Positions 1-64,000 of a stretch of 64,000 bases of DNA are shown piece after piece. The DNA is taken from positions 124,001-188,000 of the IMG/VR virus record IMGVR_UViG_3300037264_008423. One strand, 5' to 3'. Every line of letters starts with the position of its first letter. Within the stretch, counting starts at the first letter, position 1. The notes under the pieces were generated by a model, which saw only the letters and a list, made by a program, of their open reading frames with translations, made no database searches and was not told the origin of the DNA. Both the position numbers and the translations under genes were made by a program.

Positions 1-900
1 CGCCGCTTCATATTGCGTTCGGTGCCGCGCCAGTGACTTATTCGAGGAGCTGCGCGCAATCCACGGAAATTCCGCGTGCAGTTGGCGCAGGACTTCAACT
101 CGCGGGGCGTTTTCGGGCGCTTCCCGCCGGATGTCACCCAAGAAATGGCCGTCCGTCGTGCCCACCAGGTAGTAGCCTACCCAGTCGGGATCGGGCTGGT
201 AAAGAACGAAAGGGTCGTCCATGTCTTTGGGTTCAAAGTCCTCCTCCGCCTCGCGGAGGCCAGCGCGGGTGCGCGGGTCCCAGGAAACCTTGGAATAGCG
301 ACCGGCTTGGGACTGGTTGAGCAGCTTGCGCAGCTTTTCGTGCTTGGCCTTAAGCCGGTCCACCTGTTTATAGTCCGGCAAACCTACCGCTGTGCCGGTA
401 TCCGCAGTCGAGGGGGCCGGGGCGGAAGGTTCGCCATTGGTGCCGTCCGAAAAGTCGGAAGTGCTGTTACTGAGATACTCGGTGACCCGGCGCTTGCGCC
501 GTTTATTGCCGTGGTAAGTCCAGCCGGGAAACTGGCGGTGAAACGCGATTCGGCGGTCCATTTCCTCCCGGTCCTCAGCCCTTCTGCGTCGCAGGTAAGC
601 TTTGCGGCGGACTTCCTGCGCCCAGTAGGTCAAGGGTCTGCCCACCCGCACTCGTCCCCAGCGATCTTTGTAGATGGGCATGCTATCCGCTTCCCACCGG
701 TTTTTCTCCGCCCCCTGCTTGCCGAAAATTCCAGAATAGCTTTGACGGTCGTGGTGTTCAAGGGTGTCAAAGATCCAGGCGCGCGCTTCTGACTCGGACG
801 CGAAGTTTCGGCTACGGGCGTAGCGCGACCACCACTTCACCGTGTCCTCCGGGAGAATCGAATCCGGGTAAATTTCTTTAAAATCGTCTAGTTCGTCCAT
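1..900 (-). CDS. Hypothetical protein, 3'-truncated by the window edge; carries LRE-acidic-KD tag; probable head-associated protein
   Basis: Not in the ORF track. Manual translation from ATG at 900 (TAATG overlap with the upstream stop) is open to position 1: MDELDDFKEIYPD...GLREAEEDFEPKDMDDP... Confidence 0.8.
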   Translation of the reverse strand, partial: MDELDDFKEIYPDSILPEDTVKWWSRYARSRNFASESEARAWIFDTLEHHDRQSYSGIFGKQGAEKNRWEADSMPIYKDRWGRVRVGRPLTYWAQEVRRKAYLRRRRAEDREEMDRRIAFHRQFPGWTYHGNKRRKRRVTEYLSNSTSDFSDGTNGEPSAPAPSTADTGTAVGLPDYKQVDRLKAKHEKLRKLLNQSQAGRYSKVSWDPRTRAGLREAEEDFEPKDMDDPFVLYQPDPDWVGYYLVGTTDGHFLGDIRREAPENAPRVEVLRQLHAEFPWIARSSSNKSLARHRTQYEAA

Positions 901-1607
901 TATCCGGGTGGGTTAGGGGGTAGTTGCGGAATCTGCGGCGCTCGGCCCAGGTCGGGCACGGTTCCGCCGCCGCCAGGGGTGTCGGTAAAAGGACGGGCCG
1001 AGGCCAGTTCGTTGATATTGTCGATGGCACCCTGGACCTCATTACGCTTGTTGCGCATGGCACTATTGAGGACTTGGGTGTTGCTGCCGACCACGTTGCG
1101 GGTATAGTCGTCGAACTCCTTCTTGAAGTCGGTATCCGCGATTTCAGCCACAAAGTTCACCGCCTGCTCGGCGGAGCGACAGGCTTGCTGCAAGCATTGA
1201 AAATACTGCTCCCCCTGCGCCAAAATGTCGTTGACCCGACCCTGCACTTTATCGAGCTGCGCTTGGAGCTTGCCCATCCGCACCCAGGGGTGCTTTAAGA
1301 GTTGGTCGGTGAGCCGGGTGTAGGCGGCGGCAACCTGGGCCTGCAATCTCACAATGTCCTCGGTGGAGGGATTTTTGGGCAGGTTCAAAAACGGACACGC
1401 GCTGACTAAATTAGTATAGGCATCCAAGTTAACGAGGTATAGTGGAACTAAAGCGCCAATATCGGGAATAAATCCGCTCAGGTCGCCGATTTGCTCTAGC
1501 AGTTCAGCTAATCGACGCAGGGCATTAAACTTGCGGTTGATGAGCTTGACCGCTTCGTAGTAGTTATTGGCCAGGAAGTTGGTTAAAGCGCAGGGATTAA
1601 GAGCCAT
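900..1607 (-). CDS. Hypothetical helical protein
   Basis: 235-aa ORF, coupled by TAATG to the next gene. Confidence 0.8.
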   Translation of the reverse strand: MALNPCALTNFLANNYYEAVKLINRKFNALRRLAELLEQIGDLSGFIPDIGALVPLYLVNLDAYTNLVSACPFLNLPKNPSTEDIVRLQAQVAAAYTRLTDQLLKHPWVRMGKLQAQLDKVQGRVNDILAQGEQYFQCLQQACRSAEQAVNFVAEIADTDFKKEFDDYTRNVVGSNTQVLNSAMRNKRNEVQGAIDNINELASARPFTDTPGGGGTVPDLGRAPQIPQLPPNPPG

Positions 1608-1706
1608 AGGATAAATCGGCGAGCGCGGAATTAAGCCTATTCCAAGTTAGTAGCGGCATGCCCTTTTCTGCTTCAACGGGGCCGCGCTCGCCTAAATGTT
1701 TACAGT

Positions 1707-2162
1707 TTATTGCCATGTTCCTGGGTTTGTCAACACCATGCGATCAATGTAGGCCGTGACTGTGGCTGCGTCCGCGTCGATGGCATACTGCTCCAGGTAG
1801 GCTTGCATCCGGGACTCGGCCAGCCCTTGCTGGCGTAGCGTCCACCAGTTTTTGACCCAATCAAAGCGGCCTAGCTCGTTTTCGATGAAGTCATAGGCGA
1901 TGTCTTGCAGATCTTCCGGGTCGTCATCCTCCAGCAGGACTTCCACCAGGGATTGCGCCGCCTCCCGTATTGTCCGCGCCTCGGCGGCGCGGCGCATACG
2001 CTCAAACTTGTTGGCGAGCGCCTGCTCTTTAGCGAGCTGTCGGCGCAGCGCGGCCAGCCTGCCCTGGTAGTCCACGCCGCCGTGGCGGTTCTCGATTTCC
2101 TCGGCAGCCTGGGCCAGTTCCGCTTCAAGCCGCGAAACCCGTTCTGTGTAAGTGCTGGACAT
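1707..2162 (-). CDS. Hypothetical protein with LLE-acidic tag
   Basis: 151 aa; LVEVLLEDDDPEDLQDIA; GTATTTA 8 nt upstream of ATG. Confidence 0.8.
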   Translation of the reverse strand: MSSTYTERVSRLEAELAQAAEEIENRHGGVDYQGRLAALRRQLAKEQALANKFERMRRAAEARTIREAAQSLVEVLLEDDDPEDLQDIAYDFIENELGRFDWVKNWWTLRQQGLAESRMQAYLEQYAIDADAATVTAYIDRMVLTNPGTWQ

Positions 2163-2209
2163 AGCCAGTGTAAATACGTGTAGAAGAACTCAACCAAAGT
2201 TAAAAGTAT

Positions 2210-2707
2210 ATGAAGAACAATAAAATCCTCTCTCTCCTCCTGATCTTCCTTACGGCCTTGACTGTCCCTCTGGCGCTTACCGGCTGTAAAACCACGGAAA
2301 CAGGCACCAAAGTAGTGGACCCGGAGGTGGCGCGCCGGATCGCTCCGGCGATGCGCACGGCGGTTGCCGGTGCGGTCGTTTACGCCTACACCAAAGATGC
2401 CAATAGCGTTAAGTATATCGACGTGATCAAGACCGCGCTCCAGGAGTTTATTCTTTCAAACGATCTATCTCCCTCCAGTCTGCAAGCCAAGATTTACGCG
2501 CTCCCGGTTCGGGAATTGAAATCGGCTGAGGCCCAACTGATTATTACACCGCTATTGGCCGCCTATAAAGCGTTCGGAGAGGATTACGTCCGGGAGGGGC
2601 TGGGGGAACAAGAGGGGTGGAAGCTCTTAGTCAAGGCCCTCACGGACGGCATTGACGACGGTTTGCAGGGAGTGGACCAGATTAAGCAGGGCCGGTCCGG
2701 TAGCTAA
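2210..2707 (+). CDS. Putative lipoprotein
   Basis: Basic N-terminus, hydrophobic stretch and lipobox LTGC. Confidence 0.75.
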   Translation: MKNNKILSLLLIFLTALTVPLALTGCKTTETGTKVVDPEVARRIAPAMRTAVAGAVVYAYTKDANSVKYIDVIKTALQEFILSNDLSPSSLQAKIYALPVRELKSAEAQLIITPLLAAYKAFGEDYVREGLGEQEGWKLLVKALTDGIDDGLQGVDQIKQGRSGS

Positions 2708-2721
2708 GGTTGCTCCTGATT

Positions 2722-3138
2722 ATGATGCGTTTTTGGCTGGCAATTAGCTCTCTGCCGGTGCTGGCGGGGGCGGCGGCTTTGGAGATTACCAACGCCCCGG
2801 CTCCGGTCCCTTTGCCCGTGGCACCCCTGCTGCACAGCGGCTCGGAGCTGGTATCGTTTTGGAACGCTTTGATTGTGGCGGTGGTCCCTTTGGCTGTGGC
2901 CGGTATCCGCAGCGTGTTGCCACGTCTGCCCAAGCTGTTGTGGCCGGTTCTGGCGATGGTTTTTGGCGTGGCGGGGGAGTGGCTTTTGTCACAAAGCGGC
3001 GCGACCGGAGGTTCCTGGGAAGTAGGAGCCTTGTGCGGCGCGGCGGGAATTGGACTGCGCGAGATCACGAAGCAACTTTTGCCAGTTTTAATCCGATTAG
3101 ACGTGCCAAAAGGCAACGATCATAAAGAGTGTCTCTAG
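2722..3138 (+). CDS. Small multi-pass membrane protein (holin-like topology)
   Basis: Signal-like N-terminus and about 3 hydrophobic helices; follows the lipoprotein gene. Confidence 0.6.
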   Translation: MMRFWLAISSLPVLAGAAALEITNAPAPVPLPVAPLLHSGSELVSFWNALIVAVVPLAVAGIRSVLPRLPKLLWPVLAMVFGVAGEWLLSQSGATGGSWEVGALCGAAGIGLREITKQLLPVLIRLDVPKGNDHKECL

Positions 3139-3161
3139 CAGAGCTGGGGTCTTAACACGCG

Positions 3162-3196
3162 AAAGCCGACAGGGTATGGGTTCCCTGGCGGCTTTT
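3162..3196. terminator. Bidirectional intrinsic terminator
   Basis: AAAGCCG-A-CAGGG...CCCTG-G-CGGCTTTT hairpin between convergent genes. Confidence 0.65.
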
Positions 3197-3200
3197 AAAT

Positions 3201-4766
3201 TTATTGTGGCATGATGAGCAGATTAAAGCCCTGCCCCTGGAGCAGTATGCCGTTGGTGCCCAGCGGCACAGGCGTCGGCGGCGCGTTGGTGGTCGGCGGC
3301 GGGGTAGCCTCGCCTGGGCGCGACCTTAAAACGAAGGCATTGAACAGCGGTCCGGTGTGCGCGGGGGCGCTCGGCAGCCCATCAGGTTTGGCCGCCACGC
3401 GCCCACCCAGGGGCAGCGTGATGGGCTGACCCGTGTATTTGCCCGTAGCCACCGGACCGGCAAACCAATTTTGGGCGTCGCGAACCTCATAGTCCGAGTT
3501 GACGGGAATAGTGGACCCCAGGTTGATGGCGAGCTGCGGTTTAAGGTCCCAGTTGAATACCGCGAGGTTGGCTCGCCCCGTCTCGTAGCGATTGGGCCGG
3601 ATGAAGACCCGGCTGCCGGTTGGCTTACCCTTGGTGTAAACACTGGCGCTGTCGAAGCCCGTCGCGGCCCTCCAATTGGCATAAGTCAGTCCGCGCGACG
3701 CGTTGGTGTAAAACATAAAAGGCAGGTAGGGCGTTTCCAGGCTGTAGTAGGTGTTATAGTTCCAGGTGTGCCGGGTGGGCGACCACGGCAGTTGGGTTTG
3801 GTAGAACTCCAGCAGGTTTCCTGACCGGATAAACGTGTTGCCTATGGCGGTGATGCGCTCCCAGTCCGCGATGCGGCAGAAAACGTGGACAAAATTGTTG
3901 GAAAAGATCAGGTCCAGGCTGCGGCCCAGGACTTCGCCGCACTGGATTCCGCCCAAGGTGTCGTTCGGGAAGTAGAATATATTGTTTACAATCTTTATGT
4001 CCTGGGGCGGATCGCCGCCGTAGATGACAAATTCCCGCGCATTACCCGCGCGCGAAAGGCTGCCATTGTTAAAGGCAATATTGCCGTCCACCAGGTAGTG
4101 GCGCAGAAAAGCGGCGCTGGAGCCGTAAATCTGGATGCCATGATCGTAGCTGTTGAAGACGATGTTCTCCTCGATCTGTTTGCGCCCGGTGTTGTTTTGG
4201 GAATAAACTCCGTGCCCGTGTCCCCGGTCGGAACCTTGGAAGCCGTTATTGTAGATGACGCAGCCGTAAAGGAAGGAATCCGGGCCTTCCGTCCACAGGC
4301 ACGCGCCGTTGCCCAGCGTGTCGTGGATGATCAGGTTGACCAGGCCCACTCCGGGCGCTCTGATATTCAGGGCATCCAACGTTTTTAAATCGGAGGGCCA
4401 TGACCCTGGCTGGCTGGAAGTGTGGTTGGTTTGCCCACCCGCCACTTCAAAGTCGCGGTAGATGACATAGCCGCCTGAGTTTTGGGCAATGCCGCCCACC
4501 ACCCTGGCCCACTCGTTAGTGTGCGAGCGCACGGTAATAGGCAGGGAAGCGTTCCCGGCCAGCGTGCTGTAGAAAATGCCGGTGTAGGACCCGCTCCGCA
4601 GCCAGAGGGTATCGCCCGGCTTTAAACCGGCTTCGAGACCGGTTTGCAGCCCAAAAGGGGCGCTGACACTGCCGGTGCCCGTGCCGCCAGGGGCGGCGTA
4701 GAAATTGGCGGCCAGTGCCGTGCCTGCGCACGCCAGCCCCACGATCAGAGTTAAGATTGATTTCAT
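3201..4766 (-). CDS. Secreted right-handed beta-helix (pectin-lyase-like) protein
   Basis: Signal peptide ending ALA; PGDTLWLRSGSY; repeated N/G-rich beta-helix rungs (GHGVYSQN, NIVFN, GIQIY, NIAFNNG). Confidence 0.75.
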   Translation of the reverse strand: MKSILTLIVGLACAGTALAANFYAAPGGTGTGSVSAPFGLQTGLEAGLKPGDTLWLRSGSYTGIFYSTLAGNASLPITVRSHTNEWARVVGGIAQNSGGYVIYRDFEVAGGQTNHTSSQPGSWPSDLKTLDALNIRAPGVGLVNLIIHDTLGNGACLWTEGPDSFLYGCVIYNNGFQGSDRGHGHGVYSQNNTGRKQIEENIVFNSYDHGIQIYGSSAAFLRHYLVDGNIAFNNGSLSRAGNAREFVIYGGDPPQDIKIVNNIFYFPNDTLGGIQCGEVLGRSLDLIFSNNFVHVFCRIADWERITAIGNTFIRSGNLLEFYQTQLPWSPTRHTWNYNTYYSLETPYLPFMFYTNASRGLTYANWRAATGFDSASVYTKGKPTGSRVFIRPNRYETGRANLAVFNWDLKPQLAINLGSTIPVNSDYEVRDAQNWFAGPVATGKYTGQPITLPLGGRVAAKPDGLPSAPAHTGPLFNAFVLRSRPGEATPPPTTNAPPTPVPLGTNGILLQGQGFNLLIMPQ

Positions 4767-4828
4767 TTGGTTCTTTTCAGTATATTTGATTTTACTCGCG
4801 ATAACTACCAGTATATCTAATCTACACT

Positions 4829-5287
4829 ATGATTCCTAGGAATGATTTTTACGACCGCCTGGAGCACCACTGCCAGCCCTGTTCCGAGTGGGATGGCGTC
4901 TGCCTGCGGGGCCATGACCTGGCTAGTCCGACCGGCTGTCCCTTGCGCAAGTTCGCGCCCGTCCAGGCAGCCAGCTACGACCCGGACCGTGGCCGAGTCG
5001 TTCAGCCTCGGAATCAGCAGGGTTGCTCCGGCTGCGGAGCGGCCATTGACGCGGACGCGCTGCCGCCCATTACCTGGCCCCAGGTGATCGCTAATTTCGC
5101 CGCCTCGATGACCAACTGGATTAGAGCGGGGATGCCGCTGACCGACGCGAACGAGCATGGCCGCCGCTACGGAATTTGCACCCAGTGCCAGTCGCACTTT
5201 AAAGGCTACTACTGCAAGTTATGCCGGTGTGTCTGCTATATCAAAACCAAGCCGCAAACGGAGTATTGCCCCATCGGCAAATGGTGA
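4829..5287 (+). CDS. Cys-rich metal-binding protein (DUF6171-like C-terminus)
   Basis: RYGICTQC...CKLCRCVCYIKTK...CPIGKW, with a related N-terminal RLEHHCQPC...CPLRKF unit. Confidence 0.7.
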   Translation: MIPRNDFYDRLEHHCQPCSEWDGVCLRGHDLASPTGCPLRKFAPVQAASYDPDRGRVVQPRNQQGCSGCGAAIDADALPPITWPQVIANFAASMTNWIRAGMPLTDANEHGRRYGICTQCQSHFKGYYCKLCRCVCYIKTKPQTEYCPIGKW

Positions 5288-5995
5288 TCAAGCAAACCGG
5301 ATGACCGTGAAAGCGCACACTTCGAGCGTGGGCGTGGCGTAGCTCCAACTGAGAAAAGCGTGGTCTTGGGTCAAGGGCTGAGTCGCGCTAAAGGAAAGTC
5401 CGACTAAACGGGTCATATTGGTGATCGTTGTTAAGCCCTGTATCCGCTCGTAAAAGGTCGCCAGGTTTAAATCCAGTATTCCCGCCGCCGTGGTGGGCAG
5501 CCACAGGTCCACGGTAATGGGGGTGGGATTGCCGGTGACATAGGTGCCGCGCGCGATGTCCACAATAATCGGCGCGCGCTGGATCGCTGAGCTGCCGGGG
5601 ACAGGCAGCGCGGGAAGCAGGGCGGTCGATCCGCTGTTATATGACGTTGTAAATACGGAGCCAACTTTTTGAAACGTGGTCGCGCCGGGGGCAGCGGAGG
5701 TCAAGTAGTAGGCTCCGCCGCTGGTTTGAAAGGCCCAGTCCCAGGCGGTCCAACTGCCGGGTCCCGCGCCAATCGCGCTGGTTGTGGAGCCGAGAATCCC
5801 CGACGGTCCGGTCGCCATGCCTAGCGAAATGAGGGGCGCGCTCGTAGGCTGTCTCAAAAGGGAGGCGAGATTGACCTGAATGAGGGCGGCGATGCGGATG
5901 ACATTCCAGTTGCTTCCAAAAGTAACCGGGCGTAGCAGGTCTTCCCGGCCTAGTTGAAGCCGCTGCTCGGTTAAACGCTGAACGATGAAAGCCAT
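5288..5995 (-). CDS. Tandem paralogue 7 of 7, putative virion/receptor-binding beta protein
   Basis: MAFIVQRLTEQRLQLGREDLLRPVTFGSNWNVIRIA...SWSYATPTLEV...RFA. Confidence 0.8.
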   Translation of the reverse strand: MAFIVQRLTEQRLQLGREDLLRPVTFGSNWNVIRIAALIQVNLASLLRQPTSAPLISLGMATGPSGILGSTTSAIGAGPGSWTAWDWAFQTSGGAYYLTSAAPGATTFQKVGSVFTTSYNSGSTALLPALPVPGSSAIQRAPIIVDIARGTYVTGNPTPITVDLWLPTTAAGILDLNLATFYERIQGLTTITNMTRLVGLSFSATQPLTQDHAFLSWSYATPTLEVCAFTVIRFA

Positions 5996-5999
5996 ATGA

Positions 6000-6680
6000 T
6001 TATTGGAATCGAGAAAGGGTGATCTCCTTAACGTGTAAGACCGGCAAGGAACGGCTCCAGCCGATGAAGAAGTGGTCCCAGGCTTGGTTGCCGCTGAAAG
6101 CGAAATTTACTGTATTTACGCCTCCCGCGTTATATGGCGGAGTGGTGGTTTCCATGTTTATCATGTGCTGATAGGAGGTCAGATTGGTCATGACCGCGAG
6201 GTCCACGTGGGGCGAATAAGTGGTGAGTGTGGCTCCCGTGGCAGTTTTGATGAGGTCCAGGTAGAAGCCTGACACGTTGGGGCCGTGGGGTTGTGAAGCG
6301 ACGCGCAAAGCTAAAGAAGTGGTGGTGGTTTGGCTGTAAGCCGGGCCTACCTTTCTCCAAGCGGTAAATCCGGCAGAGTTACATGACTGATAGCGGTCGG
6401 GGCCGGAAGGGACCGTAATCCAGGTCATAGCGTGCGGGTTGGCGGTGCCCCAGGTGATGCCTAACGTGTCCACGCCATCATCCCGGCTTTTACTGTAAGG
6501 CCCCTCGCTGACTCCCAGGTTAAAATCACCGCCCGTAAAACTGGCGCGCGTGGCCATGAACAGGCGCACCCCGATGCGCAGCCAGGTCCAACCGGAACCG
6601 ATGGCCACTGGCCGGACAAAATCTTCCGCCGCCAGCTCCAGGCGTTGATCGCCGACTAAATTTTGAACAATGAAAGCCAT
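6000..6680 (-). CDS. Tandem paralogue 6 of 7
   Basis: Start reassigned to MAFIVQNLVGDQRLELAAEDFVRP...WTWLRIG by alignment to the paralogues. Confidence 0.8.
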   Translation of the reverse strand: MAFIVQNLVGDQRLELAAEDFVRPVAIGSGWTWLRIGVRLFMATRASFTGGDFNLGVSEGPYSKSRDDGVDTLGITWGTANPHAMTWITVPSGPDRYQSCNSAGFTAWRKVGPAYSQTTTTSLALRVASQPHGPNVSGFYLDLIKTATGATLTTYSPHVDLAVMTNLTSYQHMINMETTTPPYNAGGVNTVNFAFSGNQAWDHFFIGWSRSLPVLHVKEITLSRFQ

Positions 6681-6681
6681 G

Positions 6682-7365
6682 TTAATAAAAACGGGTGACG
6701 CAGACCTCACTGACATGCAGCGTCGGCACGCTGCGACCCCAGTGAAGGCAGACGCGGTTGAGGTTAAAGTTGCCGGGGTAGGCGGGAATGTTAATCGGAT
6801 TAAACGCAAGGGACACGGAAGTGGCGTCTTCGGCCTGCATGTCCGCCAGAAAGAGGGAGCGGTCCACGTGCGCGGCGGCGCTGCTGGAGGCTGCCATGCG
6901 CAGCGTAGCTGAGAGTGTCGCGCCGGGCCGACGCGAACTGAAATTGAAATCCACGTAAATCACGCCCAAGTCGGGGCTGAAAGGACCAGCAAGGAGGGTC
7001 GAGCCTCCTGTATAGGCGCTCTGCGTGGAACCCATCCGGTGATAAAGTGTGGAGGGATTGGAGGAGCAGCTCCAGTAGGTGGTGTTGTTAGTGATAGCGA
7101 TGTTGGTGGTAAAAAGCCGCAGGGAGACGGCTTCAATCGGGCTGGGATCAGTGTAGCCCGTGTCTTGGCACAGTCCGATAAAGATGCTGGCCGGGCGGTA
7201 GCAGACACGGCTTCCTCCCACCAGGCCGGAGGGCACGCTCAGGGTGTAGTGCAGGCCCACCCGTATTTTAAGCCACTGGTTGCCGAAGCTCATGGGCCGG
7301 ACAAATTCCTCCCGGCCCAGTTGCAGCGCGCCTTTTTCGATTAAAGATTGGGTGATGAATGCCAT
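6682..7365 (-). CDS. Tandem paralogue 5 of 7
   Basis: Start reassigned to MAFITQSLIEKGALQLGREEFVRPMSFGNQWLKIRVG. Confidence 0.8.
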   Translation of the reverse strand: MAFITQSLIEKGALQLGREEFVRPMSFGNQWLKIRVGLHYTLSVPSGLVGGSRVCYRPASIFIGLCQDTGYTDPSPIEAVSLRLFTTNIAITNNTTYWSCSSNPSTLYHRMGSTQSAYTGGSTLLAGPFSPDLGVIYVDFNFSSRRPGATLSATLRMAASSSAAAHVDRSLFLADMQAEDATSVSLAFNPINIPAYPGNFNLNRVCLHWGRSVPTLHVSEVCVTRFY

Positions 7366-7369
7366 AGAC

Positions 7370-8047
7370 TTATGCAAAACGAACGACCACCAGGTCAAAT
7401 ATCTCGATGGGCTGGGCATTGTCGTTCCAGGACACGGAGACCGAATCAAAGGGATACAGGCCGTTGTAGGGAATGCTCTGCACCGTGGCCCCATCAATGG
7501 CCCAACTGCCGGAGTAGGGGAGCTGGTCCACTTCCAGGAATCGGTAGAACAGGTCCAGGCTCAGATCGGTTTGGGCCTGGACGGCGCTGCCGGGATAGCT
7601 GGTAAGCGTTCCCACGTTATTGGCGGAGAAGTTTTTCATGATGTCCACGAAAAACAAGGACCGGTTGGGCAGAATGGGTCCATAGGCGGCACCGTAGTTG
7701 AAGTCCGAGATGGTGGATACACCGGCGATGCGCTTAATCCGTCGCGCGTATGCCGTGGAGAAATAGGGATTACCGCCTCCGGCGTTATAGGTCCAGGCCA
7801 CGGTCGCGTGGCTCATCTGCGCTCCGATAAACTCCACCGTGTTGGTGCTGCGATAGCCCTCGGCGGTGCCAGCGTTAACGCCTACGACAAATTGAGAGCT
7901 GGCAATGGTGGAACTCATGACCGCGCCCCAGCGCAAACCGATGCGGATGGACTGCCAGTCGGTGCCAAAGCTCAACTGGCGCAAAAATTCCTCATTGCCC
8001 AGTCGCAGCGACTTGCTTCCCACGATGGTTTCGACAATGCTCGCCAT
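7370..8047 (-). CDS. Tandem paralogue 4 of 7
   Basis: MASIVETIVGSKSLRLGNEEFLRQLSFGTDWQSIRIG. Confidence 0.8.
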   Translation of the reverse strand: MASIVETIVGSKSLRLGNEEFLRQLSFGTDWQSIRIGLRWGAVMSSTIASSQFVVGVNAGTAEGYRSTNTVEFIGAQMSHATVAWTYNAGGGNPYFSTAYARRIKRIAGVSTISDFNYGAAYGPILPNRSLFFVDIMKNFSANNVGTLTSYPGSAVQAQTDLSLDLFYRFLEVDQLPYSGSWAIDGATVQSIPYNGLYPFDSVSVSWNDNAQPIEIFDLVVVRFA

Positions 8048-8049
8048 AA

Positions 8050-9375
8050 TCAGTAAGAATAGAAGGTGCCGTAGCTCTGCCAGCCGGTGCCGCCGTCCAG
8101 CAGCGTAATGCTGCCCAGGCTGTAGGAATTAAAATTGTCCCACGGAAATCCGGCGCTGGTTCCGGCCAAGCCCACCTGCGCGGCTTCATTGGGATAGGTG
8201 GTTCCGGCAAAGTATCGGGCATAAAAGGGTCCTGACCAGTTGGTGCCAAGAGCCAGCATGGCCGCGCTGCCGCTTTGATACTGGTCAAAAGTGTCGTCAT
8301 TGCCCACGGTGGTGCCATACCAGTCGTTGGACATGCCCAGGACCGAGCTATTGCTGTAGGTGCCGCCTGACGCGAGCCACGGCCCCGACCAGTTGGTGCC
8401 GCCGTCCAAGCTTCCGCTGACCACGGTCCCCAGGCTATACTGGTCAAAGGAGTCATCCACGCCGGAGCTGGTTCCGGCCAAGCCATAAGTGGTCACCACG
8501 TTGGAGATGCCTTGCAGCACGTAAGGTCCGCTGAAACCGGAGCCGGAGTTTAGGAGCGTGACGGGACCCGGAGCCTGGGACAGAAAGTCATCGAAGCCTC
8601 CGGCCAGAAAGGGGTAGCTGGGTTGAGGAGTTCCCGCGTCCGTATAGACATTGGCGCACACGGCGTAAAGCTCAAGCGGATACGCCTGGTTAGACCAGAA
8701 GATGCTCAAGGTGTCCAGCGCCCCGGTCAATTCGGTTAGTGTCAGAACTTGCGCGGTAGGAGCCGTCCAAGTTTGGCCGGATATGACGGGCGTCCCCATC
8801 TGATCCACGGCGTCCAGGAGATGGTCGGCCCGGTAATCTTCCGTGGCGGCGTTGGCGGGAAAGAAAACCGAGAAGGTGCATTGTCCTGTGGTTGGGTTTT
8901 TGAGTATGTCCAGAACAATAGGGCTGCGACGCTTTTTGATGCCGACCCCCGCGACCGCGAAAATCGGGGTGCTGGCGTGGGTAACCACGGCGGTGGTGTC
9001 CACCCCGTTGGCTGGATTGCGCCAGCGCCGGTAAAAGTTGCCGCTCGCGGCGGGAGAAAAATAGGGGTTGCCCGATCCGGCGAAGTAAGTCCAACTGCGC
9101 CCCGTGCCGCCCACCACAGAGCCGCACACACTGAGGCCGAGGGCGTGCTCGCACAAAATTTTGGACATCGTGTTGGATCGGCCACTGGTTAGCCCCAGGG
9201 TCAGCATTCCGTCATGGAAGGTGGTTGCCGCCGTGCTGCGAAACGCGATCAGCATGCCGATGCGCAAGCGCATCCAGTCGCCCAAGTGACCCAGGGGGCG
9301 GAGCCATTCCTCGCCGCCCAGCAGCAAGGCTTTGTCTGGCACGTAGTTGAAAAATCGGGTGATGATCTGCGCCAT
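8050..9375 (-). CDS. Tandem paralogue 3 of 7 with C-terminal D-x-F-x-x-Y...G-T-x-W-S-G repeats
   Basis: MAQIITRFF...LLLGGEEWLRPL...WMRLRIG; four C-terminal repeats. Confidence 0.8.
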   Translation of the reverse strand: MAQIITRFFNYVPDKALLLGGEEWLRPLGHLGDWMRLRIGMLIAFRSTAATTFHDGMLTLGLTSGRSNTMSKILCEHALGLSVCGSVVGGTGRSWTYFAGSGNPYFSPAASGNFYRRWRNPANGVDTTAVVTHASTPIFAVAGVGIKKRRSPIVLDILKNPTTGQCTFSVFFPANAATEDYRADHLLDAVDQMGTPVISGQTWTAPTAQVLTLTELTGALDTLSIFWSNQAYPLELYAVCANVYTDAGTPQPSYPFLAGGFDDFLSQAPGPVTLLNSGSGFSGPYVLQGISNVVTTYGLAGTSSGVDDSFDQYSLGTVVSGSLDGGTNWSGPWLASGGTYSNSSVLGMSNDWYGTTVGNDDTFDQYQSGSAAMLALGTNWSGPFYARYFAGTTYPNEAAQVGLAGTSAGFPWDNFNSYSLGSITLLDGGTGWQSYGTFYSY

Positions 9376-9379
9376 AGGG

Positions 9380-10084
9380 TTAATATACTCGATACACGGC
9401 CACGCCGTAGATTTCCACAGCCACGTCAAATCGGGTCCAGGAGATCGCCAGAGCGTTGAGCACGCCGGTGCTCTCGTTGAAGGCTCCGGCTTGGGGGCCA
9501 GCCGAGCAGGCTGATAGCGAGACGCTCCCCACGCGGGGCGCGGCGCTATACTGGGCCACGGCTTCCAGCAGATTTTCGTAGGTGAAGTCCAGCACCACCA
9601 GGGAGGCGCTCAGCGATCCGAAGGCGCTGACCGTGTAGTTGGGGCTTCCTTTGGTGATATCAACGATCCAGATGGACCGGCGCGAGAGGCTGCCACTCGT
9701 GGCTGCCGTATAATTGGGATTGCCGTTACCAGCAATATGCGTGGAGATGGAACCTTTGCGGTAGCGGTAGTAAGCCGCGCTCTGGAAGTAAGGATTGCCG
9801 GAGCCAGCAATGTAGGCCAGGGAGTAGGCACCGGCTGGTCCAAAGCCAAAGCCCAGGTAGTTAGGGCAGTTCCAGGACAGCATGCCATAGGGATGGTTGC
9901 AAAGCCCAAAACAAAAGTCGGCGGCGGAAATGGTCGCATTAGCATCGAAAGCCATAAGCAATCCGATCCGCAGCCGAGTCCAGCCAGATCCCACCGTCAG
10001 GGGCCGGACATACTCATCGTTGCGCAGCGCCAGGCAGTGCTGGCTGTTGCCGCTGAAAAATTTTTGGCTGAGGATAAGTGACAT
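9380..10084 (-). CDS. Tandem paralogue 2 of 7
   Basis: LALRNDEYVRPLTVGSGWTRLRIG...FNESTG. Confidence 0.8.
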   Translation of the reverse strand: MSLILSQKFFSGNSQHCLALRNDEYVRPLTVGSGWTRLRIGLLMAFDANATISAADFCFGLCNHPYGMLSWNCPNYLGFGFGPAGAYSLAYIAGSGNPYFQSAAYYRYRKGSISTHIAGNGNPNYTAATSGSLSRRSIWIVDITKGSPNYTVSAFGSLSASLVVLDFTYENLLEAVAQYSAAPRVGSVSLSACSAGPQAGAFNESTGVLNALAISWTRFDVAVEIYGVAVYRVY

Positions 10085-10085
10085 G

Positions 10086-10820
10086 TCAGTTGGTAAGATC
10101 CTGCCAGGTTGCGTAAACGGCTATCCCATAAACCTCCAAGGGCACTGCCGCGTTGGACCAGTAGAGGCTGATACTGTCCACGGGTCCGGTGGATTCGTTG
10201 AAGGCCATAAGTCCGCTATTGTAGGCCACGGCGATCACACTGCCACGCAGAGTCAAGGTGTTTAGCCGCGTTTGATGCACTCCTTCCAGCAGGTCGCTCA
10301 TGCTGTATTCGGTCCGCGCCTCGGCGATGCTGGTGGGAAAGTAAACGGAAGTGGTCCAGTTGGGCGACCCTTTGTAAATGTCCGTAAACATGAATCCGCG
10401 AAATCCCTGTCCCGCCACGGGGTGGTAGCGTGTCCCCCCGTCCGCCCCCGCGTTAAATATCGTGCTACCGCGTCTGCTTGCCACTCCTTTGGCCGCGATG
10501 GAGTAATAGGGTGGAGGACCCGTGTTATACACGGCAGTCGCGGCCCCGTAGTATTCCGTGGCAAGGGTGCCCCCGATCCAGTTGGCGGTGCTGTTGGACT
10601 TCATGCCTTGGGTGTCGTCAATGGGCGAAGCGGACGCGCAGACCCCCAGGCCGTGGCGAGTGATGCTAAAGTTGCCGGAACCCTGGATGGCGTAAAGGAT
10701 GCCAATCCTGATCTTGTTCCAGCCGTTATCCCACTCCAGCTTGCGGACAAATTCCTCGTTGGTCAGGGTGAAGTAAGGATTCACCCCGTCACCAAACGTT
10801 CTGGTAGCAAACGATGACAT
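10086..10820 (-). CDS. Tandem paralogue 1 of 7
   Basis: FTLTNEEFVRKLEWDNGWNKIRIG...FNESTG. Confidence 0.8.
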   Translation of the reverse strand: MSSFATRTFGDGVNPYFTLTNEEFVRKLEWDNGWNKIRIGILYAIQGSGNFSITRHGLGVCASASPIDDTQGMKSNSTANWIGGTLATEYYGAATAVYNTGPPPYYSIAAKGVASRRGSTIFNAGADGGTRYHPVAGQGFRGFMFTDIYKGSPNWTTSVYFPTSIAEARTEYSMSDLLEGVHQTRLNTLTLRGSVIAVAYNSGLMAFNESTGPVDSISLYWSNAAVPLEVYGIAVYATWQDLTN

Positions 10821-10821
10821 A

Positions 10822-11736
10822 CTATAAAATAGCTCCTGTGCTGGACCAACCCGCTCCCGCGTCGATGTAACCGGGCGTTACCGATCCGTCCGCGTAGGCG
10901 ATCAGGCTGTCCTCGGCCTTGTGCAGAGCCACGGTTCCCGCCGTCCAGGCGGCGCTCCAGTAGGTGCCGCTGTTTAAGGTTCCAGGGGCCAATACCGGCC
11001 CATAGACAGTGCCATAAGTGGTGTAGGCTACCAGCGTGTCCGTGGCCACGAAGCTCAGGGGAGAGTTAAGCGGGTCAGACACCGGGCCGTTAATGCTGGC
11101 GGTGCCATACCAGTGGCTCATTAAGCCCAGTTCGCCTAGTCCACCGGTGGGTCCGTCCGCGTAGTGCTCAAATGTTTCGATGCCGTAGGCGGAGTCGCCA
11201 AAGGCGCAAATGAGACCGTTTTGGATTTGGACGGCCAGATCCGCCCGGTTGGAATTGGGAATTTGAGCCAGGTAAATCGTGTGCGTGCCCGTGCCAGCCA
11301 GCCCTAGCGTGGTGCCCAGCCAAGCCAGGACAAAGGAGTTGAGCAGCGTGCCTTGAACGGCCAGCGCGAAAGCGGCATTGGCCCCGGAAGTGCCGCTCGT
11401 AGCGATATGGTTGACCTGGCTGACGCCGGTGGTGCCGTTCCAGGCGGTTGTCAAGGCGGTGACGGCCACGTTATTGGTGGTGGGATCGAAGCTAGTGACC
11501 TCGGTCCAGTTGCCGTTGAGCGTTCCGCCCACCAGCCGAAACTCCTGCTGGGTGATCGAGACGTAGCAGGTCATGCCCTCGGCGCGGCGCTCGGCGGAAA
11601 TTCCATCGCGGTCCGCCAAGGTTTGGACTGTGTGGTGTCCGCCCCGGATCTCGCTTGTGTCCGCTACCGGAAACGTATTGACGGTGTTACCGGTGGTGAC
11701 TTTCGCTGCTAAAATTGTTCCAGGAATCGCGGCCAT
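10822..11736 (-). CDS. Tail-fibre-associated protein
   Basis: N-terminal RGGHHTV.TLADRDGI..ERR.EGM..YV module typical of phage fibre proteins; shares TAWNGT and GT.WS repeats with its neighbours. Confidence 0.65.
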   Translation of the reverse strand: MAAIPGTILAAKVTTGNTVNTFPVADTSEIRGGHHTVQTLADRDGISAERRAEGMTCYVSITQQEFRLVGGTLNGNWTEVTSFDPTTNNVAVTALTTAWNGTTGVSQVNHIATSGTSGANAAFALAVQGTLLNSFVLAWLGTTLGLAGTGTHTIYLAQIPNSNRADLAVQIQNGLICAFGDSAYGIETFEHYADGPTGGLGELGLMSHWYGTASINGPVSDPLNSPLSFVATDTLVAYTTYGTVYGPVLAPGTLNSGTYWSAAWTAGTVALHKAEDSLIAYADGSVTPGYIDAGAGWSSTGAIL

Positions 11737-11737
11737 A

Positions 11738-12778
11738 TCAGCTTACGACAATTTGATAAGTTCCGGTCAGCAGGTTATCGGACCGATACAGGTTATAGCT
11801 GCTTGCGTAACCGGAAGCATTGGTAAAGGAAATAACCGTCAAAGTCCAGGCGGTATTGGGCAGCCCGTTGACCGTGAACGTGGCCGCGCCCCAGGCCGCT
11901 GGATAAGCAAAGTAAACATACTCGGCGGCTGCTGTGAGGGTCCGGCTCTGGCTCCGGCTGCTGGCAAATTCGCCGTTCAGGGCGATGATTTGCGCGTCAT
12001 TCAAGGTGGATTGGTTGGAGACGCCCCAGTAACGCTTGTTACTGAAGCTGATGCTGGTATTGCCGTTGACGGGAGTGGTGCCATCCGTGGCGCTGAGTGT
12101 GTAGGTCCGGTTCGCGGTCCAGGTTCCCGCGTCCGCGTAGCTGCGCTGGGCTACAGGGAGCACCCCGATGCCCTGGTTGATCGACTGACCGGTGACATCC
12201 TTGTTGAACACCCAGTTGAGCGTGACACTGCTGACCGTTTGGCCAATTTCCACCGTGCCGACTGTATTTGTAAACGAAGTCAACTGGAGCGGCACGTAGA
12301 GCAGGTAATTGAGCGCGGCGGCCACGTTCGGGTAATCGAGGCTGGAATAAGGAACATCAACGGCGGAAATCTGGTTGGTTCCGGTGCCGAAGTCAACGTG
12401 GTTGAGATGGACGGTCCGGTCCTCGTCGCGGATGTAGTCCAGCGATCCGACCATCTGGTAAGTGGTCCAGGCCAAGTTGCTGCCGGAGACCGCGATGCTT
12501 TCCACGGCGGCGATCTCGGCCCGGATCTCGACAAAAGGATCGGCGGGTCCCTGGCTGATCATGGCCAGGGCGGACCAGTAGTCGGAATGGTTGCCTTCCG
12601 GGGCGGTGCCGGATACCGAGATTAAGGCAATGTATTTGGCTCCCTGGAAATCAATGGCATCGCGGGGACTATAGGTGCCTGAGTCGGCGTAGGTGCCGCG
12701 CAAGCGCAACTCGGACTCGGCCACGACGGTGCGCCGGTAAAGATGATCCGCGTATGCATATTGGTTTAGAGACGCCAT
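11738..12778 (-). CDS. Virion structural/tail-fibre-associated protein
   Basis: Start MASLNQY (GTAAGTA upstream); CBM5/12-like RGTY...Y...GAKYIAL...YW module; beta-rich C-terminus YVYFAYPAAWG. Confidence 0.65.
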   Translation of the reverse strand: MASLNQYAYADHLYRRTVVAESELRLRGTYADSGTYSPRDAIDFQGAKYIALISVSGTAPEGNHSDYWSALAMISQGPADPFVEIRAEIAAVESIAVSGSNLAWTTYQMVGSLDYIRDEDRTVHLNHVDFGTGTNQISAVDVPYSSLDYPNVAAALNYLLYVPLQLTSFTNTVGTVEIGQTVSSVTLNWVFNKDVTGQSINQGIGVLPVAQRSYADAGTWTANRTYTLSATDGTTPVNGNTSISFSNKRYWGVSNQSTLNDAQIIALNGEFASSRSQSRTLTAAAEYVYFAYPAAWGAATFTVNGLPNTAWTLTVISFTNASGYASSYNLYRSDNLLTGTYQIVVS

Positions 12779-12795
12779 CACTTTACTTACATGGA

Positions 12796-13533
12796 TTAAG
12801 GTGGTTGTGAAACCCTGCCGATGACCTGGCCTGTGCGTGTCTGAGTGAGTCCGCCCACGGTTTCTGTCCAAGCGCCCGTCAGAGCGCCGCCCGTGGGCGC
12901 GTCATTCATGGGGCAAAAGAGTAACAGGTTAGCGAGTTCAATGGTAGGAGGAAGATTTCTTGCGCCTGTGGCCAGGGAGAGGATTTGCGCGTCGGATAGC
13001 TGTTTATTCCAGATGGCAGCGTCGCACATGTAGCCGGAAAAATTAACAGTAGTGCTGCCGTTGTCCACGGCAATCCACCAATCATTGCCGCTTCCCCATA
13101 AGGTTGTAATGGGAGAGGGGGTGCCCTCTTGCGCGCCATTCACGTAAAGCCGCATCTGACCTCCATTTTTGGCGCTCACCGTCACATGATACCAGGTATT
13201 TACGGCGACTACAGTCGTGCCATAGACGTTCTTTACGCTGCCATCGTAGGTGTAGGCAATCCAGTTAGTCGCGCCGTTTTGGTGCATCGCGTGGGACCAC
13301 CCGCTGCTAGGGTCGCCCCCGCTGCGCGTAAAAATACCGGCATTATTCAAAACTTGGGCCGGTCTTAGCCACGCGGCCAGTGTGTATTCCGTGGGAGTGG
13401 CCGTCATACCGCCGCCGAAAAAGCGAGTGTAAACAGATCCACTAAAGTCATATACCCGGCTTTCGGCCACGGGCGCTGCTGCCGCTCTGGCCAGGGAGCC
13501 GACAAAAGAAGGATTACGCAGGCTTAAGCTCAT
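12796..13533 (-). CDS. LamG/concanavalin-A-like lectin domain protein
   Basis: YTLAAWLRP, NTWYHVTV, RLYVNG, FSGYMCDAAIWNKQLSDAQI. Confidence 0.85.
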   Translation of the reverse strand: MSLSLRNPSFVGSLARAAAAPVAESRVYDFSGSVYTRFFGGGMTATPTEYTLAAWLRPAQVLNNAGIFTRSGGDPSSGWSHAMHQNGATNWIAYTYDGSVKNVYGTTVVAVNTWYHVTVSAKNGGQMRLYVNGAQEGTPSPITTLWGSGNDWWIAVDNGSTTVNFSGYMCDAAIWNKQLSDAQILSLATGARNLPPTIELANLLLFCPMNDAPTGGALTGAWTETVGGLTQTRTGQVIGRVSQPP

Positions 13534-14957
13534 GCTTCGGACGTGGGAGCGCCAATTAAACTAACGGGAGCGTCATTGATACAGGTGAGCGCGAGGAGCA
13601 CGTCTTTAGTGTAAATCTGGCTGGGGGGAGTGGTTCCAAACCACTTGGTGGAGGCAATCTCTCCGCCCATGTAAAGCGGATGAACCACGTCATCCGCTTG
13701 CAGTATCACCGCGATTTCCGCGCCTTTACGGTAGTTTGTGCCGCTGACGGTCAGCGCGCCATTGACGCTCATCTGCTGGTAGGCGGGACCGGTAAAATTG
13801 GCGTAGAGGGTGCCAGCATACCCGGTGGTTCCCACGCCGACAATGGTATTGGGCACGACCAAGTTGCCGGTCATAGTGCCTCCCGCCGAGAAATTCGGCG
13901 AGCTGTTCTGACTGCTGTATGCCAGCCAGGCCAGGTTGCTGCCGGTGGTCGCTAGATTAAAAGCGTTGGTGCCCACGTTGGTGCCGATGGCGGCTAAGCT
14001 GTAGGCGGACTGGGCGAGACCGCGCGCGGTATTGTCCACGCCAGCCTCCGTTAGAGTGCCAATCCAGGTAATGGCCAGGTTTGCAAGCGCGGTTCCCGCC
14101 ACGGCTATGGGATGGGTCTGGTCCACGCCTGCGGTGCCAGATTGCGCCAGGTCATAGGCGCTCTGCGCCAGACTCAAAGCCGTTCCGCTGCCGCCACTGG
14201 CCGCCAGGGCATAGGCTTGTTCGGCGCGGTTACTGCCTGCTTCAGCCAGCACGTAGGCGGTGGTGCCCACGTTGGTGCCGATGGCCGCCAGATCATAGGC
14301 GCTCTGCGCCAAGGAGCGTGCCAGGCTGTCCACGCCGGAAGCGGCGAGGGTGCCGATCCAGGTGATCGCCAAGCCAGCCAGGTTTGTGCCGGTTTCCGCG
14401 ATAGGATACACCTGTTGAACGCCAGAAGTTCCATTCCAAGCCGTCTGGAGAGCCTGGTAGGCGGTTTGGTCGGCGGCTAGCGATGTGGTGAACGCTCCAT
14501 TGGCTAGGATTGTGGCGGTGTCGGCGCTGCTTTGGGCGTTGGTCCCGGCGTAGTAGGCGGCCAGCGCCAGGTTTGTTCCCGCTGCCGCGATCATCAGGGC
14601 GGTGTCGGCGGTTTCCGTGCCGGTTTGGGCCAGAGCCAGCGCCTCGTCCGCGACCGCTTGCGCCTCGGCGGCGGCGTTGGTTCCCGCTACGGCCAGCGCG
14701 TAGGCTTTTTCTTCGACGGTGGGAACGACCGTTTCTTTGAAGAGGACCAACTGCGCCCACATGCGCTGGCGCACAATGGCGCTGGGTGCGCTGTTGGTGC
14801 TGGCGACGATAGAAACGTAGTAGGCCCCGCCGTGAGATACCGATTCCCACGGTGGAGCGTAAAGAGTGCCTGGTGCCCACGTGCCGCGCCAGTTTAACTC
14901 TCCGTCAGACACATAAGTCGTGGTGCGACTTAAATTGCTATAGGCATAAACCGCCAT
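13530..14957 (-). CDS. Tail fibre protein with Ala/Gly/Thr repeats
   Basis: N-terminal WRGTW...Y...GGAYYVS module; repeated LAQSAYxLAxxGTN; GGTMTGNL fibre motif. Confidence 0.75.
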   Translation of the reverse strand: MAVYAYSNLSRTTTYVSDGELNWRGTWAPGTLYAPPWESVSHGGAYYVSIVASTNSAPSAIVRQRMWAQLVLFKETVVPTVEEKAYALAVAGTNAAAEAQAVADEALALAQTGTETADTALMIAAAGTNLALAAYYAGTNAQSSADTATILANGAFTTSLAADQTAYQALQTAWNGTSGVQQVYPIAETGTNLAGLAITWIGTLAASGVDSLARSLAQSAYDLAAIGTNVGTTAYVLAEAGSNRAEQAYALAASGGSGTALSLAQSAYDLAQSGTAGVDQTHPIAVAGTALANLAITWIGTLTEAGVDNTARGLAQSAYSLAAIGTNVGTNAFNLATTGSNLAWLAYSSQNSSPNFSAGGTMTGNLVVPNTIVGVGTTGYAGTLYANFTGPAYQQMSVNGALTVSGTNYRKGAEIAVILQADDVVHPLYMGGEIASTKWFGTTPPSQIYTKDVLLALTCINDAPVSLIGAPTSEA

Positions 14958-14977
14958 GCCCTAATTACGTTTCAATC

Positions 14978-15006
14978 CGCGCCCCGCATTTTTTGACCGG
15001 GGCGCG
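14978..15006. terminator. GC-rich hairpin, possible terminator
   Basis: CGCGCCCCG...CGGGGCGCG between the early block and the fibre operon; lacks a clear U-tract. Confidence 0.4.
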
Positions 15007-15007
15007 C

Positions 15008-15610
15008 TTACGGCGGGGAGGAAACGGTTAGGCTGGTGTCTGATTTAAGCTCGGCTTCCATGTGTTCCAACGCTAGGCTAAACTGCTCCGCCAAGTAGGG
15101 GACCTGGGCGTTGAAGATGGAAATCGGGTTTTCGGCTAGCGTGGAAAATTCGGCGCGGTCCGCCTTATTGACGTTGGGTTTGGCCTGAAGCTCCTTGGCG
15201 ATGGTCAGAAGCTTAACACACCCTTCGGTCAGATCGCACATTTGTAAACGAAACTTTTCCACGATCTCCTCACGTAAGGTGGTCTCCTGATCGTAAGGTT
15301 CAATTTGTTTGCCGTCGCGATGGTTGATGGTGCAGGGCACTCCGTTACCGTGGTTCAACGAGCAAAACAACTGGGCAAATTGCAGGGGGGTGAGCGTAAG
15401 ACTGAGAATGCGCTTGCGTTCGTGGTAATAGCGTTTCTTAGTCATAGGGTCTTGCACCATTTCCGCTTCGCTGATTTCCAACGAGACGCGACTGTGAACT
15501 GGCATGGTGCTGCCGAAAACCCGCTCGCTTGTGCCTGTGCTTCGGGCCACGGAAATGAGAGCGAAAGAGGGATGGCTAATGTTGTTGTCTTTTCCTTTGT
15601 CTTTTTTCAT
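15008..15610 (-). CDS. Hypothetical phage protein
   Basis: Start MKKDKG; HPSF...GVPCTI motif. Confidence 0.75.
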   Translation of the reverse strand: MKKDKGKDNNISHPSFALISVARSTGTSERVFGSTMPVHSRVSLEISEAEMVQDPMTKKRYYHERKRILSLTLTPLQFAQLFCSLNHGNGVPCTINHRDGKQIEPYDQETTLREEIVEKFRLQMCDLTEGCVKLLTIAKELQAKPNVNKADRAEFSTLAENPISIFNAQVPYLAEQFSLALEHMEAELKSDTSLTVSSPP

Positions 15611-15767
15611 AGTTTTGGTGTCTTTTTTCAAACTTGGCGCGCGGCAGGGCATCGGTGTCAGCCAGGGTCGAGCAAAGGACCACTTTTCCGGTGTGAAGCT
15701 GGACCGCGTAGGGGGCTTGGGAGGCGCTCAGGCCGTCCTTTCCTAGTTTGGGCAGGTCAAAGGGCAT
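15576..15767 (-). CDS. Small hypothetical protein
   Basis: 63-aa ORF filling a gap in a co-directional operon. Confidence 0.5.
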   Translation of the reverse strand: MPFDLPKLGKDGLSASQAPYAVQLHTGKVVLCSTLADTDALPRAKFEKRHQNYEKRQRKRQQH

Positions 15768-15794
15768 AGGTTTGTAATGTAAATAAGTTTAACT

Positions 15795-16163
15795 CTAATC
15801 CTGATCAGTGGATTCCTCCTGTTCGCTGACTTCTTCGGCACGACTCGCATGCCATTTGATCCAGCGATCAATCGCCCTGGGGCAGGCGGTGCCTTTGATT
15901 TGGTAGCAAATGCTCGGCACCCGGTTATAGATGAAGATGACCAGCTCGGCCAAACTGGCCAAAGCATCCTTGTCGGCTCTCCCCACCGCCTCAAACAGGT
16001 TATTGGACAGAACTGCGCGCAGAAAGTGGCCTGGTCCTGCGCCATGCTGGACGTAGTTGTAGAGTCCCCGCAGAACATGGACCGGGATGTGGCTATACTG
16101 CTCATGCCCGGTTGCGTGGATGTAGTCTATTTCAATTTCAATTTTAATGTCGGTGAGTTTCAT
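15795..16163 (-). CDS. Hypothetical phage protein
   Basis: GLYNYVQHG..PGHFLRAVLSNNLFEAVGRAD motif. Confidence 0.75.
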   Translation of the reverse strand: MKLTDIKIEIEIDYIHATGHEQYSHIPVHVLRGLYNYVQHGAGPGHFLRAVLSNNLFEAVGRADKDALASLAELVIFIYNRVPSICYQIKGTACPRAIDRWIKWHASRAEEVSEQEESTDQD

Positions 16164-16175
16164 GAGAGCGGCTGG

Positions 16176-16418
16176 CTAGCGGTAAACGATGACCACGGTG
16201 ACGGTATCAGGGTTGGCGGAACTGGCAATGCCCTGGTTGGCAATAGTGGATAGCGCCTCCAAGACCTGGAGTTTTTCCTCGCGGCTGAGGCAGTGGACCG
16301 TGCAAAAGATCTTGTCCGTCAGGGCTTCGTAAGTGACGTGAGGCTGGCAGTTCAGTGTGCCCAGGCTGGCCTGAACCAGCGCGATAGCGGCGAGCTGTTG
16401 GGGTGTGGCGTTTAACAT
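16176..16418 (-). CDS. Hypothetical protein
   Basis: 80-aa ORF in operon. Confidence 0.65.
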   Translation of the reverse strand: MLNATPQQLAAIALVQASLGTLNCQPHVTYEALTDKIFCTVHCLSREEKLQVLEALSTIANQGIASSANPDTVTVVIVYR

Positions 16419-16451
16419 AGTTCAATCGGGTGTTCGCAGTTTCTTTACATT

Positions 16452-16826
16452 TTAATTCGCGTTCCGTGTTTCTACGCGGAACGATTTCAGTTGACGACGC
16501 TCGCGCTCGCGCTCCCGTCGCCGGGCCTTTTGGACTTTGCGCAGGCGCGCTTTTTCCAAAAGTTGGCGCGCGACCGCGCCCCGGACCAGCCAGGCATAGA
16601 CGTGCTTGAGTTCAGCGGTGTAACGCTGGCGCGTGCCCAGCGCCCACATCTCCAGAACGTCCCCCGCTTTAAGGCGGACCACCAGCTTGCGGTTTTTATC
16701 GCAGCCGTAGTGCCCGTCCAGGGTGCCGCGCGTGCAGCGGGTTACCTCGGCGGCCACGGTTTTCGTGACAGGCTGCCCGTTCGCGTCCCGCTTGGGCTGG
16801 AACTGGCCTTGCAGGCGCTCGCGCAC
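16452..16826 (-). CDS. Basic hypothetical protein
   Basis: 124 aa, Arg-rich C-terminus. Confidence 0.65.
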   Translation of the reverse strand: MRERLQGQFQPKRDANGQPVTKTVAAEVTRCTRGTLDGHYGCDKNRKLVVRLKAGDVLEMWALGTRQRYTAELKHVYAWLVRGAVARQLLEKARLRKVQKARRRERERERRQLKSFRVETRNAN

Positions 16827-16898
16827 AATTATCGTTTTGCTTTTTCCAATTTAAATCATAGTGTTGATTATTAGAGCTAAGCCGACTGTCTGGTATAA

Positions 16899-16927
16899 AA
16901 TGTAAACTATTTTAAGTTTGGTGTAAA
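16899..16927 (-). promoter_or_regulatory. Sigma70-like promoter
   Basis: TTTACA-N17-TACATT in an AT-rich intergenic region. Confidence 0.55.
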
Positions 16928-17031
16928 GCTCTAAAATGTAAAATCGCGCATAAGCTTGATGGGAGCGGGGTTGGGCCGCTACCTCGACGGTTTAAAAAAG
17001 TTAGGGCTGCCAACAATGTAATTAAGCCAGA

Positions 17032-17352
17032 ATGTCAGAACACCGCATTCCAAGATATCAGGAACTCGAAAAACCGGAGTTCAAATCGGCCATTCCGCTA
17101 CACTTGGTTAACAAGCTGTCGGAACAGGAACAGTATTTGGTCGGCACGCTCTCCCGGATGGAGGCGCAGAACGAGTGGCTGATTCGGGCTGTGCTGGAGT
17201 CGAACCGCAGCATCATTGAGACGGATTTGCGCGTTCAGGATGTGCAGGACTGGAAGTCCATGATCAGCTCCAAATGGGCCGTGATCGTGGTCTTTATCCT
17301 GATGTGTATTCCAGTAGCTTTAAAGGCGCTCCTGGAGCGACTCTGGAAGTAG
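17032..17352 (+). CDS. Coiled-coil protein with C-terminal TM helix
   Basis: GTAATTA 7 nt upstream; C-terminal hydrophobic helix. Confidence 0.75.
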   Translation: MSEHRIPRYQELEKPEFKSAIPLHLVNKLSEQEQYLVGTLSRMEAQNEWLIRAVLESNRSIIETDLRVQDVQDWKSMISSKWAVIVVFILMCIPVALKALLERLWK

Positions 17353-17635
17353 CCGTGATCAGGGCGGCAGCGAGCACATACCAGCGGTAAAGGGCTTGCC
17401 AGTGCCGGATACGGCGGTCCCACAGGGAACGGTAATGGAGCAGCGTCCAGGCGTGAGTGACTCCATTTATGAGCAGGAGAAAAACCAGAAGCTCGTCGGC
17501 GTAAAAATTACAGGTCAGCAGCGCGCCGCTGAGGATCGCGGAGACGAGCACCAGGCAGTTGTCGATGTGGCGCTGGCGCTCGCAACGGACGATACTCACT
17601 AAAGCATGGTATCTCAATTCGTCCATGTCGTTCAC
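17294..17635 (-). CDS. Membrane protein
   Basis: Two or three hydrophobic segments. Confidence 0.5.
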   Translation of the reverse strand: MNDMDELRYHALVSIVRCERQRHIDNCLVLVSAILSGALLTCNFYADELLVFLLLINGVTHAWTLLHYRSLWDRRIRHWQALYRWYVLAAALITATSRVAPGAPLKLLEYTSG

Positions 17636-17689
17636 GTTATAGGAGCTGTAGTTGATAAACTATAGCGTGTTTGAGGTTAAGGGCAAGCT

Positions 17690-18106
17690 TCAAGGCACGG
17701 CTCTGTTGGTTTCTGCCTGGATTCTGTAAAACATCAGCGGCGTTAAGTTAGCGGTCCCGTCCAAAATAATCAGGGTGTTGGTTAAGGGATCGGCGCTGGA
17801 TTGAACCGTGCTGCCCAGCGTGCGCCAGTCTATCAGGTTGGTGCTGGACTGCAAGACAAAGTGGGTGCTCAGAAAAGGAGGCCACTCCACGTGAACCACT
17901 CGTGTCAATTGGCCGCCGATTTCCAGGACTTCCGTCCAGCCCCGCGCGCCGCTGGGGGCGGTCGAAAAACTGAGACTTTGGGCCGGGACCAAACCCTGGA
18001 CGGCGACACGCCGGGCTTTGAGCGCCGGGGGCAGCGGCGGAGGGGGCACGTTTTTAAACTGGCAGCCGACCCATCCAAGCAGGGCAATAAAGCAGAGATA
18101 CCTCAT
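17690..18106 (-). CDS. Exported/lipoprotein with LQSSTNL..W...FYR C-terminal domain
   Basis: Lipobox-like WVGC; FVLQSSTNLIDWRTL...MFYRIQ; GTAGTTA 8 nt upstream. Confidence 0.75.
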   Translation of the reverse strand: MRYLCFIALLGWVGCQFKNVPPPPLPPALKARRVAVQGLVPAQSLSFSTAPSGARGWTEVLEIGGQLTRVVHVEWPPFLSTHFVLQSSTNLIDWRTLGSTVQSSADPLTNTLIILDGTANLTPLMFYRIQAETNRAVP

Positions 18107-18117
18107 AACGAGAATAA

Positions 18118-18405
18118 CTACGGAAGGATCAAGCTTATCGGAATGCCCATGACGTTGAGCATCCGCTGGCGCAAACGGTCAATCTCCTGCTCGACATCAG
18201 TAAAGTGCGCGCCGTCAGGCATTGTCTTAAAGTCAAGTGTGATGTAGTTGGCGGGTGCCTCCACCACCCGCATGGCAAGCAGCCCTACGTGTGATTCAGT
18301 CGCTAAGTCAAAGGACTTGGCCCACCGGTCCAACCATTCTTGACTGTGCTCGATGAGTCCGGGCGGCGGGTAATCATCAGACATGAGTTCAAGGGATTCG
18401 TTCAT
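18118..18405 (-). CDS. Hypothetical protein
   Basis: 95-aa ORF in operon. Confidence 0.65.
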   Translation of the reverse strand: MNESLELMSDDYPPPGLIEHSQEWLDRWAKSFDLATESHVGLLAMRVVEAPANYITLDFKTMPDGAHFTDVEQEIDRLRQRMLNVMGIPISLILP

Positions 18406-18559
18406 GGTCGTGGTGCTTTAAGTGGCAGATGACGGTCAGGAGCATCAAGAGCGCGAGGGCCATAAAGGGAAAGTAGATGTGGATACCGTGCAGTTGAATG
18501 ACGCGGGTAAACAAAATTCCCACCAAGGTCCCCGCCAGTAAAAAAGTTATATGGATCAT
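18389..18559 (-). CDS. Small two-TM membrane protein
   Basis: Start MIHITFLLAG, ATGA-coupled to the upstream micro-ORF. Confidence 0.6.
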   Translation of the reverse strand: MIHITFLLAGTLVGILFTRVIQLHGIHIYFPFMALALLMLLTVICHLKHHDHERIP

Positions 18560-18624
18560 CCTTGCCCCCGGCTGTATTCGTCCCACATCCAGTCCCAATA
18601 AGACTTATACTCGTCCCAGCACAT
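18556..18624 (-). CDS. 22-aa Trp/Asp/Tyr-rich micropeptide MCWDEYKSYWDWMWDEYSRGQG
   Basis: GTTCT 7 nt upstream of ATG; stop overlaps the next ATG (ATGA); not in the ORF track. Confidence 0.5.
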   Translation of the reverse strand: MCWDEYKSYWDWMWDEYSRGQG

Positions 18625-18770
18625 AGGACATAGAACGGGATCGACGTTTAGTTTTTTTGTCCGTGTAAGCGGTCTGGCAGGGAATTGCGTGAACCTCCGG
18701 GCCGAGGACGCCGCAGCGTTCGCAGGCTTCCCAGGTCATCTCCAACATGAGGCTTTTCAGGTCTTCCGAA

Positions 18771-19055
18771 TCACATGCCAGGCTGGAAATCGTCTCGCTT
18801 CTGGCGGGGTTCCCAGGTGCGCCGCTCGATGGCGTCCCACACTCTTTTACAGGCGGGGAAGGCCATGCCGAGGGCGCGCCAGAGGGTTCTCCAGAAGGAG
18901 TAATCCTCGACGAAGATCCGCTCGCCGGTGAAGGTCCAGTAAGAACGGAAGCCCGACACCGCCCGAACGCGCCGGGGGCGAGCACTGTGACTTTCCCAAA
19001 ACCAGCAGGCGCTCCAGCATAAGAGGCGATTCTTTGAGGCATGGCGATTTTTCAT
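18771..19055 (-). CDS. Hypothetical Trp-rich protein
   Basis: 94-aa ORF in operon. Confidence 0.5.
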   Translation of the reverse strand: MKNRHASKNRLLCWSACWFWESHSARPRRVRAVSGFRSYWTFTGERIFVEDYSFWRTLWRALGMAFPACKRVWDAIERRTWEPRQKRDDFQPGM

Positions 19056-19069
19056 GGTTCGGTGCGCCG

Positions 19070-19411
19070 TTATCGGTCCTTTGATCGGAGCACTTTGAGT
19101 TCCTCTTCTGTAAATTCCCGATTGCCAAAATTTTTAATGACGGGAAAGACCCACTTAGCGAAATTGCCTACGGGCCGCTGTTTGGCTTTTTGCTCGGCGG
19201 CGCGCTTCTCAAGGGCAGCGTCTTCACGCTGGTTGAGGCTGCTTTCCTGGTCCTCGGTAAGCGAGGGGCAGCGAGGATCGTGCTCACAGGGAAAAGTGGA
19301 AAAGTGGCCGCAACGCTGGTTATAGTCCATCGCTTCCACCAGCCGGGTAAAACATTGTTCGTCCCCAAGACCGGCTTTAGAGACCAGGCAGTGTGATATA
19401 GGTATGCTCAT
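19070..19411 (-). CDS. Hypothetical protein
   Basis: 113-aa ORF downstream of the palindrome. Confidence 0.65.
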   Translation of the reverse strand: MSIPISHCLVSKAGLGDEQCFTRLVEAMDYNQRCGHFSTFPCEHDPRCPSLTEDQESSLNQREDAALEKRAAEQKAKQRPVGNFAKWVFPVIKNFGNREFTEEELKVLRSKDR

Positions 19412-19423
19412 GTCTCAGCAATA

Positions 19424-19455
19424 TCCACTTGAAATTGTAAACAATTTCAAGTGGA
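19424..19455. promoter_or_regulatory. Perfect 15-bp inverted repeat, putative operator or terminator
   Basis: TCCACTTGAAATTGT-AA-ACAATTTCAAGTGGA, 12 nt upstream of ATG 19411. Confidence 0.6.
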
Positions 19456-19489
19456 AAAACAATTCCACCCAGGAGACAGAACGGCTCTT

Positions 19490-20101
19490 TTAAAGGGCGA
19501 TGTTTTCGAGGTCGGCCAGCTTAATAGGACCGGCTGCGGTTACTTCCGCTGCCGGTTCCGAAAGGCTCTCCGCATCCGGGTAAAAATGAATGGAACTGCG
19601 GCTGCCGTGTTCCATCGTGTAGCCTAAGCCGCGCGCGGTCAGGTCTAACTCGTCAAGCAGCTTGGAGTTTTCTTCCAGGTGATCGGCCAGCAGTCCGCTC
19701 AGGGTCATGGAGAACGCGGCGTTTTGCGCGTATTCCGGGTAGGGTCCCCGATAAGCTCCCTGGGGCCACACCTTGAACTCGCCGGACAGCCCCTTGTTAT
19801 TCATGAACTCGGTAATGCTTTGGACCGCTTGGTCGGGCTGAAGCGAGCCGGTGTAGTCCTTGGGGTCCAGATCATCGATTTCCGCTTCTCCGATGTCCTG
19901 AAGCAACTTGTGAAGCTGGTAGAGCTGACCCGCGCGCTGGCGCGAAACATTGAGCTGCCTGCCGATGGTCCGGTAGGGCAGCTTGAGTTTGTCGCGCATG
20001 CGCGCGACGTAGGCGGCGCGCTCCCGCCGCACCGGATTGTCCGCTTCCGTCAGCAGGTCCACGACCGCGCTGATTAACCAGTTGTTATGCTCGTCCGCCA
20101 T
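19490..20101 (-). CDS. HTH-containing protein with acidic-KD tag
   Basis: Sigma-region-4-like YRTIGRQLNVSRQRAGQL; VVDLLTEAD and IGEAEIDDLDPKDY; GTAGTTA 6 nt upstream. Confidence 0.75.
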   Translation of the reverse strand: MADEHNNWLISAVVDLLTEADNPVRRERAAYVARMRDKLKLPYRTIGRQLNVSRQRAGQLYQLHKLLQDIGEAEIDDLDPKDYTGSLQPDQAVQSITEFMNNKGLSGEFKVWPQGAYRGPYPEYAQNAAFSMTLSGLLADHLEENSKLLDELDLTARGLGYTMEHGSRSSIHFYPDAESLSEPAAEVTAAGPIKLADLENIAL

Positions 20102-20110
20102 CAAGGCTAA

Positions 20111-20524
20111 CTACTCCACCCAGGGCACCTTGGCCGTGGCCAGCCGATGGGCATCGTCATTTTTAACGGTGCCAGCCGAATCTTCGGTAAGAACCTGGAG
20201 CTGGCCTTCGGCAAATCCCAGGCGCACGCCTGGGGGACAGTTGCGCGCCAGGCGCTTCAAGGCGCTGATCCAAAGGCGCACGGGCGGCGGCGGCGGGTCT
20301 TGGAGCCGATACTTGAGCTGGACCTTGGCGCTTTCCAGGAAGTCCCGGCCTCGCGCGCTAAGCTGAAATCGCTCCACTTGGTCGGGCGCGGCCAGCGCGC
20401 CCTGATGGTCCACCGGCTGGATAAAGGCCCGGTAGCGCATCATTTTGAGATAGTTGGCGCTCGTGGGCTGAAGGCGGCCATCGGCAACCGTTTGCAGCAA
20501 AGAGACAGGCGGGGTTCGGGTCAT
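20111..20524 (-). CDS. Hypothetical protein
   Basis: 137 aa, ATGA-coupled. Confidence 0.65.
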   Translation of the reverse strand: MTRTPPVSLLQTVADGRLQPTSANYLKMMRYRAFIQPVDHQGALAAPDQVERFQLSARGRDFLESAKVQLKYRLQDPPPPPVRLWISALKRLARNCPPGVRLGFAEGQLQVLTEDSAGTVKNDDAHRLATAKVPWVE

Positions 20525-20712
20525 GGCCGTAAAGCGCGCCGGGGGCTGACCACGGGCAGATGGGCAGGCAGGGGCGGTTGGGGACGGAGCACCGTTCCCG
20601 GTTCCTGGTTGCAGACCGGGCAGCGCAGGACACCTTGTGTAAGCTGCAACCGACCACGGCAGAAAGCGCAGGGGTCTCCCGCTTTTGCATTATTTTTGTT
20701 TACTTTAGACAT
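20521..20712 (-). CDS. Small zinc-ribbon protein
   Basis: CAFC...CPVC. Confidence 0.6.
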   Translation of the reverse strand: MSKVNKNNAKAGDPCAFCRGRLQLTQGVLRCPVCNQEPGTVLRPQPPLPAHLPVVSPRRALRP

Positions 20713-20781
20713 AACGACAAGGCCGTAAGGGTGCATAAAGCCAAGACCCAGCCGAGGACGCTGGCCTGCAAGTGACCGGGG

Positions 20782-21213
20782 TTAGCCTGGGCGCACCAGG
20801 ATTTCAGGGTTAAAAGCAGCGGGTCCGTGTGGCGGGGGCGGCGCGACGGGAAGCAGCGGAGCATGAGCCACAGGGGCAGCAGGACCAGCATCCTTAAACA
20901 CTGTTTGTTCAGAGATTCGCCAGCGGATATAGGCGCGGTCCTGGCTAAGCCGGGCAAACGGCTTTCGGCTGAGGTCATTGCGCAGTCGCCGCAAAAATTT
21001 GGCGTGCCCCGCCTCAGTGTCGAAGCAAAAGGCCGCGCCTTTATCCAAAGACTGGACCAATTCGGTGTAGGTGAGGCGCACCGCCTGGTGCTGAAGGCTA
21101 CAGACGACTTGCGCGTCACTCTGTTTCTCGAATATTCGGGCAGCATGATCTTTACCTTCCAACAGGTAGCCGTTGTTGCTGTTAACTACAAGCCAACCTA
21201 GATTATCACTCAT
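20782..21213 (-). CDS. Hypothetical protein
   Basis: Start MSDNLGW via TAATG overlap. Confidence 0.7.
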   Translation of the reverse strand: MSDNLGWLVVNSNNGYLLEGKDHAARIFEKQSDAQVVCSLQHQAVRLTYTELVQSLDKGAAFCFDTEAGHAKFLRRLRNDLSRKPFARLSQDRAYIRWRISEQTVFKDAGPAAPVAHAPLLPVAPPPPHGPAAFNPEILVRPG

Positions 21214-21602
21214 TAATGTTCCTTTCGCATCTGTGCCAGGAGTTTTTGAAAATTGTCCAAAAGCCACTTCACCATGCGCTTCACCCGGTGGGTCCCGCCA
21301 AAGTCACGGCACTCCGTAAGCGCCGGTAGTCCATTGACGTAGTAGTCGGCCTGATAGCCGTGCCCGACCAGCCACATATCCACCCGGAAATCAGGCTGGT
21401 GCTTGGAGAGCAGGATTTGAATCTGGCGCGCGGGGACGCGCACGCGTTTGGGCACACCGGCTAAAGTGAGAATGACGTTCTCGGTGCGGTTGTCCGGGTC
21501 TTCCTCGATCAAGCGGCAAGTCTTGATTTCGTCCTCGCTGAAGGACACGTAGCCGCTTTTTTCATTGCCAGCCGTGAGATGGTTAAGAAATATAATTTTC
21601 AC
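21213..21602 (-). CDS. Hypothetical protein
   Basis: 129 aa, coupled overlaps at both ends. Confidence 0.7.
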   Translation of the reverse strand: MKIIFLNHLTAGNEKSGYVSFSEDEIKTCRLIEEDPDNRTENVILTLAGVPKRVRVPARQIQILLSKHQPDFRVDMWLVGHGYQADYYVNGLPALTECRDFGGTHRVKRMVKWLLDNFQKLLAQMRKEH

Positions 21603-22258
21603 GTGAGGAGCAGGTTAATCCGTTCAAGCAAACTTTCAACTTGACCAGGCTGAACCAGCTCGCTAATGCGCTGGTTTAAGATGTCATACTTGGCCTTGAG
21701 TATGCCGAGGGACGCCAGGTAACTTTCCTTGTAGGGCAGGACGTGGACGCAATCCTTGTCGAAGCAGAACCCATGCAGTAGCTCGCAGGGCCTGGTGTAG
21801 TAGAGGCCCGTGTCCGGCGTGCCTTTGAGCCGGTAGTAGCTCGCGGCTTGTTCCGCAGGCGTGTAATCAAAAGTCATGTCCACGGCGGGTTCCCGGTTGC
21901 TCTCAAATATCGAATCACCCTGGCTGCCCTTTACTTTAAAGCCGACAATGATTACGGGATGCCAGTCCAGGTGCAGCAGTTCCCGGATTTGTTCCTCGCA
22001 CATTTTGCGCAAGTGATTGATATTGGCGTGCGCCAGGTGTGTGAAGGTAAACGCGGCGGATTTTATACCCGCTTTGTTCAAGTCACCGTGGTTTAGCGCC
22101 GCGTAAAAGCTAATCTTGGGGTCGGCGTTACTTGCGTTAGCCTGGGCATCGCGAGGACGTTCCAGGTAGATTTCATAGCGCACTATAAACTGGTTAAATT
22201 TAAAGTGCCAGGTGTCAATGAGCTTGCGGACGGGAGTGCTAATGCGCGAGGGATTCAT
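21599..22258 (-). CDS. Hypothetical protein
   Basis: 219 aa, coupled overlaps. Confidence 0.75.
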   Translation of the reverse strand: MNPSRISTPVRKLIDTWHFKFNQFIVRYEIYLERPRDAQANASNADPKISFYAALNHGDLNKAGIKSAAFTFTHLAHANINHLRKMCEEQIRELLHLDWHPVIIVGFKVKGSQGDSIFESNREPAVDMTFDYTPAEQAASYYRLKGTPDTGLYYTRPCELLHGFCFDKDCVHVLPYKESYLASLGILKAKYDILNQRISELVQPGQVESLLERINLLLT

Positions 22259-22842
22259 AGCGTGCGGGTTTGATAGCGCCGCTGTTCCTCGACCCAGGTC
22301 ATCCGGTCAGCCAGGCTGGGGGAAGTATAAGCGCGCCGATGCACCAGCTCATAGGCGGGTCCTAGGTCAAGCGCGCCGCTGAAGTCTAGCGTGCCGACGA
22401 CTCCGGCAGTTCCCTGGCGATTTTTGACGAGAGTCCAGCGGTTGCTGTGAAGAACGAGGACGACCTCCGCCAGGTTTTGGAGCCTGGCGGTGTTGTAGCA
22501 ATGAATCGAATGGCATACCGGGAGCAGGGCATATTTGGCGTGGCCCGTTACACAGACGACGGCAGGAACTTGAAGCCGGTCGGCTTGATGGATCATGCGC
22601 AGCAGCCGACCGTTATCATCATCAAATGGCACGGCATACTCGTCCAGATAGAGCAGTTTATGGCCGAGAGCGAGCGTCAGCGCGGCCAGCAGCGCGGTCT
22701 TGCCCGACTTGGGTCCGCCCGTGATCAGCCACAGGCCCCGAGGAGCCAGGCGGGAGAGAAGCGGGGCGACCTGGTAGTCCACGGAACCCGCGCTCGTCAT
22801 GTCCAGCGCGAGCTGCTTAAATTCCAGGTCCTCGTCGGTCAT
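22255..22842 (-). CDS. Small RecA/DnaB-like P-loop NTPase
   Basis: LWLITGGPKSGKT Walker A; LYLDE Walker B; AEVVLVL...LVKNRQG DnaB-like C-terminus. Confidence 0.65.
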   Translation of the reverse strand: MTDEDLEFKQLALDMTSAGSVDYQVAPLLSRLAPRGLWLITGGPKSGKTALLAALTLALGHKLLYLDEYAVPFDDDNGRLLRMIHQADRLQVPAVVCVTGHAKYALLPVCHSIHCYNTARLQNLAEVVLVLHSNRWTLVKNRQGTAGVVGTLDFSGALDLGPAYELVHRRAYTSPSLADRMTWVEEQRRYQTRTL

Positions 22843-23036
22843 GGTTCCGAGCGTTGTTTTCGGGCGCTGTAGCCGGAGCGGATTAGCTCATTGACCCGGC
22901 GATTGGCTTCTTTGGCCGGGATGTTTTCCACTTGGGTGCTGATGCTGCTTCCCACGCCGACAGTTACTTCGGCGTTTTCCTCGTCCGTGAAGCGGATGCG
23001 GATGCGGCTTTTGCCTTTGGTCAGGGTATAGGTCAT
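22839..23036 (-). CDS. Small hypothetical protein
   Basis: 65 aa, ATGA-coupled. Confidence 0.65.
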   Translation of the reverse strand: MTYTLTKGKSRIRIRFTDEENAEVTVGVGSSISTQVENIPAKEANRRVNELIRSGYSARKQRSEP

Positions 23037-23039
23037 AGC

Positions 23040-23723
23040 TTAGGATTCCATTGTCAATGGGTTAGCGCGGTTTAGCATGTGTTGAATCAGTTTGCGCGCC
23101 ACAGCCAGGCGCTCAAAATTAGACCCGGCACTGGCATGCTCCTTCAGGAGGTCATCGGGCCGTCCCGCGCGCGCCTCCGCAGCGGTAAACCCGCTGGCCG
23201 TAATCCGCAAGCAGTAGGTGCCGTCCTCGTTACGCTGGCGGCTAAAGCCCATCAGCGTGGGCGCGGGATCGCCGTAGGGGCCGGGGGCGATAGGCAGGGG
23301 CACTTCCTGCTGGGCCAGGTCTGCCAGATCCTCCTGCGCCTTTCTGTTTTTGAGCACCGACACGTTGCCTGCCAGGCGCGAGTCCAGCTCGGCCAGGTGG
23401 TATTGCACGATCTTATCCCAGGGAAAATCCTGCCATTCGGCGTGGGACCGGTTAAAGGTGATGGGATGCCGCGTGCGCTCCACCTGCACCTGAATCCGGG
23501 TGTAAGTCCGGGTGTAGCGGCTGCCGCGCGGCACAATCGTAACCCTGGCCTCGGCCACGCAGCCGGTGGGAAGGTCTTTGGCGCGCGTAACGACAGCGTA
23601 GTGCTCCACCGCGCTCTCACGCCCTAGAGCACGCAGCAGGCCCACCAGGCGCACCACCGCCTCGCCGCACTTTTTGGCGTAGTGGCTGTTATTCGCCTGC
23701 GTATCGTCTTTGTCTTCGTTCAT
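23040..23723 (-). CDS. Hypothetical early protein
   Basis: 227 aa, directly behind a sigma70-like promoter. Confidence 0.75.
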   Translation of the reverse strand: MNEDKDDTQANNSHYAKKCGEAVVRLVGLLRALGRESAVEHYAVVTRAKDLPTGCVAEARVTIVPRGSRYTRTYTRIQVQVERTRHPITFNRSHAEWQDFPWDKIVQYHLAELDSRLAGNVSVLKNRKAQEDLADLAQQEVPLPIAPGPYGDPAPTLMGFSRQRNEDGTYCLRITASGFTAAEARAGRPDDLLKEHASAGSNFERLAVARKLIQHMLNRANPLTMES

Positions 23724-23729
23724 AGCGAA

Positions 23730-23757
23730 AATGTAAACAAAATAAACTCCGCGTCAA
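23730..23757 (-). promoter_or_regulatory. Sigma70-like promoter (leaderless)
   Basis: TTGACG-N16-TACATT, 6 nt before ATG 23723. Confidence 0.7.
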
Positions 23758-23790
23758 GCCCAAATGCTAACTATTTCGTGGTTTAGCGGG

Positions 23791-24150
23791 TCACCAGATC
23801 TTCGTAGCCACGTTTTGGCGCGCGCTGTCCCGCCATTCCACGCAGAATTTCTGGCCGAACGTCAGCAGCAGGCCATCGTCCGAGCAGCCCGGCTCGCCAG
23901 CCAGTTGGATGTAGAGGCCGGTCTCCGCGTCCGTGCAGGCAGCGACCACCAGACTTTGATCCGTAAGCCGCGAGCGCCAAATGGTCTGGTCCTGGAACAG
24001 GCCGGGGCTGGGCTGGGACTCGTAAAAAAGCTTTTTAGCTTCCCGGTAAAGGATAGTGACTCGGTTGCCATCGAGTTTGGATCGGTTACCCAGGAGCGCC
24101 GCGTTCAGGGAGGGCAGGTGCTTGGGACTGATTAGGTGTGGATTTAGCAT
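23791..24150 (-). CDS. Hypothetical protein
   Basis: 119-aa ORF. Confidence 0.6.
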   Translation of the reverse strand: MLNPHLISPKHLPSLNAALLGNRSKLDGNRVTILYREAKKLFYESQPSPGLFQDQTIWRSRLTDQSLVVAACTDAETGLYIQLAGEPGCSDDGLLLTFGQKFCVEWRDSARQNVATKIW

Positions 24151-24670
24151 AAAGTATTTTAACCTGGACCCTGGCTTCCTCGGCCCGGCACCAGTATTTG
24201 GCCGTCAAGCCCAGCCAGATGGAGGAATCCTGCGCGAAAAGTGCGTCGCTTACCGCTTTGCCGATGTTGTCCCAGTCCGGTGTCTGCCGACAGGGCTGGC
24301 CCTGCATTTGCCCCTTCTTTTTGCCGGACCACGAGGGCGGCATGGGCACGTGCGCGGTCACCAGGAGGATATCCGGCGCGCCCGGCAGCGATCCCGCCGC
24401 CTCGCGCAGGCCGTCCGCGAAGGCCCGGTAGCGCATCACACAGGGACGGTGCAGGAACTTGTCCCGGCGCGTCATGCGGGGCTTGCCCACGGGTGTGCCC
24501 CGGCAGCAAAACTCCCGCACCGTGAACCGAGCCAGCGCCAGAACCGGCCACAGCTCTTTTTCATCCGCCGTGGTCGGGGGAGGGGCCACGGAGGGTGGCC
24601 CCAACGGCGCTAACCGCTGGGTATTGACCCTGGCGGCCATCGCTCTAAACTCTTGGGGTGTGATGCCCAT
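24086..24670 (-). CDS. rusA: RusA-family Holliday junction resolvase
   Basis: PVGKPRMTRRD, PDWDNIGKAVSDALF..DSSIW...KYW. Confidence 0.85.
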   Translation of the reverse strand: MGITPQEFRAMAARVNTQRLAPLGPPSVAPPPTTADEKELWPVLALARFTVREFCCRGTPVGKPRMTRRDKFLHRPCVMRYRAFADGLREAAGSLPGAPDILLVTAHVPMPPSWSGKKKGQMQGQPCRQTPDWDNIGKAVSDALFAQDSSIWLGLTAKYWCRAEEARVQVKILYAKSTPNQSQAPALPERGAPG

Positions 24671-24741
24671 GTTTACATTTTATTTTACAAGTTGTGAACC
24701 GGCGCTATCCTGCTCCCCAAGAGAACGTATTTAAAGTTGCT

Positions 24742-26481
24742 ATGCCGGATCAAGTTGAACCAGTGGGCCAGGCTCCCGTCGCCGAGACACCGCCAGCCAA
24801 GCCAGCGCGAAAACCGAAAGTTTCTCCCCTGGAGAAGCTGAAGCAGAAGTATCGGCTGGACGATACGGTGCGCATTTTGGAAGCGGGACCCGATGGCAGG
24901 CCGCTGGGATCGGGGCCGCTGCTGGACCCGGAGGTCTTCAACCGGTTTGCCGCGCTGGACCCCTCCAAGGATAAGCGTTACCTGGACTGGATGCTGTTTC
25001 AAGTTGGGGGCGGCGTGGCGGCTTTTAAGCGGAGCATGGAGCAGTGGGGCGTGGATATTCCCGAAGTCCAGCCCGACGATTTAATCCGGCGATTTAACAC
25101 CGAGATCACGAACCGGCTCTCCACGGTGGATTTGAATGAGATTGCCAGGTCAACGGGCATACCGCAGCTTCCCCGCCTGTCCGCCGAGATCAGCCAGGCC
25201 ATGACTCCCCGTGATCCGGTCGCATCCTACCAGAGCTTATTGGCTTTGCTCCAGCAGCGCCAGCTCCGTCCGGGCAAGGAGGAAAAGCTGGCCATGGAGC
25301 TGGTCAGCCACAAGCTGAAGAAGTGGATCAAAGACCAGAGCGACGTGCGCGTGCGCGACCGGGTTCACATCATGACGGTGTGGAGCCGCACGCTGCGAGG
25401 CATGACCCGCGAACAGGCCGAGGCCGAGTGGCAGCGGATCATGCCCACCCGGATGCGGGAGTATATGCTGGGCGACCAGGATAGCTCCAAGCGGACGCTC
25501 TTCGGATTCAATCGGCACTGGCCGGGCCGGGAAAGCCGTTACGAAACCGTTCACGACGAAATGAAGACCTTTCTGCAAAACGCGGAGCGGGTCAAGCGGC
25601 GCAACGATCAGTTGGAAAAGTATAACGCGCAGATCGCGATCAAGAACGCGCAGCTTCCCCCGGAGCGCCAGTTGCCGCTGCGGGAACCCATCGAGGTTGA
25701 CTTGAATATCGGGAAAGTGACGCTAGACGAGAAAAACATGGTTCTGAGCTATCGCGGCCCTTATCCCACGGTGCAGGAATTGTCCAAGGCGAATGAGGCG
25801 ATTTCGGAAATGCCGCTGCGGGATCGAGTCCGGGCGGATGTGCGCTACGCGGGTCCGCAGGGAAAAGAAGGCCCCGGAGAGAAACTTTACTCCGACGAAA
25901 ACCTGGATGTGTTTGTGCCTTTGACGATGGCGGCCAGTGTGCAGTCAGGCCATCCCGGTTGGGAGATCAGCGATCCAGCGCAGTATCAAAGCATTAAGGC
26001 CAAAAGCCAAGGCCACAGCATGACCGCTTGGACGGCCAATTACTCCGGGCTGGATGTGGTCGGTGATGAGGGTGGAGGGGGTCGCGATTACATGCGCGTG
26101 CCCATCATCTTCCATTTAAAGAGAGCGGTTAAACCGGAGTTTAGTCGGCTCCTGCTGGCCACGCCTATTGACGAGTTGGTGGAGCTGAGTCCTCCCTACT
26201 TAGGCTTAAAGTTCCGCATGGGAGAGACCAGAGAAGTGATCCTCAAAGATCTGGTGCAGCAAATGAAGAGCACCCTGCCGCGCGACGTGTATCTGTCCAC
26301 GCTGCGCAGCGTGCGCGACGCCATCCGCTTTATTCAAAAGTGGGCCGGAGGTTTTGATCCGGGCCGCGTCGTGGCTGATCCCACCGCCTATCACCTGCGA
26401 CGCATGGGCGGTCCCGCGCGCAGCTTCAAGGAGGAGATCGAGCTGAGAGCGCGCCAAACCATGAATTTGCTTATCGCATGA
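24742..26481 (+). CDS. Large hypothetical, probably virion-associated protein
   Basis: Start MPDQVEP 8 nt after GTATTTA; DPSKDKRYLDW and KLYSD...VPLT.AAS motifs, recalled from large-phage proteins. Confidence 0.8.
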   Translation: MPDQVEPVGQAPVAETPPAKPARKPKVSPLEKLKQKYRLDDTVRILEAGPDGRPLGSGPLLDPEVFNRFAALDPSKDKRYLDWMLFQVGGGVAAFKRSMEQWGVDIPEVQPDDLIRRFNTEITNRLSTVDLNEIARSTGIPQLPRLSAEISQAMTPRDPVASYQSLLALLQQRQLRPGKEEKLAMELVSHKLKKWIKDQSDVRVRDRVHIMTVWSRTLRGMTREQAEAEWQRIMPTRMREYMLGDQDSSKRTLFGFNRHWPGRESRYETVHDEMKTFLQNAERVKRRNDQLEKYNAQIAIKNAQLPPERQLPLREPIEVDLNIGKVTLDEKNMVLSYRGPYPTVQELSKANEAISEMPLRDRVRADVRYAGPQGKEGPGEKLYSDENLDVFVPLTMAASVQSGHPGWEISDPAQYQSIKAKSQGHSMTAWTANYSGLDVVGDEGGGGRDYMRVPIIFHLKRAVKPEFSRLLLATPIDELVELSPPYLGLKFRMGETREVILKDLVQQMKSTLPRDVYLSTLRSVRDAIRFIQKWAGGFDPGRVVADPTAYHLRRMGGPARSFKEEIELRARQTMNLLIA

Positions 26482-27143
26482 GAGCCGAAACGCTAGCCCT
26501 GGTCCCCCCCATCCTCGGTCACCTGCTGGAGGACAACGACGAGGACGACTTCGACATGAAGGATCTGGCGGAGCTGGGTACCGAGGACATGTGGATTCAG
26601 ATTGATGGCGACTTTGGCGATCCCTGGGAATACGGGGGCGACTGGTATAACTCCGTGACCAACGAGGTTATCCACTGGGACGGCATGGAGATGGAAACCG
26701 AGGGGCCGGACGCGCCCACGGACCCGGACGATGTGGAGGTTCCGGCCAGCATGACCGCCGCGTTGGACCGGCGTTTCCCCTTGGACTACATGGACCCGGA
26801 TGGAGACGAGGAGTGGACGCGGCGCGTGCGGGACGACAATGAGCGCGAGCGCGAGCGTTTAATCGGCCAGTATCAGTATGCGCGCGCGGCCTATTTGGAC
26901 GCGCGCAAACCTCACACGGTGTTTATTATTGACATCAATCCCGATGGCGTGCTGGACCACTGGCTGCAAGGCAGGGTGGAAGATGCCGCGCGGACAATGG
27001 GCATGCCCGTGGCGGATTTCACGGCCATGCCCTTAGCCAGCCAGATGGTGGAGTTTGGCCGCTATCTTGGATACAGCGACCTCGGTTATTCGGAAAGAAT
27101 GTCCAAAATTGAGCTGGCGCGCCAGCTCAACACCACGCTTTAG
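26478..27143 (+). CDS. Acidic protein with LLE-acidic-KD tag
   Basis: ILGHLLEDNDEDDFDMKDLA. Confidence 0.8.
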   Translation: MRAETLALVPPILGHLLEDNDEDDFDMKDLAELGTEDMWIQIDGDFGDPWEYGGDWYNSVTNEVIHWDGMEMETEGPDAPTDPDDVEVPASMTAALDRRFPLDYMDPDGDEEWTRRVRDDNERERERLIGQYQYARAAYLDARKPHTVFIIDINPDGVLDHWLQGRVEDAARTMGMPVADFTAMPLASQMVEFGRYLGYSDLGYSERMSKIELARQLNTTL

Positions 27144-27835
27144 CGCAGGCCGTTGAGTAGGTCCCGCACTAGCTCGTGCGCGGCCTCCGCCACACTGGAC
27201 TCGGTAATACCCTGAGTGCCGCAGATCCAATCCGCCAGCGCCGCCCCGAAGTCCTCGAAAATTTCCTGGGAAGAGTAGGCGGAGATCAAGGGAACCAGCG
27301 GGTGATAGCGGCGCAGATTGGCGTAAGCCTGAGTGGCTCCCCACTTGCGCAGGTTCACGTTTTGTGATTGCGCGTAGGGCACGCCGTTAGCGATCATGGC
27401 GTTGGCCAGGTTGAGGGCCACGTAGCGGTCCATTGCCGTTTTAAACGACTCCACCATGTCCCGGTAACTTTTAAAGTCCGGGGTCAGCTTGCGCTGAACG
27501 GCGTCGATCTGCTCGGACTTGGGCAGGCAGAGCTTATTGGTCCAGCGCCGCTTAAGGGGCGTCTTAGCCTGAGCGTAAAGCAGATGGCCGAACTCCCGGA
27601 TCAGGGCGTAGCAACCGGCTTGGCTGGATTTTTCCAGCAGGGAGGGGTAAAGGGAAATGCGGTGCGAGCCGTCCCGCGCCACTTCCGTATCGCTGGTCAC
27701 CCGCTGCTCCTCCATCTTGTTCCAGACGATCTCGCTCCACAGCCGATTCACGTGGCTCAGCTCGGCGACGGGACCGTCCTTCAAGAGTGTCCCCGCCGCT
27801 TGAATCAGGCTATCGTAGCGGGTTTCCGCTGGCAT
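27140..27835 (-). CDS. Zincin-like fold protein with degenerate HExxH
   Basis: ISLYP...LIREFGHLLY...SAYSSQEIFEDFG; start MPAETRY. Confidence 0.6.
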   Translation of the reverse strand: MPAETRYDSLIQAAGTLLKDGPVAELSHVNRLWSEIVWNKMEEQRVTSDTEVARDGSHRISLYPSLLEKSSQAGCYALIREFGHLLYAQAKTPLKRRWTNKLCLPKSEQIDAVQRKLTPDFKSYRDMVESFKTAMDRYVALNLANAMIANGVPYAQSQNVNLRKWGATQAYANLRRYHPLVPLISAYSSQEIFEDFGAALADWICGTQGITESSVAEAAHELVRDLLNGLR

Positions 27836-28793
27836 CGACGGGGATGCTGCTGAACTCGCGCGCGTTAGCTTGGGTGATATAAAGGTTCTGATAAAGTCCG
27901 TATTTGACGGGGAGTTTAAATTCATTGGGTCTTGTTTTCCAGGTTTTGCACTTTCCGCTGACGCGCACCCGCTTGGGTTGCCCGGTGGTGTAGCGTTCCG
28001 TGCGGCTATAAAATTCCTGCCCGTAATGGGCGCTCATGCAGACGAGTTTGGTCACTTCCCCAGGGTAGGTGGGTTCGTCGGTTGAGAGGGTGCCGCCCAG
28101 GATGTCTTTGATGGATTCGTCGTCATCATCCAGTGACTCAACCAAGTCTCCAAGAAATATCGGGTGCGACAGCTTATGGATCTTCGCTTTCCGGCCCCAA
28201 CGCCGATAGGAGCCGTGGTCATAGTCCAATGGATAGCCTTGCAGGGCTTCTCCCGCGTTCAGGCGGTATTTTATTTCCCGCCAGGGACCAAAGCGCCTTG
28301 CGCTCCGGGTCGGATAGAGTCCCATAAGTCGCCAGGACTTGTCAAAAGAGCTGCCGTGCTTATTACCTTGGCGGCCAATTTCCCCCTCCTCCGTCACGGG
28401 GAAGTATTCGCTGCCATCGTAGATTTCATAGGCGATCTGGCGCGCGCGGGGAGCGACGCCGGAGATGTCCTTCAGGTCATAGTCTTCCTCCTCCTCGTCC
28501 TCTCTTAGCGCAGGCTTCTTAAGTGGATGCTTGAAGATGTCTTTCTGCGGATCGGGATCGTTTACTTTCTCAACCTCTTTTTTCAGGCGTTCAATCTCGT
28601 GACGGTTGCAGGTGACGCATTTGCGGTTGACTTCGGCCTCGCCGTAGCTGCGGAAAGCGCCGTGCAGGGTGCTGCAACCGGGGCAGCGGCAGGTGTAGAT
28701 GGGTCCGTTGCGCAGGCGCTTGACAAAGATGCCCGTGCCCTTTTCCTCCAGGGTGCCCAGCAGATTTTCAATGATGATGTCGGCGGCGCTCAT
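27810..28793 (-). CDS. Multi-module protein with two internal acidic-KD tags and an N-terminal Zn finger
   Basis: IIENLLGTLEE; CRCPGC..CVTC; LREDEEEEDYDLKDIS; LVESLDDDDESIKDIL. Confidence 0.8.
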   Translation of the reverse strand: MSAADIIIENLLGTLEEKGTGIFVKRLRNGPIYTCRCPGCSTLHGAFRSYGEAEVNRKCVTCNRHEIERLKKEVEKVNDPDPQKDIFKHPLKKPALREDEEEEDYDLKDISGVAPRARQIAYEIYDGSEYFPVTEEGEIGRQGNKHGSSFDKSWRLMGLYPTRSARRFGPWREIKYRLNAGEALQGYPLDYDHGSYRRWGRKAKIHKLSHPIFLGDLVESLDDDDESIKDILGGTLSTDEPTYPGEVTKLVCMSAHYGQEFYSRTERYTTGQPKRVRVSGKCKTWKTRPNEFKLPVKYGLYQNLYITQANAREFSSIPVDASGNPLR

Positions 28794-29569
28794 TCGTTCC
28801 AAATGGTTTTGCCGGTGAGTCCGTCTAAGAGCGCCACGTAGTCTCCATTCTGGTTGGTGACGACAACATACTGGCTGCCTTTAGGCATGCGTTCCCCCTG
28901 GACCATCGACTGGAGCTTGTCCGTGTCCTCGTAGCGCAAGTCGTCGTCCAGAGCCTCGGTCGCGACCCAAACGCCATAGTCGCTGCCATCGCCTGGATGC
29001 GAGCCGACGTAGGTGTAAGGCGGAGTGTGCTCTTCCAGCGCACTGATCAGGGTTTCCCAGCAAAACTCCGGGTCGGATTGCGCGATTTCCTCGGTGTAGT
29101 TCTGGCGCAGTTCCTCGGCTTCCTGGGGGGCGACCGATTCCAAGGCATCCAGAAAGGCGGGGATCAGGTCCTCTTCATGCATCGTGGCGTGGCTGATGGT
29201 GCCCAAGGGTAGATACCGTTTTTCCACGTAGTCCGGCAGGATGTCTTTGATATCATCCTCGTCCTCGACGCTCTCCACCAACTGCCAGCCGTGAGTGGGG
29301 TGTTGATAGAGCAGCGTGGCCATAACGCGGCGCGGTTCGCGGCTGCCGAACTGGCCATAGATGTAGGTTTCACCCTGGGGATTGGTGTGCTGAAAAGTGC
29401 CGGTGCAGCACAGGCCCAGGTGTTTAAATTTGCGCTCGATGGCCTGGTCAAGCATCTGGTTTTTCGTGAACTCGGCCCCGGCTTCGTCCGGCGCGGACAG
29501 ATCTTTCAGATCAAAGTCATCATCGTCGGATTCAAGTAGCGCCCGGAGAATTTCATTAATCCGTTTCAT
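28790..29569 (-). CDS. Two-module protein with acidic-KD tags
   Basis: MKRINEILRALLESDDDDFDLKDLS; LVESVEDEDDIKDIL; C-terminal LGTISHATM..EDLIPAF...GSHPGDGSDYGVW module. Confidence 0.8.
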   Translation of the reverse strand: MKRINEILRALLESDDDDFDLKDLSAPDEAGAEFTKNQMLDQAIERKFKHLGLCCTGTFQHTNPQGETYIYGQFGSREPRRVMATLLYQHPTHGWQLVESVEDEDDIKDILPDYVEKRYLPLGTISHATMHEEDLIPAFLDALESVAPQEAEELRQNYTEEIAQSDPEFCWETLISALEEHTPPYTYVGSHPGDGSDYGVWVATEALDDDLRYEDTDKLQSMVQGERMPKGSQYVVVTNQNGDYVALLDGLTGKTIWNE

Positions 29570-30248
29570 GGGGGTCTTGACTCCGATAATCACTTTGCTG
29601 CCAGGCCCAAAACTCAGGATCGTCCGGGTCAAAGTCCTGGAAGAAGGAAGCGTAAGGGTCGGAGCCGAAGCCCGTGGGGCGTGGCAACCCCTGTTCGCCG
29701 GAATCTTTGTGCTTGAGATGACCGGAGCGATAGTGTCGCGCACGCTCTTGGCCTACGGAGCCAGCGCGCATCTTGGGGTCCACGTGATACAGGCGGCGCT
29801 TGGCAGCCGAACTGATCTTCATGCTGTGCAGGAGCTGACGAAAGAGGGCGGATATTTCAGATTGGCGCTTGCGCTGAAAGTGGGGATAAGTGACATATTT
29901 ACCTTCCGGGTCATGCTCGCTGGGCCGGTAGTTATCAGGGTTTTCCTTCCATTCTGGCGATTTCCAGATCATGCCCCGCCAGTCCCGTATATGACCATTC
30001 GTCGTCGGAGACCACTGTTTTTTTGTCTCGTAGTAAACTCCCAGGCTTTTGTCCAAGTAGGCAACCGGCGTCAAAAACGAGATGAGGAAGGTGTAGCCCG
30101 GCATGTCCACCAGCTTCCAACGGCCAAACCGCTTGACCTGGGTTTTACCGGCAATGGGTGCCGCCTCCGGCTCGGCGATGTCCTTAACGCTGAAATCATC
30201 CTCGTCCGCCTCCAACAGGCGATTAATAATGGAGACGCAGAAGTGCAT
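29556..30248 (-). CDS. Tagged protein with S(F/Y)LTPVA domain
   Basis: IINRLLEADEDDFSVKDIA; ISFLTPVA...WSPTTNGHI. Confidence 0.8.
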   Translation of the reverse strand: MHFCVSIINRLLEADEDDFSVKDIAEPEAAPIAGKTQVKRFGRWKLVDMPGYTFLISFLTPVAYLDKSLGVYYETKKQWSPTTNGHIRDWRGMIWKSPEWKENPDNYRPSEHDPEGKYVTYPHFQRKRQSEISALFRQLLHSMKISSAAKRRLYHVDPKMRAGSVGQERARHYRSGHLKHKDSGEQGLPRPTGFGSDPYASFFQDFDPDDPEFWAWQQSDYRSQDPHETD

Positions 30249-30757
30249 TAAAAGTCGGAGGAGCTAATGCGCTCGTCGCTGGCTGATTTGCAAAACGGCA
30301 TTTTGTTCCAGGGCACCCTGGTCGCGGCGGACGCTTGGCGTTTCGACCAGCGCACGTGCTGGGCCAGCTCCTTGAACCGCTGCAAAAGTTCGTCCTGGGG
30401 CATCCGGGGATAGCGGGGTTCCACTTCGCTCCAGCGGCGGTAGCCGCCTGCGGGTCCCATGCCAATCTCATTGAGCCACTTGACCACGTGCCGCCAGGTC
30501 GCGTTGGACCAGTAGCGGTCCGTGATGACCACGCCTTTGCCCGGCTCATACATGGCCACGGGGGTCAGGTAGGAGACGCAGAATTGGCGCTGGCCGATGG
30601 TCACGTTGGCCCACCGGTCGAAGCGTTCCACGCGGCCTTCCTCGTGCGAAGGCTCAGGCGGCTCGTTGGGATCACCGCCGAGGATGTCCTTAATCGTCTC
30701 CTCATCCTCGCCGTTGTCTTCCAACAGCGCCTCAACCAGATCCTCGATCTCTTTCAT
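30248..30757 (-). CDS. Tagged protein with S(F/Y)LTPVA domain (paralogue of neighbour)
   Basis: LVEALLEDNGEDEETIKDILGG; VSYLTPVA...WSNATWRHV. Confidence 0.8.
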   Translation of the reverse strand: MKEIEDLVEALLEDNGEDEETIKDILGGDPNEPPEPSHEEGRVERFDRWANVTIGQRQFCVSYLTPVAMYEPGKGVVITDRYWSNATWRHVVKWLNEIGMGPAGGYRRWSEVEPRYPRMPQDELLQRFKELAQHVRWSKRQASAATRVPWNKMPFCKSASDERISSSDF

Positions 30758-31365
30758 CTTACGGCGGTGACCGGCACGGGTGTCCGCTGCGGATTCTGTG
30801 GCACCAGGCCCAGTTCTTCTTGGGAGTAAACGCTGTCACCCTGGGGTTTCTGCTGGTCGGGCGCGAAGCCCACTTGAAACCGGCCATCGGGCATTCGCTT
30901 CTCGATGACGCCATTGGCTTTAACGCCCTGGCGCGCCACAGTCACCGGCACTCCCACCGCGTAGGGTTCAGGCGGTTGGCCGCTGGCGGGATTGGGCATG
31001 GCGATGCTGATCAAACCCGGCGCGGGTTTTCCCGTGGCGGGAGCGGCCACTTCACTCAGGACGTGGCGGCGGCGGGTGTGCAGCACGGCCAAGTCATGGC
31101 TCTCCGCGACGGGCAGCGCCTCCGGCGTGTATTGCTCCGGTTTGACCTGGGCCAGTTGGCGCATGGACTCAATGACACCCAGGTCATTGGTCACCCGCAG
31201 GAAACCGGAATCTTCCAAGTCGGGCAGCAGCCAGCGCCGTTTAAGGGCCTCCGCCACGCCTTCCACCCCGATGGCTGACCGAATTTCTCCAGGCAGAACA
31301 ATGGGGTTCATGCGGTTGCGCCGATCCAACAGGGATTTGGCGATTTCAGGGGGTGTCATATTCAT
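30754..31365 (-). CDS. Hypothetical protein
   Basis: 203 aa, ATGA-coupled. Confidence 0.75.
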   Translation of the reverse strand: MNMTPPEIAKSLLDRRNRMNPIVLPGEIRSAIGVEGVAEALKRRWLLPDLEDSGFLRVTNDLGVIESMRQLAQVKPEQYTPEALPVAESHDLAVLHTRRRHVLSEVAAPATGKPAPGLISIAMPNPASGQPPEPYAVGVPVTVARQGVKANGVIEKRMPDGRFQVGFAPDQQKPQGDSVYSQEELGLVPQNPQRTPVPVTAVR

Positions 31366-31371
31366 ACTTAT

Positions 31372-31962
31372 CTATACTTTTCGCGCTAGCTCTTTGTCTA
31401 TGGCTTTGTCCGCGCCCAGGTCTTCTTCCGCTTCCGATCCAAGATCGCCTGCCAGCCCCTCCTCGGATTCCGCGTCCAGCGCGCCGGGAGCGTCCTCTTC
31501 CGGCCCGAAATCAGGACTCATGGGCGGAGCGCCCCGGCCCAGTCCACCGGCCATCGGGTCCAGTTGGTTGGTATCGATGCCACGGGGTAGTTCCTCTTCG
31601 GAGGCAATGAGTCGCCGTAGCTGGTTCAGCAGGGAGGAAAAATAGTTGCGCAACGGCCACTTGGCGGAAGATTGCTGCTCGGCGGCGGCTTTTAGAGGTT
31701 CCAACTCGTCGATGTTGATGGAACCGGTAATCTCGTTGTCCCGCCAGGTGTTTAAAAAAGCCCGGATGCGGTCGGCGTTCTCGAAATTTCGGGCGGCTTC
31801 TTGATCGTCGAGCTTTTGTTGAAGCTGGTTTTCGATGGTGCCATACCAGGAAACTATCGCCTGGCCGGAGAATGCTTCCAGCAGGGGCGGCAGCACATTC
31901 TCCAACGTCCTGAGCGTGCCCAGGCTCTCGTAATCATGGTAGGTTTTCATTAGGGTCATCAT
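31372..31962 (-). CDS. Hypothetical protein with acidic C-terminus
   Basis: 196-aa ORF. Confidence 0.75.
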   Translation of the reverse strand: MMTLMKTYHDYESLGTLRTLENVLPPLLEAFSGQAIVSWYGTIENQLQQKLDDQEAARNFENADRIRAFLNTWRDNEITGSINIDELEPLKAAAEQQSSAKWPLRNYFSSLLNQLRRLIASEEELPRGIDTNQLDPMAGGLGRGAPPMSPDFGPEEDAPGALDAESEEGLAGDLGSEAEEDLGADKAIDKELARKV

Positions 31963-33139
31963 CGTCAGGCAACGGAGGTAGCGCAGGTAATCCCGTTTTA
32001 GGAGCGGGTAAACCGTTAGGGTTTTCCCGGTGCCAGCGTTCCCGCTCGGAGGCGCTCATGCCCAGGTAGGTCATGGGCGCGAATTTGCGTCCCGAAGGCG
32101 CAGCGGGGGGTGGCTCGCTCAAAAACTCTTCAGCAGACCCCGCCTGGCCTCCCTGCGCGCTCGCACCAAAGGCTTCACTCTGAACGCGGCGCTTGACTTG
32201 CTTGTTGACAATGGGCTGCTTGACGGTCCATTGCTTGGGCATGGCAAATTTAGTGCCCCTGCCGTAGGGCGCTGGTTTCTTAATAATGCCAGCTCCCGCG
32301 ATCCCCTGGGGTCCGCCGTCCACGGTGCCCATGCTGCCCGTGGTGGTCATCTCCTGGAGGCCCCCTTCCTTGATACCCATCTTTTTTAGAAACTTAGCTT
32401 TTTTTCCCTGATATTGAGCACGGTCTTGGGACTTGTTCACAGCGGCCAGGGAGCCGCGTTTAAAGGTGCCTTTTTTAACGGGCTGCATCGCCTGCTTGTC
32501 GGCTTGAGCTTCGGGCAAGTCGAGCAAGTCATCCACGTTGACATCATCCATTTTTAGGCTGTCGTGGATGGCTTTCTCCGGCGTCTCGCCCTGTTTGGGT
32601 TTGCCGACCCCCGCTTGGCGCTGGCCCATTTCACCATCGTCGGTTTCGACCGGATTCAGCTCGTCGCTGCGGTCCAGCGGTTCGGTCGCAAATTCTCTCG
32701 CCTGCTGGTTGATGGCCTTGACCTTTTGGTCCGGTTTGTCCTTGTCGCCCGTGTCCACGGTGGTGATTTCCAGAAAACGAACTCGATATTCGGCAGGTTC
32801 GCTGGTCATGGCGGCATCGCCAGGCTTGGTGACCACCCAGCCCATCTCCGCCAGCTTATGCATGGCTTCGGCGGTGCCCAGGACGGTCAGGATGTCGCTG
32901 TAACGTTCGCGGTTATCCGTGCAAAGGCAGAATCCCTCCGGGTCCATCTGGAGATCGGAGTCACTGATGCCGAACTCGCTCAGGGCCTTGGCTAAAGGCG
33001 TTTTCTTGGCCTTCAACTCGCCTTCCACTTCATCGGCGGCGGCCTCGAACAATTGCTCCAGGTTTTCCGCCAGATTCGTTTCCACCGAATCCGACTCAGC
33101 CGACTCCAGGAACAGGAAGCTTAGCAAATTCTTTTTCAT
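31934..33139 (-). CDS. Acidic/low-complexity protein, possible prohead core or scaffold-like
   Basis: Start MKKNLLSFLFLES after GTAGTTA; multiple hydrophobic-x-E sites (FLES, LFEA, LQEM). Confidence 0.7.
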   Translation of the reverse strand: MKKNLLSFLFLESAESDSVETNLAENLEQLFEAAADEVEGELKAKKTPLAKALSEFGISDSDLQMDPEGFCLCTDNRERYSDILTVLGTAEAMHKLAEMGWVVTKPGDAAMTSEPAEYRVRFLEITTVDTGDKDKPDQKVKAINQQAREFATEPLDRSDELNPVETDDGEMGQRQAGVGKPKQGETPEKAIHDSLKMDDVNVDDLLDLPEAQADKQAMQPVKKGTFKRGSLAAVNKSQDRAQYQGKKAKFLKKMGIKEGGLQEMTTTGSMGTVDGGPQGIAGAGIIKKPAPYGRGTKFAMPKQWTVKQPIVNKQVKRRVQSEAFGASAQGGQAGSAEEFLSEPPPAAPSGRKFAPMTYLGMSASERERWHRENPNGLPAPKTGLPALPPLPDDDDPNENLP

Positions 33140-33252
33140 GCCTTTAACTGTCGTAACTACAATCTGCCCCGCCCTGCCATCGGCGCTCGGTTTTGTAAAC
33201 AATTAGCGGCTTGCTTTGTGCCTACAAGCATATGGATGCTGTTTTGGATTTA

Positions 33253-33281
33253 TTGACAGGTATTATACGCTCTGGTAGATC
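33253..33281 (+). promoter_or_regulatory. Sigma70-like promoter of the HNH gene
   Basis: TTGACA-N17-TAGATC, 9 nt before ATG; weak -10. Confidence 0.4.
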
Positions 33282-33290
33282 ATATAGTAT

Positions 33291-33860
33291 ATGCAAGCCA
33301 CTAAGCTGACGTTTGTGAAATCGCTCGGTGTCAACAACTATCATCAAAGGGTGTCCCTTTGGCGTTGTGAGTGTGGGCGAGAAAAAGCGATTATCCACAG
33401 CCGGGCGGTTAGAGGTGCGACTAAGAGCTGCGGCTGTCTTCAGCGCGAAGCTCTGGCCAAAACAGTTGCGATTTATCGCAGGAAACCTTACGGCGAATCC
33501 TGTTTCAATAGTCTGTTTGGACTTTACCGGGCAGGAGCTAAAAGGCGCGGCTTCTGCTTTGATCTTACTCCGAATGAGTTTGCGAAACTTGTAGCGCAAC
33601 CGTGCTTTTACTGCGGGTGCCAGCCCAGTTCCAAACACCGTAGAAGTAGCTGCTACGGAGAATTTGTTTACAGCGGCATTGACAGAGTGAAAAACACGGT
33701 CGGTTATACCTTGGAAAATTGCGTTCCGTGCTGCCAGATTTGCAACAATGCGAAACGGACTCTCAGCTTGGTAGAATTTGTAGAATGGATTACGCGGATA
33801 CACAGGCACATTAATAGGTCCGGCGTCTTGGAAAAATTAAAGCATCTGACCACCACCTAG
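33291..33860 (+). mobile_element. Free-standing HNH homing endonuclease
   Basis: WRCECG...TKSCGC N-terminus; CFYCG; GIDRVKNTVGYTLENCVPCCQICNNAK; AT-richer, antisense to its neighbours. Confidence 0.85.
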
Positions 33861-35463
33861 GAAACATATGACTGCACCTGTCATAAAGTGATAGGAAATC
33901 AGAATCTAGGATATACGTTTGACCAACATCAGTGTCGCTTCTTACTATTCTACCGCAGGCTTGAATGATACTTTTAACGGCTTCCATGTCATACCAACTG
34001 GCGTCCATCTCTTTTTTGGCGGCGACTTGCCGGTCGCCCAGGTAGGGGTAAGGAACCTTGGCAATGATCTGCCAGCGCGCCAATTCCTCGGCAAAATCAA
34101 AGCCCTCGGTCATGGAGGGGCTGATGATGACCGTGGGTTCGTCGATGAACTTGTGCTGGCGAAAGGCGCTGTCCCGGTCGTCCGAACTGGTGGGAAAAAT
34201 CAGGCGGGGGCCGTGAGGCGTGGACCGGAGCGCCTGGTATATGACTTGGCCCAGCTCGTAGCTGTTGCAGTGGATGATGCCCTTGGTGTCAGGGTGACAT
34301 TCGAGGATTTTTTGAGAGAATCGGAGGAAGGCAGGCAGGGTCTCGCTGCGATTGCGACGGCTCATGGAGCCGATTGTGGTCAGGAAGATGGGCCGATTGG
34401 CAATCGGGAACGTGCTATTCAGATTAAGCCAGGCCACATCGTTAGGGTCAAGACCCAAGCTTCGGCAAAACACGGGCTTACTGCCGGGATAGGCGCTCAT
34501 AAATACGCGGATATGGCCCATCTCCAGGATCAGTTTTTGGCTAAAGGGGGCGGCGTCCAGGGGCTTCGCTATCGCTTCCATAGCGCCGTGCCGGTTCGGT
34601 TCCTGCCAGAATACCCAGTTACCAGGGTCGTCGTGGATCAGCTTGGCTCCCTGTAAAGTCTTGCCGTAGTGCGTTTCCAGATCCAGCTTCTCTTGGGCGA
34701 TTTTGCGGTCTTCCGGCGAGTCCGCGGTCGGTTCCCAACCGGCGAGCGCCTCCAACCGGGTGCTCAGGATGGGCAGATACCGGGCGAGAAGCCATTCGGA
34801 AAAGTGAATGACACTATCAAAGCCAGGCACCGACTTAATCGTGGGGGTCCACCGGCCCAAAGTTTCCTGGGTGAGGCTAACCTCCGCAAACTTAAGGATT
34901 TGCCTCTCCAGGGAATGGCACTCATCCAGGACCAGGACTTTGCGCGGCAGCATCCGGCCCACATTTTGGTGCTCGGTGAACAAGTAGGGGTAGTTGGTGA
35001 CCGACATCGTGGCTTTGGACCAGGCGTTGCGCGCCCGGATGTAGGCGCAGGAACCGTCCCGCACGCAGGCGCATTTGGTCTTGCGGCTGAGTCCATAGGC
35101 GCAAGTGCCGAAGTTCAGGCACTTATACTCCGAGGAGGACTTGATCGACCGGCACAGCAGATCCGCATGGGGGACGATATAGCGGCTGATATCGTTTTGC
35201 ATCTGGTCCTGGAGCATTTTTTGCGTGACCAGGTAGTAGCCGCCGTTATCGCCGGGGACCTCCTGGGTCTGCGCCCAAAAGCAGCACGTAGCCCCGATAG
35301 CGGACTTGCCGATCCCAGTGGGAGCGGCGATGACGATGTTCAGGAAGCCCTCGCTGACCTTGCGCTCAATATACTCCAGGGAGGAAACCTGCTTGGCACG
35401 CGGTTCTCTGAGCACAAAGTGCCGCATGATTTCGGAAGCGGTTGCTGGTGCGTTTACATTCAC
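33811..35463 (-). CDS. DinG/XPD-like superfamily 2 helicase
   Basis: APTGIGKS, VLDECH, MSA, SPSMTEGFDF, KVPYP, QACGRIVRS; GTG start 8 nt after GTTCT. Confidence 0.9.
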   Translation of the reverse strand: MNVNAPATASEIMRHFVLREPRAKQVSSLEYIERKVSEGFLNIVIAAPTGIGKSAIGATCCFWAQTQEVPGDNGGYYLVTQKMLQDQMQNDISRYIVPHADLLCRSIKSSSEYKCLNFGTCAYGLSRKTKCACVRDGSCAYIRARNAWSKATMSVTNYPYLFTEHQNVGRMLPRKVLVLDECHSLERQILKFAEVSLTQETLGRWTPTIKSVPGFDSVIHFSEWLLARYLPILSTRLEALAGWEPTADSPEDRKIAQEKLDLETHYGKTLQGAKLIHDDPGNWVFWQEPNRHGAMEAIAKPLDAAPFSQKLILEMGHIRVFMSAYPGSKPVFCRSLGLDPNDVAWLNLNSTFPIANRPIFLTTIGSMSRRNRSETLPAFLRFSQKILECHPDTKGIIHCNSYELGQVIYQALRSTPHGPRLIFPTSSDDRDSAFRQHKFIDEPTVIISPSMTEGFDFAEELARWQIIAKVPYPYLGDRQVAAKKEMDASWYDMEAVKSIIQACGRIVRSDTDVGQTYILDSDFLSLYDRCSHMFPRWWSDALIFPRRRTY

Positions 35464-35514
35464 AGGCAGACAGAACGGGTTTTTCGTAAGCAATTTTAAT
35501 CTGGTATGTAGTTT

Positions 35515-35922
35515 ATGGCGAATATTCGATTTAGCTATGCCAATGAGCGTTTTTTAAGCGGACAGCTCAATTGGCTGGCGCAGACCTTCCGAGTGGTGAT
35601 GGTCGATACCACCATTTACCAGGTCCAGGCTACGGTTCACCGGCATTTGGCCGACGTGCCGCTGACCGCTCGAATCCACGTCTCTCCCCCCTTGACGGGA
35701 ATGACCGCGACCGGGGGCCGGGCGATGGCGGATAACGTAACCACCAGCGTCGTGATCGGTCCCACGGTGCAGGCTGTGATCATTTTTCATGACACCGGCG
35801 ACGCAAGCACTTCCGAGCTGATCGTTTACCTGGACACATTGTATGGGCTGCCTTACCACCCGCAGGGCGAACCCGTGGTTATCCACTGGGATACCGGACC
35901 CAACGGGATCTTCCTACTATAG
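35515..35922 (+). CDS. Virion structural (tail-associated) protein
   Basis: FLSGQLNW...DTG..STSELIVYLD...GLP..P.G..V.I.WD.G.NGIF.L pattern typical of phage tail proteins. Confidence 0.7.
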   Translation: MANIRFSYANERFLSGQLNWLAQTFRVVMVDTTIYQVQATVHRHLADVPLTARIHVSPPLTGMTATGGRAMADNVTTSVVIGPTVQAVIIFHDTGDASTSELIVYLDTLYGLPYHPQGEPVVIHWDTGPNGIFLL

Positions 35923-35939
35923 CCGGTAAAGCCCCGATT

Positions 35940-36137
35940 ATGAAGCTTAAATATCCTTTACGGGTTGGATCGAGCCTGCTGGCGGCTGGCACGGAATTGC
36001 GCCCGGCCTCGCTGGAGGAAACACAAAAAGTCTGGCCTGGGATCAGCTATCAACCGGGGAGCAAGCAAGTGGCGGCTTGGCTTCCCCTGGAAACAGACCA
36101 TCCCATTATTTTGCACCGGATACAGGTTGACTTATGA
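35940..36137 (+). CDS. Small hypothetical protein
   Basis: 65 aa, ATGA-coupled to the baseplate gene. Confidence 0.6.
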   Translation: MKLKYPLRVGSSLLAAGTELRPASLEETQKVWPGISYQPGSKQVAAWLPLETDHPIILHRIQVDL

Positions 36138-38461
36138 ACACTGAAAACACACTGCGGTATATCCGCACGGATTACCAGGCGCACAAAGACGCGCTTTTGC
36201 AGCGGGTGCGCGCCCGTTACCCCAGGGTTTGGAACGATTTTTTAAACAACTCCTTCGGCATTTTGCTGGTGGACCTGATTGCCTGGGCCACGGCGACCCT
36301 GGCTTTTCTGATCAACCGGGTTGCGGGAGAGCAGTTTGTCAATACCATGACCCTGCGGGAGTCGGCGGTCAATATCGGCAGTTTTACCGCTTATCAACTG
36401 CGTGGACCGACCGCCGCGACGGTGTTCTGCGAGGCGCGGATCAGCGCGGCGCAACCCGTGGCCACAGTCACCATCAGCCAGGGAACCGTTATTCGCAGCT
36501 CCGAAAACTCCCTGTCTTACGAAGTGGTCAGGGACTACTACATTCTGCCAGGCGATACGACACCGGTAACGCCCATCGTCAACATTTCGCCGTTTTTATC
36601 CGGCGCGCAAGTATTGTCCACCTACGCGCTGGTCACGCCCGGCTCCAGCAATGTGGATCTGCTGGATACGACCATTAACTTGCGGGACTACCTTCAGGCT
36701 GGCCAGGTCTTCAGGGTGGAGGGGGAATCGGAAGGCTATGTCATCCAGGATATTCAAGCCTCGCCGGGCGCGGTCAGCAATAATCGAATTGTATTGACTA
36801 CTCCCTACAGCGGCGCGGTCCAGGCCAGTCTGGCCGCCCTGGCCTACGATCAGCGCATCGAGTGCGTGCAGGGCTTAACCGTTCGGGATGGCTTTGCTTC
36901 TCCGCCCGATCAGGCGCTCTCCTACGTGTTAAAGTTGAGCGCGACGCCGGTGATCGAAGGTTCGGTTTCCGTGGCGGTAAATGGCGCGCCTTGGGCGCGT
37001 GTTACCAGCTTTGCCCGTTCGACCGGTGACGCGCAGGTCTATATGTTCAAAGTGACGGCCTCCGGTCAGCCTTTGGTGATTTTTGGCGATGGCACGCTGG
37101 GCGCGGTTATTCCCACGGAAGCGACTATCCCGGTGACCTACCGGGTGGGCGGCGGGTCCGAGGGCAATCTGTCCCTGAATGCCATCGACACTTCAGTAAC
37201 CGGGCTGCTGGCCTCCGCCAACAATCCGATTACCGTCGCGATTACGAACCAGACTTCCGAGGGAATCGGGGGCCGGGACGCTGAAACGCTCGAAGAGGCG
37301 CGCATTGGCATTCCTGCCGCCACGCGCGCCAATGACCGGGCCGTAACGCTGGACGATTACCAGACTATCGCCATGACCTACCCCAGCGTGGCGTTTGCCC
37401 GGTCGGCGGTGCGCCCGGAAAACGCGCTTTTAGAAGGCAATGTGGTTTTTGTTTACGCCTGGGCCAGGGGGCCTTTAGGCACGCTGGTGAACCTGTCTCC
37501 CGCGCTGAAGCTAGGTCTGGAAGACTACATGCAGACCAAAGCTATCGGCACTGATTTGGTGCGGATTGGCGATGGCACCGCCCGGCCCATGCCGGTGAGT
37601 CTGCGCTTTCGGGTCCTGCATGGCTTCAGCGTCACGGATACGACGCTGTTGGTGCAGGATACGCTCAATCAGCACGTGGACGTTTTGCGACCCGGACAGC
37701 CCGTGCTTTACTCCAACCTGGTGCGCGCCCTGGATGAGGTTTATGGCGTGGATACCGTCACAATGGCCGCGCCCACGAGCGACCTTTTTCCCTCTAATTC
37801 CCTGGAGCTTTTTACCCGGCCTGACGCCAACTACGCTTACGCCCTGGATAAAAATGGCGTGGGCACCCCCACTTTCAGCGCGGTGGACGGGGTAGTGGTT
37901 AGCCAATATCTCGCCCAGTTGCCTGTTTATCCGCTGCAAGCCTGGTCCCTGCGCCTGTTCCTGGGCGTGCGCGAGTTGACGATCCAGCCGGGGATTCTGC
38001 CCGGCTCGGCCCAGCTTTTCGGAGACAATCTGAGCGCGGACCTGGCTTTTCCCTCCACCGTGAATCTGTTGACTGGATCGGTTACCCTGTTTATCAAGGG
38101 CGCGCCGGGTGACCTAGCCCTGAAGCTCGTTCCGGTAAAAGGCTACGCCACGGAGAAGAATATTAACATCTACGTGGGCTATTCCGGCAATACCTCGCAA
38201 ACGAAGCGCCGCGAAATTCGTTCCGCGATCCGGTCCTATGGCGAGGGTCTCGCGGTGGGCGCGCCCCTTTACGCTTCCCAGGTATCCGGCATTGTCGGTT
38301 CCAAGTCCAACTTGACCGAGGTTATCCGCGCGATTAGCGGGGTCACGGCGGTGAATCGGGTCGCGTTGGACGTGCCGGGCAATACCGAGGCCGTGCTCAA
38401 TACGGTGGAGACCGAGTTGCTGCGAATCAAGGACGTGATTCTCAATAACGACGTGGATTAG
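36134..38461 (+). CDS. Baseplate wedge protein (T4 gp6 / baseplate-J-like)
   Basis: Y..TDY...K..L, WNDF, IFGDG..G..P, YRVGGGSEGN, GGRDAETLEEAR, RAVTLDDY. Confidence 0.9.
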   Translation: MNTENTLRYIRTDYQAHKDALLQRVRARYPRVWNDFLNNSFGILLVDLIAWATATLAFLINRVAGEQFVNTMTLRESAVNIGSFTAYQLRGPTAATVFCEARISAAQPVATVTISQGTVIRSSENSLSYEVVRDYYILPGDTTPVTPIVNISPFLSGAQVLSTYALVTPGSSNVDLLDTTINLRDYLQAGQVFRVEGESEGYVIQDIQASPGAVSNNRIVLTTPYSGAVQASLAALAYDQRIECVQGLTVRDGFASPPDQALSYVLKLSATPVIEGSVSVAVNGAPWARVTSFARSTGDAQVYMFKVTASGQPLVIFGDGTLGAVIPTEATIPVTYRVGGGSEGNLSLNAIDTSVTGLLASANNPITVAITNQTSEGIGGRDAETLEEARIGIPAATRANDRAVTLDDYQTIAMTYPSVAFARSAVRPENALLEGNVVFVYAWARGPLGTLVNLSPALKLGLEDYMQTKAIGTDLVRIGDGTARPMPVSLRFRVLHGFSVTDTTLLVQDTLNQHVDVLRPGQPVLYSNLVRALDEVYGVDTVTMAAPTSDLFPSNSLELFTRPDANYAYALDKNGVGTPTFSAVDGVVVSQYLAQLPVYPLQAWSLRLFLGVRELTIQPGILPGSAQLFGDNLSADLAFPSTVNLLTGSVTLFIKGAPGDLALKLVPVKGYATEKNINIYVGYSGNTSQTKRREIRSAIRSYGEGLAVGAPLYASQVSGIVGSKSNLTEVIRAISGVTAVNRVALDVPGNTEAVLNTVETELLRIKDVILNNDVD

Positions 38462-38482
38462 GTTTTCGGTTCTTGGGTGCGT

Positions 38483-39229
38483 ATGGCAAAAACCAAAGCA
38501 CCCGATGTCAGCACCCTGTGCGAAGCGGCCTATCAAAAAGGACTGGCGCTCGGCCAGGCGCAATGCGCCCAGCTTCAGATAGAAAAGATGTCCCTGGTTC
38601 AGCAAGTCAACGGGCTGAACGTGCGCTGCCTGGACCTGCTGCTCGATGTGGACAAACTGCGGTCCAAAGTGGGGCTGCCGTTTCGACGGCGACTGCCGGA
38701 CACGCGCCGGTCCGTTACGCACAAGTTCACCGTGGGCGGCCACGAGGGCTACATGTCGGTCGGCATGTTTGACGATGGCGCTCCGGGCGAGCTTTTCATC
38801 ACGATGGCCAAGGAAGGCTCGACGATTGGCGGCCTCATGGACACGATTGGCACGCTTACCAGCCTGTGCTTGCAGTATGGGGTGGGCATTGAAGTGCTGT
38901 CGGACAAGTTCAGCTACCAGAGATTTGAGCCTTCCGGCTGGACCGGCAACGCGGAAATTCGCAATGCTACGTCCATCATCGATTATGTTTTCCGCTGGCT
39001 CCAGTTTCAGTTTGTCGCGGTCCGTGCCGTCGCGCCTCCCGAAACCGTAAAGGCGCTTGTTGTCGCCACGCCGAAACCGCAGCGGGAGATGGCTTTGGCC
39101 TTGTCCGCAGCGGCGATCAACGAAGTGCAGAACGATAATCCGCCTTGCCCCAAGTGCGGCCACATTACCGAGCGCGCGGGAAAATGCCATCGGTGCCCCA
39201 ACTGCGGCGAACAAACCGGCTGCTCTTAA
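38483..39229 (+). CDS. Stand-alone class II ribonucleotide reductase C-terminal (TSCPD-like) domain with Zn ribbon
   Basis: RRRLPDTRRSVTHKF.VGGHEGY, PGELFI.MAKEGST, RFEPSG, SIIDY.FRWL, CPKCG...C.NCG..TGCS. Confidence 0.85.
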   Translation: MAKTKAPDVSTLCEAAYQKGLALGQAQCAQLQIEKMSLVQQVNGLNVRCLDLLLDVDKLRSKVGLPFRRRLPDTRRSVTHKFTVGGHEGYMSVGMFDDGAPGELFITMAKEGSTIGGLMDTIGTLTSLCLQYGVGIEVLSDKFSYQRFEPSGWTGNAEIRNATSIIDYVFRWLQFQFVAVRAVAPPETVKALVVATPKPQREMALALSAAAINEVQNDNPPCPKCGHITERAGKCHRCPNCGEQTGCS

Positions 39230-39232
39230 GCT

Positions 39233-40225
39233 ATGGAAGCGAGAATTGTTTTTACCACCATCTATCCGCCCACGGCCAGCCTGATGAGCTGGCAAGCGAC
39301 CGGCTTGAAAATGTTCGGGATCGGGGACCGCAAAACACCAGCGGACTGGTCCCTGCCGGGCTGCTGTTTTACGTCGGCTCACGAGCAGGACCTTATGAGC
39401 CACGCTTTTGCGAGCAAGCTGCCCTGGAACCATTACGCGCGAAAAAACCTCGGTTACGTGATGGCGCTCAAGGACGGCGCGGACGCCATTGTGGATGTGG
39501 ACGATGATACCGCGCCCAAACCAAGCTGGTCCCTGCCTGATTTCAGTTTTTACGGGCGCGTGGTTGGCACAGACACCGGTTGGCTTAATGCTTATCGTAT
39601 TTTCATGGATCAATTTGTTTATGTTTGGCCCAGGGGCTTTCCCCTGAGTCAGGTCAGTCGTTCCAGGGATGAGCCGACTGTGTGTTCCATCCAGCGTGTT
39701 AAAGTGGGAGTCTGGCAGGGCTTGGTGGACGTAAACCCGGATGTGGACGCGATTCACCGGCTGATTTTTCCCTTTGATTTTAATTTTGCGGAACGCGCGC
39801 CCATCGCGTTGAACGCAGGCAGCGTTTGTCCTTTCAATTCACAAAATACGGTGATCTGCCGCGCGCTGTTTCCTCTGCTGTATCTGCCGACCACCGTGAG
39901 CTTTCGCTACACGGACATTCTGCGCGGCCTGGTTGCCCAGCCCATTATGTGGAAATATGACTACCGGTTGGCATTCGCGCCGCCCAACGCCATCCAGTGC
40001 CGCAATCCGCATGACTTGATGGCGGATTTCCGGTCGGAAGTGCCCATGTATCTTTCAGCGGAGAGTGTCCCGGCGCTGGTGGGGGAAGCCATTAAAAACG
40101 GTAAAAATATGCTGGACTGCCTGACGCTAGCTTACTACGAACTGGCGCGTAGAAGTATCGTGGAACTCTCGGAGTTGACGCCGCTCTGCGAGTGGTGTGA
40201 AATCATGAAACCTCATTACCTATGA
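39233..40225 (+). CDS. STELLO-like (DUF288) glycosyltransferase
   Basis: GDRKTP.DW, YARKNLGY, DVDDD, WPRGFPL, PDVDAIHRL, PFNSQNT, SFRYTDILRG. Confidence 0.85.
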   Translation: MEARIVFTTIYPPTASLMSWQATGLKMFGIGDRKTPADWSLPGCCFTSAHEQDLMSHAFASKLPWNHYARKNLGYVMALKDGADAIVDVDDDTAPKPSWSLPDFSFYGRVVGTDTGWLNAYRIFMDQFVYVWPRGFPLSQVSRSRDEPTVCSIQRVKVGVWQGLVDVNPDVDAIHRLIFPFDFNFAERAPIALNAGSVCPFNSQNTVICRALFPLLYLPTTVSFRYTDILRGLVAQPIMWKYDYRLAFAPPNAIQCRNPHDLMADFRSEVPMYLSAESVPALVGEAIKNGKNMLDCLTLAYYELARRSIVELSELTPLCEWCEIMKPHYL

Positions 40226-41013
40226 AATACAAATATCTGGCGGTTATCCTGGCGATTAAAAATGACTTCTGTCTGGAGGAAACCATCCGCGAGCTGCGGA
40301 ACCAGGACGTGGCCGATGTGCTTATTATTTCACCGCGCTACTATTGGTCGGATCACGCGCCTCAGTCGGAGGCGGACCTGGAGGAAATCATGGCCATCGC
40401 GCGGCGCGGCGACGCGTCTGTTGTCCAGGCGGACCTGCTCGCCAGCCATAAAACCAACCAGGCGATTTACACCGAGGCCCTTTACCGGAATTATGGCGGT
40501 AAGCTGGCCGCCAAGCGCGGCGCTCAGTATGTCTTGACGGTGGACGCGGACGAGCTGTGGCTGCCCGGCACCCTGGAGGAGATTGACGCGCTGGCCACGG
40601 CGGAGCCGGTGACCGTCTGCCTCCCCGCCATTCCCGTGCTGGGTGTGCCGGGGCTGCCGGTCTTGGGGGCGAAGGACACGATTCTAGTGGCCAGCGCGGT
40701 GGACATCCGGTTTGAGTGGGGACGCGCGACCACGGGACCGCGCGTAATGGGAACGACCCCGGTCCTGCACTTTAGCGCCACGCGGCGCTCCCTCCAGGAA
40801 GTGATTGACAAAAGCCGCAAGTCCGCGCATTACCCCGATCCCACTTATGATTTTGAGGGTTGGATCAGGGATACTCTTCCCCAGGTTCGGGTGGGCATGA
40901 AAAACGTCCACATGTATAAGTCCCCGGACAACATCTGGCCGGAAGTGCGCGCCTGGACCCAAACGGAGCTGGAGCTAATTCCCACCAGCCTGCATCCGTA
41001 TCTTAAGCGGTAA
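40222..41013 (+). CDS. GT-A fold (GT2-like) glycosyltransferase
   Basis: RN.G...YVLTVDADELW DxD motif; LHFS. Confidence 0.7.
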   Translation: MKYKYLAVILAIKNDFCLEETIRELRNQDVADVLIISPRYYWSDHAPQSEADLEEIMAIARRGDASVVQADLLASHKTNQAIYTEALYRNYGGKLAAKRGAQYVLTVDADELWLPGTLEEIDALATAEPVTVCLPAIPVLGVPGLPVLGAKDTILVASAVDIRFEWGRATTGPRVMGTTPVLHFSATRRSLQEVIDKSRKSAHYPDPTYDFEGWIRDTLPQVRVGMKNVHMYKSPDNIWPEVRAWTQTELELIPTSLHPYLKR

Positions 41014-41638
41014 GCACGCTATTCGAGCAAATTTCCAGAAACCCGTCCAGGGTGACAAAAGGACCGGGATGCTCCTTTTGCATCACGGCGCAGACCTCCC
41101 AGCCATCAATCGCGTTGCCCACGGCAGGCGCTTCAAAGACGGCCAAGACCCGGTATTTGCAGGCTTCGGCCAGCCGGTAGTAGTGATGGCAGGTAAAGTA
41201 GTGGTAGCCGTGCCGGGGCCAACTGCCCGTTTTGGGATTATTGAAAAAGAGCAAGCCGTCTGCGCGGCACCAACGATGGCAGTTGGCGCGGCACTGGCAG
41301 TTGGCGCGGCACTGGTAAAGGCGGGGCAAGCCCGGACCCACGTGCTCGCTGGTGCCGAAGTCCGTCACTACGTCAAAGGCATCGTTCCATTCGGATCGGT
41401 TGATAGGTTCCGCCAGGTCAAGGGCAACGGAATCCCGCTCCCCGTTCAGGTCCACGGACGTGTGGTAAGCGCCGTGGGCTTCAAACCACGCTTTGGCGGA
41501 ATAGCCTTCCGGCACGGTGCCGTGGCAATACATCTGCTGCGAACCCAGCTCCATGATCTTCAGGCCGATCCAGTTGCGATTCAACGCTCTTCGGATTTGT
41601 TTTTGAAGGCTATCCAGGCTGAACGGAACCACTCCCAT
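41003..41638 (-). CDS. Class I SAM-dependent methyltransferase-like protein
   Basis: IMELGSQ, SVDLNG, FDVVTDFGTSEHV. Confidence 0.75.
   Translation of the reverse strand: MGVVPFSLDSLQKQIRRALNRNWIGLKIMELGSQQMYCHGTVPEGYSAKAWFEAHGAYHTSVDLNGERDSVALDLAEPINRSEWNDAFDVVTDFGTSEHVGPGLPRLYQCRANCQCRANCHRWCRADGLLFFNNPKTGSWPRHGYHYFTCHHYYRLAEACKYRVLAVFEAPAVGNAIDGWEVCAVMQKEHPGPFVTLDGFLEICSNSVLTA
41277..41315. repeat. Exact 18-bp in-frame tandem duplication
   Basis: TGGCAGTTGGCGCGGCAC x2, giving QCRANC-QCRANC. Confidence 0.9.
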
Positions 41639-41643
41639 AGATT

Positions 41644-42186
41644 TTATTTCCTTTCCAGCACGGTTAAACCGTGGCAGCGACTAAATCGCTCTTTAATTTT
41701 CCATTCTTCAGCCTGGGCAGTAAACTCCTCAATAGCCTGCCACAGTCCTGGTTTAAGGCCACACTGGTCCACGTCGCCAAAAGTGGTGGTATCATGCAGT
41801 AGAATGTAAGTTTTTACCTGTTTGGCGTGCCGGTCTAGCTCAACTTTTAAGTGATCGTAGGTATGGTATGAGTCGATAAAGAGCAAATTCGTAGGTTCAA
41901 TACTAACTTCGGCGGTATTACCGAGCAAGAACTGAAAATCAATCCCCGCCGCCGTCGCGCACGCTTCTACCTCGTCCACTTCAAGTCGCCGGATTACGTC
42001 ATATGAGCGCATGCGCCGGGGATAACCGGCAAGCAGCGCCCAGGTGGAAGTGCAGTCATAGACGCCAAATTCGGTTATGAGCGCGCACTGGCGCGCGTAG
42101 TCGCGGATGACGCGCATGTGGCCCACCATGTCGGTGGGGGCTAGCACTTGTTCTTCAAATTTGCGCTCAAGGGTTGGACAGGTCAT
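41644..42186 (-). CDS. Class I SAM methyltransferase (Methyltransf_24-like)
   Basis: EFGV...ST, LLFIDSYHTYDHL..EL, ILLHDT; start MTCPT. Confidence 0.85.
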   Translation of the reverse strand: MTCPTLERKFEEQVLAPTDMVGHMRVIRDYARQCALITEFGVYDCTSTWALLAGYPRRMRSYDVIRRLEVDEVEACATAAGIDFQFLLGNTAEVSIEPTNLLFIDSYHTYDHLKVELDRHAKQVKTYILLHDTTTFGDVDQCGLKPGLWQAIEEFTAQAEEWKIKERFSRCHGLTVLERK

Positions 42187-42923
42187 GGCGCGCCATGTCC
42201 CTTCTGCCATTCGCGCAGCGATTCCGCGTCTTTTACCGGGTGCCAGATTCCAGGCTTATCCGGTGTAACCGGGTTTGCGTATTGGTAATGAATGCCGGGT
42301 CCTTTCGGGCCGTTGAAGCTCTCCGGTTCAAATCCCGCTACCGCCGCCAGCGATCCGAATCGCAGCTCTGGAGAGCCGGGTGCCTGGCACCAGGGGTTTG
42401 ACTTGAAAGCTTCGGCGATGCCGCTGAGGCATCGCCGGGAAAAGAGGCAGACAATGGGCATCATGCCGCGCAGGCAGTGCGCCAGGCCGTGGTCTCGAAA
42501 TTCCTGATGGCCCGGCGTGTTCTTAAACCAGTAGTCAAAGGTGTTTCCCGCTGGCATGGTCGCTTGGGGTTGACGGGCGTCCATGACACAGGCGGCTACC
42601 GCGTCCCGGTCGTAGCTGGCCCCGTAAAATAATTTGGGGTGCAAGGTAAACCATGTATCATACTCCACGACCATGTAGCGATCAAAATCGATTCGGGCTT
42701 CGGAAAACCACCACTCATAAACTAGGTGGTCCATATGACCCCAGCGCCAACGCGCGTAACCGCTGTAGGTTTCCGGTGTTTGTCCAGGGGGCGGAGGCCG
42801 CTCGCCAAAAGAAAGCGGAATAGCGGTTAGTCCGAGGTCTGCAATGGCGGCCAGGTGTTTGGTGACCAGGGGGTTGTCTAAGGGTTGGTGGTGCAGGAAA
42901 AGCACGCCACATTCTTTATTCAT
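42183..42923 (-). CDS. Putative glycosyltransferase-like protein
   Basis: FDRYMVVEYD DxD-like motif; C-terminal WHPVK; cluster context. Confidence 0.5.
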   Translation of the reverse strand: MNKECGVLFLHHQPLDNPLVTKHLAAIADLGLTAIPLSFGERPPPPGQTPETYSGYARWRWGHMDHLVYEWWFSEARIDFDRYMVVEYDTWFTLHPKLFYGASYDRDAVAACVMDARQPQATMPAGNTFDYWFKNTPGHQEFRDHGLAHCLRGMMPIVCLFSRRCLSGIAEAFKSNPWCQAPGSPELRFGSLAAVAGFEPESFNGPKGPGIHYQYANPVTPDKPGIWHPVKDAESLREWQKGHGAP

Positions 42924-42931
42924 AGGTTTGA

Positions 42932-43504
42932 TTATTTAATGACTACTAATACGTCGTCAAATCGATTTTTGGCGTAGCGGAGATCAACAATGCGCACCGT
43001 GCGCTGCGGATCGAGTGCCTTGAACAGTTCTCGGTCGCGGTCGATGTTTTCAATATCCTCGATGATGTAAATGCCTCCCGGTGCCAGCCGGTGCCGGAAA
43101 TTTTGGTAAATGGCCAGTTGGTCGGCGACCGCGTGGCTGGCATCCTCGATGATGACGTTGAAGAGCAAGCCGCTGAGGTGCTGTTCGACTTGGGCGGGAT
43201 CAACCGCGTTAAAGAGCAGGATACGATGCGTGCCCTCGTCGATCACGGGCCGTAGATTAACCAAGCCCAACGGGTGGTCATTTAAGTCAACGCCATAGAC
43301 GCTGCCATCACTGAAATACTCCTCCAGCGCCCTGAGCGAGGAACCGGTTAATATCCCGATCTCCAGCACACGAGCGCCGGGTAGGCGGTAAGGTGCCAGG
43401 AGTATCTCGTAGGCGTCCACGAAGCTATGGACGGTTGCTTTATCGGAGCCGGAATGACAATCCGGGCCGCCATAACGGCGGAAAATTTCCGCGAGTGTTT
43501 TCAT
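42932..43504 (-). CDS. Class I SAM-dependent (sugar O-)methyltransferase
   Basis: SDK..VH, VLEIGI..GSSL, IIEDASH, GGIYIIEDI. Confidence 0.85.
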   Translation of the reverse strand: MKTLAEIFRRYGGPDCHSGSDKATVHSFVDAYEILLAPYRLPGARVLEIGILTGSSLRALEEYFSDGSVYGVDLNDHPLGLVNLRPVIDEGTHRILLFNAVDPAQVEQHLSGLLFNVIIEDASHAVADQLAIYQNFRHRLAPGGIYIIEDIENIDRDRELFKALDPQRTVRIVDLRYAKNRFDDVLVVIK

Positions 43505-44415
43505 GCGTCTTCCAAGAGCTGCCGCAATTGGCCTGAGTCAGGTCGGCGCAGGTCCAGCAGCGTGCCTTTAATCTCGACCCTGGTAAGATCAAAACTGTAG
43601 CCCAGGTTCTCCGGGTGCGCCAGATTGATGATGGTTCCGCTGGATAACCAGCTCGCCACGCCACCCGAACTGGACCTGTTCTTGACGTAATATTTGCACT
43701 TGGAAAATAGCCAAACCATGAGCGCCGGTTGCAGTCCGCGCTCGAATCCGCTGACGGGTGTGAAGCGTTCCGGGTTTTGCAGGCAGCCAGCGGGTGAGGA
43801 GAGAAATTCCTGGATCATGAAGGCGGAGGGATAGCGCCTCAACAGGGGCAGGAGCACGCCGGTCTCCTCGGCGGTTGCCATAATTCTCAAATTTGGTTCC
43901 CGTGCCAGGATCGCGTCCAGGTAGGGGTAATAGGTTTCGATGGGCAGACGTGGGCGGCCATCGGTCACGCAATCGGTTCCGCGCCAGGTCAAGCCAATTA
44001 GCTGGCTAAAATTCAGGTTGTATTTTTGAACCAGGGCCTCGCCGCGCAAGTTTACCGAATCGCTGAAGATCAAGTTTTTTCGGTAGTAGGCTTTAATCTC
44101 TGTCAAAGGCAACCCCATCAGGCTATGCTGCCCGGCCTCCGGGCAGTTTTCCCACAGCCAGGTAAGATCGCACGGCGGCGGCGGGGCTTTCCGAAATACA
44201 GGTTGAACAAAATACCAGTCATACATGTTGGGACACCCCTTGAACATGGCGGGGTCCTGGTAGGGCTGCAACGAGCGGTTGGGCGCTTGCGGCCAATGAA
44301 GGTAGCCTTGATGGCCCATTTTTTCGGCGGCGTAAAGCTGCCATAGACCACAATAGACCCACGTGGTCAGCGTAGCGCCGGTGTCGGATTTTTCCAAGTA
44401 AACGGTTTTCGTCAT
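43501..44415 (-). CDS. NodZ/fucosyltransferase-like GT-B protein
   Basis: N.YDWYF.QP, IGLTWRGTD, ATAEE, LFSKC...SS; start MTKTVYL. Confidence 0.65.
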   Translation of the reverse strand: MTKTVYLEKSDTGATLTTWVYCGLWQLYAAEKMGHQGYLHWPQAPNRSLQPYQDPAMFKGCPNMYDWYFVQPVFRKAPPPPCDLTWLWENCPEAGQHSLMGLPLTEIKAYYRKNLIFSDSVNLRGEALVQKYNLNFSQLIGLTWRGTDCVTDGRPRLPIETYYPYLDAILAREPNLRIMATAEETGVLLPLLRRYPSAFMIQEFLSSPAGCLQNPERFTPVSGFERGLQPALMVWLFSKCKYYVKNRSSSGGVASWLSSGTIINLAHPENLGYSFDLTRVEIKGTLLDLRRPDSGQLRQLLEDA

Positions 44416-44416
44416 A

Positions 44417-45070
44417 TTAAGGGTCAAAATGTTTGGACAGGTAGGGCCAGAATCCGTGGAATCCGAAGGTCTGAGCAACAAAAAGCCAGGGATTTCCGCC
44501 GTAGGCGTAGCGCATGGCTTGATCCGGGGTTCCGAAGCACAGTCCACTTTGGACCAGTTGCTCGCGCAAATGACAGCTAATCACGCCGTCCTCGTGGCTC
44601 CAATTGTTTCCGGGTGTTCCGTCATAGGAGTGCTGGCCGTCTTTGGGCGGCAATAGCTCCGCCACGCGGTCGAGCAGCGCCTTGGACCGCAGGGAAAAGC
44701 CTCCGCTGCCCACGGAGCTGGACATTAGAGTCTGGTGCTGGATAAATAGGGGACCCAGGTAGTCGCAGAGCAGCCATTTCGGGTCCCATTGGCTGGTGTC
44801 GATGATCCATCCGTCATGCTGCACCACCTGCACGTGGCTGGTATGGATGTGACCGGCGAGGTCTTTGAGCATAAATGCCGAGTAGCCGTTTAGTCCGTCA
44901 AAATGCTGAATGGCCACTTTGTGCGCGTAAGCGGTAGGCAGTGACGTGAAGAGCTTTATGTCTGCAAAGTCGCAGAGCGATTTGCACTTTTCGATTACTC
45001 TTATGGCGCGCTCTACGTTGAAACAGTCCGCGCAGACGAGGGTGACAGAGGCTAGATTAAGTTTGTTCAC
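44417..45070 (-). CDS. DUF5672-like putative glycosyltransferase
   Basis: VQHDGWII..W...DYLG, VGSGGFSLRSK, HED, FGFHG. Confidence 0.8.
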   Translation of the reverse strand: MNKLNLASVTLVCADCFNVERAIRVIEKCKSLCDFADIKLFTSLPTAYAHKVAIQHFDGLNGYSAFMLKDLAGHIHTSHVQVVQHDGWIIDTSQWDPKWLLCDYLGPLFIQHQTLMSSSVGSGGFSLRSKALLDRVAELLPPKDGQHSYDGTPGNNWSHEDGVISCHLREQLVQSGLCFGTPDQAMRYAYGGNPWLFVAQTFGFHGFWPYLSKHFDP

Positions 45071-45795
45071 GAGTTCATGCCTTGGGCAAGCAGAATTACA
45101 CTATCAGAGATGCCGGTCATGTCGTTGGTTTCGCCATATTTATACATACCATTGTTAAAATAGTGGAGATAAACAGGTTCAGAAGTGAGTGTCATGCCGA
45201 GTTTATAGGCCAGGATGCTGGCCACAGACTGGTCATGGCGATGACCCAGGCACCGTTCGTCCTGAGATTCGGCGCGAGTCTGGTTGTCCCACCCGCCGCG
45301 CACGCAATCGGTGTTTAGCACGTAGTGGTTAAACTGCTTCAGGAACTCACGCGCCTGGGGGTGGGATAGACACAGGCCGAAGCAGATGGCCATCAACATG
45401 GGCATCTGTTGCGCCGCGTCCCGGCTGACACCCAAAATATCGAGCGCGCGGTCGTTGGTCCACTGGGCGCAGTTCCAACCCGCAGGGAGAAAGAGGTAGC
45501 CCTTTTCTTCGATCCGGTCAAAGAGGGGTTCCAATGGCTTGATCGCGAAAACGGAAGCGTCAGCCCAAAGCAGGGTGACCATGCGCAAGCTGGCGGCCCG
45601 GTTGAGCGCCGCCACTTTAAACGCGTAGGGTCGGTCCGCGTGGGTGGGGCAGTCCAGTTGGTATTCATCCTGGAAACAAAGAGTGTGCCCGGACCACCGG
45701 TGATCCTCCAGACTGCGGCGCAGCCGGGCCTGTCCACGGGGATACCAGAGGTTAGGCCAGTTGCCGGGCTTGGCAAAATTTAAAACGCATCTCAT
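45067..45795 (-). CDS. Putative glycosyltransferase (GT-A-like)
   Basis: YAFK, LLWADAS, HRHDQSVASIL. Confidence 0.7.
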   Translation of the reverse strand: MRCVLNFAKPGNWPNLWYPRGQARLRRSLEDHRWSGHTLCFQDEYQLDCPTHADRPYAFKVAALNRAASLRMVTLLWADASVFAIKPLEPLFDRIEEKGYLFLPAGWNCAQWTNDRALDILGVSRDAAQQMPMLMAICFGLCLSHPQAREFLKQFNHYVLNTDCVRGGWDNQTRAESQDERCLGHRHDQSVASILAYKLGMTLTSEPVYLHYFNNGMYKYGETNDMTGISDSVILLAQGMNS

Positions 45796-46415
45796 CGGCG
45801 CGCCAGAATCAGATTTTCGCCGTTCATGTGAATCTTTTTAAAACCGTGGGAGGCAACCAGATTTTCCATCGGCTGGGCGCAGCCGTCGTGCTCCACGCAG
45901 ATGACGGCGGTTTCAGTGAGGTAATCCCACGGGAAGTTGGAAAACAGGTCCCAATTGCAGCTTTCCACATCCAGGTTGATGAACTCGAACCGCTTGCCAA
46001 AACGGTTAAACAGCTCCTCCAGAGACACGGATTTCAGCGTGTAGTTTCTGAATTTCACCCCACCGGCACCCGCCGACCACTTCTTCACGTGTTCCGGGTT
46101 GGAAGAGGAAACCGCGTCGCCGCCAGCATCCCAAAAGTCCAGCCAGCCGCCTTCCACGGTGATGGCGGCGTTCACGCAAATGACATTGGGGTTACCCCGG
46201 TGGACCTGGAGCAGGCCGGAGAAGGGCAGGGGTGACGGTTCCACGCAGATCCCCGACCAGCCCATCTCGGCCAGGCGCAGGGTATTGCTAAAGGTTTTGC
46301 CGTCATACGCGCCGATGTCCAGGAAATGGCCTGCGGATGCTTTTTCGGTCAGGAAACCGGCTTGCCGGAGCAGGTCGAGGATGACCGATTCCTCGTTGTT
46401 TTGACTGTAGCTCAT
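45792..46415 (-). CDS. FkbM-family methyltransferase
   Basis: YSQNNEE, FLDIGAYDG..FSNT, GWSGICVEP, INLDVE, ICVEH. Confidence 0.9.
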   Translation of the reverse strand: MSYSQNNEESVILDLLRQAGFLTEKASAGHFLDIGAYDGKTFSNTLRLAEMGWSGICVEPSPLPFSGLLQVHRGNPNVICVNAAITVEGGWLDFWDAGGDAVSSSNPEHVKKWSAGAGGVKFRNYTLKSVSLEELFNRFGKRFEFINLDVESCNWDLFSNFPWDYLTETAVICVEHDGCAQPMENLVASHGFKKIHMNGENLILARR

Positions 46416-46491
46416 AGTATCATCTTTTCCCAAAAGAACGGGCTGGACGGGGGTCCTTTTTGGAAAAAGTAAAAAATATGCATTTTGCCTA

Positions 46492-46520
46492 TTGACGGCT
46501 AACTATAAATTGTTTACCTT
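46492..46520 (+). promoter_or_regulatory. Sigma70-like promoter
   Basis: TTGACG-N17-TACCTT, 9 nt before ATG 46530. Confidence 0.7.
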
Positions 46521-46529
46521 TTCTACCTA

Positions 46530-47441
46530 ATGAACAAGAAACTGCTAAAAGAGTTGCTGCGGATTCCCTCGCACGTGCGCGAGGAAAACCTTCTTACGGA
46601 TTGGCTTATGGCTTATTTTAACAGTCGTCACGACTGCGCGGTCCGGCGCGATAAGATGGGAAATGTTTACGTTACTAAGGGCATCCAGCCGCCCTACCCC
46701 TGTGTGTGCGCTCACCTGGACACTGTTCACCCCTTGACGAACTACCTGATTCAAGAGGAGGGGGACACGCTTTACGCCGTGGATTGGACGGAACAGCGAG
46801 TGGGCTGCGGCGGAGACGATAAGGCCGGAGTTTATCTGTGCCTGCGCATGCTGGACCGCTACCCCAGCCTGAAAGCGGCCTTTTTCGTGCAGGAGGAAAT
46901 CGGCTGTCAAGGGTCAAGAGCTGCGGACCCTCAGTTTTTCACCGATGTGGGCTATGTGATCGAATTTGACTCACCCTGCGATGATATTCTAAGCTTCACT
47001 TGCGACGGGGTGCGCTTGTTCCCGCTAGAGGGTCCCTTCTACGAGGCGGTCTATCCGCAGTTGCAGAAATTTGGAGTGCTCAATTGGCAGCACCACCCCT
47101 ACACGGATGTATCCATTTTGAAGCGGCGCTTTCCTTTTCCCTGTTTGAACCTTCCCGCAGGCTATTTCCGCATGCATTCCTCCCTGGAGTATGTGCAGAT
47201 GGCGGCGGTGGAAAACACAGAGCAATTGGCCGTGTCGCTGATCGATGCCCTGGGATGCTGCGTTTACTCTTTTCGGGTCATCGAGAATGGCGCAGCGGAC
47301 CACAAATCGCCCGTGCTGGTGACTTACCTTAAGACGCACGATTATGAGAAGCGCGTTCCTGTCCCGCCCAGCACGGAGGGCGCGCGGGGATCAATCGAAA
47401 ACCGACTGAGAAAACTGGGAGCATCCCAACCCAAGCCATGA
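46530..47441 (+). CDS. M20/M28/M42-type zinc peptidase
   Basis: AHLDTVH, GGDDKAG, EEIGC, YTD, GY..MH. Confidence 0.85.
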   Translation: MNKKLLKELLRIPSHVREENLLTDWLMAYFNSRHDCAVRRDKMGNVYVTKGIQPPYPCVCAHLDTVHPLTNYLIQEEGDTLYAVDWTEQRVGCGGDDKAGVYLCLRMLDRYPSLKAAFFVQEEIGCQGSRAADPQFFTDVGYVIEFDSPCDDILSFTCDGVRLFPLEGPFYEAVYPQLQKFGVLNWQHHPYTDVSILKRRFPFPCLNLPAGYFRMHSSLEYVQMAAVENTEQLAVSLIDALGCCVYSFRVIENGAADHKSPVLVTYLKTHDYEKRVPVPPSTEGARGSIENRLRKLGASQPKP

Positions 47442-47560
47442 TCACACCCGAAGACAACCCGGTGAACGAGAAAATGCTGCGCCGCCATGCGCGGCAAGTG
47501 CAGACCAAACTCAAAAGGATGTTTGGCACAGATGAAAGCGGCGAACCGCGCGCCGCTTAA
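47438..47560 (+). CDS. 40-aa hypothetical peptide
   Basis: MITPEDNPVNEKMLRRHARQVQTKLKRMFGTDESGEPRAA; ATGA-coupled; not in the track. Confidence 0.45.
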   Translation: MITPEDNPVNEKMLRRHARQVQTKLKRMFGTDESGEPRAA

Positions 47561-50004
47561 TCCTCGATCCGGTCCAAGGGGGGGCGCTGGCGACGGCGGC
47601 GCAGGCGGTGTCCTGGCCGCTCGCCGCCTTGGTCTTCCTCTGGCCGCCATTCCAGCTTCTCCAGAATGCTCATGGTCATGCTGCGCGGTTCCACGTTGCC
47701 CCGGAAGTGCTGATAGGCGGTCCCATGCCGATTCAGAAATACGAAGTAACGGATGATGTTTTGGGCATACTCGTCGTCCGTGGCGCACAGGCCAATGGCC
47801 ACGTCCACAATTCCCGCCTTCTCAAACGATCCCTGGAAGCTCTTCATGCTGGGCACCGCCAGGTCCACCGTTTCCTTGTTGCACCGGTCGGGCAGGATGA
47901 CCGGGCAGCCAAATTCGGAACCCAGGGCGCGCGCTTCCAGATAAATCTCACCCTGGGCGCGCCACTCGCTGGTCCGCTTGGGATCGGAACTGGGCTTTAC
48001 GGTTTCGGCGAAGTCGATGATGATGGCCTTGGGTTTGACGCCGAAGCGCGCGCTGGCAGTCAGCGCATGGGAGCGGATGTCGCCGCTAATCGTGGCCGCG
48101 CGCGAGGGAAAGCCTTTGATCAGCAGGGTGGAATTAAGCCTTTCGTTGGCCATTTGCAAGGCTTTTTCCGTAAACGTTTTCTTGTTCTGGTAGATCATGT
48201 CAAACGGCAGATCGGTCAGATTGCAGAGACAGCGCACGGCGGCAAGCTCCTGGCTGATCTCGCAGGGATAGTAGAACACGGGGGAGCCGGTGTTCTCGAT
48301 CATGTTCATGGCCAGGTTGATGCAGAAGGCGGTGTTATGGGTGACCGTGAAGTCGCTGTGCAGGTAGCGGCGATTTCCGTCGATTTCTATGCCAAACCAC
48401 TCTTGGTTGCCTACTGGCGCTACTTTTATCGTTGTTCTGTCCGAGGCTTTTTTAGAATCGGTTCCGTGCTTCCTGGCAACCTTGGTTGGAATTTCGCTGA
48501 TTCGGCCCTGAACATAAGTTCTATAGGCGATTGAGAATATCTTTTTTCCTTTTACGATGCATTGGCTGCGAAACGGGCGTATGAAGCTTTTAAAGCCTAA
48601 ACTTCTAGCAAGCCAGCAAGTATCTTCGCATAGCAGTCGGTTTGTGTCTGTAAAAATGAATCCACGGTTATTGGCGTGGCTACCGTCACTGTCAATTAGT
48701 CCGGCCAACAGTCGCAGGCGTGTGGCTTGGCTATTTATTTTGTAAACAAATGGGATATGCTTGTTGCGCAGGAGATTTAAAGCGCGCAGTCCGTTTATGA
48801 TCGGATTTTGGCCTTTGCCCTGTCCAACGAGAGACACCTGCGTGCAGCGCGTTTTCTTTCTATAGGTGGTTACGCGTAACCCTGCCTTAGTGGCAAAGTC
48901 GTGTAGAAAAGGCGTAATTTCCGGGTCATCGTCCCCTACGCTTATAGAAGCTTCATGCGAACTGCCATCCCCAAGCCAAAGACCAAGAAAATAAGGATCT
49001 AACGGCACGCTCACTGCGGGGAAGTCAACTCTGACTTTGTAACCTTTCCAATCTCGGTGGAAGTTTGCTGATTTTTTCGCATAGTCTTCAGCCGTAATCT
49101 CCAGAATTTCACCCAAGTGATACCTGTCTGTAAACCTTCCAACCGGCACCGTGCCCGGTGGTCTTTTCACACAGAGAATGTGGTCGTGGGTGACCGTATA
49201 GCTGTCGCCGTTTGCTTGGGTGACCCGATACATAGGGGCGCAGCCCCGGCCACAACTAAGCACGTTGCGGGGTGTTCCGTCGTCTCCCATGATTTTATCT
49301 CCGGGAGCAAGCTGGCAAATTTGTTTAATGGTGCCGTCAAACATTAGTATCTGCGTGTCAGGGCTTTCACATTTATATCTTTTAGGCGGAGCTAAAATTG
49401 CAATGAGCCAGCCGGGACCCCAGCCAAAGGGCCAGATGCGGTCCAGATCTCCAAAGCCAGTCTGGATGCCGTAGTCGCGCTTGGTCACGGTGTCCAGGAC
49501 CAGTTGGATGTCGCTCTCCCCGGATTTGATGCGGTAGCCAATGTCTTTGAGGTTCTGCCCCACTTTGAGCGCGTCCTCGAACAGTTTGGTAAACCCACCA
49601 GGGGGAGCCTCACCGGTTTTGTGGTAATTGATGGCTTTGTCGCAGGCGATGTAGAGGGCGCGCTCCCGCGCGAACTCCACGGTCTTTTCCACCGCGTAAT
49701 CCACGTCCGACGTGTCCAGCGTGGTGATCTTGCGCACAAAGGCCATGATGTTGCCTTCCTCCTTGGCGTCGGAGGACCGCAAGATGGCGTCGTAAACAAT
49801 TTGGCTGAGGGCTTCAGGCTGAGGGAAACGTCCGTTTTTATTCCAGTAGGCGAAGAGCGCGCGCGCTGTGGCCACACGCGGCACGCTGGTAAAATAGGCG
49901 GAGTTCAACGTTCCCGCGTTGTGCATGAACCTTTCCGGGTGCGCGATAATCGACGCCAGGAGCAGGTCTTGGAACGAACCGTCGTATGAGTATTTTTCAA
50001 ACAT
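47557..50004 (-). CDS. Replicative DnaB/gp41-like helicase, intein-containing
   Basis: TGFGDLD, APPKRYK/T P-loop, IKGFP, IIIDFAE, SFEKAGIVD, NRHG. Confidence 0.85.
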   Translation of the reverse strand: MFEKYSYDGSFQDLLLASIIAHPERFMHNAGTLNSAYFTSVPRVATARALFAYWNKNGRFPQPEALSQIVYDAILRSSDAKEEGNIMAFVRKITTLDTSDVDYAVEKTVEFARERALYIACDKAINYHKTGEAPPGGFTKLFEDALKVGQNLKDIGYRIKSGESDIQLVLDTVTKRDYGIQTGFGDLDRIWPFGWGPGWLIAILAPPKRYKCESPDTQILMFDGTIKQICQLAPGDKIMGDDGTPRNVLSCGRGCAPMYRVTQANGDSYTVTHDHILCVKRPPGTVPVGRFTDRYHLGEILEITAEDYAKKSANFHRDWKGYKVRVDFPAVSVPLDPYFLGLWLGDGSSHEASISVGDDDPEITPFLHDFATKAGLRVTTYRKKTRCTQVSLVGQGKGQNPIINGLRALNLLRNKHIPFVYKINSQATRLRLLAGLIDSDGSHANNRGFIFTDTNRLLCEDTCWLARSLGFKSFIRPFRSQCIVKGKKIFSIAYRTYVQGRISEIPTKVARKHGTDSKKASDRTTIKVAPVGNQEWFGIEIDGNRRYLHSDFTVTHNTAFCINLAMNMIENTGSPVFYYPCEISQELAAVRCLCNLTDLPFDMIYQNKKTFTEKALQMANERLNSTLLIKGFPSRAATISGDIRSHALTASARFGVKPKAIIIDFAETVKPSSDPKRTSEWRAQGEIYLEARALGSEFGCPVILPDRCNKETVDLAVPSMKSFQGSFEKAGIVDVAIGLCATDDEYAQNIIRYFVFLNRHGTAYQHFRGNVEPRSMTMSILEKLEWRPEEDQGGERPGHRLRRRRQRPPLDRIED
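48334..49371 (-). mobile_element. Intein (346 aa) with LAGLIDADG homing endonuclease
   Basis: Begins CESPDTQILMFDG, block B TVTHDH, LGLWLGDG and LLAGLIDSDG, ends VTHN followed by Thr; AT-richer than the extein. Confidence 0.95.
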
Positions 50005-50026
50005 AGCCAGGCCACACAGAACGAAA

Positions 50027-51055
50027 TCAACCAGGTCGATGGTCGTAGAGGGATGGATAGCCTTGGACCAGGTTCAGGCACTCGTAGTGCTGAATAGCGG
50101 CGGCCAGCCAGATCCAGACCTTAACGGGATCGGTAAACGTGGTTGCGCTGTCGGCCAGGAAGTCGTCCGTTTGAAACCCGCGCAGGGCCAGGACGCGCGT
50201 AACGGCTTCCGGGAAAACTCTCTGGCGCATGTGGAACAGGGCTACCGCCTGCGTGGGGTGGGTTTTAAGCTTGCCCAGGATGTGCGCCACTTGCCAGCGA
50301 TGCCGCCGAAAAACTTCGGGGACCTCTTTTTGTTTTCGCTCCAAGTGCGCGGACAGCACATCGTGGAAGTAGGAAGGCTCCAGCGCCAGCCAGCAGGGGT
50401 GCAGTTGAAGCTCCCTGGATTGGTAAAGCTGCCCGGTGATCTGGCCCGACCGGAACAGCTTATAGCCGATAATCCAGGAGCCTGCGGTGATTTCAGAGCT
50501 AAGGAGCAAGCTTTCAAAATCCTGCTTGGCGATCTCTGTTCCCATCATCCGGTCAAGGCTGCGGATGTCAAACGTTCCGTATTGACGCTGACAGGCCGCC
50601 GCGAAGACTTTGACCTGGCGCACGGCATGCTCCGTGGTCAAGACTCTGGCGTGGAAATTTTCATCGGGCCGGGACTGCGCCCAGCCGGTCATGTTGGCCA
50701 GGATAAACAGTTTAACAGAAGTGCCACTCTGGCGCGCCCTGGCCAGGACCAGATCGCGCTGGCGGCCCACCCGACCGGGCGCTCGGTGCTCGAAGACCCA
50801 TTCGTGGCATAGCGCGTAAACATGTTCCAGGTCCGCCGCGTCGGGGTCCAGGCTGTAAACATCTCCGTGCTCGTAGCGATGCAGGGTATAGGGCACAAAG
50901 TTAAACTCGGCCCGGTGGAGGGGCACGCGCCGCGCCAAGTGGCCCATGAGTTCCGCGCAGGCGGCGCGATGGGGGCATACGGGACAGGCGGGGTTATCCC
51001 GGTTTTGTTCCAGCCCGAAGCAGGGCAGCGGCGGATCGTAGGCTTGTCTTTCCAC
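50027..51055 (-). CDS. Hypothetical replication-region protein with N-terminal Cys cluster
   Basis: GTG start 8 nt after GTTCT; PCFG...CPVCPHRAAC. Confidence 0.75.
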   Translation of the reverse strand: MERQAYDPPLPCFGLEQNRDNPACPVCPHRAACAELMGHLARRVPLHRAEFNFVPYTLHRYEHGDVYSLDPDAADLEHVYALCHEWVFEHRAPGRVGRQRDLVLARARQSGTSVKLFILANMTGWAQSRPDENFHARVLTTEHAVRQVKVFAAACQRQYGTFDIRSLDRMMGTEIAKQDFESLLLSSEITAGSWIIGYKLFRSGQITGQLYQSRELQLHPCWLALEPSYFHDVLSAHLERKQKEVPEVFRRHRWQVAHILGKLKTHPTQAVALFHMRQRVFPEAVTRVLALRGFQTDDFLADSATTFTDPVKVWIWLAAAIQHYECLNLVQGYPSLYDHRPG

Positions 51056-51086
51056 AGCCTTAAAGAACGATTTGGTTCTAGCCCTC

Positions 51087-54000
51087 ATGCCAGAAAATGA
51101 GCAAGTCGATGCGGAGACCAAAAAACCACGGGCACCCCTGCGGGTTTTTCGCACCCACGCGGGTGAGCCGGTCAGCTACACGGGGGTCAAAAAGTTTTTT
51201 AAGGACATCATCACCTACCACAACGGCTCCCGGATGGAGGGCAAGCGCGAGCTGGTGGAGCTGGCGGACCCCAACCTGCCGTTAGGCGACCGTCCGCTGA
51301 TACCCGGCAGGCACAGCCCGGTGTGCGCCGCGTGCGGCCTGGACCAGATGGGAGCCAAGCGGCCCTACCTGGAATATGCGGGGCCAGACCGACCGGTGGT
51401 CACGATCCTGGTGGAATGCGTGTCTAAAAGGGACGATGATCGGGGACAGATCGGGGTGGGCAACCCTATCGCCTACCTGTCCAGCCTCATCTACCGGCTG
51501 GAATCGGTCCATAAGGTAAGCCTGGGCGAGATCCGCTGGGTTCCCATCACACGGTGCGCCTACCGGGAGGGAAAACCTCCCAACTACAAAACGAAAGGCA
51601 ATTGGTGCCGTTACCACGCCATCCAAGACCTGATCCTCCATCCGCCCAAAGTGGTCATTCCCGTGGGCACGGACGTGCTGGGCCTTCTATCCCACAAAAG
51701 CAACGCCCAAGACTGGAGCGGACGGCTTTTAACCTGGCGGGGCTGGCCTGATGACTGGCTCACGGAACCGGACTACATACTGGACCGGACCGATCCCGCG
51801 CACAAGGAAGGCACGGTGCGCGGACACCCTATCTTTGGACCGGCCCCCCAGGTAAGGATACCAATGGTGCCACTGCAAAGTCAGCGAATCGTGCTGGCCG
51901 CGCAGAACGAAGTGGTCACCCGGCGCTGGGTGGACCATTTGATTTACGCGCTTAAGGTGGGAAAAATGGAAATCCCGCCTCCCGACTATATCCGGCCCTG
52001 GTATCACCTTAGCCTCGATCCGCAGGAGATTATCCAAATCTTGCAGACGGTGATTCAGTATGCTAATGCGCACCCGCCCTTTCGCGTGGCTTACGACACC
52101 GAAACTACCGGGTTGAAGGCATGGGCTTACTATAAGCGCGTGAGCGCCGATGAGGTCACCCGCTCCGCTGATCCCCGCATTGTGTTCATGATGTTCCGCT
52201 GGGTTAACCCGGAAACACAGCAGCCGGAATCGCTGGGCTTTCCCTGGGACTACCCGGAGAGCGAGCTGAAGCCGTTTTTACAGGCCATCACACCCTACGT
52301 GGTCGAACTGCTGGCCACGGCCAGCATCGTGGGCCACAACTTGACCTTCGATGAATTGTTCACCATCGCGACGGTGGGCACCGAGCCAGCCGAGCACGAG
52401 CCTTTTACGCCGGACGGCGCGCTCAATCCATCCTGGCTGTGGCTGCAAGACCGAATTAACCTGCTCGCAAGCGCGATGGGCTGGGATACCTGGCACATGG
52501 CTTTCACCGTTCAGAAGCGACGCGGGAGCTTGGGTCTGGAAGTCATTACTTATGGCTACGCCCCTGATTTGGCCGGTTACGAGGAGGACATGACCCTGCT
52601 GATTGATCTGCATGGCGATCTGATGAACCCCGCCAATAATAAGGGAGGCCACTACGCCAATTGTCCCAAGCCTCTGTGGGAGACTCACTTAAAACCCTAC
52701 GTGATGGGCGACGTGGAAGCGACCTATCGGGCCAGGGACGCGCTGGCCGTGGAACTGAGCCAGACCCAAGGCTACCGTATCCCGATGGCCAAGCCAGGGG
52801 TTCCCGGACGCTTCCGCTACTACACCTGTCCCAACCGGGAGTGGGTTTACCAAAATATCATGGTCCCCGCCTCGCGAACGCTCACCAAAATAATGGCCAG
52901 GGGTATGCACATCGACGCCGAGGAACTGATCACCCAGGAACAGGTTTACCCCGAACGCGTGGAAGCCGCCAAGCGCGAATTGCGCGACGTGGACCCGGCC
53001 ATTAGCGCCTGGTGCCAGACCAAACTGAGCGAATCCCAGCAGGTGAAAGAGGGCCAGTCCTCCGAGGATCGGGTGCTGTGGGAACTGGATCTGGAAAATA
53101 AAAGTCAGTTGAAGGAGCTGCTGTTCCAGGTCTTAAAGTGTCCCATCCAACGCATGACAAAGAGCGGACGTAAAATTTATGGCGATGAACTCGCTGGCTG
53201 GGAACACCTGGAATGCGCGATCAAGCTCGAATACGCGGCAGTGGACAAATACACCCTGAACCGGCTAGCCGTGGATCACCCCAACCTGCGTCCGCTCCAG
53301 CAATATCGTAAAGAGTTCAAGCTCTATTCCACCTATGTGCGGCCTTTGCGCAACATGATGGCCGAGCGCCTGGACAAAAAGCAGCGGGTCAAGGAGCCAC
53401 ACCTGTCCGTGGACCACTGCATTCATGCTCAATTTATGCTGACCGGGACACGGGGAGGGCGTCTGTCCTGCCGCGACCCCAACCTGCAACAGCTTCCGAA
53501 TGACGGCAAGGTGAAGCGCCTTTTTAGTTCCCGATTTGGCTCTCGTGGCTGTATCTATGCCGCCGATCTCAGCCAGATCGAGCTGCGCCTTATGGCGGCG
53601 GCCTGTGGTGACGCGTCAATGGTTGGCGCGTATTTGAACGATGTTGATCTTCACTCCTTGACCGCCAGCAAAATCGCCTGGAGCGACGGTAAGATCTCCT
53701 ACGAGGAGTTCACGAAGAAGCACATGGAGAAGCTCCAGCACGAGGGCCACGCGGACCAGGCCAAGGATTTGGAACTGAAGCGTAAGATCGCAAAAACCGT
53801 AAACTTTTTAACGGGTTACGGCGGCGGTGCTTTTGGTTTACAAAATGTTCTTGCGAACAACCAGGTTTACATTACGCTGGAAGAGTGCGAGCACATTATC
53901 GACTCGTTCTTTGAAGCTTATCCCGCGCTTCAGCGTTTCCTGGGGGTTTACAAGGATTTCATCTTAACCAACGCGTGCGCCGTGTCGCTCTTTGGCCGGG

Positions 54001-54419
54001 TGCGCTTTTTCGAGGAAGTCCGGGGCGAAGACCAGGAGGCGACCAGCAAGGCGCTTCGCGCTGGCTGCAACCACCTGATTCAAAGCACGGCCAGCGACAT
54101 GATGCTGCTGTGCCTGATCACTATCGAGGCGCTCATGCGCGATGCCGGATTAAATTCCCTGCTGGTTTCCACGGTCCACGACAGCTTGGTTGTGGATGCG
54201 CTGCGCGAAGAGTTGCCGCAGATCCATGACATCGCGTATGGGGTGATGAACGACATCCCCACGGTCATTCAGTCCATGCTGCCTGGCTACGATACGTCCT
54301 GGATGATTGTGCCGCTGGCCGGGGATAGCGAAGTGGGCTTGAACTACCTGGAAACCAATAAAATATCCGGGTCCAACCCGGACTGGGAGGCTCTGCTGCA
54401 ACCCTGGAAGAAGGGATAG
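51087..54419 (+). CDS. polA: Family A DNA polymerase with N-terminal uracil-DNA-glycosylase-like domain and 3'-5' exonuclease
   Basis: CAACGL...TRC...WC...PKVVIPVG UDG-like; YDTETTGL, GHNLTFD exonuclease; GRLS..PNLQQ, DLSQIELR, AKTVNF..GYG, TVHDS. Confidence 0.95.
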   Translation: MPENEQVDAETKKPRAPLRVFRTHAGEPVSYTGVKKFFKDIITYHNGSRMEGKRELVELADPNLPLGDRPLIPGRHSPVCAACGLDQMGAKRPYLEYAGPDRPVVTILVECVSKRDDDRGQIGVGNPIAYLSSLIYRLESVHKVSLGEIRWVPITRCAYREGKPPNYKTKGNWCRYHAIQDLILHPPKVVIPVGTDVLGLLSHKSNAQDWSGRLLTWRGWPDDWLTEPDYILDRTDPAHKEGTVRGHPIFGPAPQVRIPMVPLQSQRIVLAAQNEVVTRRWVDHLIYALKVGKMEIPPPDYIRPWYHLSLDPQEIIQILQTVIQYANAHPPFRVAYDTETTGLKAWAYYKRVSADEVTRSADPRIVFMMFRWVNPETQQPESLGFPWDYPESELKPFLQAITPYVVELLATASIVGHNLTFDELFTIATVGTEPAEHEPFTPDGALNPSWLWLQDRINLLASAMGWDTWHMAFTVQKRRGSLGLEVITYGYAPDLAGYEEDMTLLIDLHGDLMNPANNKGGHYANCPKPLWETHLKPYVMGDVEATYRARDALAVELSQTQGYRIPMAKPGVPGRFRYYTCPNREWVYQNIMVPASRTLTKIMARGMHIDAEELITQEQVYPERVEAAKRELRDVDPAISAWCQTKLSESQQVKEGQSSEDRVLWELDLENKSQLKELLFQVLKCPIQRMTKSGRKIYGDELAGWEHLECAIKLEYAAVDKYTLNRLAVDHPNLRPLQQYRKEFKLYSTYVRPLRNMMAERLDKKQRVKEPHLSVDHCIHAQFMLTGTRGGRLSCRDPNLQQLPNDGKVKRLFSSRFGSRGCIYAADLSQIELRLMAAACGDASMVGAYLNDVDLHSLTASKIAWSDGKISYEEFTKKHMEKLQHEGHADQAKDLELKRKIAKTVNFLTGYGGGAFGLQNVLANNQVYITLEECEHIIDSFFEAYPALQRFLGVYKDFILTNACAVSLFGRVRFFEEVRGEDQEATSKALRAGCNHLIQSTASDMMLLCLITIEALMRDAGLNSLLVSTVHDSLVVDALREELPQIHDIAYGVMNDIPTVIQSMLPGYDTSWMIVPLAGDSEVGLNYLETNKISGSNPDWEALLQPWKKG

Positions 54420-54429
54420 TAATTAGAGT

Positions 54430-55344
54430 GTGAATGCGAGATTGATCATCGAAAAGTTGGCGGCTCTGGATGAAGCACCGGTCGCACCAGAAGTTGAGCC
54501 GGATGTGAAACCGGGAGTGGAGCCAGATGCGCCTCCCGCGCCGTCACGTCCCAGGCGGACTGAACCGGCGCGGCCCACGCGCCCTTCCCCCAGCCCGTGG
54601 ACGGTGCCCCCGGACTACGAGCCGGGCACTTTTCCGAGGCCCAAGGCGGAGGACGAATCCGAATCGATTGAATCCTGGCTGGAAGTGACCCAGCAGCCGA
54701 TCCGCGATTGGGAGTGGGATGGCAATCATCTGCGATTGATCATGCTGGACGGCTCCGTGGAGACCTACACCCGCGATCAACTGTCTGAATTTGGCGTGTT
54801 TGACTCCGGGGAAAGCCAGGCTTTCGCGGAGAGCCAGGACGACGATGATGACGACGCTGGCCAGGCGGAGGCAGAAGAGGATGATACCGAGGATGAAGAG
54901 GGCGCTGCCGAGAGTCCTTTTGGCGATGAGGGAGAGAGCTTAGATTCCTGCCCTTGTCCCGCTGGAGCGCCTTCCGGGCCGGACAGCACCATCCAGAGCA
55001 TTCTAGGGGGTGAGGACACGCAAGTTATCACCGGCGAGCCAGCCGAGCGCCTCGCCTCGGCGGTGAGTGACGTAGTTTCGGCGATTATCGGATTGGTCAC
55101 CGGCGACAGTCCGCCTGCGGGTGATCCCACAGGTGATTCCGCCTGCGGCGCGGCTTCAGGAGAATTAGATTTGGCCGCCTCGGATCAGCGGCCCGACGAG
55201 GATTACGACCAGGGCCAACTGGCCCAAGGCGTCGAAGTGGAGCAGGAGCACACCCAGGACATGGACGAGGCCAAAAAGATCGCCAAAGACCACCTGGACG
55301 AGGACCCGCGTTACTACACCAAACTTAACCAGATGGAGGGCTGA
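54430..55344 (+). CDS. Acidic protein with C-terminal DUF5661-like domain
   Basis: GVEVEQEHT.D...AKKIAKDHLDEDPRYYTKL; GTAATTA 4 nt upstream. Confidence 0.8.
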   Translation: MNARLIIEKLAALDEAPVAPEVEPDVKPGVEPDAPPAPSRPRRTEPARPTRPSPSPWTVPPDYEPGTFPRPKAEDESESIESWLEVTQQPIRDWEWDGNHLRLIMLDGSVETYTRDQLSEFGVFDSGESQAFAESQDDDDDDAGQAEAEEDDTEDEEGAAESPFGDEGESLDSCPCPAGAPSGPDSTIQSILGGEDTQVITGEPAERLASAVSDVVSAIIGLVTGDSPPAGDPTGDSACGAASGELDLAASDQRPDEDYDQGQLAQGVEVEQEHTQDMDEAKKIAKDHLDEDPRYYTKLNQMEG

Positions 55345-56585
55345 TGCGCGCTTGGGAAATCATCGAGGCCATCGACGACCCCAGCGGCCTGATCCACCCG
55401 GAAAAGCATCAGGCCATCGGCGGTCGCACCCACCCGCTGGGCAGGCACCCCGCTTACCCGGAGCACACGCCTGGACCCGAGGAGCGCACGACCAACTACG
55501 AGGAAGTGCTGGCCAGCCGTCAATGGCAGAAGATTTTGCAAAAGGGCCAGCGTTACCTGGGGGTTCCCTTGACGCGGCAAGCGTTGCCGGTTATCCAGCG
55601 CAAGCTGATCCAGGCCATGCAGTTGATTGCCCAGGCGGAGGCCGAGCATAAGGAGGAGCTGGAAGCCCTGGCCATCGAGCTGGTGTTCGAGCTGCCGGAG
55701 TTTAAAAGCGCCCGGCAAGCGTATGAGTCCAACCAGATTGTCATTGACGCTCAACTGACCGATGAACCCAGTCTGGAGGGGACCCTGACGAGCGACGAGC
55801 CGGAGGCTCAGGCTCCCCTGCACCAAGAGCGAACGCCTGCTGAAAAAGAGTGGATCAACAAGATGATCCAGCGGCGGCACTTTACCAACGCCATGATCCA
55901 AGGCTCCGCTGTCTCCAACAACTACCTGTTCGAGTTGGCTGGGCAAGCCCTGGACCGCATTCATCCTCAACTGCGCCAAGCCTATGGCACGCTCATGGTC
56001 GCCACGGAGACCGGCTACTGGATGTTCCCGCAAAGCGCCGTCATTCAAGGGGCGCGCGCTCAAACTCAGGTAGGTTCCACCAAAGTGGATTTTACGGACG
56101 AGCAGGAAATGGACCAGGACGAGCCGGAGGCTACCCCCGCCCAGCGCCGACCTAAAGTAAGCGCCCAGGCGCTTCATTTTCCCGTTTTGATTCAGGAAAT
56201 CATCAAAGGCTTGACGGAATTAGCCTCGCTGCCCAGCCTGCCGCGTGACCCGGATGAACGCCAGGAAGTCATGAACAAAGCCGACCTGGTGGACATGGAG
56301 GCGTGGCACATGATCCTGGGTCCACAGCTTTGGGACCAGTTCGTGGCCGCTACGGACGCCGAAAACGAGCGCGAGCTGACTTTTCACCTTTATCGCTATA
56401 TCCAACAGATGGATGTGGACCAGTTCAACTCTTTCATGCGCGAAATCTACGCCAAGACACCCAGGGGCATCCAATTGTTGCGCCAACTGGCGCAGCGGGT
56501 AAAGGCGGATCTACAGGCGTACGAGGAGGGCCAGGCAGGCATGGGTGAGTCCGTGCGCTGGCTGATTCGCGCGCTCATTGATTAA
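55344..56585 (+). CDS. Hypothetical large-phage protein, probably virion-associated
   Basis: 413 aa; E..HKEELE.LAIELV, RRHFTNAMIQG, FPVLIQEIIKG, GPQLW. Confidence 0.8.
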   Translation: MRAWEIIEAIDDPSGLIHPEKHQAIGGRTHPLGRHPAYPEHTPGPEERTTNYEEVLASRQWQKILQKGQRYLGVPLTRQALPVIQRKLIQAMQLIAQAEAEHKEELEALAIELVFELPEFKSARQAYESNQIVIDAQLTDEPSLEGTLTSDEPEAQAPLHQERTPAEKEWINKMIQRRHFTNAMIQGSAVSNNYLFELAGQALDRIHPQLRQAYGTLMVATETGYWMFPQSAVIQGARAQTQVGSTKVDFTDEQEMDQDEPEATPAQRRPKVSAQALHFPVLIQEIIKGLTELASLPSLPRDPDERQEVMNKADLVDMEAWHMILGPQLWDQFVAATDAENERELTFHLYRYIQQMDVDQFNSFMREIYAKTPRGIQLLRQLAQRVKADLQAYEEGQAGMGESVRWLIRALID

Positions 56586-56980
56586 ACTTTGACCTCCACT
56601 ACCGCGCCACAGTGTTCGCATTTGTAGCGCATTTCCGTTTTACCGTTCGCCGATTGCACGCGGGTCGCCGCGCTCTTAATGCTTTTCCGGCACGCGCCGC
56701 AAAGCAGGACAAAATCCGCAGGAATTTCCGGCTGCGGCTTGGGGGGTGGGGCCGGGCTGGGTTCCGGTTCTAGCGGGGGTAGGACTTGAGCGGCGGGAGC
56801 ATTAATCGAAATCGAGGAAGTGGTGACAGGCTCAGCCGGGTTCATCCAGACATGTGTCTGCGTCGCGGACCGGCTGCCCCGCACGAAGTCGTAAGCCAAT
56901 TTTAGCAGGACCACGGTCAAGGTCAATAGCCAGGCTGCGCCGCAGATCCAAAAAGTTTGAGCGCAAATATTTTTAAGCAT
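56582..56980 (-). CDS. Membrane-anchored zinc-ribbon protein
   Basis: N-terminal TM, Pro-rich linker, CGAC...CEHC. Confidence 0.7.
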   Translation of the reverse strand: MLKNICAQTFWICGAAWLLTLTVVLLKLAYDFVRGSRSATQTHVWMNPAEPVTTSSISINAPAAQVLPPLEPEPSPAPPPKPQPEIPADFVLLCGACRKSIKSAATRVQSANGKTEMRYKCEHCGAVVEVKV

Positions 56981-57021
56981 AATTATTTTTGTTTACAAAT
57001 TCTACCCCATGCATCATCTTA

Positions 57022-59109
57022 ATGGAAAGAACCGAATATATGACCATAACTGACGCCCAACGGATCGTGGCTCTTAGAACTGAACTCACTGACCACGCCT
57101 ATCGCTATTACATCGCCAACTCGCCTTTTATTTCCGATGACGAGTATGACCTGAAGTTTAAACAGCTCGTGGAAATGGAGAATCAGCACCCCGAAATGTT
57201 CGACCCCAATTCGCCCACTCAGCGCGTTGGTTCGCCAATTCCCGGAGAGCAGCGCAAAATGCATCACCGGGTGCGTATGCTGTCGCTGGATAACACGAAC
57301 AGTCTTGACGAAGCGATGGATTTTCTGTCGGGTCAAGAGGGGAGAGAAGTGACTTTGGAGATGAAAATTGACGGCCTGAGCCTGCACCTGGACTACGAAA
57401 AAGGCAGGCTGGTCCGCGCCATCACGCGCGGCGATGGATCGGATGGCCAGGACGTGACGGAAAACGCGCGCACCATCCATACCCTCCCCCTGGTGCTGCG
57501 CCGACCCGTGGACATTTCAGTGCGCGGCGAGGTTTATTGGAGTCTGACCCAGTTTGAAAAGTATAACACGACGGTCGCCGAGGGAGACCGGTTTGCCAAT
57601 CCGCGCAATGGGGCTTCCGGCAGTCTTCAGCTCAAGGATTCCAGGGAAGTGGCGCGCCGCCACTTGAGTTTTGTGGCCTACAGCGTCCCCACGGATCTTC
57701 CCCCAGCCGTTACCACCCAGGAGGCCCTGCTGGAATATCTGGAAAGCCTGGGATTTATCAGCACCATGACGCTGCCGGTGCGCGCGGACATGGCCGGGCT
57801 GCCCTACTTGACCAGCGTGATTCAGCGGGAGGAGTTAGAGCGCGCGATTGGGTTTCTGAAAGAGTATCGGGCAAGCTTGGACCTGGAGACCGATGGCCTG
57901 GTGATTAAGCTTTCCTCCCTGGCGCTTCAGCGCGATTTAGGCGAGGGCACGCGCGCGCCTAAATGGGCGGCGGCCTACAAATTTCCCCCGGAGAGCAAAG
58001 AGGCGCTGCTCCTGTCCATCGCTCCGCAACTAGGTCGAACGGGACAAATTACGCCCGTAGCTAAAATCGAACCTGTGACGCTGGATGGCGTGGTGGTTCA
58101 GAGCGTGTCCCTGTGCAATCAGGACGAACTGGACCGGCTGGGCATTGATATCGGCGACTATGTTCAGGTCCAGCGCAGCGGCAAAGTGATTCCCAAGATC
58201 GTGGGCCTGGCGCGGCCCTCTCCTTCCAAGTCCAGCCCCCATCAGAGTTTTCAACTTCCCAAAACCTGTCCGTGTTGCGCCACAACTTTGATCCGCCCCC
58301 AGGGCATGGTCCACCTATACTGCCCCAACCCGGACTGCCCGGATCAGGTTTACGCTCGCCTGGTTTACGCCCTGGGCAAAGAGGCGCTGGACATTGACGG
58401 TTGCGGGGACATTACCGTGCGCTTGCTGGTGGAAAAAGCAGGTGTGAAGAAACTGTCCGATCTGTTCGCTTTAACCGAGTTTGGATTCATTAAGGGCGCG
58501 GCCCAGCGCAAGCTGAAGGAGGGTATCGAGGCCGCCAAGAAAGCTCCGCTTTGGCGCAAGTTGGCGGCGCTCAGCATCGAAGAAGTGGGCAGGGTCAAGT
58601 GCCAGGACTTGGCCACTAAATTCAGCCAACCGGTGCCTGCGGATGAATTACAAAAAGAGGAGACGGCGGAAAAGCCGGAAGACCAGCTCAACCCCATCCT
58701 GCGCATGATGAACTACTCCGGGCAGGTCGAACGCCTGATCGGCGCATCAGCTAAAGACCAGCTTATCAACTATCTGTATGACCATATCGACGAGCTGGAG
58801 CGCCTGGCCGATCACGGTTTTATTTTCAGCGCGGACGCCCGGTCTGCCGGTCCGCTCAGTGGCAAGACTTTTTGCATCACGGGCACGCTCATGAGCGGCA
58901 AGCGGGATGAAGTTAGCGCCTTGATCGAGAAGCTAGGCGGTGTGGTCAAGGGCGAGGTCACCAAGAACGTCGGGTTTTTAATTCAGGGGATGGGCGGGGG
59001 CAATAAAAAGGCGGCAGGCGCGCTCAAACACGGCACCCGGACGATCACTGAGGAGGAACTTTATCAGATGATGGGTGTCCCTATGCCGATCATGGGAAAA
59101 ATTGAGTAA
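57022..59109 (+). CDS. ligA: NAD-dependent DNA ligase
   Basis: YRYY, MLSLDN, EMKIDG, TRGDG, RGE, NPRN, DGLVIK, GRTG.ITPVA, Zn finger, C-terminal BRCT. Confidence 0.97.
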   Translation: MERTEYMTITDAQRIVALRTELTDHAYRYYIANSPFISDDEYDLKFKQLVEMENQHPEMFDPNSPTQRVGSPIPGEQRKMHHRVRMLSLDNTNSLDEAMDFLSGQEGREVTLEMKIDGLSLHLDYEKGRLVRAITRGDGSDGQDVTENARTIHTLPLVLRRPVDISVRGEVYWSLTQFEKYNTTVAEGDRFANPRNGASGSLQLKDSREVARRHLSFVAYSVPTDLPPAVTTQEALLEYLESLGFISTMTLPVRADMAGLPYLTSVIQREELERAIGFLKEYRASLDLETDGLVIKLSSLALQRDLGEGTRAPKWAAAYKFPPESKEALLLSIAPQLGRTGQITPVAKIEPVTLDGVVVQSVSLCNQDELDRLGIDIGDYVQVQRSGKVIPKIVGLARPSPSKSSPHQSFQLPKTCPCCATTLIRPQGMVHLYCPNPDCPDQVYARLVYALGKEALDIDGCGDITVRLLVEKAGVKKLSDLFALTEFGFIKGAAQRKLKEGIEAAKKAPLWRKLAALSIEEVGRVKCQDLATKFSQPVPADELQKEETAEKPEDQLNPILRMMNYSGQVERLIGASAKDQLINYLYDHIDELERLADHGFIFSADARSAGPLSGKTFCITGTLMSGKRDEVSALIEKLGGVVKGEVTKNVGFLIQGMGGGNKKAAGALKHGTRTITEEELYQMMGVPMPIMGKIE

Positions 59110-59169
59110 GCTGTAAAGGGTTGGCTGGCATGACTTTGCGTTGTCCGTAAAAATATTTTCATTTTTAAT

Positions 59170-59198
59170 TTGCATTGTTTACGAAAATAATTTAGTTT
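59170..59198 (+). promoter_or_regulatory. Sigma70-like promoter of the tRNA-array leader
   Basis: TTGCAT-N17-TAGTTT with AT-rich upstream sequence; 10 nt before ATG 59209. Confidence 0.55.
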
Positions 59199-59208
59199 CT
59201 GCTTGTCA

Positions 59209-59397
59209 ATGAGACGTAATGTCTTTACGGTGAAAGTGCAAATCAGAATGAACTTAGAGCGTCACATGTCAGTCAATTTAAAACCCGCCAATTCGGGACG
59301 GCATTATGCTGCCCTGATTCAAGGGTGGGATAGTGCCGCCGTGTTGTGCTTTAGCGCCCGTAGCACACGCGAACCAGGTCAGGAGGTAGCAGGATAG
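59209..59397 (+). CDS. Putative attenuator leader peptide (62 aa; alternative start 59248)
   Basis: Last codons GAG GTA GCA GGA TAG coincide with the antiterminator strand; contains all 20 amino acids. Confidence 0.55.
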   Translation: MRRNVFTVKVQIRMNLERHMSVNLKPANSGRHYAALIQGWDSAAVLCFSARSTREPGQEVAG

Positions 59398-59460
59398 GGT
59401 CGCACTCCAAAGAATTTTCATCCTGCTACCTCGAAAGAAGTCAGCAGGATTTTTCATTTT
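59383..59460 (+). promoter_or_regulatory. Antiterminator/terminator switch
   Basis: 59383-59395 pairs perfectly (13 bp) with 59420-59432; alternatively 59420-59450 forms a GAAA-capped hairpin followed by TTTTCATTTT. Confidence 0.75.
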
Positions 59461-59570
59461 ATGCCCCAGTGGGGACGAGAGCCAGGCCGTTAATCTGGTA
59501 AACGCCACAGTTAAAGACCCGTGGGTTCAACTCAGACTTGAGATCGTAGGTGTGTGTTCTTTGTTGAAAG

Positions 59571-59621
59571 GCCCCACGGCCTGTAGCCGCAAGCCGGTGA
59601 CCGCCGTGGGGCTTTTATTTT
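59571..59621 (+). terminator. Second terminator-like hairpin
   Basis: GCCCCACGGC-N22-GCCGTGGGGC followed by TTTTATTTT. Confidence 0.55.
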
Positions 59622-59696
59622 AAACCGTATTTAGAGAAAGAAAATTATGCCGACGCGCCAAGCCGAATCACAGAAGATCGCAGCCGCCGCGCGCAC

Positions 59697-59770
59697 GCGG
59701 GTATGGTCTAACAGCAGAACGAGGCGGTGCCAGCGCTTAGGTGGGGGTGCGATTCCCCCTACCCGCTCCA
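59697..59770 (+). tRNA. tRNA-Gly(GCC)
   Basis: GCGGGTA/TACCCGC acceptor, U73, CCA; anticodon loop GTGCCAG; T-loop TGCGATT. Confidence 0.9.
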
Positions 59771-59779
59771 AATTTAGAA

Positions 59780-59850
59780 TGCTACCGGTCTCAACGGTGA
59801 CGTGATTCAGACCACTGAGTCATCCGAGTTCTATCCTCGGCGGCTGCACC
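59780..59850 (+). pseudogene. tRNA-like element or degenerate tRNA
   Basis: T-arm CCGAG-TTCTATC-CTCGG, stem TGATTCAG/CTGAGTCA, imperfect acceptor stem. Confidence 0.35.
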
Positions 59851-59852
59851 GT

Positions 59853-59928
59853 GGGGGCGCATGTTCCGTAGCGGCGAGATTGCCTTGCAAGCAAACTGGG
59901 TCGGGTGCGACTCCCGTCACCTCCACCA
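59853..59928 (+). tRNA. tRNA-Ala(TGC)
   Basis: G3-U70, A73, CCA; loop CTTGCAA; T-loop TGCGACT; atypical D arm. Confidence 0.8.
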
Positions 59929-59934
59929 AATCTT

Positions 59935-59963
59935 TTGACAGATTTTTTTGCGCGCGGTAAGGT
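59935..59963 (+). promoter_or_regulatory. Sigma70-like promoter (leaderless)
   Basis: TTGACA-N17-TAAGGT, 5 nt before ATG 59969. Confidence 0.75.
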
Positions 59964-59968
59964 CAAGT

Positions 59969-60157
59969 ATGAAACGTAAACACTTTCTATATGGCCTGCT
60001 CGCAGGCGCGGCGTCCACTTTAATGCTGGTCTTGTTCCTAGGCGCGGCAGATCCCACTTGGCTGGACATCGCAAGCAGCCTGAAGCGGATCGCCCATTCC
60101 CTGGAGATGATCTCCGGCCAGCGGCCCGGTTGGAAAATTCCATACGCGGGTAAATGA
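59969..60157 (+). CDS. Small exported/membrane protein inside the tRNA array
   Basis: MKRKHFLYGLLAGAASTLMLVLFLGAA signal-like N-terminus. Confidence 0.7.
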   Translation: MKRKHFLYGLLAGAASTLMLVLFLGAADPTWLDIASSLKRIAHSLEMISGQRPGWKIPYAGK

Positions 60158-60162
60158 CCTTC

Positions 60163-60236
60163 GGGGCCATAGCTCAATAGCAGAGCGGGTCGTTCGCAAC
60201 GACTAGATCGGGGTGCGACTCCCCGTGGTTCCACCA
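60163..60236 (+). tRNA. tRNA-Ala(CGC)
   Basis: GGGGCCA/TGGTTCC, G3-U70, loop TTCGCAA, CCA. Confidence 0.9.
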
Positions 60237-60241
60237 GATTT

Positions 60242-60316
60242 CGGCTGCGTAGCTCAATAGCAGAGCGTGCGCGTCACATGCACAAGGAACCCGTGCGATT
60301 CGGGCGTGGCCGACCA
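60242..60316 (+). tRNA. tRNA-Val(CAC), apparent 8/4 fold
   Basis: CGGCTGCG/CGTGGCCG acceptor, CCCG/CGGG T-stem, loop GTCACAT, A73, CCA. Confidence 0.75.
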
Positions 60317-60332
60317 TTTTGTTCTAAAGCTT

Positions 60333-60776
60333 GTGATCAATAGTAAACAAATCAAAGCTGAATTAGCCGTCATAAAGGTGCAGGAAGCGGCACTTAAAAT
60401 GGGCCGGATATGCAGCAAACCTGTCATTGAAGGGACGCGCTACGATTTGATAGTTGATGACGGTAAGCGTCTTATGCGCGTTCAAGTCAAATACTGTGGT
60501 GGTTATTACGATGGCGTTGTTGCGGTTAAACTTAAAAGTTATGGTAGGCAGGGGGCAGACCGTAGCTATTGCGCCAGTGAAATCGACGCCGTTATAGCCT
60601 ATTCTGATGTGAATGACCGGCTTTATTGTCTGCCGATTACTATGCTAGCGGACAAAACAACCATCCGCTTGCGCCATGCTCGTCCTAGAAACAATCAAAA
60701 GCAGCGGATTTGGCAGGCAGAAGACTTTATATGGGGCTGTAGCTCAAATAGGCAGAGCAGCACGATGGCATCGTGA
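60333..60776 (+). CDS. PD-(D/E)XK homing-type endonuclease (group I intron-associated family)
   Basis: KAELAV, RYDLIVD, RVQVK, Y..SEID; GTG start 7 nt after GTTCT; 3' end overlaps tRNA-Ala(GGC). Confidence 0.85.
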   Translation: MINSKQIKAELAVIKVQEAALKMGRICSKPVIEGTRYDLIVDDGKRLMRVQVKYCGGYYDGVVAVKLKSYGRQGADRSYCASEIDAVIAYSDVNDRLYCLPITMLADKTTIRLRHARPRNNQKQRIWQAEDFIWGCSSNRQSSTMAS

Positions 60777-60809
60777 AGGTTGAGGGTGCGATTCCCTTCG
60801 GTTCCACCA
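60733..60809 (+). tRNA. tRNA-Ala(GGC)
   Basis: GGGGCTG/CGGTTCC, loop ATGGCAT, T-loop TGCGATT, ACCA. Confidence 0.85.
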
Positions 60810-60815
60810 ATTTTT

Positions 60816-61031
60816 GCCAATAAGCTGGGCGGTTGATCGAGACTTCCGTCTGGCCGAACGCGGTTACGATCAGCCGGGGGAACCGGTAAAACCTACGGCT
60901 GTTGGGAGCGAGGCTTGCCGAGCAGCAGGCCGCTTTGGCAGTATTTCACGGCACCCAACGTGGGACGGCGGCAGGCCGGTCGTGCGGTCTGTAAACGCGA
61001 CTCCGCCCGTCAGCGTAAAACAGGTGCCGTG
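60816..61031 (+). ncRNA. Structured ncRNA candidate (two multi-stem domains)
   Basis: CGGTTGATCG/CGATCAGCCG, GGCTTGC/GCAGGCC, CACGGCACC/GGTGCCGTG, CAGGCCG/CGGTCTG; lies between tRNAs. Confidence 0.55.
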
Positions 61032-61034
61032 TTT

Positions 61035-61110
61035 ACGGCAGTAGCTCAATTAGCAGAGCGGCGGTCTCCAAAACCGTTGGTTGGGGGTGCGAGTCCTCCC
61101 TGCCGTGCCA
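61035..61110 (+). tRNA. tRNA-Trp(CCA)
   Basis: ACGGCAG/CTGCCGT, loop CTCCAAA, G73, CCA. Confidence 0.92.
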
Positions 61111-61113
61111 TTT

Positions 61114-61353
61114 TTAGCGCGCGGGTTTTACTTTGCGCCGGGCGCGCGCCTTGCTTTTAGCAATGGGCGCTTGTTGGACATAACTCGGACACTTCGGGTT
61201 TTCGCAGTGACCGCCTTTTTTCACCAACCAGCCGCAAGCGCATTGGCTGAAGCAGTCACATTTTAAGAATCCCTGGGTGCCGCACGTGGGACAGACCACC
61301 GTGGCATCGATCAGGCGCTCAATGGCGCTCAAAGGTTTAGTTTGCATCGGCAT
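61114..61353 (-). CDS. Small Cys-rich protein antisense to the tRNA array
   Basis: CPTC..CDC..CACG..CENPKC. Confidence 0.6.
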   Translation of the reverse strand: MPMQTKPLSAIERLIDATVVCPTCGTQGFLKCDCFSQCACGWLVKKGGHCENPKCPSYVQQAPIAKSKARARRKVKPAR

Positions 61354-61378
61354 ACACTAAGTCATAGAATCAATTTTA

Positions 61379-61463
61379 CCCACAGTCCAGAAAGAGTGGA
61401 GGAAGGTCCCTACGCGCCACAGCGGAAGTAACGGGGCCAGGACCACAGTGGTTTGGACTGGGG
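61379..61463 (+). ncRNA. Rod-like hairpin RNA candidate
   Basis: CAGTCCAGA/TTTGGACTG, GTGG/CCAC, GGTCCC/GGGGCC nested stems with purine-rich internal loops. Confidence 0.45.
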
Positions 61464-61468
61464 TGAAC

Positions 61469-61556
61469 GGGCGTGTGACCGGAGCAGCAATCGGCACGGG
61501 CTGTAAACCCGTCGGCCTAAAAACCTACGCAGGTGCGAGTCCTGCCACGCCCCCCA
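61469..61556 (+). tRNA. tRNA-Tyr(GTA)
   Basis: GGGCGTG/CACGCCC, loop CTGTAAA, long variable arm, unusual C73, CCA. Confidence 0.88.
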
Positions 61557-61561
61557 TTTTA

Positions 61562-61650
61562 AGCGCCGTAGCTCAGAGGCAGAGCAAACCCAAAGCCTGT
61601 AACCAGGTGAGCGGTGGGGATGAGAGGTTCGAGTCCAATCCGGCGCACCA
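61562..61650 (+). ncRNA. tRNA-like RNA with expanded anticodon arm
   Basis: GCGCCG/CGGCGC-ACCA, canonical D arm and GGTTCGAGTCC, but a 24-nt insert in place of the anticodon loop. Confidence 0.6.
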
Positions 61651-61679
61651 TTCTTCCGTCTGGCGGTGTAATTAAAGGC

Positions 61680-62102
61680 ATGAACAGCAAGATTATCGGG
61701 GATATTTCCGAAGCATCCGTAATTGCGGCTCTTTTAAAATCGGGTTTGAACGTGTTAATGCCTTTCGGTGACAGGAACAGGTATGATATCGTGATTGAAC
61801 ATGACGGAAAATTTGAACGTGTGCAGATAAAAACAGGTAGGCAGCGCGGGAGAGTTATAGTCTATAATACACAGAGTTCAACTCGCGTTAACGGCAAACG
61901 GTGTGAATTAGGCTACCAAGGCCAAGTTGAAACTTTTGCGGTTTATCACCGTGAGCTGGATCGGGTCTATATGGTTCCTGTCGGTAAAGCAGCTACCGGT
62001 AAAGGGAGTTTGCGCTTGGGGCCTAAAGGCGGTTCTGGTGTAGGACCAAGATGCCTTTACGCTGATGACTATATTTTAAGGAGCGTTAGCTCAGTCCAGT
62101 AG
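61680..62102 (+). CDS. PD-(D/E)XK homing-type endonuclease (group I intron-associated family)
   Basis: GDISEA, PFGDRNRYDIVIE, RVQIKTG; GTAATTA 5 nt upstream; 3' end overlaps tRNA-Asp. Confidence 0.88.
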   Translation: MNSKIIGDISEASVIAALLKSGLNVLMPFGDRNRYDIVIEHDGKFERVQIKTGRQRGRVIVYNTQSSTRVNGKRCELGYQGQVETFAVYHRELDRVYMVPVGKAATGKGSLRLGPKGGSGVGPRCLYADDYILRSVSSVQ

Positions 62103-62156
62103 AGCAATCGACTGTCTATCGAAAGGTCAGGGGAGCAAAGCCCCTACGCTCCGCCA
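62080..62156 (+). tRNA. tRNA-Asp(GTC)
   Basis: GGAGCGT/ACGCTCC, loop CTGTCTA, G73, CCA; aberrant T-loop AGCAAAG. Confidence 0.85.
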
Positions 62157-62159
62157 TTT

Positions 62160-62268
62160 TTGCTTCCACAGCGCCGCCCCTGAAAGCGGCGACTGTTACG
62201 ATCCAGACAGGACAGATCGAGCCGGTTAAATAGAGTCCTTCTTTAATTGGCGGACAGCATGGAAGCAA
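62160..62268 (+). ncRNA. Four-way-junction RNA candidate with loop-loop pairing
   Basis: TTGCTTCCA/TGGAAGCAA closes three hairpins; loops contain complementary AGGAC/GTCCT. Confidence 0.6.
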
Positions 62269-62284
62269 TTTGTTCTTACGCGGT

Positions 62285-62899
62285 ATGACGAAACAGGAAC
62301 AGCTACAGGCCCTTTCTTACCGCGTGATCCGCTGCCGCCAGTGTCCGCACCTGGTCCTATCCAGGACGCAGACCGTGTTTGGCACCGGTAATCCCGACGC
62401 GGAGTTCATGTTCGTAGGAGAGGCACCCGGCAAAGATGAAGACCGGATCGGCGAGCCGTTTGTTGGCCGCGCCGGGAAATTTTTAACCAGCTTGATCCGC
62501 CTGATGGGATTTACCCGCGATCAGGTTTACATCGCCAACGTGCTCAAGTGCCGCCCGGACGCGGAATCAGGCAATCGCAAGCCGGAAGCGGAGGAGATGG
62601 AAAACTGCCTGCCGTTTTTAAAGGAGCAGATCCAGATCATCCAGCCCAAAGTTTTAATCGCCCTGGGCGCGACCGCCCTGGAGGGCTTGAAGGGCAAAAT
62701 CGCGCCCATCAGCCAAGTGCGCGGCCACATCTATGACTTTCACGGCACGCCCCTGGTGCCCACGTTTCACCCGGCCTACGTGCTGCGCAATTCGGCCACG
62801 GAAGTCCGCAGCCTGGTCTGGCGGGATTGCTGCCGCGCAATGGACTTGGCCGGTTATGACACCCTGGACCGGCGCGAATGGGTGCCGGACATGGCTTAG
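62285..62899 (+). CDS. Uracil-DNA glycosylase family 4
   Basis: CRQC.L, VGEAPG..ED..GEPFVGRAG, ANVLKCRP, PTFHPAY; GTTCT 8 nt upstream. Confidence 0.95.
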   Translation: MTKQEQLQALSYRVIRCRQCPHLVLSRTQTVFGTGNPDAEFMFVGEAPGKDEDRIGEPFVGRAGKFLTSLIRLMGFTRDQVYIANVLKCRPDAESGNRKPEAEEMENCLPFLKEQIQIIQPKVLIALGATALEGLKGKIAPISQVRGHIYDFHGTPLVPTFHPAYVLRNSATEVRSLVWRDCCRAMDLAGYDTLDRREWVPDMA

Positions 62900-64000
62900 G
62901 ATTGAGCGATGAAATTAAGGCTGGCGTAAATGGTTTCCCCAGCGCCAGTGAGCCTTTGCGCGCAGAGCCATAGCTCGTCGCGCCTGCCGCCGATGGACAT
63001 GCCCAGCCCAAAAAAGCCCGTCATTCCAATGTTGGCCAGGCTGGTGCTGGCAATCGCGTAAGCGGCCATAACCTCCGTGCCGCTGACACACGTGTTCGTG
63101 TTGGTCGTCGCGGCGGCATACTCCACGGCGCTGTTCGGGATGGGCACCCAGGAAATCGCGCCTGCGCCGTTGATGGTTGGGTTGACCACCAGGGAGCACC
63201 GCAGCGCGGCGTTGCTGGTGCAGGCGGCGGATAAGCCCGTGGGGCTGACCGTGGCGTGGGTGCCGCTCGTCGTGAGGCGGAGGCCCAGGACCGCGTATAA
63301 ATTCGCGTCGTTGCCGGTGGCAAAAGGATTAGTTCCCCGGCTCACCGCGCGCGGGTAGCCCGTATTGATAATGCCGCCCTCGCTAATGACCGTGGAGCAG
63401 ATGCAGCTCAGCGTGGCCGCCGCCCCCGCGCCGCTGCTGGCGAGTTCGTAGCGCAGCGGCAAATTCGGTGAGGAGGTATAAACGTCGGTGGACTGGTTGG
63501 AGTGGTGCGCGTCATGGACCCGGACCATGTGATGGCCAAGGATAAACCCGAAATGGACCGTGCCCACCCCTAGCCACTCAAAGTCGATAAACATGATTTG
63601 CGCTTTGGACAGATCCAGCGTAATCCCGGAGGGTCCGGTCCCGTCCAGCCGGTCCATGTTCCAATCCGCCTGAGCAAACGTTTCCGCCGCCAAGCCGTTT
63701 TTCCGCAGCACAAAGGCTGGTCCGCTGGCCGTCTGCTCCAATAAAAATCCGTTGAAATCGTCGAAGTAGCCGACACGCCGGGTAATGCCGGTGGAGGCGG
63801 CTCCCATCACGAAGGTCATCATGACCAACTGCGATTTTCCGGGTTGATAATTGAATCGGCGATAGGTCTGCCGGACGCGCGTGCCAGCAGTGCTGGCCGA
63901 GACCCCCAGCAGGACTTTGGCATTGGTCCGATCATGGGTGCTGGAGGTTCCCGTGCCGCTGGTCGGCTGGTCGTCCCACAGGTGGGGCGCGGCGTCCATG
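62896..64000 (-). CDS. Virion structural protein (5' end probably outside the window)
   Basis: RQT.RRFNYQPGKSQL, Q.DWN.DRLDGTGPSG, IDFEWLGVG.V.FG, PNLPLRYE pattern of large-phage structural proteins. Confidence 0.8.
   Translation of the reverse strand, partial: MDAAPHLWDDQPTSGTGTSSTHDRTNAKVLLGVSASTAGTRVRQTYRRFNYQPGKSQLVMMTFVMGAASTGITRRVGYFDDFNGFLLEQTASGPAFVLRKNGLAAETFAQADWNMDRLDGTGPSGITLDLSKAQIMFIDFEWLGVGTVHFGFILGHHMVRVHDAHHSNQSTDVYTSSPNLPLRYELASSGAGAAATLSCICSTVISEGGIINTGYPRAVSRGTNPFATGNDANLYAVLGLRLTTSGTHATVSPTGLSAACTSNAALRCSLVVNPTINGAGAISWVPIPNSAVEYAAATTNTNTCVSGTEVMAAYAIASTSLANIGMTGFFGLGMSIGGRRDELWLCAQRLTGAGETIYASLNFIAQS

What the first reader, a model, noticed from the sequence alone, without database searches (positions are those of the whole stretch)
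39233..46415. Nine-gene glycan-building cluster with five GT-like and four methyltransferase genes
Seen: STELLO-like and GT2-like genes on the plus strand converge on a minus-strand operon. That operon holds FkbM, an HRHDQS GT-like gene, DUF5672-like, NodZ-like, a methyltransferase, a DxD protein and two more methyltransferases, which gives six GT-like genes and ten genes in all if the weak 42183 call is counted. No nucleotide-sugar synthesis, flippase or TM segments are evident. Inference: cytoplasmic synthesis of a methylated glycan on virion proteins (the fibres are very Ser/Thr-rich) or on DNA, rather than host O-antigen conversion.
Basis: partly seen in the sequence, partly recalled or inferred. 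Interest (0 to 1): 0.6.

Follow-up and report, generated by a model that had tools for sequence, protein, structure and literature searches.

The report
Phage sugar-adding and methylating gene cluster
A 238-kb uncultured phage carries ten adjacent genes for six sugar-transferring and four methylating enzymes. Four of them form a cassette shared by otherwise unrelated phages, which probably builds a methylated sugar coat, most likely on the virus particle; the target is not shown.

Summary
Window 39233-46415 contains ten real, tightly packed genes with no membrane segments: two on the plus strand converging on eight on the minus strand.

Strength of the calls:
- Firm: g7 has a fucosyltransferase fold (FUT8 Z 17.5, NodZ Z 15.1). 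g9 has a retaining GT-A fold (best match the chlorovirus capsid-glycosylating enzyme A64R, Z 14.5). g8 is DUF5672, g10 is FkbM, and g6 is a class I methyltransferase.
- Weaker but consistent: g1 (partial STELLO match), g2 (GT2-like DxD), g5 (GT-A-like, a real gene), g3 and g4 (sub-threshold methyltransferases).

New findings:
- g8-g7-g6-g10 is a conserved cassette, present in 17-21 of 21 loci. It occurs in jumbo phages and in complete 53-68 kb phages that share almost nothing else with this genome. Genome GC ranges from 32 to 67%.
- g7 is more conserved than the baseplate and helicase genes.
- No g7 relative turned up in a narrow pattern scan of 185,579 prokaryotic species genomes.
- One relative places a true GDP-mannose 4,6-dehydratase next to the cassette, which points to GDP-6-deoxyhexose donors.
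- DNA glycosylation is disfavoured because no hydroxymethylase is present.

The acceptor is unproven. Virion proteins are the most likely target (about 0.4), and host envelope glycans are not excluded.

The parts
39233..40225 (+). g1, 330 aa, STELLO-like putative glycosyltransferase. Accessory part, present in 10 of 21 loci.
   Evidence: PF03385 28.2 bits (cut-off 27.8) for residues 225-308 against model positions 1-85. Four orthologues score 38-45 bits over the same partial region. Homologues occur in Synechococcus phage S-T4 and in 735-kb huge phages.
40222..41013 (+). g2, 263 aa, GT2-like (GT-A) putative glycosyltransferase with an invariant D-A-D-E motif. Found only in the closest relatives, plus one fused paralogue in the same genome.
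   Evidence: PF00535 E=0.022, sub-threshold. Orthologues give E 0.048-0.08 at the same motif. D108 and D110 are invariant in alignment A7. The paralogue lies at G000 219725-221272.
41003..41638 (-). g3, 211 aa, probable class I SAM methyltransferase (weak call). It carries an 18-bp tandem duplication at 41276-41311.
   Evidence: No Pfam hit for the window copy. Two orthologues hit Methyltransf_11/12 at E 0.015-0.05 over the same segment. A glycine-containing motif I and a D-x-x-x-x-G-T-S-E-H-V block are read directly from alignment A4.
41644..42186 (-). g4, about 180 aa, CmcI/Methyltransf_24-like sugar O-methyltransferase (probable).
   Evidence: RMNT_CmcI E=0.0022. Orthologues hit CmcI at 6e-4 and Methyltransf_24 at 7e-4. 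The start at M9 gives an ATGA overlap with the g5 stop.
42183..42923 (-). g5, 246 aa, GT-A-like putative glycosyltransferase (E-x-D plus a C-terminal His). Unique to this genome among the 21 loci.
   Evidence: Homologues at 52-54% identity. 62 representatives in the large library. D89 and H228 are invariant and E87 nearly so. The Atlas model matches DUF707/DUF3405/GT2/Galactosyl_T clusters at TM 0.65-0.73, which is a lead only. No Pfam hit in 43 members.
42932..43504 (-). g6, 190 aa, class I SAM methyltransferase (Methyltransf_23/24 type). Core cassette member, directly or closely downstream of g7 in 20 of 21 loci.
   Evidence: Methyltransf_23 27.6 bits against 27. phrog_21658 E=1.1e-19. Census.
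43501..44415 (-). g7, 304 aa, GT-B glycosyltransferase of the fucosyltransferase superfamily. It is the most conserved gene of the cassette (21 of 21 loci).
   Evidence: AF2 model with pLDDT 95.3. VIA-align: FUT8 Z 17.5, NodZ 15.1, POFUT2 14.0, AtFUT1 13.9, POFUT1 13.5. Foldseek: NodZ 1.5e-7. Viral fucosyltransferases match in BFVD. Invariant W144-R145-G146-x-D148 and N246-R247-S-S. 373 homologues at 54-69% identity. 2 of 53 members hit Pfam NodZ at 3e-4.
44417..45070 (-). g8, 217 aa, DUF5672 (GT-A-type) putative glycosyltransferase. Core cassette member, directly or closely upstream of g7 in 20 of 21 loci.
   Evidence: PF18922 E=3.9e-10, 40 bits against 24.4. Homologues lie in the sugar islands of Synechococcus phages, where one is annotated as a GT-A type domain. 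Census.
45067..45795 (-). g9, 242 aa, GT-A fold glycosyltransferase of retaining type (HRHDQS motif). Accessory part, present in 7 of 21 loci.
   Evidence: AF2 model with pLDDT 96.8. VIA-align: PBCV-1 A64R Z 14.5, glycogenin 13.8, BoGT6a 13.7, Mimivirus R699 11.7. Foldseek: BoGT6a 1e-5. 369 homologues. No Pfam hit in 52 members.
45792..46415 (-). g10, 207 aa, FkbM-family methyltransferase. Core cassette member, present in 17 of 21 loci.
   Evidence: TIGR01444 49 bits against 37.7. PF05050 28.1 bits against 22.7. Census.
38477..39229 (+). TSCPD-domain protein. It sits in conserved order between baseplate J and g1 in the three closest genomes; whether it has a role in the cluster is unknown.
   Evidence: PF12637 E=7.9e-12. 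Orthologues at 70% identity in L002, L003 and L006, in the same position.
36134..38461 (+). Baseplate wedge (Baseplate_J) gene heading the same-strand run baseplate-TSCPD-g1-g2. Listed as context, not as part of the enzymology.
   Evidence: phrog_219 8.4e-31 and PF04865. The gene order is kept in L002, L003 and L006.

Best explanation
The cluster is a soluble, cytoplasmic glycan-building and glycan-capping enzyme set.

The conserved core is g8 (DUF5672), g7 (fucosyltransferase fold), g6 (Methyltransf_24 type) and g10 (FkbM). It adds two sugars, one probably a GDP-activated 6-deoxyhexose such as fucose, and O-methylates them. This resembles the NodZ/NoeI pair that makes 2-O-methylfucose on Nod factors. 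In this phage four more transferases (g1, g2, g5, g9) and two more methyltransferases (g3, g4) extend or branch the glycan. Donors come from the host, because this genome has no sugar-nucleotide genes.

The most likely acceptor is one or more of the phage's own virion proteins, glycosylated in the cytoplasm before or during assembly. That would give a methylated glycan coat, as on chlorovirus capsids and mycobacteriophage capsids and tail tubes.

Shown: gene structure, folds, family membership, cassette conservation, and the link to GDP-mannose dehydratase in a relative.
Inferred: donor identity, order of reactions, O-methylation of sugars, and the acceptor.

Confidence that it is a glycan-building and methylating set is about 0.85. 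Confidence in the full statement, including the virion acceptor, is about 0.4.
For: - Folds: g7 matches FUT8, NodZ and POFUT at Z 13.5-17.5. g9 matches A64R, glycogenin and GT6 at Z 13.7-14.5.
- Families: DUF5672, FkbM and Methyltransf_23/24.
- The genes are translationally coupled and have no membrane segments.
- Cassette census: g7 21/21, g6 20/21, g8 20/21, g10 17/21.
- In relative L004 the gene after g7-g6-g4 is a true Gmd (TIGR01472, 540 bits against 415). A LegC/DegT-type aminotransferase, a GNAT and a second FkbM are also present.
- Virion link: g1-g2 follow baseplate J on the same strand in three genomes. In the small phages the cassette lies just upstream of GP3_package and the putative terminase.
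- The g7 family looks phage-restricted: no relative in 185,579 prokaryote species genomes by pattern scan. The g9 Atlas clusters are 91-100% viral.
- g7 keeps 60% identity where baseplate and helicase fall to 41%, so it behaves like a core phage function.
- Precedents: PBCV-1 A064R combines rhamnosyltransferases with a 2-O-methyltransferase on the capsid glycan (PMC7019647). Mycobacteriophage capsid and tail-tube glycans are cited in PMC12619734.
Against: - No acceptor was identified.
- Complete cassette-bearing phages G001 and G004 share no virion protein with this genome at blastp 1e-5. A sequence-conserved phage acceptor is therefore excluded, and a simple motif or a sugar primer must be assumed.
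- There are no expression data: only one DNA run holds the locus.
- Promoter and terminator scans are at chance level.
- Soluble glycosyltransferases of the same kinds also act on lipid-linked envelope precursors.
- Four of the ten family calls are sub-threshold.
Confidence: 0.4

Rival explanations
1. Host envelope remodelling. The enzymes act at the cytoplasmic face on undecaprenyl-linked O-antigen, capsule or protein-O-glycan precursors, or on lipopolysaccharide core. The host's own flippases export the altered glycan. This would mask receptors, giving superinfection exclusion or less loss of progeny on cell debris.
For: Soluble GT-A and GT-B enzymes with FkbM or CmcI methyltransferases are typical of bacterial surface-glycan clusters (established knowledge). 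Homologues of g8 and g1 in cultured Synechococcus phages sit in islands annotated with lipopolysaccharide-type genes, and authors suggest host-surface modification for such genes (PMC12801897). The genome also has a GT9 heptosyltransferase-like gene.
Against: - The cassette is kept at 50-60% identity in phages whose genomes span 32-67% GC, so their hosts and surface glycans must differ.
- The g7 and g9 families look phage-only.
- There is no initiating phosphoglycosyltransferase, flippase, polymerase or GtrA/B-type gene, and no membrane segment.
- g7 evolves more slowly than core genes, which is unlike an accessory host-conversion gene.
Confidence: 0.27
2. DNA hypermodification. The transferases glycosylate a modified base in phage DNA, and the methyltransferases cap the sugar, protecting the genome from restriction and CRISPR.
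For: Phage DNA is an acceptor common to all the unrelated phages that carry the cassette. In small phages the cassette lies next to replication genes (NinG, primase-helicase). Diverse DNA glycans made by viral glycosyltransferases are known (Pyle et al. 2024, cited in PMC12619734).
Against: - No ThyA-type hydroxymethylase in G000 (96% complete) or in the complete G001 and G004.
- No C5-methylase and no Tet/JBP hit in G000; the Tet/JBP control was silent, so that blank is weak.
- Known DNA glycosylation needs a hydroxyl handle on the base.
- The fucosyltransferase-fold, DUF5672 and FkbM families are not known DNA modifiers (established knowledge).
Confidence: 0.06
3. Another soluble acceptor. 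The enzymes glycosylate a host protein, a small molecule or a signalling nucleotide, as host takeover or counter-defence.
For: The acceptor must be common to very different phage-host pairs. Soluble glycosyltransferases that modify host proteins exist; for example EarP appears among the weaker fold matches at Z 6-7.
Against: Six transferases and four methyltransferases in one operon imply an oligosaccharide, not a single regulatory sugar. Methyl capping is typical of exposed structural glycans (established knowledge). No defence or anti-defence context was seen.
Confidence: 0.12

Closest known systems
Chlorovirus PBCV-1 capsid (Vp54) glycosylation enzymes (A064R, A075L, A071R, A111/114R)
   Same: Virus-encoded soluble glycosyltransferases plus a sugar 2-O-methyltransferase build a methylated, 6-deoxyhexose-rich glycan on the capsid in the cytoplasm (PMC7019647). 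The A64R domain is the best solved-structure match of g9 (Z 14.5).
   Different: That is a eukaryotic virus, and its enzymes are multi-domain fusions scattered over the genome. There is no sequence-level homology here (11% identity). The acceptor for this cluster is unknown.
NodZ/NoeI of rhizobia (Nod-factor fucosylation and 2-O-methylation)
   Same: A NodZ-fold GDP-fucose transferase is paired with an FkbM-family methyltransferase. g7 matches NodZ at Z 15.1 and Foldseek 1.5e-7, and g10 is FkbM.
   Different: g7 does not reach the Pfam NodZ threshold; only 2 of 53 family members hit it weakly. The acceptor there is a chitooligosaccharide. That NoeI belongs to the FkbM family is recalled from knowledge and was not tested here.
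Mycobacteriophage virion glycosylation (Freeman et al. 2023, as cited in PMC12619734)
   Same: Phage-encoded glycosyltransferases decorate capsid and tail-tube subunits of tailed phages. This is the only demonstrated case of the mechanism proposed here.
   Different: Those are different enzyme families in small clusters of two or three genes, in Actinobacteria phages. The paper itself could not be read here.
Sugar islands of large cyanomyophages (RN05-S, S-B05, S-T4, S-SCSM2R)
   Same: They contain DUF5672 and STELLO-like homologues (27-31% identity) together with FkbM, fucosyltransferases (GT11, O-FucT) and GDP-mannose dehydratase. S-SCSM2R has 13 glycosyltransferases (PMC12801897).
   Different: No g7 or g9 homologue was found in 50,697 phage records. 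Those islands carry full sugar-nucleotide pathways. Their function is also unknown.
T-even phage DNA glucosylation and related DNA glycan systems
   Same: Phage-encoded GT-B transferases acting in the cytoplasm.
   Different: Those systems need dCMP or dUMP hydroxymethylase, or TET. None was found here.

Membership tests
Fucosyltransferase superfamily (GT23 NodZ/FUT8, GT65/68 POFUT, GT37), for g7 | Two-domain GT-B variant fold shared by these families | tested here: met
   FUT8 Z 17.5 (237 aligned, rmsd 2.9), NodZ Z 15.1, POFUT2 14.0, AtFUT1 13.9, POFUT1 13.5. The next fold class (GT9) scores 10.5. Foldseek probability 1.00.
Fucosyltransferase superfamily, for g7 | Conserved Arg-containing motif (H-x-R-R/x-x-D type) that binds the GDP phosphates, plus a C-terminal Ser-rich loop | tested here: inconclusive
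   W144-R145-G146-x-D148 and N246-R247-S248-S249 are invariant or nearly so in 53 sequences. That they correspond to the FUT8 and NodZ motifs is read by eye from memory of those motifs. No residue-level structural alignment was available.
Pfam NodZ (PF05830) / O-FucT sequence families, for g7 | HMM score above the curated threshold | tested here: not met
   No Pfam or NCBIfam hit for g7. Only 2 of 53 family members hit NodZ, best E 2.9e-4. A profile search against PDB was blank.
Fucosyltransferase superfamily, for g7 | Uses a GDP-activated sugar donor | not testable with these tools
   Context only: a true Gmd lies beside the cassette in relative L004.
GT-A retaining glycosyltransferases (GT6/GT8/GT34 type), for g9 | Single Rossmann-like GT-A fold | tested here: met
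   A64R Z 14.5, glycogenin 13.8, BoGT6a 13.7, LgtC 11.7. 216 Foldseek matches at E<=0.001.
GT-A retaining glycosyltransferases, for g9 | DxD metal/nucleotide motif | tested here: inconclusive
   The family has W77-x-D79-A-S with only one invariant Asp. Metal-independent GT6 enzymes also lack DxD (title of PDB 4ayj).
DUF5672 (PF18922), for g8 | HMM score above the curated threshold | tested here: met
   40 bits against 24.4, covering 144 of 164 model positions.
STELLO (PF03385), for g1 | HMM score above threshold over the domain | tested here: inconclusive
   The score passes (28.2 against 27.8; orthologues 38-45 bits), but only model positions 1-85 to 1-105 of 387 are matched, by the C-terminal part of the protein.
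FkbM methyltransferases (TIGR01444/PF05050), for g10 | HMM score above the curated threshold | tested here: met
   49 bits against 37.7; 28.1 bits against 22.7.
Class I SAM methyltransferases, for g6, g4 and g3 | HMM score above threshold | tested here: inconclusive
   g6 is met (Methyltransf_23 27.6 against 27; phrog_21658 1e-19). g4 and its orthologues are sub-threshold for CmcI and Methyltransf_24 (E 6e-4 to 2e-3). g3 orthologues give E 0.015-0.05 only. Profile-profile comparison of g3 and g4 with g6 was blank.
GT2 (PF00535), for g2 | HMM score above threshold | tested here: not met
   15.1 bits against 23.3. Orthologues are also sub-threshold. Only the DxD-containing strand is recognisable.
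Phage DNA glycosylation systems (T4-like, TET-dependent) | A base hydroxymethylase (ThyA family), or a C5-methylase plus TET, in the same genome | tested here: not met
   PF00303, PF00145 and PF12851 are absent from G000. PF00303 is absent from the complete G001 and G004. The control for PF12851 was silent.
Seroconversion / O-antigen modification cassettes (Gtr type, Wzx/Wzy-dependent) | Integral-membrane flippase or GT-C transferase | tested here: not met
   No hydrophobic 19-residue window above 1.95 in any of the ten proteins, and no such Pfam family.
Virion protein glycosylation systems (mycobacteriophage type) | Glycan demonstrated on capsid or tail proteins | not testable with these tools
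   Needs virions. The phage is known only from one sediment metagenome run.

The most novel reading that the evidence does not exclude
g8-g7-g6-g10 is a phage-restricted, anciently resident four-gene cassette. It is kept in unrelated tailed-phage lineages (53 kb to 260 kb genomes, 32-67% GC) and installs one common methylated deoxyhexose glycan on virions. That would make it a general 'glycan shield' system of environmental phages, built from enzyme families (g7, g9, g5) that no curated database covers yet.
Probability: 0.3. Interest if true: 0.7.

Novelty: new variant of a known kind. Interest (0 to 1): 0.52.

Why it matters
Virion glycosylation in tailed phages has been shown only for a few mycobacteriophages. 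This cassette has hundreds of homologues and sits in phage lineages with very different genomes and hosts. If it decorates virions, glycan coats on phages would be far more common than is thought. That would bear on receptor binding, particle stability, grazing, and immune recognition in phage therapy.

The work also defines three sizeable protein families without Pfam coverage and assigns them folds: a fucosyltransferase-fold GT-B and two GT-A families. It yields a compact four-gene unit that can be tested by heterologous expression.

Tried and rejected
- DNA and protein searches of the cluster, g7 and g9 against 50,697 phage records were blank.
- A single-protein pattern scan of viral contigs was blank. 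The alignment-based scan then worked.
- phmmer and profile searches against PDB sequences were blank or chance-level for g3, g5, g7, g9 and alignments A1-A4, A6 and A7.
- Profile-profile comparisons were uninformative (g3 vs g6, g4 vs g6, g5 vs g9, g5 vs g2; probability below 2%). I draw no conclusion from them.
- Pfam scans of 52 g9-family and 43 g5-family members gave nothing.
- The promoter and terminator scan was at chance level.
- The run search found one DNA run and no RNA.
- The 'moraphage' jumbo lineage (PMC12619734) was considered as this phage's group and rejected. Those phages are placed by a family B polymerase tree and have predicted Bacteroidota hosts. This genome encodes a family A polymerase.
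- Recent horizontal transfer of the cassette was rejected, because the cassette's GC equals each genome's GC.
- Freeman et al. 2023 could not be read.
- No complex prediction was run, because no binding claim is made.

Full report
**Context.** The window is positions 124001-188000 of a 238,436-bp IMG/VR virus record that CheckV rates 96% complete. GC is about 57%. It is a tailed jumbo phage. Around the finding lie:
- a baseplate wedge (Baseplate_J) gene
- a TSCPD protein
- an M42-like peptidase
- a DnaB helicase interrupted by an intein
- a family A DNA polymerase
- an NAD-dependent ligase

Its polymerase is under 30% identical to any cultured phage's. The only public run holding the locus is one sediment metagenome.

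**Observation.** Ten ORFs fill 39233-46415 with almost no spacing.
- All have elevated third-position GC (0.57-0.76).
- None has a hydrophobic stretch long enough for a membrane helix.
- ATGA or GTGA start/stop overlaps link g1/g2, g10/g9, g9/g8, g7/g6 and g5/g4.
- g2 and g3 converge with an 11-nt overlap.
- Orthologue alignments move the start of g7 to 44415 and the start of g4 to 42186.

It has homologues at 52-54% identity and 62 cluster representatives in an exhaustive search of 1.8 billion proteins.

**What each gene is: firm calls.**
- g10 is FkbM (TIGR01444, 49 bits against 37.7).
- g8 is DUF5672 (40 bits against 24.4).
- g6 is a class I methyltransferase (Methyltransf_23 at threshold; phrog_21658 1e-19).
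- g7 had no family hit. It has 373 homologues at 54-69% identity, and an AlphaFold model from 53 of them reached pLDDT 95.3.
  - The fold is the fucosyltransferase GT-B variant: FUT8 Z 17.5, NodZ 15.1, POFUT2 14.0, plant FUT1 13.9, POFUT1 13.5. These stand clear of the next class, GT9, at 10.5.
  - Foldseek gives NodZ 1.5e-7.
  - Viral fucosyltransferases of giant viruses and cyanophages match in BFVD.
  - Invariant W-R-G-x-D and N-R-S-S blocks look like the GDP-binding motifs of these families, but I could not superpose residues.
  - Two of 53 family members touch Pfam NodZ at E 3e-4.
- g9 has 369 homologues and no Pfam hit in 52 members. It modelled at pLDDT 96.8 and is a retaining-type GT-A enzyme. 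Its top matches are the PBCV-1 capsid-glycosylating A64R domain (Z 14.5), glycogenin (13.8) and BoGT6a (13.7).

**What each gene is: weaker calls.**
- g1 passes the STELLO threshold, as do four orthologues (38-45 bits). Only its C-terminal 85-105 residues match, and only to the first quarter of the model.
- g2 gives only sub-threshold GT2 hits, centred on an invariant D-A-D-E motif.
- g5 has an invariant Asp in an E-x-D motif and an invariant C-terminal His. Atlas structural neighbours are GT-A families (DUF707, DUF3405, GT2, Galactosyl_T; TM 0.65-0.73). That is a lead, not a test.
- g4 and its orthologues give repeated sub-threshold CmcI and Methyltransf_24 hits. g3 orthologues give Methyltransf_11/12 hits at E 0.015-0.05.

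The tally of six transferase-like and four methyltransferase-like genes stands, with five firm calls and five probable ones.

**The conserved cassette.** I collected 20 further loci:
- five from jumbo-phage contigs of 209-259 kb
- fifteen from IMG/VR

Presence across the 21 loci, including the window:

| Gene | Loci |
|---|---|
| g7 | 21/21 |
| g6 | 20/21 |
| g8 | 20/21 |
| g10 | 17/21 |
| g1 | 10/21 |
| g9 | 7/21 |
| g2, g3, TSCPD | 3/21 (the window and its two closest relatives) |
| g4 | 3/21 |
| g5 | the window only |

The core is therefore DUF5672 transferase, fucosyltransferase-fold transferase, Methyltransf_24-type methyltransferase and FkbM. This phage has an expanded version.

g7 is unusually constrained. 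Against L007 and L008 it keeps 60-61% identity, while helicase and baseplate fall to 41-42%.

**The cassette crosses phage lineages.** Many of the IMG/VR loci come from small phages.
- G004 is a complete 53,485-bp genome with terminal repeats and 32% GC. G001 is a complete 68,335-bp genome with 36.5% GC.
- A blastp comparison of all their ORFs with all ORFs of the 238-kb genome finds only three things: the cassette (g8, g7, g6, g10, g1 and a GT2-like domain), a multi-copy small ORF, and one weak hit. No virion protein is shared.
- In each genome the cassette has that genome's GC (0.565, 0.357, 0.314). It is therefore a long-term resident, not a recent import.
- In the small phages it lies between NinG/primase-helicase genes and the small-terminase-like GP3_package gene.
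- A pattern scan of one genome for each of 185,579 prokaryotic species found no g7 relative. That scan used only three peptide patterns, so distant relatives could be missed.

**Donors.** This genome lacks Epimerase/dehydratase, NTP_transferase and DegT families, so it must use host nucleotide sugars.

In relative L004 the gene directly after the g7-g6-g4 orthologues is a true GDP-mannose 4,6-dehydratase (TIGR01472, 540 bits against a cut-off of 415). A LegC/DegT-type aminotransferase, a GNAT acetyltransferase and a second FkbM are also present. This fits a GDP-6-deoxyhexose donor for the fucosyltransferase-fold enzyme.

**More glycan genes in the same genome, outside the window.**
- A g2 paralogue fused to a second GT2-like domain (219725-221272), near a GT9 heptosyltransferase-like gene (222165-223424).
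- A g6 paralogue (196176-197180) beside a GT1/GT4-like gene.
- Two tandem Methyltransf_24 genes (102437-103719).

The phage invests in roughly nine transferases and seven or eight methyltransferases.

**Target.**
- DNA is unlikely. No ThyA-family hydroxymethylase occurs in this genome or in the two complete small phages. This genome has no C5-methylase and no Tet/JBP hit, though the Tet/JBP control was silent.
- A sequence-conserved phage protein is excluded as acceptor.
- What remains:
  - virion proteins recognised through a simple motif or a primer sugar
  - host envelope precursors
  - some other soluble acceptor
- I favour virions, for these reasons:
  - g1-g2 run on from the baseplate gene in three genomes.
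  - The cassette abuts packaging genes in small phages.
  - The key families appear phage-only.
  - g7 behaves like a core gene.
  - The closest working precedents are virus-encoded capsid glycosylation with sugar methylation in chloroviruses (PMC7019647) and capsid/tail-tube glycosylation in mycobacteriophages (cited in PMC12619734).
- The host-envelope reading cannot be excluded. Lack of membrane segments is no argument against it, and authors of cyanophage genomes with related islands favour it (PMC12801897).
They have about 20% Ser+Thr against a median of 11%, with weak tail-fibre and virion-protein hits. Nothing ties them to the cluster.

**Novelty and verdict.** Clusters of glycosyltransferases and methyltransferases in large phages are known from annotation (PMC12801897). 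What is new:
- the fold-level identification of three families without database coverage
- the definition of a four-gene cassette conserved across unrelated phage lineages
- the evidence that it is old, constrained and possibly phage-specific

I rate it a new variant of a known kind, of moderate interest, with the acceptor as the open and testable question.

Noticed in passing
window 47557-50004 (-): The DnaB-like replicative helicase is interrupted by an intein with Hint and LAGLIDADG homing-endonuclease domains (Hom_end_hint 1.4e-15, Hom_end 7e-8). Orthologues in L002 and L006 are only 477-479 aa, so they lack it.
   Followed up: partly
window 41276-41311 (-), inside g3: A near-perfect 18-bp tandem duplication (17 of 18 bases identical) adds six residues, repeating a Cys-Arg-Ala-Asn-Cys motif. 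Both orthologues lack it.
   Followed up: partly
G000:C1 219725-223424, 196176-198146 and 102437-103719 (outside the window; L011, L010, L009): Further glycan genes in the same genome: a two-domain GT2-like protein paralogous to g2, a GT9 heptosyltransferase-like gene, a g6 paralogue with a 180-aa N-terminal extension next to a GT1/GT4-like gene, and two tandem Methyltransf_24 genes.
   Followed up: partly
G000:C1 50630-51124 (+), outside the window; G001 10793-11404, 14132-14605, 61221-61625, 67265-67741: A small ORF (164 aa) of this genome has four copies at 37-42% identity in the unrelated 68-kb phage G001. Apart from the cassette it is almost the only thing the two genomes share. It may be a mobile element such as a homing endonuclease.
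   Followed up: no
window 38477-39229 (+): A stand-alone TSCPD-domain protein (the domain otherwise sits at the C-terminus of class II ribonucleotide reductases; phrog_84 hit) is kept between baseplate J and the STELLO-like gene in three genomes. The listed ORF (250 aa, GTG start) is longer than its orthologues (135-177 aa), so the true start may lie further in.
   Followed up: partly
window 6000-14957 (-): A run of ORFs with about 20% Ser+Thr (genome median 11%). Three have weak PHROG hits to tail-fibre or virion structural proteins. They are candidate glycan acceptors but are unlinked to the cluster.
   Followed up: partly
L008 5320-6465 (-): A relative's jumbo-phage contig carries an IS605 OrfB/TnpB (Cas12f-like) gene 3.5 kb from its cassette.
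   Followed up: no
L004 and L007: One NCBI assembly (GCA_040384425.1) holds two different large phage contigs, of 259 kb and 209 kb. Each has its own g7 cassette in a different arrangement.
   Followed up: no
window 38114-39757 (-): A 547-aa open frame runs antisense across the TSCPD gene and the start of g1. It is probably a shadow frame of GC-rich coding DNA; it was not analysed further.
   Followed up: no

Follow-up and report, generated by a model that had tools for sequence, protein, structure and literature searches.

We identified a conserved element at the head of the tRNA gene array of an uncultured jumbo phage that is best explained, on comparative grounds, as a ribosome-mediated (leader-peptide) transcription attenuator, in which the last codons of a short reading frame can pair with, and thereby block, a transcription terminator. 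In 9 of the 12 sequence variants that we found in uncultured phages, the leader of 39-48 codons holds all 20 amino acids, as expected for a switch that turns on phage tRNA genes when translation falters at any codon. The element was examined in a 64,000-nt stretch (positions 124,001 to 188,000 of IMG/VR record IMGVR_UViG_3300037264_008423), hereafter referred to as the window. The original prediction, made from this single sequence, placed a promoter, a 62-codon open reading frame, a 13-nt antiterminator helix and a terminator sharing one of its arms in front of the tRNAs, and all of these features are present where they were placed (Table 1). The 12 variants, comprising the window and the loci L005, L007, L044, L061, L059, L045, L055, L052, L064, L053 and L066, all carry the element directly upstream of same-strand tRNA genes, whereas it is absent from 15 related loci that lack such an array, namely the ligase locus L006 and 14 loci carrying a Y16D homologue.

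Table 1. Coordinates of the leader, its alternative helices and the downstream features in the window.
Feature	Position	Strand	Description
Promoter-like site	59170-59198	+	TTGCAT (59170-59175), 17-nt spacer, TAGTTT (59193-59198); preceded by an A/T-rich stretch
Leader ORF	59209-59397	+	62 codons, ATG at 59209, TAG at 59395-59397; conserved part corresponds to the last ~43 codons (in-frame ATG at 59266)
Possible helix P0	59354-59403	+	GCGCCC (59354-59359) with GGGTCGC (59397-59403); encloses the last 12 codons and the stop
Arm A	59383-59395	+	5' arm of the antiterminator; last four sense codons plus first base of the stop codon; perfect 13-nt complement of arm B
Arm B	59420-59432	+	Shared by the antiterminator (with A) and the terminator (with C)
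Terminator T1	59420-59460	+	Hairpin 59420-59450 (8-bp outer stem formed by the first 8 nt of B and arm C, 59443-59450; inner pairs; GAAA loop), then T-run 59451-59460
Domain 2	59461-59570	+	Conserved structured RNA
Hairpin H1	59464-59474	+	Domain 2
Hairpin H2	59481-59499	+	Domain 2; 7-nt loop CCGTTAA
Hairpin H3	59505-59510 with 59519-59524	+	Domain 2; CCGTGGG at 59519-59525
Hairpin H4	59531-59542	+	Domain 2
BoxA-like segment	59555-59568	+	Single-stranded TGTTCTTTGTTGAA; GTTCTTTG at 59556-59563
Hairpin T2	59571-59621	+	Hairpin 59571-59612, 10-bp GC stem around a branched interior, then TTTTATTTT; T-run 59613-59621
Remnant of Y16D-like gene	59627-59696	+	GTATTTA (59627-59633) and first ~16 codons (ATG 59647) of a lost gene, running into tRNA-Gly
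First block of the tRNA array	59697-62153	+	Gly-GCC, Ala-CGC, Val-CAC, Ala-GGC, Trp, Tyr and Asp
Gene splitting the array	62896-63999	-	

In the window, the RNAduplex energy of A:B is -25.7 kcal/mol, against -12.2 for the best of 193 other upstream 22-nt windows, and the region 59199-59640 as a whole folds with z = -4.3 against shuffles. In each of the 12 variants A is the best partner of B among all upstream windows, and A:B, a helix of 7-13 bp, is present in the MFE of the transcript ending at B, before C is made. The 3' end of A lies -1 to +6 nt from the first base of the stop codon (TAG or TAA), B starts 25-29 nt after the stop and the U-run 51-57 nt after it, a spacing that, given the footprint expected of a ribosome, would allow a terminating ribosome to cover A but not the terminator. 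On an unfitted MAFFT alignment the antiterminator is 85.8% paired with 5 pairs changed on both sides, and the terminator is 92.5% paired with 6 such pairs; no shuffle in 500 reaches either value, slid controls give 33-58%, and the covariation of the arms includes matched insertions. The two conformers have similar energies (-14 to -23 against -14 to -22 kcal/mol), and in the window the terminator folds at -14 kcal/mol when A is masked. A further possible helix, P0, is significant in 8 of 12 variants but weak in the window (P = 0.18), its register differs between lineages so that it could not be accepted as a column-conserved helix, and it crosses A:B rather than sharing a strand with it.

The leader is conserved as an open frame. 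All variants have a frame of at least 49 codons, only one of the six phases is stop-free in all 12 variants against totals of 9-34 stops in the other five phases, every indel is a multiple of three, and synonymous changes are in excess at third positions. The minus-strand ORF at 59278-59508 was rejected, as all antisense phases carry stops in several variants. The substitution pattern is nevertheless only weakly codon-like, and long runs are identical at the nucleotide level between relatives, so RNA-level constraints overlap the ORF. Most variants have no Shine-Dalgarno sequence, and translation must be assumed leaderless or SD-independent. The promoter, originally described as sigma70-like, is a weak call: it matches the sigma-70 consensus at only 6 of 12 positions and was not called by a consensus scan. 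The motif AAARTTCTTGCR is not repeated elsewhere in the window. An equivalent TTGC(A/G)N hexamer behind an A-rich TTCTTGC context does, however, sit at the same place in relatives, and the ATG lies 7-10 nt after the -10-like hexamer in the window, L005 and L007.

The boldest element of the original prediction, a leader that samples every amino acid, gained unexpected support from the relatives. The 62-codon ORF of the window, with 20 different amino acids and 41 different codons, is not unusual on its own (P = 0.14 and 0.28 against uniform codons), as was originally cautioned. In 9 of the 12 variants, however, the last 30-41 codons of the leader already contain all 19 non-Met residues (the last 38 in the window), whereas the median number of codons needed is 94 for uniform random codons and 163 for this phage's proteins, giving P between 0.0004 and 0.012 per sequence. 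Codon diversity exceeds the uniform-codon expectation at P < 0.05 in 9 of 13 tests, and single-copy residues (C, D, F, H, I, N, W) occupy different alignment columns in different lineages. We acknowledge that the 12 variants form about 5 lineages, so that this statistic does not represent 12 independent trials, and that three variants have only 18-19 amino acids.

A blastn search of 59100-59700 against 50,697 phage records gave no match, and Rfam searches of 59000-62300 at the gathering threshold and at E <= 5 found only tRNAs. A 5-sequence profile of the leader peptide against 5.8 billion proteins and a 12-sequence profile against 1.84 billion representatives recovered nothing real beyond the window's own ORF, and there was no Pfam match. 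An exact 21-mer and a GGGTGGGATA-based pattern found only the window's contig in the viral contig collection, a domain 2 pattern found nothing in the genome contig collection, and a looser domain 2 pattern added four chance hits inside coding regions.

Downstream of the terminator, domain 2 is a separate conserved structure. RNAalifold gives compensatory changes in H1 and H2, whereas covariation in H3 and H4 was read from the sequences. Neither ARAGORN nor the tRNA model supports domain 2 as a decayed tRNA, and a short ORF that begins at the conserved ATG after T1 and reads ...RAGP... in L005 and L045 was rejected because it is not in the same frame in the window. Hairpin T2 is likewise conserved with compensatory changes, and in L005 and L066 a tRNA gene starts within about 10 nt of it. 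The proposal that CCGTGGG opens this hairpin is not supported, as the pairing is not conserved, there is no conserved upstream competitor, and the heptamer is the 3' strand of a conserved local hairpin. The GTATTTA motif, also noted originally, is the 5' UTR of a downstream gene that the window has lost; relatives carry a 75-117 aa PF26092 gene here, with GTATTTA 5-8 nt before its start, of which the window keeps only the 'KIAAAA' N-terminus. A tblastn search of the Y16D-like protein against cultured phages gave no match.

Taken with moderate confidence, and in the absence of expression data for an uncultured phage whose host is unknown, we propose the following mechanism. Transcription starts near 59205 and the leader is translated while the RNA is still being made. 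If a ribosome reaches the last codons or the stop in step with RNA polymerase it covers arm A, B then pairs with C, and transcription ends at the U-run (about 59455-59460). If the ribosome is late, because initiation or decoding is slow at any codon more than about 8 codons before the stop, A pairs with B as soon as B emerges, the terminator cannot form, and polymerase reads on through domain 2 into the tRNA genes. As the leader carries every amino acid and hardly repeats a codon, the switch would report shortage of any charged tRNA, or general loss of translation capacity, rather than one amino acid, and would feed back on the supply of phage tRNAs. Since T2 is a strong hairpin with a U-run and no conserved competitor, read-through of T1 alone may not deliver polymerase to the tRNAs, and the minus-strand gene that splits the array means that at most the first block can be under this control. 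Domain 2 probably acts after the decision, and we propose that it is an rrn/nut-like loading site, a hairpin plus a boxA-like UGUUCUUUG, that lets polymerase pass T2 and the long untranslated array.

The closest known systems appear to be the leader-peptide attenuators of amino acid operons and pheST (trp, his, leu, thr, ilv and pheA; pheL in PMC3082878), with which the element shares a promoter-proximal short ORF, mutually exclusive conformers of similar stability, and an ORF end placed so that a terminating ribosome masks the segment that can pair with the 5' arm of the terminator. Here, however, there is no run of codons for one amino acid, and the leaders instead hold 18-20 different amino acids and 33-41 different codons; at 39-62 codons the leader is 2-4 times longer than classical leaders, the antiterminator arm is made of the last sense codons themselves, an anti-antiterminator (1:2) is not clearly present, and the genes controlled are phage tRNA genes. 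Attenuators that sense translation stress, such as those of Tn916 tet(M), B. subtilis bmrCD and vmlR, and mef/mel (PMC4335068), likewise seem to convert the pace of a ribosome on a leader ORF into terminator read-through, but respond to ribosome-targeting drugs, control resistance genes in bacteria, and have short leaders that are not compositionally complete. The T-box riboswitch also links tRNA status to a terminator/antiterminator choice upstream of translation-related genes, but it binds uncharged tRNA directly and needs no translation, and here there is no Rfam RF00230 match and no T-box bulge in the antiterminator. Domain 2 may resemble rrn leader and lambda nut sites (E. coli UGCUCUUUAACA; gamma consensus GYTCTTTAANA, PMC5725501; B. 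subtilis AUGAUCUUUGAAA, PMC13753749) in having a small GNRA-type hairpin followed about 10 nt later by the single-stranded boxA-like motif, ahead of a long untranslated RNA operon and just before a terminator-like hairpin. This match rests on a short motif that is not rare, the 8-mer occurring 12 times in the window against 7.3 expected. The core GTTCTTT is kept in 7 of the 11 variants with domain 2 (followed by A instead of G in L044), one lineage (L045, L055, L052) has AUUCACUAAAA instead, and domain 2 carries three further conserved hairpins with no counterpart in rrn leaders.

Other explanations were considered and appear unlikely. The element could be a nascent-peptide sensor in which the conserved C-terminal ~30 residues, about the length of the ribosomal exit tunnel, stall the ribosome at or near the stop in response to a specific small molecule or factor, the dwell time on arm A then setting termination and the amino acid completeness being incidental. 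Conservation is indeed confined to these residues, with R and E invariant and W and P nearly so, while the N-terminus varies in length and sequence, a pattern that the arrest peptides TnaC and SecM appear to share. However, the last four residues track the RNA helix rather than a peptide motif, W, P and other 'conserved' residues move or disappear in L053 and L066, and this reading does not explain why 9 of 12 leaders hold all 20 amino acids with relocated singletons. Equally doubtful is an RNA-only switch sensing a ligand, protein or tRNA, in which an aptamer-like fold would set A:B against B:C without translation and the open frame would be a by-product. The nucleotide-identical stretches without synonymous change, the extra covarying helices inside the ORF, the general lack of a Shine-Dalgarno sequence and the use of unpreferred codons (a CAI-like value of 0.55 against 0.70 for phage genes) are in keeping with this possibility, yet the single stop-free phase, the in-frame indels, the stop codon that always abuts A and the lack of any Rfam match speak against it, and amino acid completeness has no RNA-level rationale. 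Least likely is an ordinary small protein (or dual-function sRNA) gene with its own terminator and independently expressed tRNAs, since, although a promoter, an ORF and a terminator make a complete unit and T2 lies before the tRNAs, there is no room for a promoter between T2 and the first tRNA in L005 and L066, the element occurs only at array heads, no homologous protein was found in the searches above, and balanced, covarying alternative helices are not needed for a plain terminator.

A more far-reaching possibility, which we regard as tentative, is that the leader is a phage-encoded 'pangram' peptide that evolved to contain every amino acid and as many different codons as possible, such that a shortage of any single charged tRNA, whether from host anticodon nucleases, host shut-off or the phage's own codon demand, delays the ribosome, lets the antiterminator form and switches on the replacement tRNA genes. 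This would be a homeostatic, pool-wide tRNA sensor, followed by a nut-like site that commits polymerase to the whole array.

Phage tRNA genes are now seen as tools against codon mismatch and against host tRNA-cleaving defences, but little is known about how their expression is controlled. With no precedent found in Rfam or in the searchable literature, this element would be the first attenuator described for a phage tRNA array, and the first leader peptide built to sample the whole amino acid and codon repertoire rather than one amino acid. It offers a directly testable design principle for sensing global translation capacity and a compact part (about 250 nt) for synthetic biology, and it also suggests that phages regulate tRNA supply by feedback rather than expressing it constitutively.

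The element lies between an NAD-dependent DNA ligase gene and the first tRNA gene of a 238-kb contig (IMGVR_UViG_3300037264_008423) from an uncultured jumbo phage, whose family-A DNA polymerase is at most about 27% identical to that of any cultured phage. Elsewhere in the window, a DnaB-like helicase ORF carries Hint and LAGLIDADG homing-endonuclease domains and so probably contains an intein. ARAGORN and Rfam together find seven tRNAs in the first part of the array, which continues beyond the window for more than 20 tRNA genes in all. The array spans about 16 kb and is split by protein genes, including one on the minus strand; it cannot be a single transcription unit. Two of the interspersed genes encode PD-(D/E)XK endonucleases (Pfam PDDEXK_5, E = 2e-20 and 9e-30) that look like mobile homing-type nucleases, and the tRNAs that flank them are found by Rfam but missed by ARAGORN. 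A divergent copy of tRNA-Ala(UGC) is called by neither; its anticodon loop, T arm and encoded CCA align with the intact genes of two related loci (L005 and L045; L-numbers designate the loci we recovered), but its D-arm region is scrambled.

Coordinates of the features discussed, in the window unless another locus is named
Feature	Coordinates	Strand	Remarks
DnaB-like helicase ORF	47557-50004	-	Hint and LAGLIDADG domains
NAD-dependent DNA ligase gene	56989-59109	+
-10-like hexamer to leader ATG	59193-59211; L005 8185-8200; L007 4501-4520
Region folded against shuffles	59199-59640
Leader ORF	59209-59397		62 codons, 20 different amino acids, 41 different codons
Internal ATG of the leader	59266		opens the last 43 codons
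Arm A	59383-59395		perfect 13-nt complement of arm B
Arm B	59420-59432		first eight bases pair with arm C
Arm C	59443-59450
T-run of terminator T1	59451-59460
Hairpin H2	59481-59499		7-nt loop
Hairpin H3	59505-10 with 59519-24		CCACAG with CCGTGG
Hairpin H4	59531-42		small, mostly GNRA-looped
boxA-like unpaired motif	59555-68		UGUUCUUUGUUGAA
Remnant of PF26092 (T4_Y16D-like) gene	59647-59696		runs straight into tRNA-Gly
First tRNA gene (tRNA-Gly)	starts at 59697
First seven tRNAs	59697-62153
Divergent copy of tRNA-Ala(UGC)	59853-59928
PD-(D/E)XK endonuclease gene	60267-60776	+
tRNA Ala-GGC	60733-60806		found by Rfam only
PD-(D/E)XK endonuclease gene	61614-62102	+
tRNA Asp-GUC	62080-62153		found by Rfam only
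Minus-strand gene splitting the array	62896-63999, and L068	-
Region of L064 in which domain 2 is replaced	L064 2290-2450		attenuator module and T2 kept

Our analysis confirmed every sequence feature of the original prediction, which proposed a translation-sensing attenuator in front of the tRNA array. The pairing of arm A, in the last codons of the leader, with arm B scores -25.7 kcal/mol, against -12.2 for the best of 193 other upstream windows, and the hairpin formed by B and C ahead of the T-run (terminator T1) folds at about -14 kcal/mol when A is masked. The region as a whole folds 4.3 sd better than shuffles. In contrast, the promoter, described originally as sigma70-like, is a poor consensus match (6 of 12) that is not called by a promoter scan, and the diversity of the 62-codon ORF is ordinary on its own (P = 0.14 for amino acids, 0.28 for codons).

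There is no DNA similarity in cultured phages and no matching Rfam family. Relatives were instead found through the ligase in metagenome contigs, through a conserved pattern in IMG/VR drawn from the structured RNA that follows T1 (domain 2), and through homologues of a small downstream gene (PF26092, T4_Y16D) followed back to their contigs, after which an nhmmer profile picked out the element. This gave 12 distinct variants in about five lineages: window/L005/L007; L044/L061/L059; L045/L055/L052/L064; L053; and L066. All 12 lie directly upstream of same-strand tRNA genes. A Y16D-like gene, of 75-117 aa in relatives, sits in between in eight of them; in L066 it follows the first two tRNAs, L005 has none and tRNA-His follows the second terminator-like hairpin (T2) directly, and the window keeps only about 16 N-terminal codons ('...QKIAAAAR'). 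Fifteen related loci that lack such an array, one carrying the ligase (L006) and fourteen carrying a Y16D homologue (L050, L051, L057, L058, L062, L063 and L069-L076), also lack the element.

The proposed switch is conserved and co-varies. In all 12 variants the last three or four sense codons form arm A of a 7-13 bp helix with arm B, with A ending -1 to +6 nt from the first base of the stop, B beginning 25-29 nt after the stop and also forming the 5' arm of a terminator hairpin, and the U-run lying 51-57 nt after the stop. The helix sequence differs between lineages, for example GCAGGAT, GCGGG, AAGCAGG, TTAGCGGG and GAACCGGG, and B and C change to match, including a matched one-base insertion. 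On an unfitted MAFFT alignment the antiterminator is 85.8% paired with five pairs changed on both sides and the terminator is 92.5% paired with six; no shuffle in 500 reaches either value, and slid controls give 33-58%. The two conformers are of similar stability, at -14 to -23 against -14 to -22 kcal/mol. In the transcript that ends at B, before C exists, the complete A:B helix is in the minimum-free-energy structure of all 12 variants. Naked or ribosome-free RNA is therefore predicted to read through, and only something sitting on A at the right moment favors termination. As B starts more than 25 nt beyond the stop, a terminating ribosome, given its known footprint, would cover A and leave B free. 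A further helix, P0, which joins codons about -13 to -11 to the bases just after the stop, is significant in 8 of 12 variants but not in the window; it could be a pause or synchronizing hairpin, though its register drifts and it crosses A:B.

Several lines of evidence suggest that the ORF is real. The phase of the leader has no stop over its last 40 codons in any variant, whereas the other two sense phases total 26 and 34 stops and the three antisense phases 14, 22 and 9. All indels in the peptide-guided alignment are whole codons, and the stop is always TAG or TAA at the same place. ATG starts lie 39-62 codons upstream in ten variants, while the other two have GTG or TTG. In the window, L005 and L007 the ATG lies only 7-10 nt after the -10-like hexamer, which suggests a leaderless or near-leaderless message; other lineages have a 5' hairpin of about 70 nt instead. 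Single-base codon differences at third positions are mostly synonymous (62 of 75), and overall synonymous changes are about 36%, against 24-26% in the shifted frames. We acknowledge that some points count against simple coding: the third-position excess is modest, long stretches are nucleotide-identical between relatives whose ligases are only 56-65% identical, most variants have no Shine-Dalgarno sequence, codon usage is unpreferred (a CAI-like value of 0.55 against 0.70 +/- 0.08 for phage genes), and no homologous protein was found in 5.8 billion or 1.84 billion sequences apart from the window's own ORF. We interpret this as a translated leader whose sequence is also constrained as RNA.

The composition of the leader is complete. 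The leaders of the relatives are shorter (39-48 codons), yet 9 of 12 contain all 20 amino acids and the other three have 18 or 19. As a measure that does not depend on the choice of start codon, we counted the codons back from the stop needed to see all 19 non-Met amino acids: 30 in L045, 32 in L052, 35 in L044, L061, L059 and L064, 38 in the window and L066, and 41 in L007. Random uniform codons need a median of 94 codons, and segments of this phage's own proteins 163; the chance of needing 30, 35, 38 or 41 codons or fewer is 0.0004, 0.002, 0.006 and 0.012 with uniform codons, and lower still with real proteins. Three caveats apply: the lineages share ancestry and are thus not independent trials, three variants are incomplete, and the long N-terminal extension in the window dilutes the signal, although the last 43 codons of the window's leader contain all 20 amino acids. 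Among 116 ATG-started ORFs of 39-62 codons in the window, only one has all 20. Codon diversity is also high, for example 39 different codons in 42 for L045, with P < 0.05 against uniform codons in 9 of 13 tests, and two-codon amino acids that occur twice or more usually use both codons (36 of 45). The single copies of C, D, F, H, I, N and W lie in different alignment columns in different lineages, which points to selection for having one of each, not for particular positions.

The 165 nt after T1 is a separate conserved RNA domain, in which hairpins H1 and H2 show compensatory changes. Hairpin H2, with a loop CCGNUAA on a 5-6 bp stem, is shared with 10 relatives and resembles an anticodon stem-loop with anticodon GNU (GAU, GUU or GGU in different phages), but has C instead of U at position 33; it could be a protein-binding site or a decoy, though nothing yet supports either idea. 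About 10 nt beyond H4 lies the conserved unpaired motif, which resembles boxA of rRNA leaders, namely UGCUCUUUAACA in E. coli, the gamma-proteobacterial consensus GYTCTTTAANA (PMC5725501), AUGAUCUUUGAAA in B. subtilis (PMC13753749) and an 8-nt core recognized by NusB/NusE (PMC3177189), and the order of hairpin then boxA is that of rrn leaders. In L005 and L066 a tRNA gene starts within about 10 nt of T2, so polymerase coming from the leader promoter must pass T2, for which no conserved competitor exists. A processive antitermination site is therefore an attractive, though tentative, reading; the 8-mer is not rare (12 in the window against 7.3 expected), one lineage carries a variant, and L064 has replaced domain 2 altogether with unrelated sequence while keeping the attenuator module and T2, so the two modules are separable. 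The CCGTGGG originally proposed as possibly opening T2 is thus the 3' strand of H3, and the GTATTTA noted before the first tRNA lies 5-8 nt before the start codon of the Y16D-like gene in relatives.

The element shares four structural features with leader-peptide attenuators but has no codon run, and it is not a T-box. Attenuators that sense translation stress, such as Tn916 tet(M), bmrCD, vmlR and mef/mel, are the nearest in logic, but they are bacterial, respond to drugs and have short leaders. Literature searches for attenuation or regulation of phage tRNA arrays, or for leaders containing all amino acids, found no precedent; what appears new here is the proposed sensing principle and the class of genes regulated. 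The attenuator interpretation is supported by conservation, covariation, coding signature and genomic linkage, and the idea of a leader that samples every amino acid is supported beyond what the single window could show, though translation of the leader, the direction of regulation and all physiology are inferred. The anatomy is that of a trp/his-type attenuator, with the antiterminator arm built from the last codons of the leader. As A:B is predicted to form whenever A is free, a delay at any codon upstream of roughly the last eight would give read-through, whereas reaching the stop in time would give termination, and a leader that samples every amino acid and many isoacceptors makes functional sense for that design. 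The signal may be a general slowdown, amino-acid starvation, tRNA cleavage by host defences or infection timing, which cannot be separated here. The proposed output is transcription into tRNA genes, so the circuit would be a negative feedback on translation capacity.

Follow-up and report, generated by a model that had tools for sequence, protein, structure and literature searches.

We found that 31 of the ~36 tRNA genes of this phage carry G at T-loop position 55, and that position 18 of the D-loop, which was assigned by register inference and is ambiguous in about five of them (Ala GGC, Val UAC, Gln UUG, Arg CCU and an Ala-like gene), is A and rarely C or U. Most of the phage tRNAs thus lack the canonical contact between G18 and U/Psi55. 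With moderate confidence, we regard these genes as working tRNAs of a jumbo phage in which G18-Psi55 has been replaced by A18-G55 with the fold kept, under selection by a trans-acting agent. Few contacts in biology are as conserved as G18-Psi55, and its natural double substitution recurs in hundreds of tRNAs. Our search of the literature for an A18/G55 elbow found no published description, either for tRNAs or for a tmRNA or Y-like RNA.

The window (the whole stretch of 64,000 nucleotides that was analysed) covers only the start of the tRNA region, which extends over ~28.5 kb (genome 183,697-212,177) in the 238,436-bp record of an uncultured phage. Besides its ~36 tRNA genes, this phage has a tmRNA and a Y-RNA-like gene. 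A preliminary description had placed the altered elbow between 59697 and 62156 of the window (Table 1), a span that proved too narrow, since the feature runs to genome 212,177, 24 kb past the window end. Rfam RF00005 gave 7 matches in the window, at 38-61 bits compared to a gathering score of 29, and 24 more elsewhere in the region. ARAGORN called 23 of the ~36 genes; that about one third of them escaped standard tRNA finders is a practical warning. All 20 amino acids are apparently covered by the phage tRNAs, some by way of irregularly structured genes. Two exact 151-nt metatranscriptome contigs cover 60564-60829, the area of tRNA-Ala(GGC), at low depth and possibly as a result of DNA carry-over.

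Table 1. Genes and RNA features between 59697 and 62156 of the window (positions are those of the window).
Feature	Position	Strand	Characters	Source
tRNA-Gly(GCC)	59697..59770	+	D-loop AACAGCA (A18 G19), T-loop TGCGATT (G55), CCA encoded	ARAGORN, Rfam
Degenerate tRNA-Ala(UGC)-like gene	59853..59928	+	T-loop TGCGACT (G55), G3.U70; no convincing D-stem; mismatches 6-67 and 49-65	Read from sequence; called by neither ARAGORN nor Rfam
tRNA-Ala(CGC)	60163..60236	+	D-loop AATAGCA, T-loop TGCGACT, G3.U70, CCA encoded	ARAGORN, Rfam
tRNA-Val(CAC)	60242..60316	+	D-loop AATAGCA, T-loop TGCGATT; one-base irregularity in T-stem/acceptor register	ARAGORN, Rfam
PD-(D/E)XK endonuclease-domain ORF	60267..60776	+		PF11645, E=2e-20
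tRNA-Ala(GGC)	60733..60809	+	D-loop AAATAGGCA, T-loop TGCGATT, G3.U70, A32-U38	Rfam
tRNA-Trp(CCA)	61035..61110	+	D-loop AATTAGCA, T-loop TGCGAGT	ARAGORN, Rfam
tRNA-Tyr(GUA), long variable arm	61469..61556	+	D-loop GAGCAGCAA, T-loop TGCGAGT	ARAGORN, Rfam
tRNA-like RNA, ACCA end	61563..61650	+	D-loop AGAGGCA, T-loop TTCGAGT (canonical elbow)	
Second PD-(D/E)XK ORF	61680..62102	+	3' end overlaps tRNA-Asp start	PF11645, E=9e-30
tRNA-Asp(GUC)	62080..62156	+	D-loop AGTCCAGTA (A18 G19), T-loop AGCAAAG (A54 G55 C56 A57 A58), U37	Rfam

All eight readable tRNAs of the window had been described as carrying G55, and ARAGORN, the Rfam alignments, in which G is aligned on the U55 of the model, and the sequence itself agree on this; the degenerate Ala(UGC)-like gene, as read from the sequence, has G55 too. 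Reading of the D-loops likewise returned the AG reported for Gly, Ala(CGC), Val, Trp, Tyr and Asp; in 7-nt D-loops this is A18 G19, because the numbering is forced at that loop size. tRNA-Ala(GGC), presented as keeping GG, is no clear exception, as the register of its D-loop (AAATAGGCA) is ambiguous and permits A18 G19 G20 equally with G18 G19. The tRNA-like RNA at 61563 does keep GG and TTCGAGT as first noted, but it is no decoding tRNA, because its 'anticodon' loop has 4 nt and its T-stem is interrupted or irregular; it matched no Rfam family at E<=1. Unusual bases at 32 and 38 had been taken as a sign of anticodon-nuclease evasion, and this argument is weak: Gly (G32/G38), Val (G32/U38) and Asp (U37) alone look odd, and A32-U38 in tRNA-Ala(GGC) and tRNA-Pro(GGG) is a normal bacterial feature. 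The ORF at 60267..60776, which lies between tRNA genes, is probably a free-standing homing endonuclease. T-loop tRNases were rejected as the first reading of the PD-(D/E)XK ORFs in the window, PF11645 presumably being a homing-endonuclease family, which we take to be linked to I-Ssp6803I, a tRNA-gene homing endonuclease.

Over the whole phage region, the five tRNAs that have U55 all have GG (Fisher p=1.6e-5). The Watson-Crick pair G19-C56 is kept in most phage tRNAs; in tRNA-Arg (five genes), Ile(GAU) and Ser(CGA) its place is taken by U19-A56, C19-G56 or A19-U56, and the inversion to pyrimidine19-purine56 is found mainly in tRNA-Arg and tRNA-Pro(UGG). Many distinct variant T-loops stand side by side in the genome, and UGCGA, UGCAA, UGAGA, UGGGA and CGCGA all fit U/Y-G-N-R-A, with an A available at position 18. 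Loop sizes, G53-C61 and usually U54-A58 are normal, the acceptor stem (7/7) and the T-stem (5/5) are paired, and the genes encode CCA. Synthetase identity elements persist as well: Ala has G3.U70, His has G-1 and C73, Cys has U73 and the initiator-like Met has C1xA72. U33 and purine 37 are, for the most part, also kept (exceptions are U37 in Asp and C33 in Pro(UGG)). The aberrant members are the Ala(UGC)-like gene, a Ser(UGA) gene without CCA, a Phe gene with a 52-nt insertion and a Val gene with a register shift.

Other structured RNAs of the phage are altered in the same way. Its tmRNA (RF00023, 55.2 bits compared to a gathering score of 47, model positions 1-374, tRNA-like domain present) has AG with the T-loop GGCAGUG, compared to GG with UUC in three cellular tmRNAs. 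The tRNA region also encodes Ro60 (TROVE and vWA) and YrlA-like permuted tRNA mimics, of which one combines the T-loop TGCAAAT with AATCAGCA, an A18/G55 elbow, and the other TTCAAAT with AGCGGTA. The initiator-like tRNA-Met retains the canonical elbow. Because the tmRNA and the Y-like RNA share the change and the initiator-like tRNA is spared, we propose selection in trans, and the pattern would point to an elbow reader in phage-host conflict. We searched the phage for TruB, CCA-adding enzyme, RtcB, an EF-Tu-type GTPase and aminoacyl-tRNA synthetases (PF00133/PF00587) and found none; host enzymes must therefore accept the phage tRNAs.

The covariation of positions 18 and 55 had been claimed from the window and was confirmed; it is strong and of the compensatory type, as judged from 859 unique tRNAs of related loci and from the literature on UGNRA T-loops with an intercalating adenosine. 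In this set, a GG D-loop was found in 29 of 458 G55 tRNAs compared to 370 of 392 U55 tRNAs (p~1e-172), and AG in 389 of 422 tRNAs with G55C56. Positions 19 and 56 covaried too (AC with G56, p=0.002; AT with A56, p=0.0007), some of the combinations being C.A or unassignable. G55 made up 5/581 (0.9%) in control viral (IMG/VR) loci compared to 31/36 (86%) in the focal phage (p~8e-42), and chance is excluded as the source of the pattern. Nor is this a general property of phage tRNAs: G55 was absent from the seven cultured phages in which it was sought, and Erwinia phage Kwan, Stenotrophomonas phages Marzo and DLP_6, Mycobacterium phages Astro and CloudWang3 and Pseudomonas phage SYP are all U55/GG. 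In G55-rich arrays, Met(CAT) alone mostly retains U55 (16 vs 5), and many of the copies that retain it have a 1-72 mismatch. A BLAST search of window positions 56001-64000 against plasmids and phages returned generic tRNA-Trp matches and no relative, and no syntenic viral loci were found via the DNA ligase. The DNA polymerase has at most 27% identity to those of cultured phages and therefore gives no clue to the host.

In cells, the chromosomal tRNA arrays of many Verrucomicrobia are filled with the A18/G55 elbow. The exact A18 D-arm word was present in one of 301 sampled genomes of the phylum of one array carrier (G001), namely in G001 itself, so that the distribution of the arrays is patchy. 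There is an RtcB gene within 21 of 48 G55-rich array loci, almost all of which come from Verrucomicrobial genome contigs, and clustering of the ORFs around such arrays gave RtcB and HNH as the only recurrent real proteins. The remaining ORF clusters were reading frames through tRNA genes or antisense shadows. Between 11 and 21% of the words of one Verrucomicrobial array were contained in 24 RNA-labelled runs. In a Saccharibacteria genome of 0.7 Mb (G003), the sole tRNA-Cys and the sole tRNA-Thr(UGU) use A18/G55, and for this reason the elbow should work in ordinary translation.

In yeast SUP4oc, no single mutation of 18-55, 19-56 or 54-58 is tolerated (PMC4117946). Residue 18 of the tRNA D-loop inserts itself between residues 4 and 5 of the T-loop (PMC4810234), and UGNRA T-loops outside tRNA take an intercalating adenosine as standard (bioRxiv 10.1101/2022.12.26.521914). 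The double change to A18 and G55 would exchange a tRNA-specific contact for this generic one, and therefore the L-shape should be kept; judging from the sequence and the published T-loop rules, the T-loop fold is probably preserved. RNase P, T-boxes and the ribosome read the face of the outer G19-C56 pair, which most of these tRNAs keep. RNAs with A18/G55 would be unable to receive Psi55 from TruB or Gm18 from TrmH, and the A54/U58 variants would not receive m5U54 either; the independence from pseudouridylation proposed earlier is trivial in that there is no U55 to modify. Whatever reads or cuts the T-loop would meet different bases, and a PD-(D/E)XK toxin whose cut in the T-loop falls between the conserved T and Psi (PMC9086364) is a precedent for a T-loop tRNase. 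The host, competitors or the phage itself may supply the selecting agent, an enzyme or nuclease directed at the elbow or T-loop, and evasion of such a reader is plausible. Because chromosomal arrays and cellular tRNAs present as a sole copy have this elbow too, it is not by itself a phage-specific counter-defence device.

If the genes were decaying pseudogenes or functionless tRNA-derived repeats, the few aberrant members and the several genes missed by ARAGORN would be easily accommodated. This is hardly credible, however, given stems with near-universal perfect pairing, changes that are compensatory, identity elements and U33/R37 that are mostly intact, apparent coverage of all 20 amino acids, Rfam scores above the threshold and a pattern that holds across hundreds of loci. 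We also consider it very unlikely that the phage simply copies the style of a host whose own tRNAs use A18-G55. That some cellular tRNAs do have this elbow is compatible with mimicry, but all 22 housekeeping tRNAs read in G001 are GG/TTC, 41 of the 43 tRNAs of G003 are canonical, as are the tmRNAs of the three cellular genomes, and none of the genomes examined had a G55 majority outside an array. The preliminary description had named A18/G55 in the tRNAs of the host as the observation that would speak against it, and in G001, the one comparable Verrucomicrobial genome, this was not the case.

Another explanation is that A18-G55 is a near-neutral signature of lineage, a second workable elbow that became fixed in mobile tRNA genes, serves folding only and spread by duplication, by transfer driven by homing endonucleases and by horizontal transfer. 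Its occurrence in single-copy cellular tRNAs means that the existence of the elbow needs no special selective agent, and the Saccharibacterial Cys and Thr tRNAs, the filled arrays of many Verrucomicrobia, the HNH and PD-(D/E)XK endonuclease genes interspersed among the tRNAs and the intrinsic stability of UGNRA-type T-loops all agree with such a history. Against it, the tmRNA and the YrlA-like RNA are changed alike though they are not tRNA paralogues, the initiator-like Met is selectively spared, many variant T-loops coexist within one genome, the frequency of G55 in the phage is far from the ~1% of the control viral loci, and the phage tRNAs have no close sequence identity to the Verrucomicrobial array tRNAs. 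We therefore regard near-neutral fixation as rather unlikely and prefer selection by a trans-acting agent.

A more far-reaching form of the preferred reading is one that we advance with considerable doubt: the full tRNA complement of the phage, its tmRNA and its Y-like RNA may form an insulated set whose recoded elbow, together with the 19-56 and 54-58 variants, is unseen by an activity that is directed at the elbow or T-loop and disables canonical tRNAs, with a counterpart in the chromosomal arrays. If this is true, the activity could come from a tRNase of competitors or of host abortive infection, or from a host shut-off enzyme that the phage encodes; translation during infection would move to the phage's own tRNA pool, and the Verrucomicrobial RtcB arrays would be the cellular counterpart, holding reserve tRNAs that attacks of this kind would leave intact. 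The recurrent A18-G55 combination offers a second design for the tRNA corner. Such tRNAs are a ready experiment on the contribution of Psi55, m5U54, Gm18 and their enzymes, and are candidate scaffolds that would bypass host modification and T-loop-directed nucleases.

Modules of Ro60 (Rsr) and YrlA Y-RNA, to which PMC8421152 refers (its ref. 85), adjoin RtcB in Salmonella. The phage resembles them in having Ro60 and YrlA-like RNAs, whereas it lacks RtcB and one of its Y-like RNAs has the A18/G55 elbow. Phage tRNAs of the T5 type evade tRNA-cleaving defences (PARIS, retron Eco7, anticodon nucleases) through changes in the anticodon loop. In both cases, a phage-borne set differs from the host tRNAs where a protein would read them; in contrast to T5, the corner of D-loop and T-loop is altered here rather than the anticodon loop, the change is a compensated one at two sites that includes the tmRNA and a Y-like RNA, and the elbow has no known cognate defence.

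The L-arrays (PMC8421152) are similar in that dozens of supernumerary, CCA-encoding and horizontally mobile tRNA genes stand among HNH-type endonuclease genes, with a tie to RtcB and to responses to RNA damage or translational stress, to be compared with the RtcB genes in G55-rich array loci. We found no mention of an elbow change in that paper. The array of the Anabaena delta-plasmid is canonical (GG/TTC) except for one tRNA, which rules out A18/G55 as a general L-array property. Array units have been defined by at least 20 tRNA genes at a density of at least 2 per kb (Tran et al., PMC4758250), compared to ~1.3 per kb in the phage region (~36 genes in 28.5 kb), where protein genes lie between the tRNAs; the region is thus too sparse for an array unit.

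The generic T-loop with an intercalating adenosine is found in FMN and cobalamin riboswitches, RNase P, the L1 stalk of rRNA and stem I of T-boxes (bioRxiv 10.1101/2022.12.26.521914, PMC4810234). As a pentaloop, this motif reads U/Y-G/U-N-R-A, with a 1-5 reverse Hoogsteen pair closing it. In sequence it shares with the phage loops U/Y-G-N-R-A and an A for the gap that separates residue 4 from residue 5, but in the phage the motif lies inside tRNA, where UUCRA and G18 have been held essentially invariant. tRNAPyl (PMC1851642) and metazoan mitochondrial tRNAs also do without the canonical elbow and lack G18G19 and T-Psi-C. In those tRNAs, however, loops are shrunken or missing and contacts are idiosyncratic, whereas the phage exchanges the 18-55 pair only.

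Within the window, ARAGORN called five tRNAs and the Rfam tRNA model seven, scoring 38-61 bits (threshold 29). Direct reading of the sequence revealed a further, degenerate Ala(UGC)-like gene. In 7/7 Rfam tRNAs the model position U55 was aligned to G, and the T-loops read TGCGATT, TGCGACT and TGCGAGT, with AGCAAAG in Asp. The alignment and the T-loop reading confirm the G55 that the preliminary description had reported. The D-loops were AACAGCA, AATAGCA (twice), AATTAGCA, GAGCAGCAA, AGTCCAGTA and AAATAGGCA. Because a 7-nt D-loop allows one numbering (A14, 15, 16, 18, 19, 20, A21), AATAGCA is A18 G19. The register of Ala(GGC), formerly regarded as an exception with GG, is ambiguous, so that it is not a clear exception; AG stood in the other D-loops. 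The tRNA-like RNA near 61562 does retain GG and TTCGAGT as described, and it is a non-decoder. PD-(D/E)XK ORFs lie between the tRNA genes and HNH endonuclease ORFs further along the region; these are probably homing endonucleases mobilising the tRNA genes.

The window covers just the first tenth of the tRNA feature, in which tRNA genes run on to genome position 212,177. By combining ARAGORN, Rfam and a custom scan for acceptor, T-arm and CCA, we counted about 36 phage tRNAs, apparently covering 20/20 amino acids, with some genes structurally irregular. G55 was found in 31 of them, in the T-loops TGCGA, TGCAA, TGAGA, TGGGA/TGGAA, TGTGA, AGCGTTA, AGTGTTA, AGCAAAG and GGCAGCA. The five U55 tRNAs were Pro(UGG), Asn, Phe, Lys and an initiator-like Met with C1xA72. 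All five had a GG D-loop, compared to 1/31 of the G55 tRNAs (Fisher p=1.6e-5). The extra stretch in Phe(GAA) may represent an intron or other insertion, or the gene may be broken. In the Verrucomicrobial and Anabaena arrays, Leu tRNAs measure about 75 nt and have no long variable arm.

Features of the focal phage, with one cellular locus (L001 and L002, stretches of the phage genome)
Feature	Position	Remarks
DnaB-like helicase	window 47557-50004, - strand	intein inserted (Hint and LAGLIDADG homing endonuclease domains)
Degenerate Ala(UGC)-like gene	window 59853-59928	
PD-(D/E)XK (PF11645) ORFs	window 60267-60776, 61680-62102	
tRNA-like RNA	window 61563-61650	
YrlA-like permuted tRNA mimics	L001:5828-5930, L002:4588-4652, L002:11669-11780	within tRNA region
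124-nt RNA	L001:7169-7292 (genome 190169-190292)	perfect 7-bp acceptor stem, ACCA end; T-arm GGAGG-TTCGACT-CCTCC; fold z=-3.6; no recognisable D or anticodon arm
tRNA-Phe(GAA)	L001:8312-8450 (genome 191312-191450)	canonical elbow; 52-nt insertion separates T-stem 3' strand from acceptor 3' strand, with matching CGTCCCC-G-CCA downstream
Three Leu-type tRNAs	genome 201799-201883, 201884-201967, 210429-210512 (L002)	81-82 nt; acceptor to D-stem connector 7 nt (TGGTTAA or TGGTTTA) vs usual 2 nt; variable region merely 7-8 nt
tmRNA	L002:3211-3641 (genome 203211-203641, beyond window)	Rfam 55.2 bits
Ro60/Rsr orthologue	L002:5450-7144	TROVE and vWA; within tRNA region
RtcB of a Verrucomicrobial genome (G001)	L176 (G001:C1:398001-418000)	reading frame broken into two ORFs

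Published anatomy of the tRNA elbow places residue 18 between T-loop residues 57 and 58, where it intercalates and forms a bond with residue 55; residues 19 and 56 pair, and the flat outer face of this pair provides the stacking surface for RNase P, the L1 stalk and T-boxes (PMC4810234). Non-tRNA T-loops follow U/Y-G-N-R-A, with an adenosine entering the 4/5 gap, the UUCRA of tRNA being the exception (bioRxiv 10.1101/2022.12.26.521914), and a yeast suppressor tRNA was inactivated by single changes at 18-55, 19-56 or 54-58 (PMC4117946). Because of this anatomy, the non-tRNA rule and the intolerance of single mutants, we suggest that A18 with G55 is a compensated swap, which would exchange the usual elbow for the generic contact between a T-loop and an adenosine. 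The L-shape and the 19-56 stacking face should persist. The structural part of the earlier interpretation, a compensatory A18-G55 elbow, is supported by the 18-55 covariation and the published T-loop rules. Judged from their sequences, A18/G55 RNAs offer no substrate for Psi55 or Gm18, and A54-U58 variants none for m5U54 either. As a separate variant, A54 and U58 T-loops (ATCGTTA, ATCGTAA, ATCGTCC) occur in phage tRNAs retaining U55/GG, namely in Stenotrophomonas phage DLP_6 and in Asn, Lys and Pro(CGG) of the focal phage, and therefore the 54-58 pair is also exchanged as a unit.

Covariation was measured on 859 unique well-paired tRNAs, called by ARAGORN on every fetched locus. A GG D-loop was present in 29 of 458 G55 tRNAs compared to 370 of 392 U55 tRNAs (p~1e-172), and AG in 389/422 tRNAs with G55C56. 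Positions 19 and 56 covaried as well, AC occurring with G56 (p=0.002) and AT with A56 (p=0.0007); non-C56 loops were nearly limited to two families, tRNA-Arg and Pro(UGG), which carry a pyrimidine at position 19 and an inverted (pyrimidine-purine) 19-56 pair. Control viral loci, chosen via the canonical word TAGCTCAATGGCAGAGC, had G55 in 0/99 ascertained and 5/581 neighbouring tRNAs, against 31/36 in the focal phage (p~8e-42), and AG accompanied G55 in 4/5 cases. All tRNAs of the six cultured phages examined were U55/GG. The A18 D-arm word TAGCTCAATAGCAGAGC was found in 53 IMG/VR contigs and in at least 120 genome contigs, which among the matches listed were mostly Verrucomicrobiota MAGs with some Patescibacteria.

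Of the dispersed housekeeping tRNAs read in a Verrucomicrobial genome of 6.6 Mb, 22/22 were GG/TTC, and the 20 tRNAs of a chromosomal array, which adjoins an ordinary glycoside hydrolase gene on a 914-kb contig, all had G55. The Verrucomicrobial chromosomal arrays among the G55-rich loci consist nearly entirely of G55 tRNAs. All isoacceptor families of G55-rich arrays were mainly G55 except Met(CAT), with 16 U55 and 5 G55 genes, many of the former having 1-72 unpaired like initiators; Ser(UGA), with six genes only, also leaned towards U55. A 0.7-Mb Saccharibacteria genome had 46 tRNA matches, of which 43 were parsed. Its sole tRNA-Thr(UGU) and sole tRNA-Cys (L216 and L207) were A18/G55 and the other 41 canonical. 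Among the evidence available, these sole copies argue best that normal translation can proceed with the altered elbow. Many Patescibacteria contigs contain this Thr(UGU) again (loci L089-L091, L101, L114, L115, L120, L121, L138 and L173).

The change also reached other RNAs of the phage. Its tmRNA had UUAGACUCGAU at the consensus cuGGaUUCGAC, a T-loop of GGCAGUG, and AG in the 5' D-analogue at the usual tmRNA GG; the cellular tmRNAs compared (two Verrucomicrobia and one Saccharibacterium) were canonical, with GG and GGGTTCAA/GGGTTCGA. One YrlA-like mimic paired the T-loop TGCAAAT with the D-loop AATCAGCA, and another TTCAAAT with AGCGGTA. Therefore, the covariation holds across three unrelated RNA scaffolds in one genome.

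The focal IMG/VR record, from a sediment metagenome, is linear, with 238,436 bp, 57% G+C and a CheckV completeness of 96%, and the window spans its positions 124,001-188,000. Genes for Baseplate J, an intein-bearing DnaB helicase, a family-A DNA polymerase, an NAD-dependent ligase and a structural protein of the virion identify it as a tailed jumbo phage. No close cultured phage or plasmid was found; DNA-level matches to plasmids and phages were to tRNA-Trp alone, and identity of the polymerase to cultured-phage counterparts does not exceed 27%. The phage genome had no aaRS of PF00133 or PF00587, EF-Tu-type GTPase, TruB or CCA-adding enzyme, so host enzymes must use its tRNAs; RtcB was likewise not found there. 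In a sediment metatranscriptome, two exact 151-nt contigs, which may be DNA carry-over, spanned 60564-60829 (the end of an endonuclease ORF and tRNA-Ala(GGC)), with no other exact match within the 5.9 kb compared. Twenty-four RNA-labelled runs contained 11-21% of the 31-mers from the Verrucomicrobial array.

A few phage tRNA genes are aberrant, as would be expected if the G55 tRNAs were decaying pseudogenes. However, stems nearly always paired 7/7 (acceptor) and 5/5, the covariation, and the identity elements (G3.U70 in Ala, encoded G-1 and C73 in His, U73 in Cys) contradict this; CCA is encoded. Mimicry of the host by the phage is unlikely because all the cellular sets examined, from Verrucomicrobial and Saccharibacteria genomes, were mostly canonical. 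A near-neutral signature of lineage explains some cases, since it accounts for the cellular ones and the arrays, but not for the tmRNA, the Y-like RNA or the spared initiators. It is plausible that a trans-acting agent selects for the altered elbow, which may, as earlier suggested, help to evade defences. Such an agent is favoured by the links to RtcB and Ro60, by the varied T-loops in one genome, and by the parallel change of tmRNA and Y-like RNA. RtcB RNA ligase lay within 21/48 G55-rich loci and HNH endonuclease in 13/48, and a PD-(D/E)XK toxin that cuts the T-loop exists (PMC9086364).

The A18/G55 tRNA elbow is a confirmed observation, for which a full-text literature search returned no earlier description, reports outside the searched literature being possible. 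L-arrays, phage tRNA clusters and anticodon-loop escape variants were already known; a search of the L-array paper (PMC8421152) turned up no mention of the elbow. In the Anabaena L-array every tRNA is canonical save one, which combines TGCAACT with AAG; the focal phage is an extreme case of G55 frequency.
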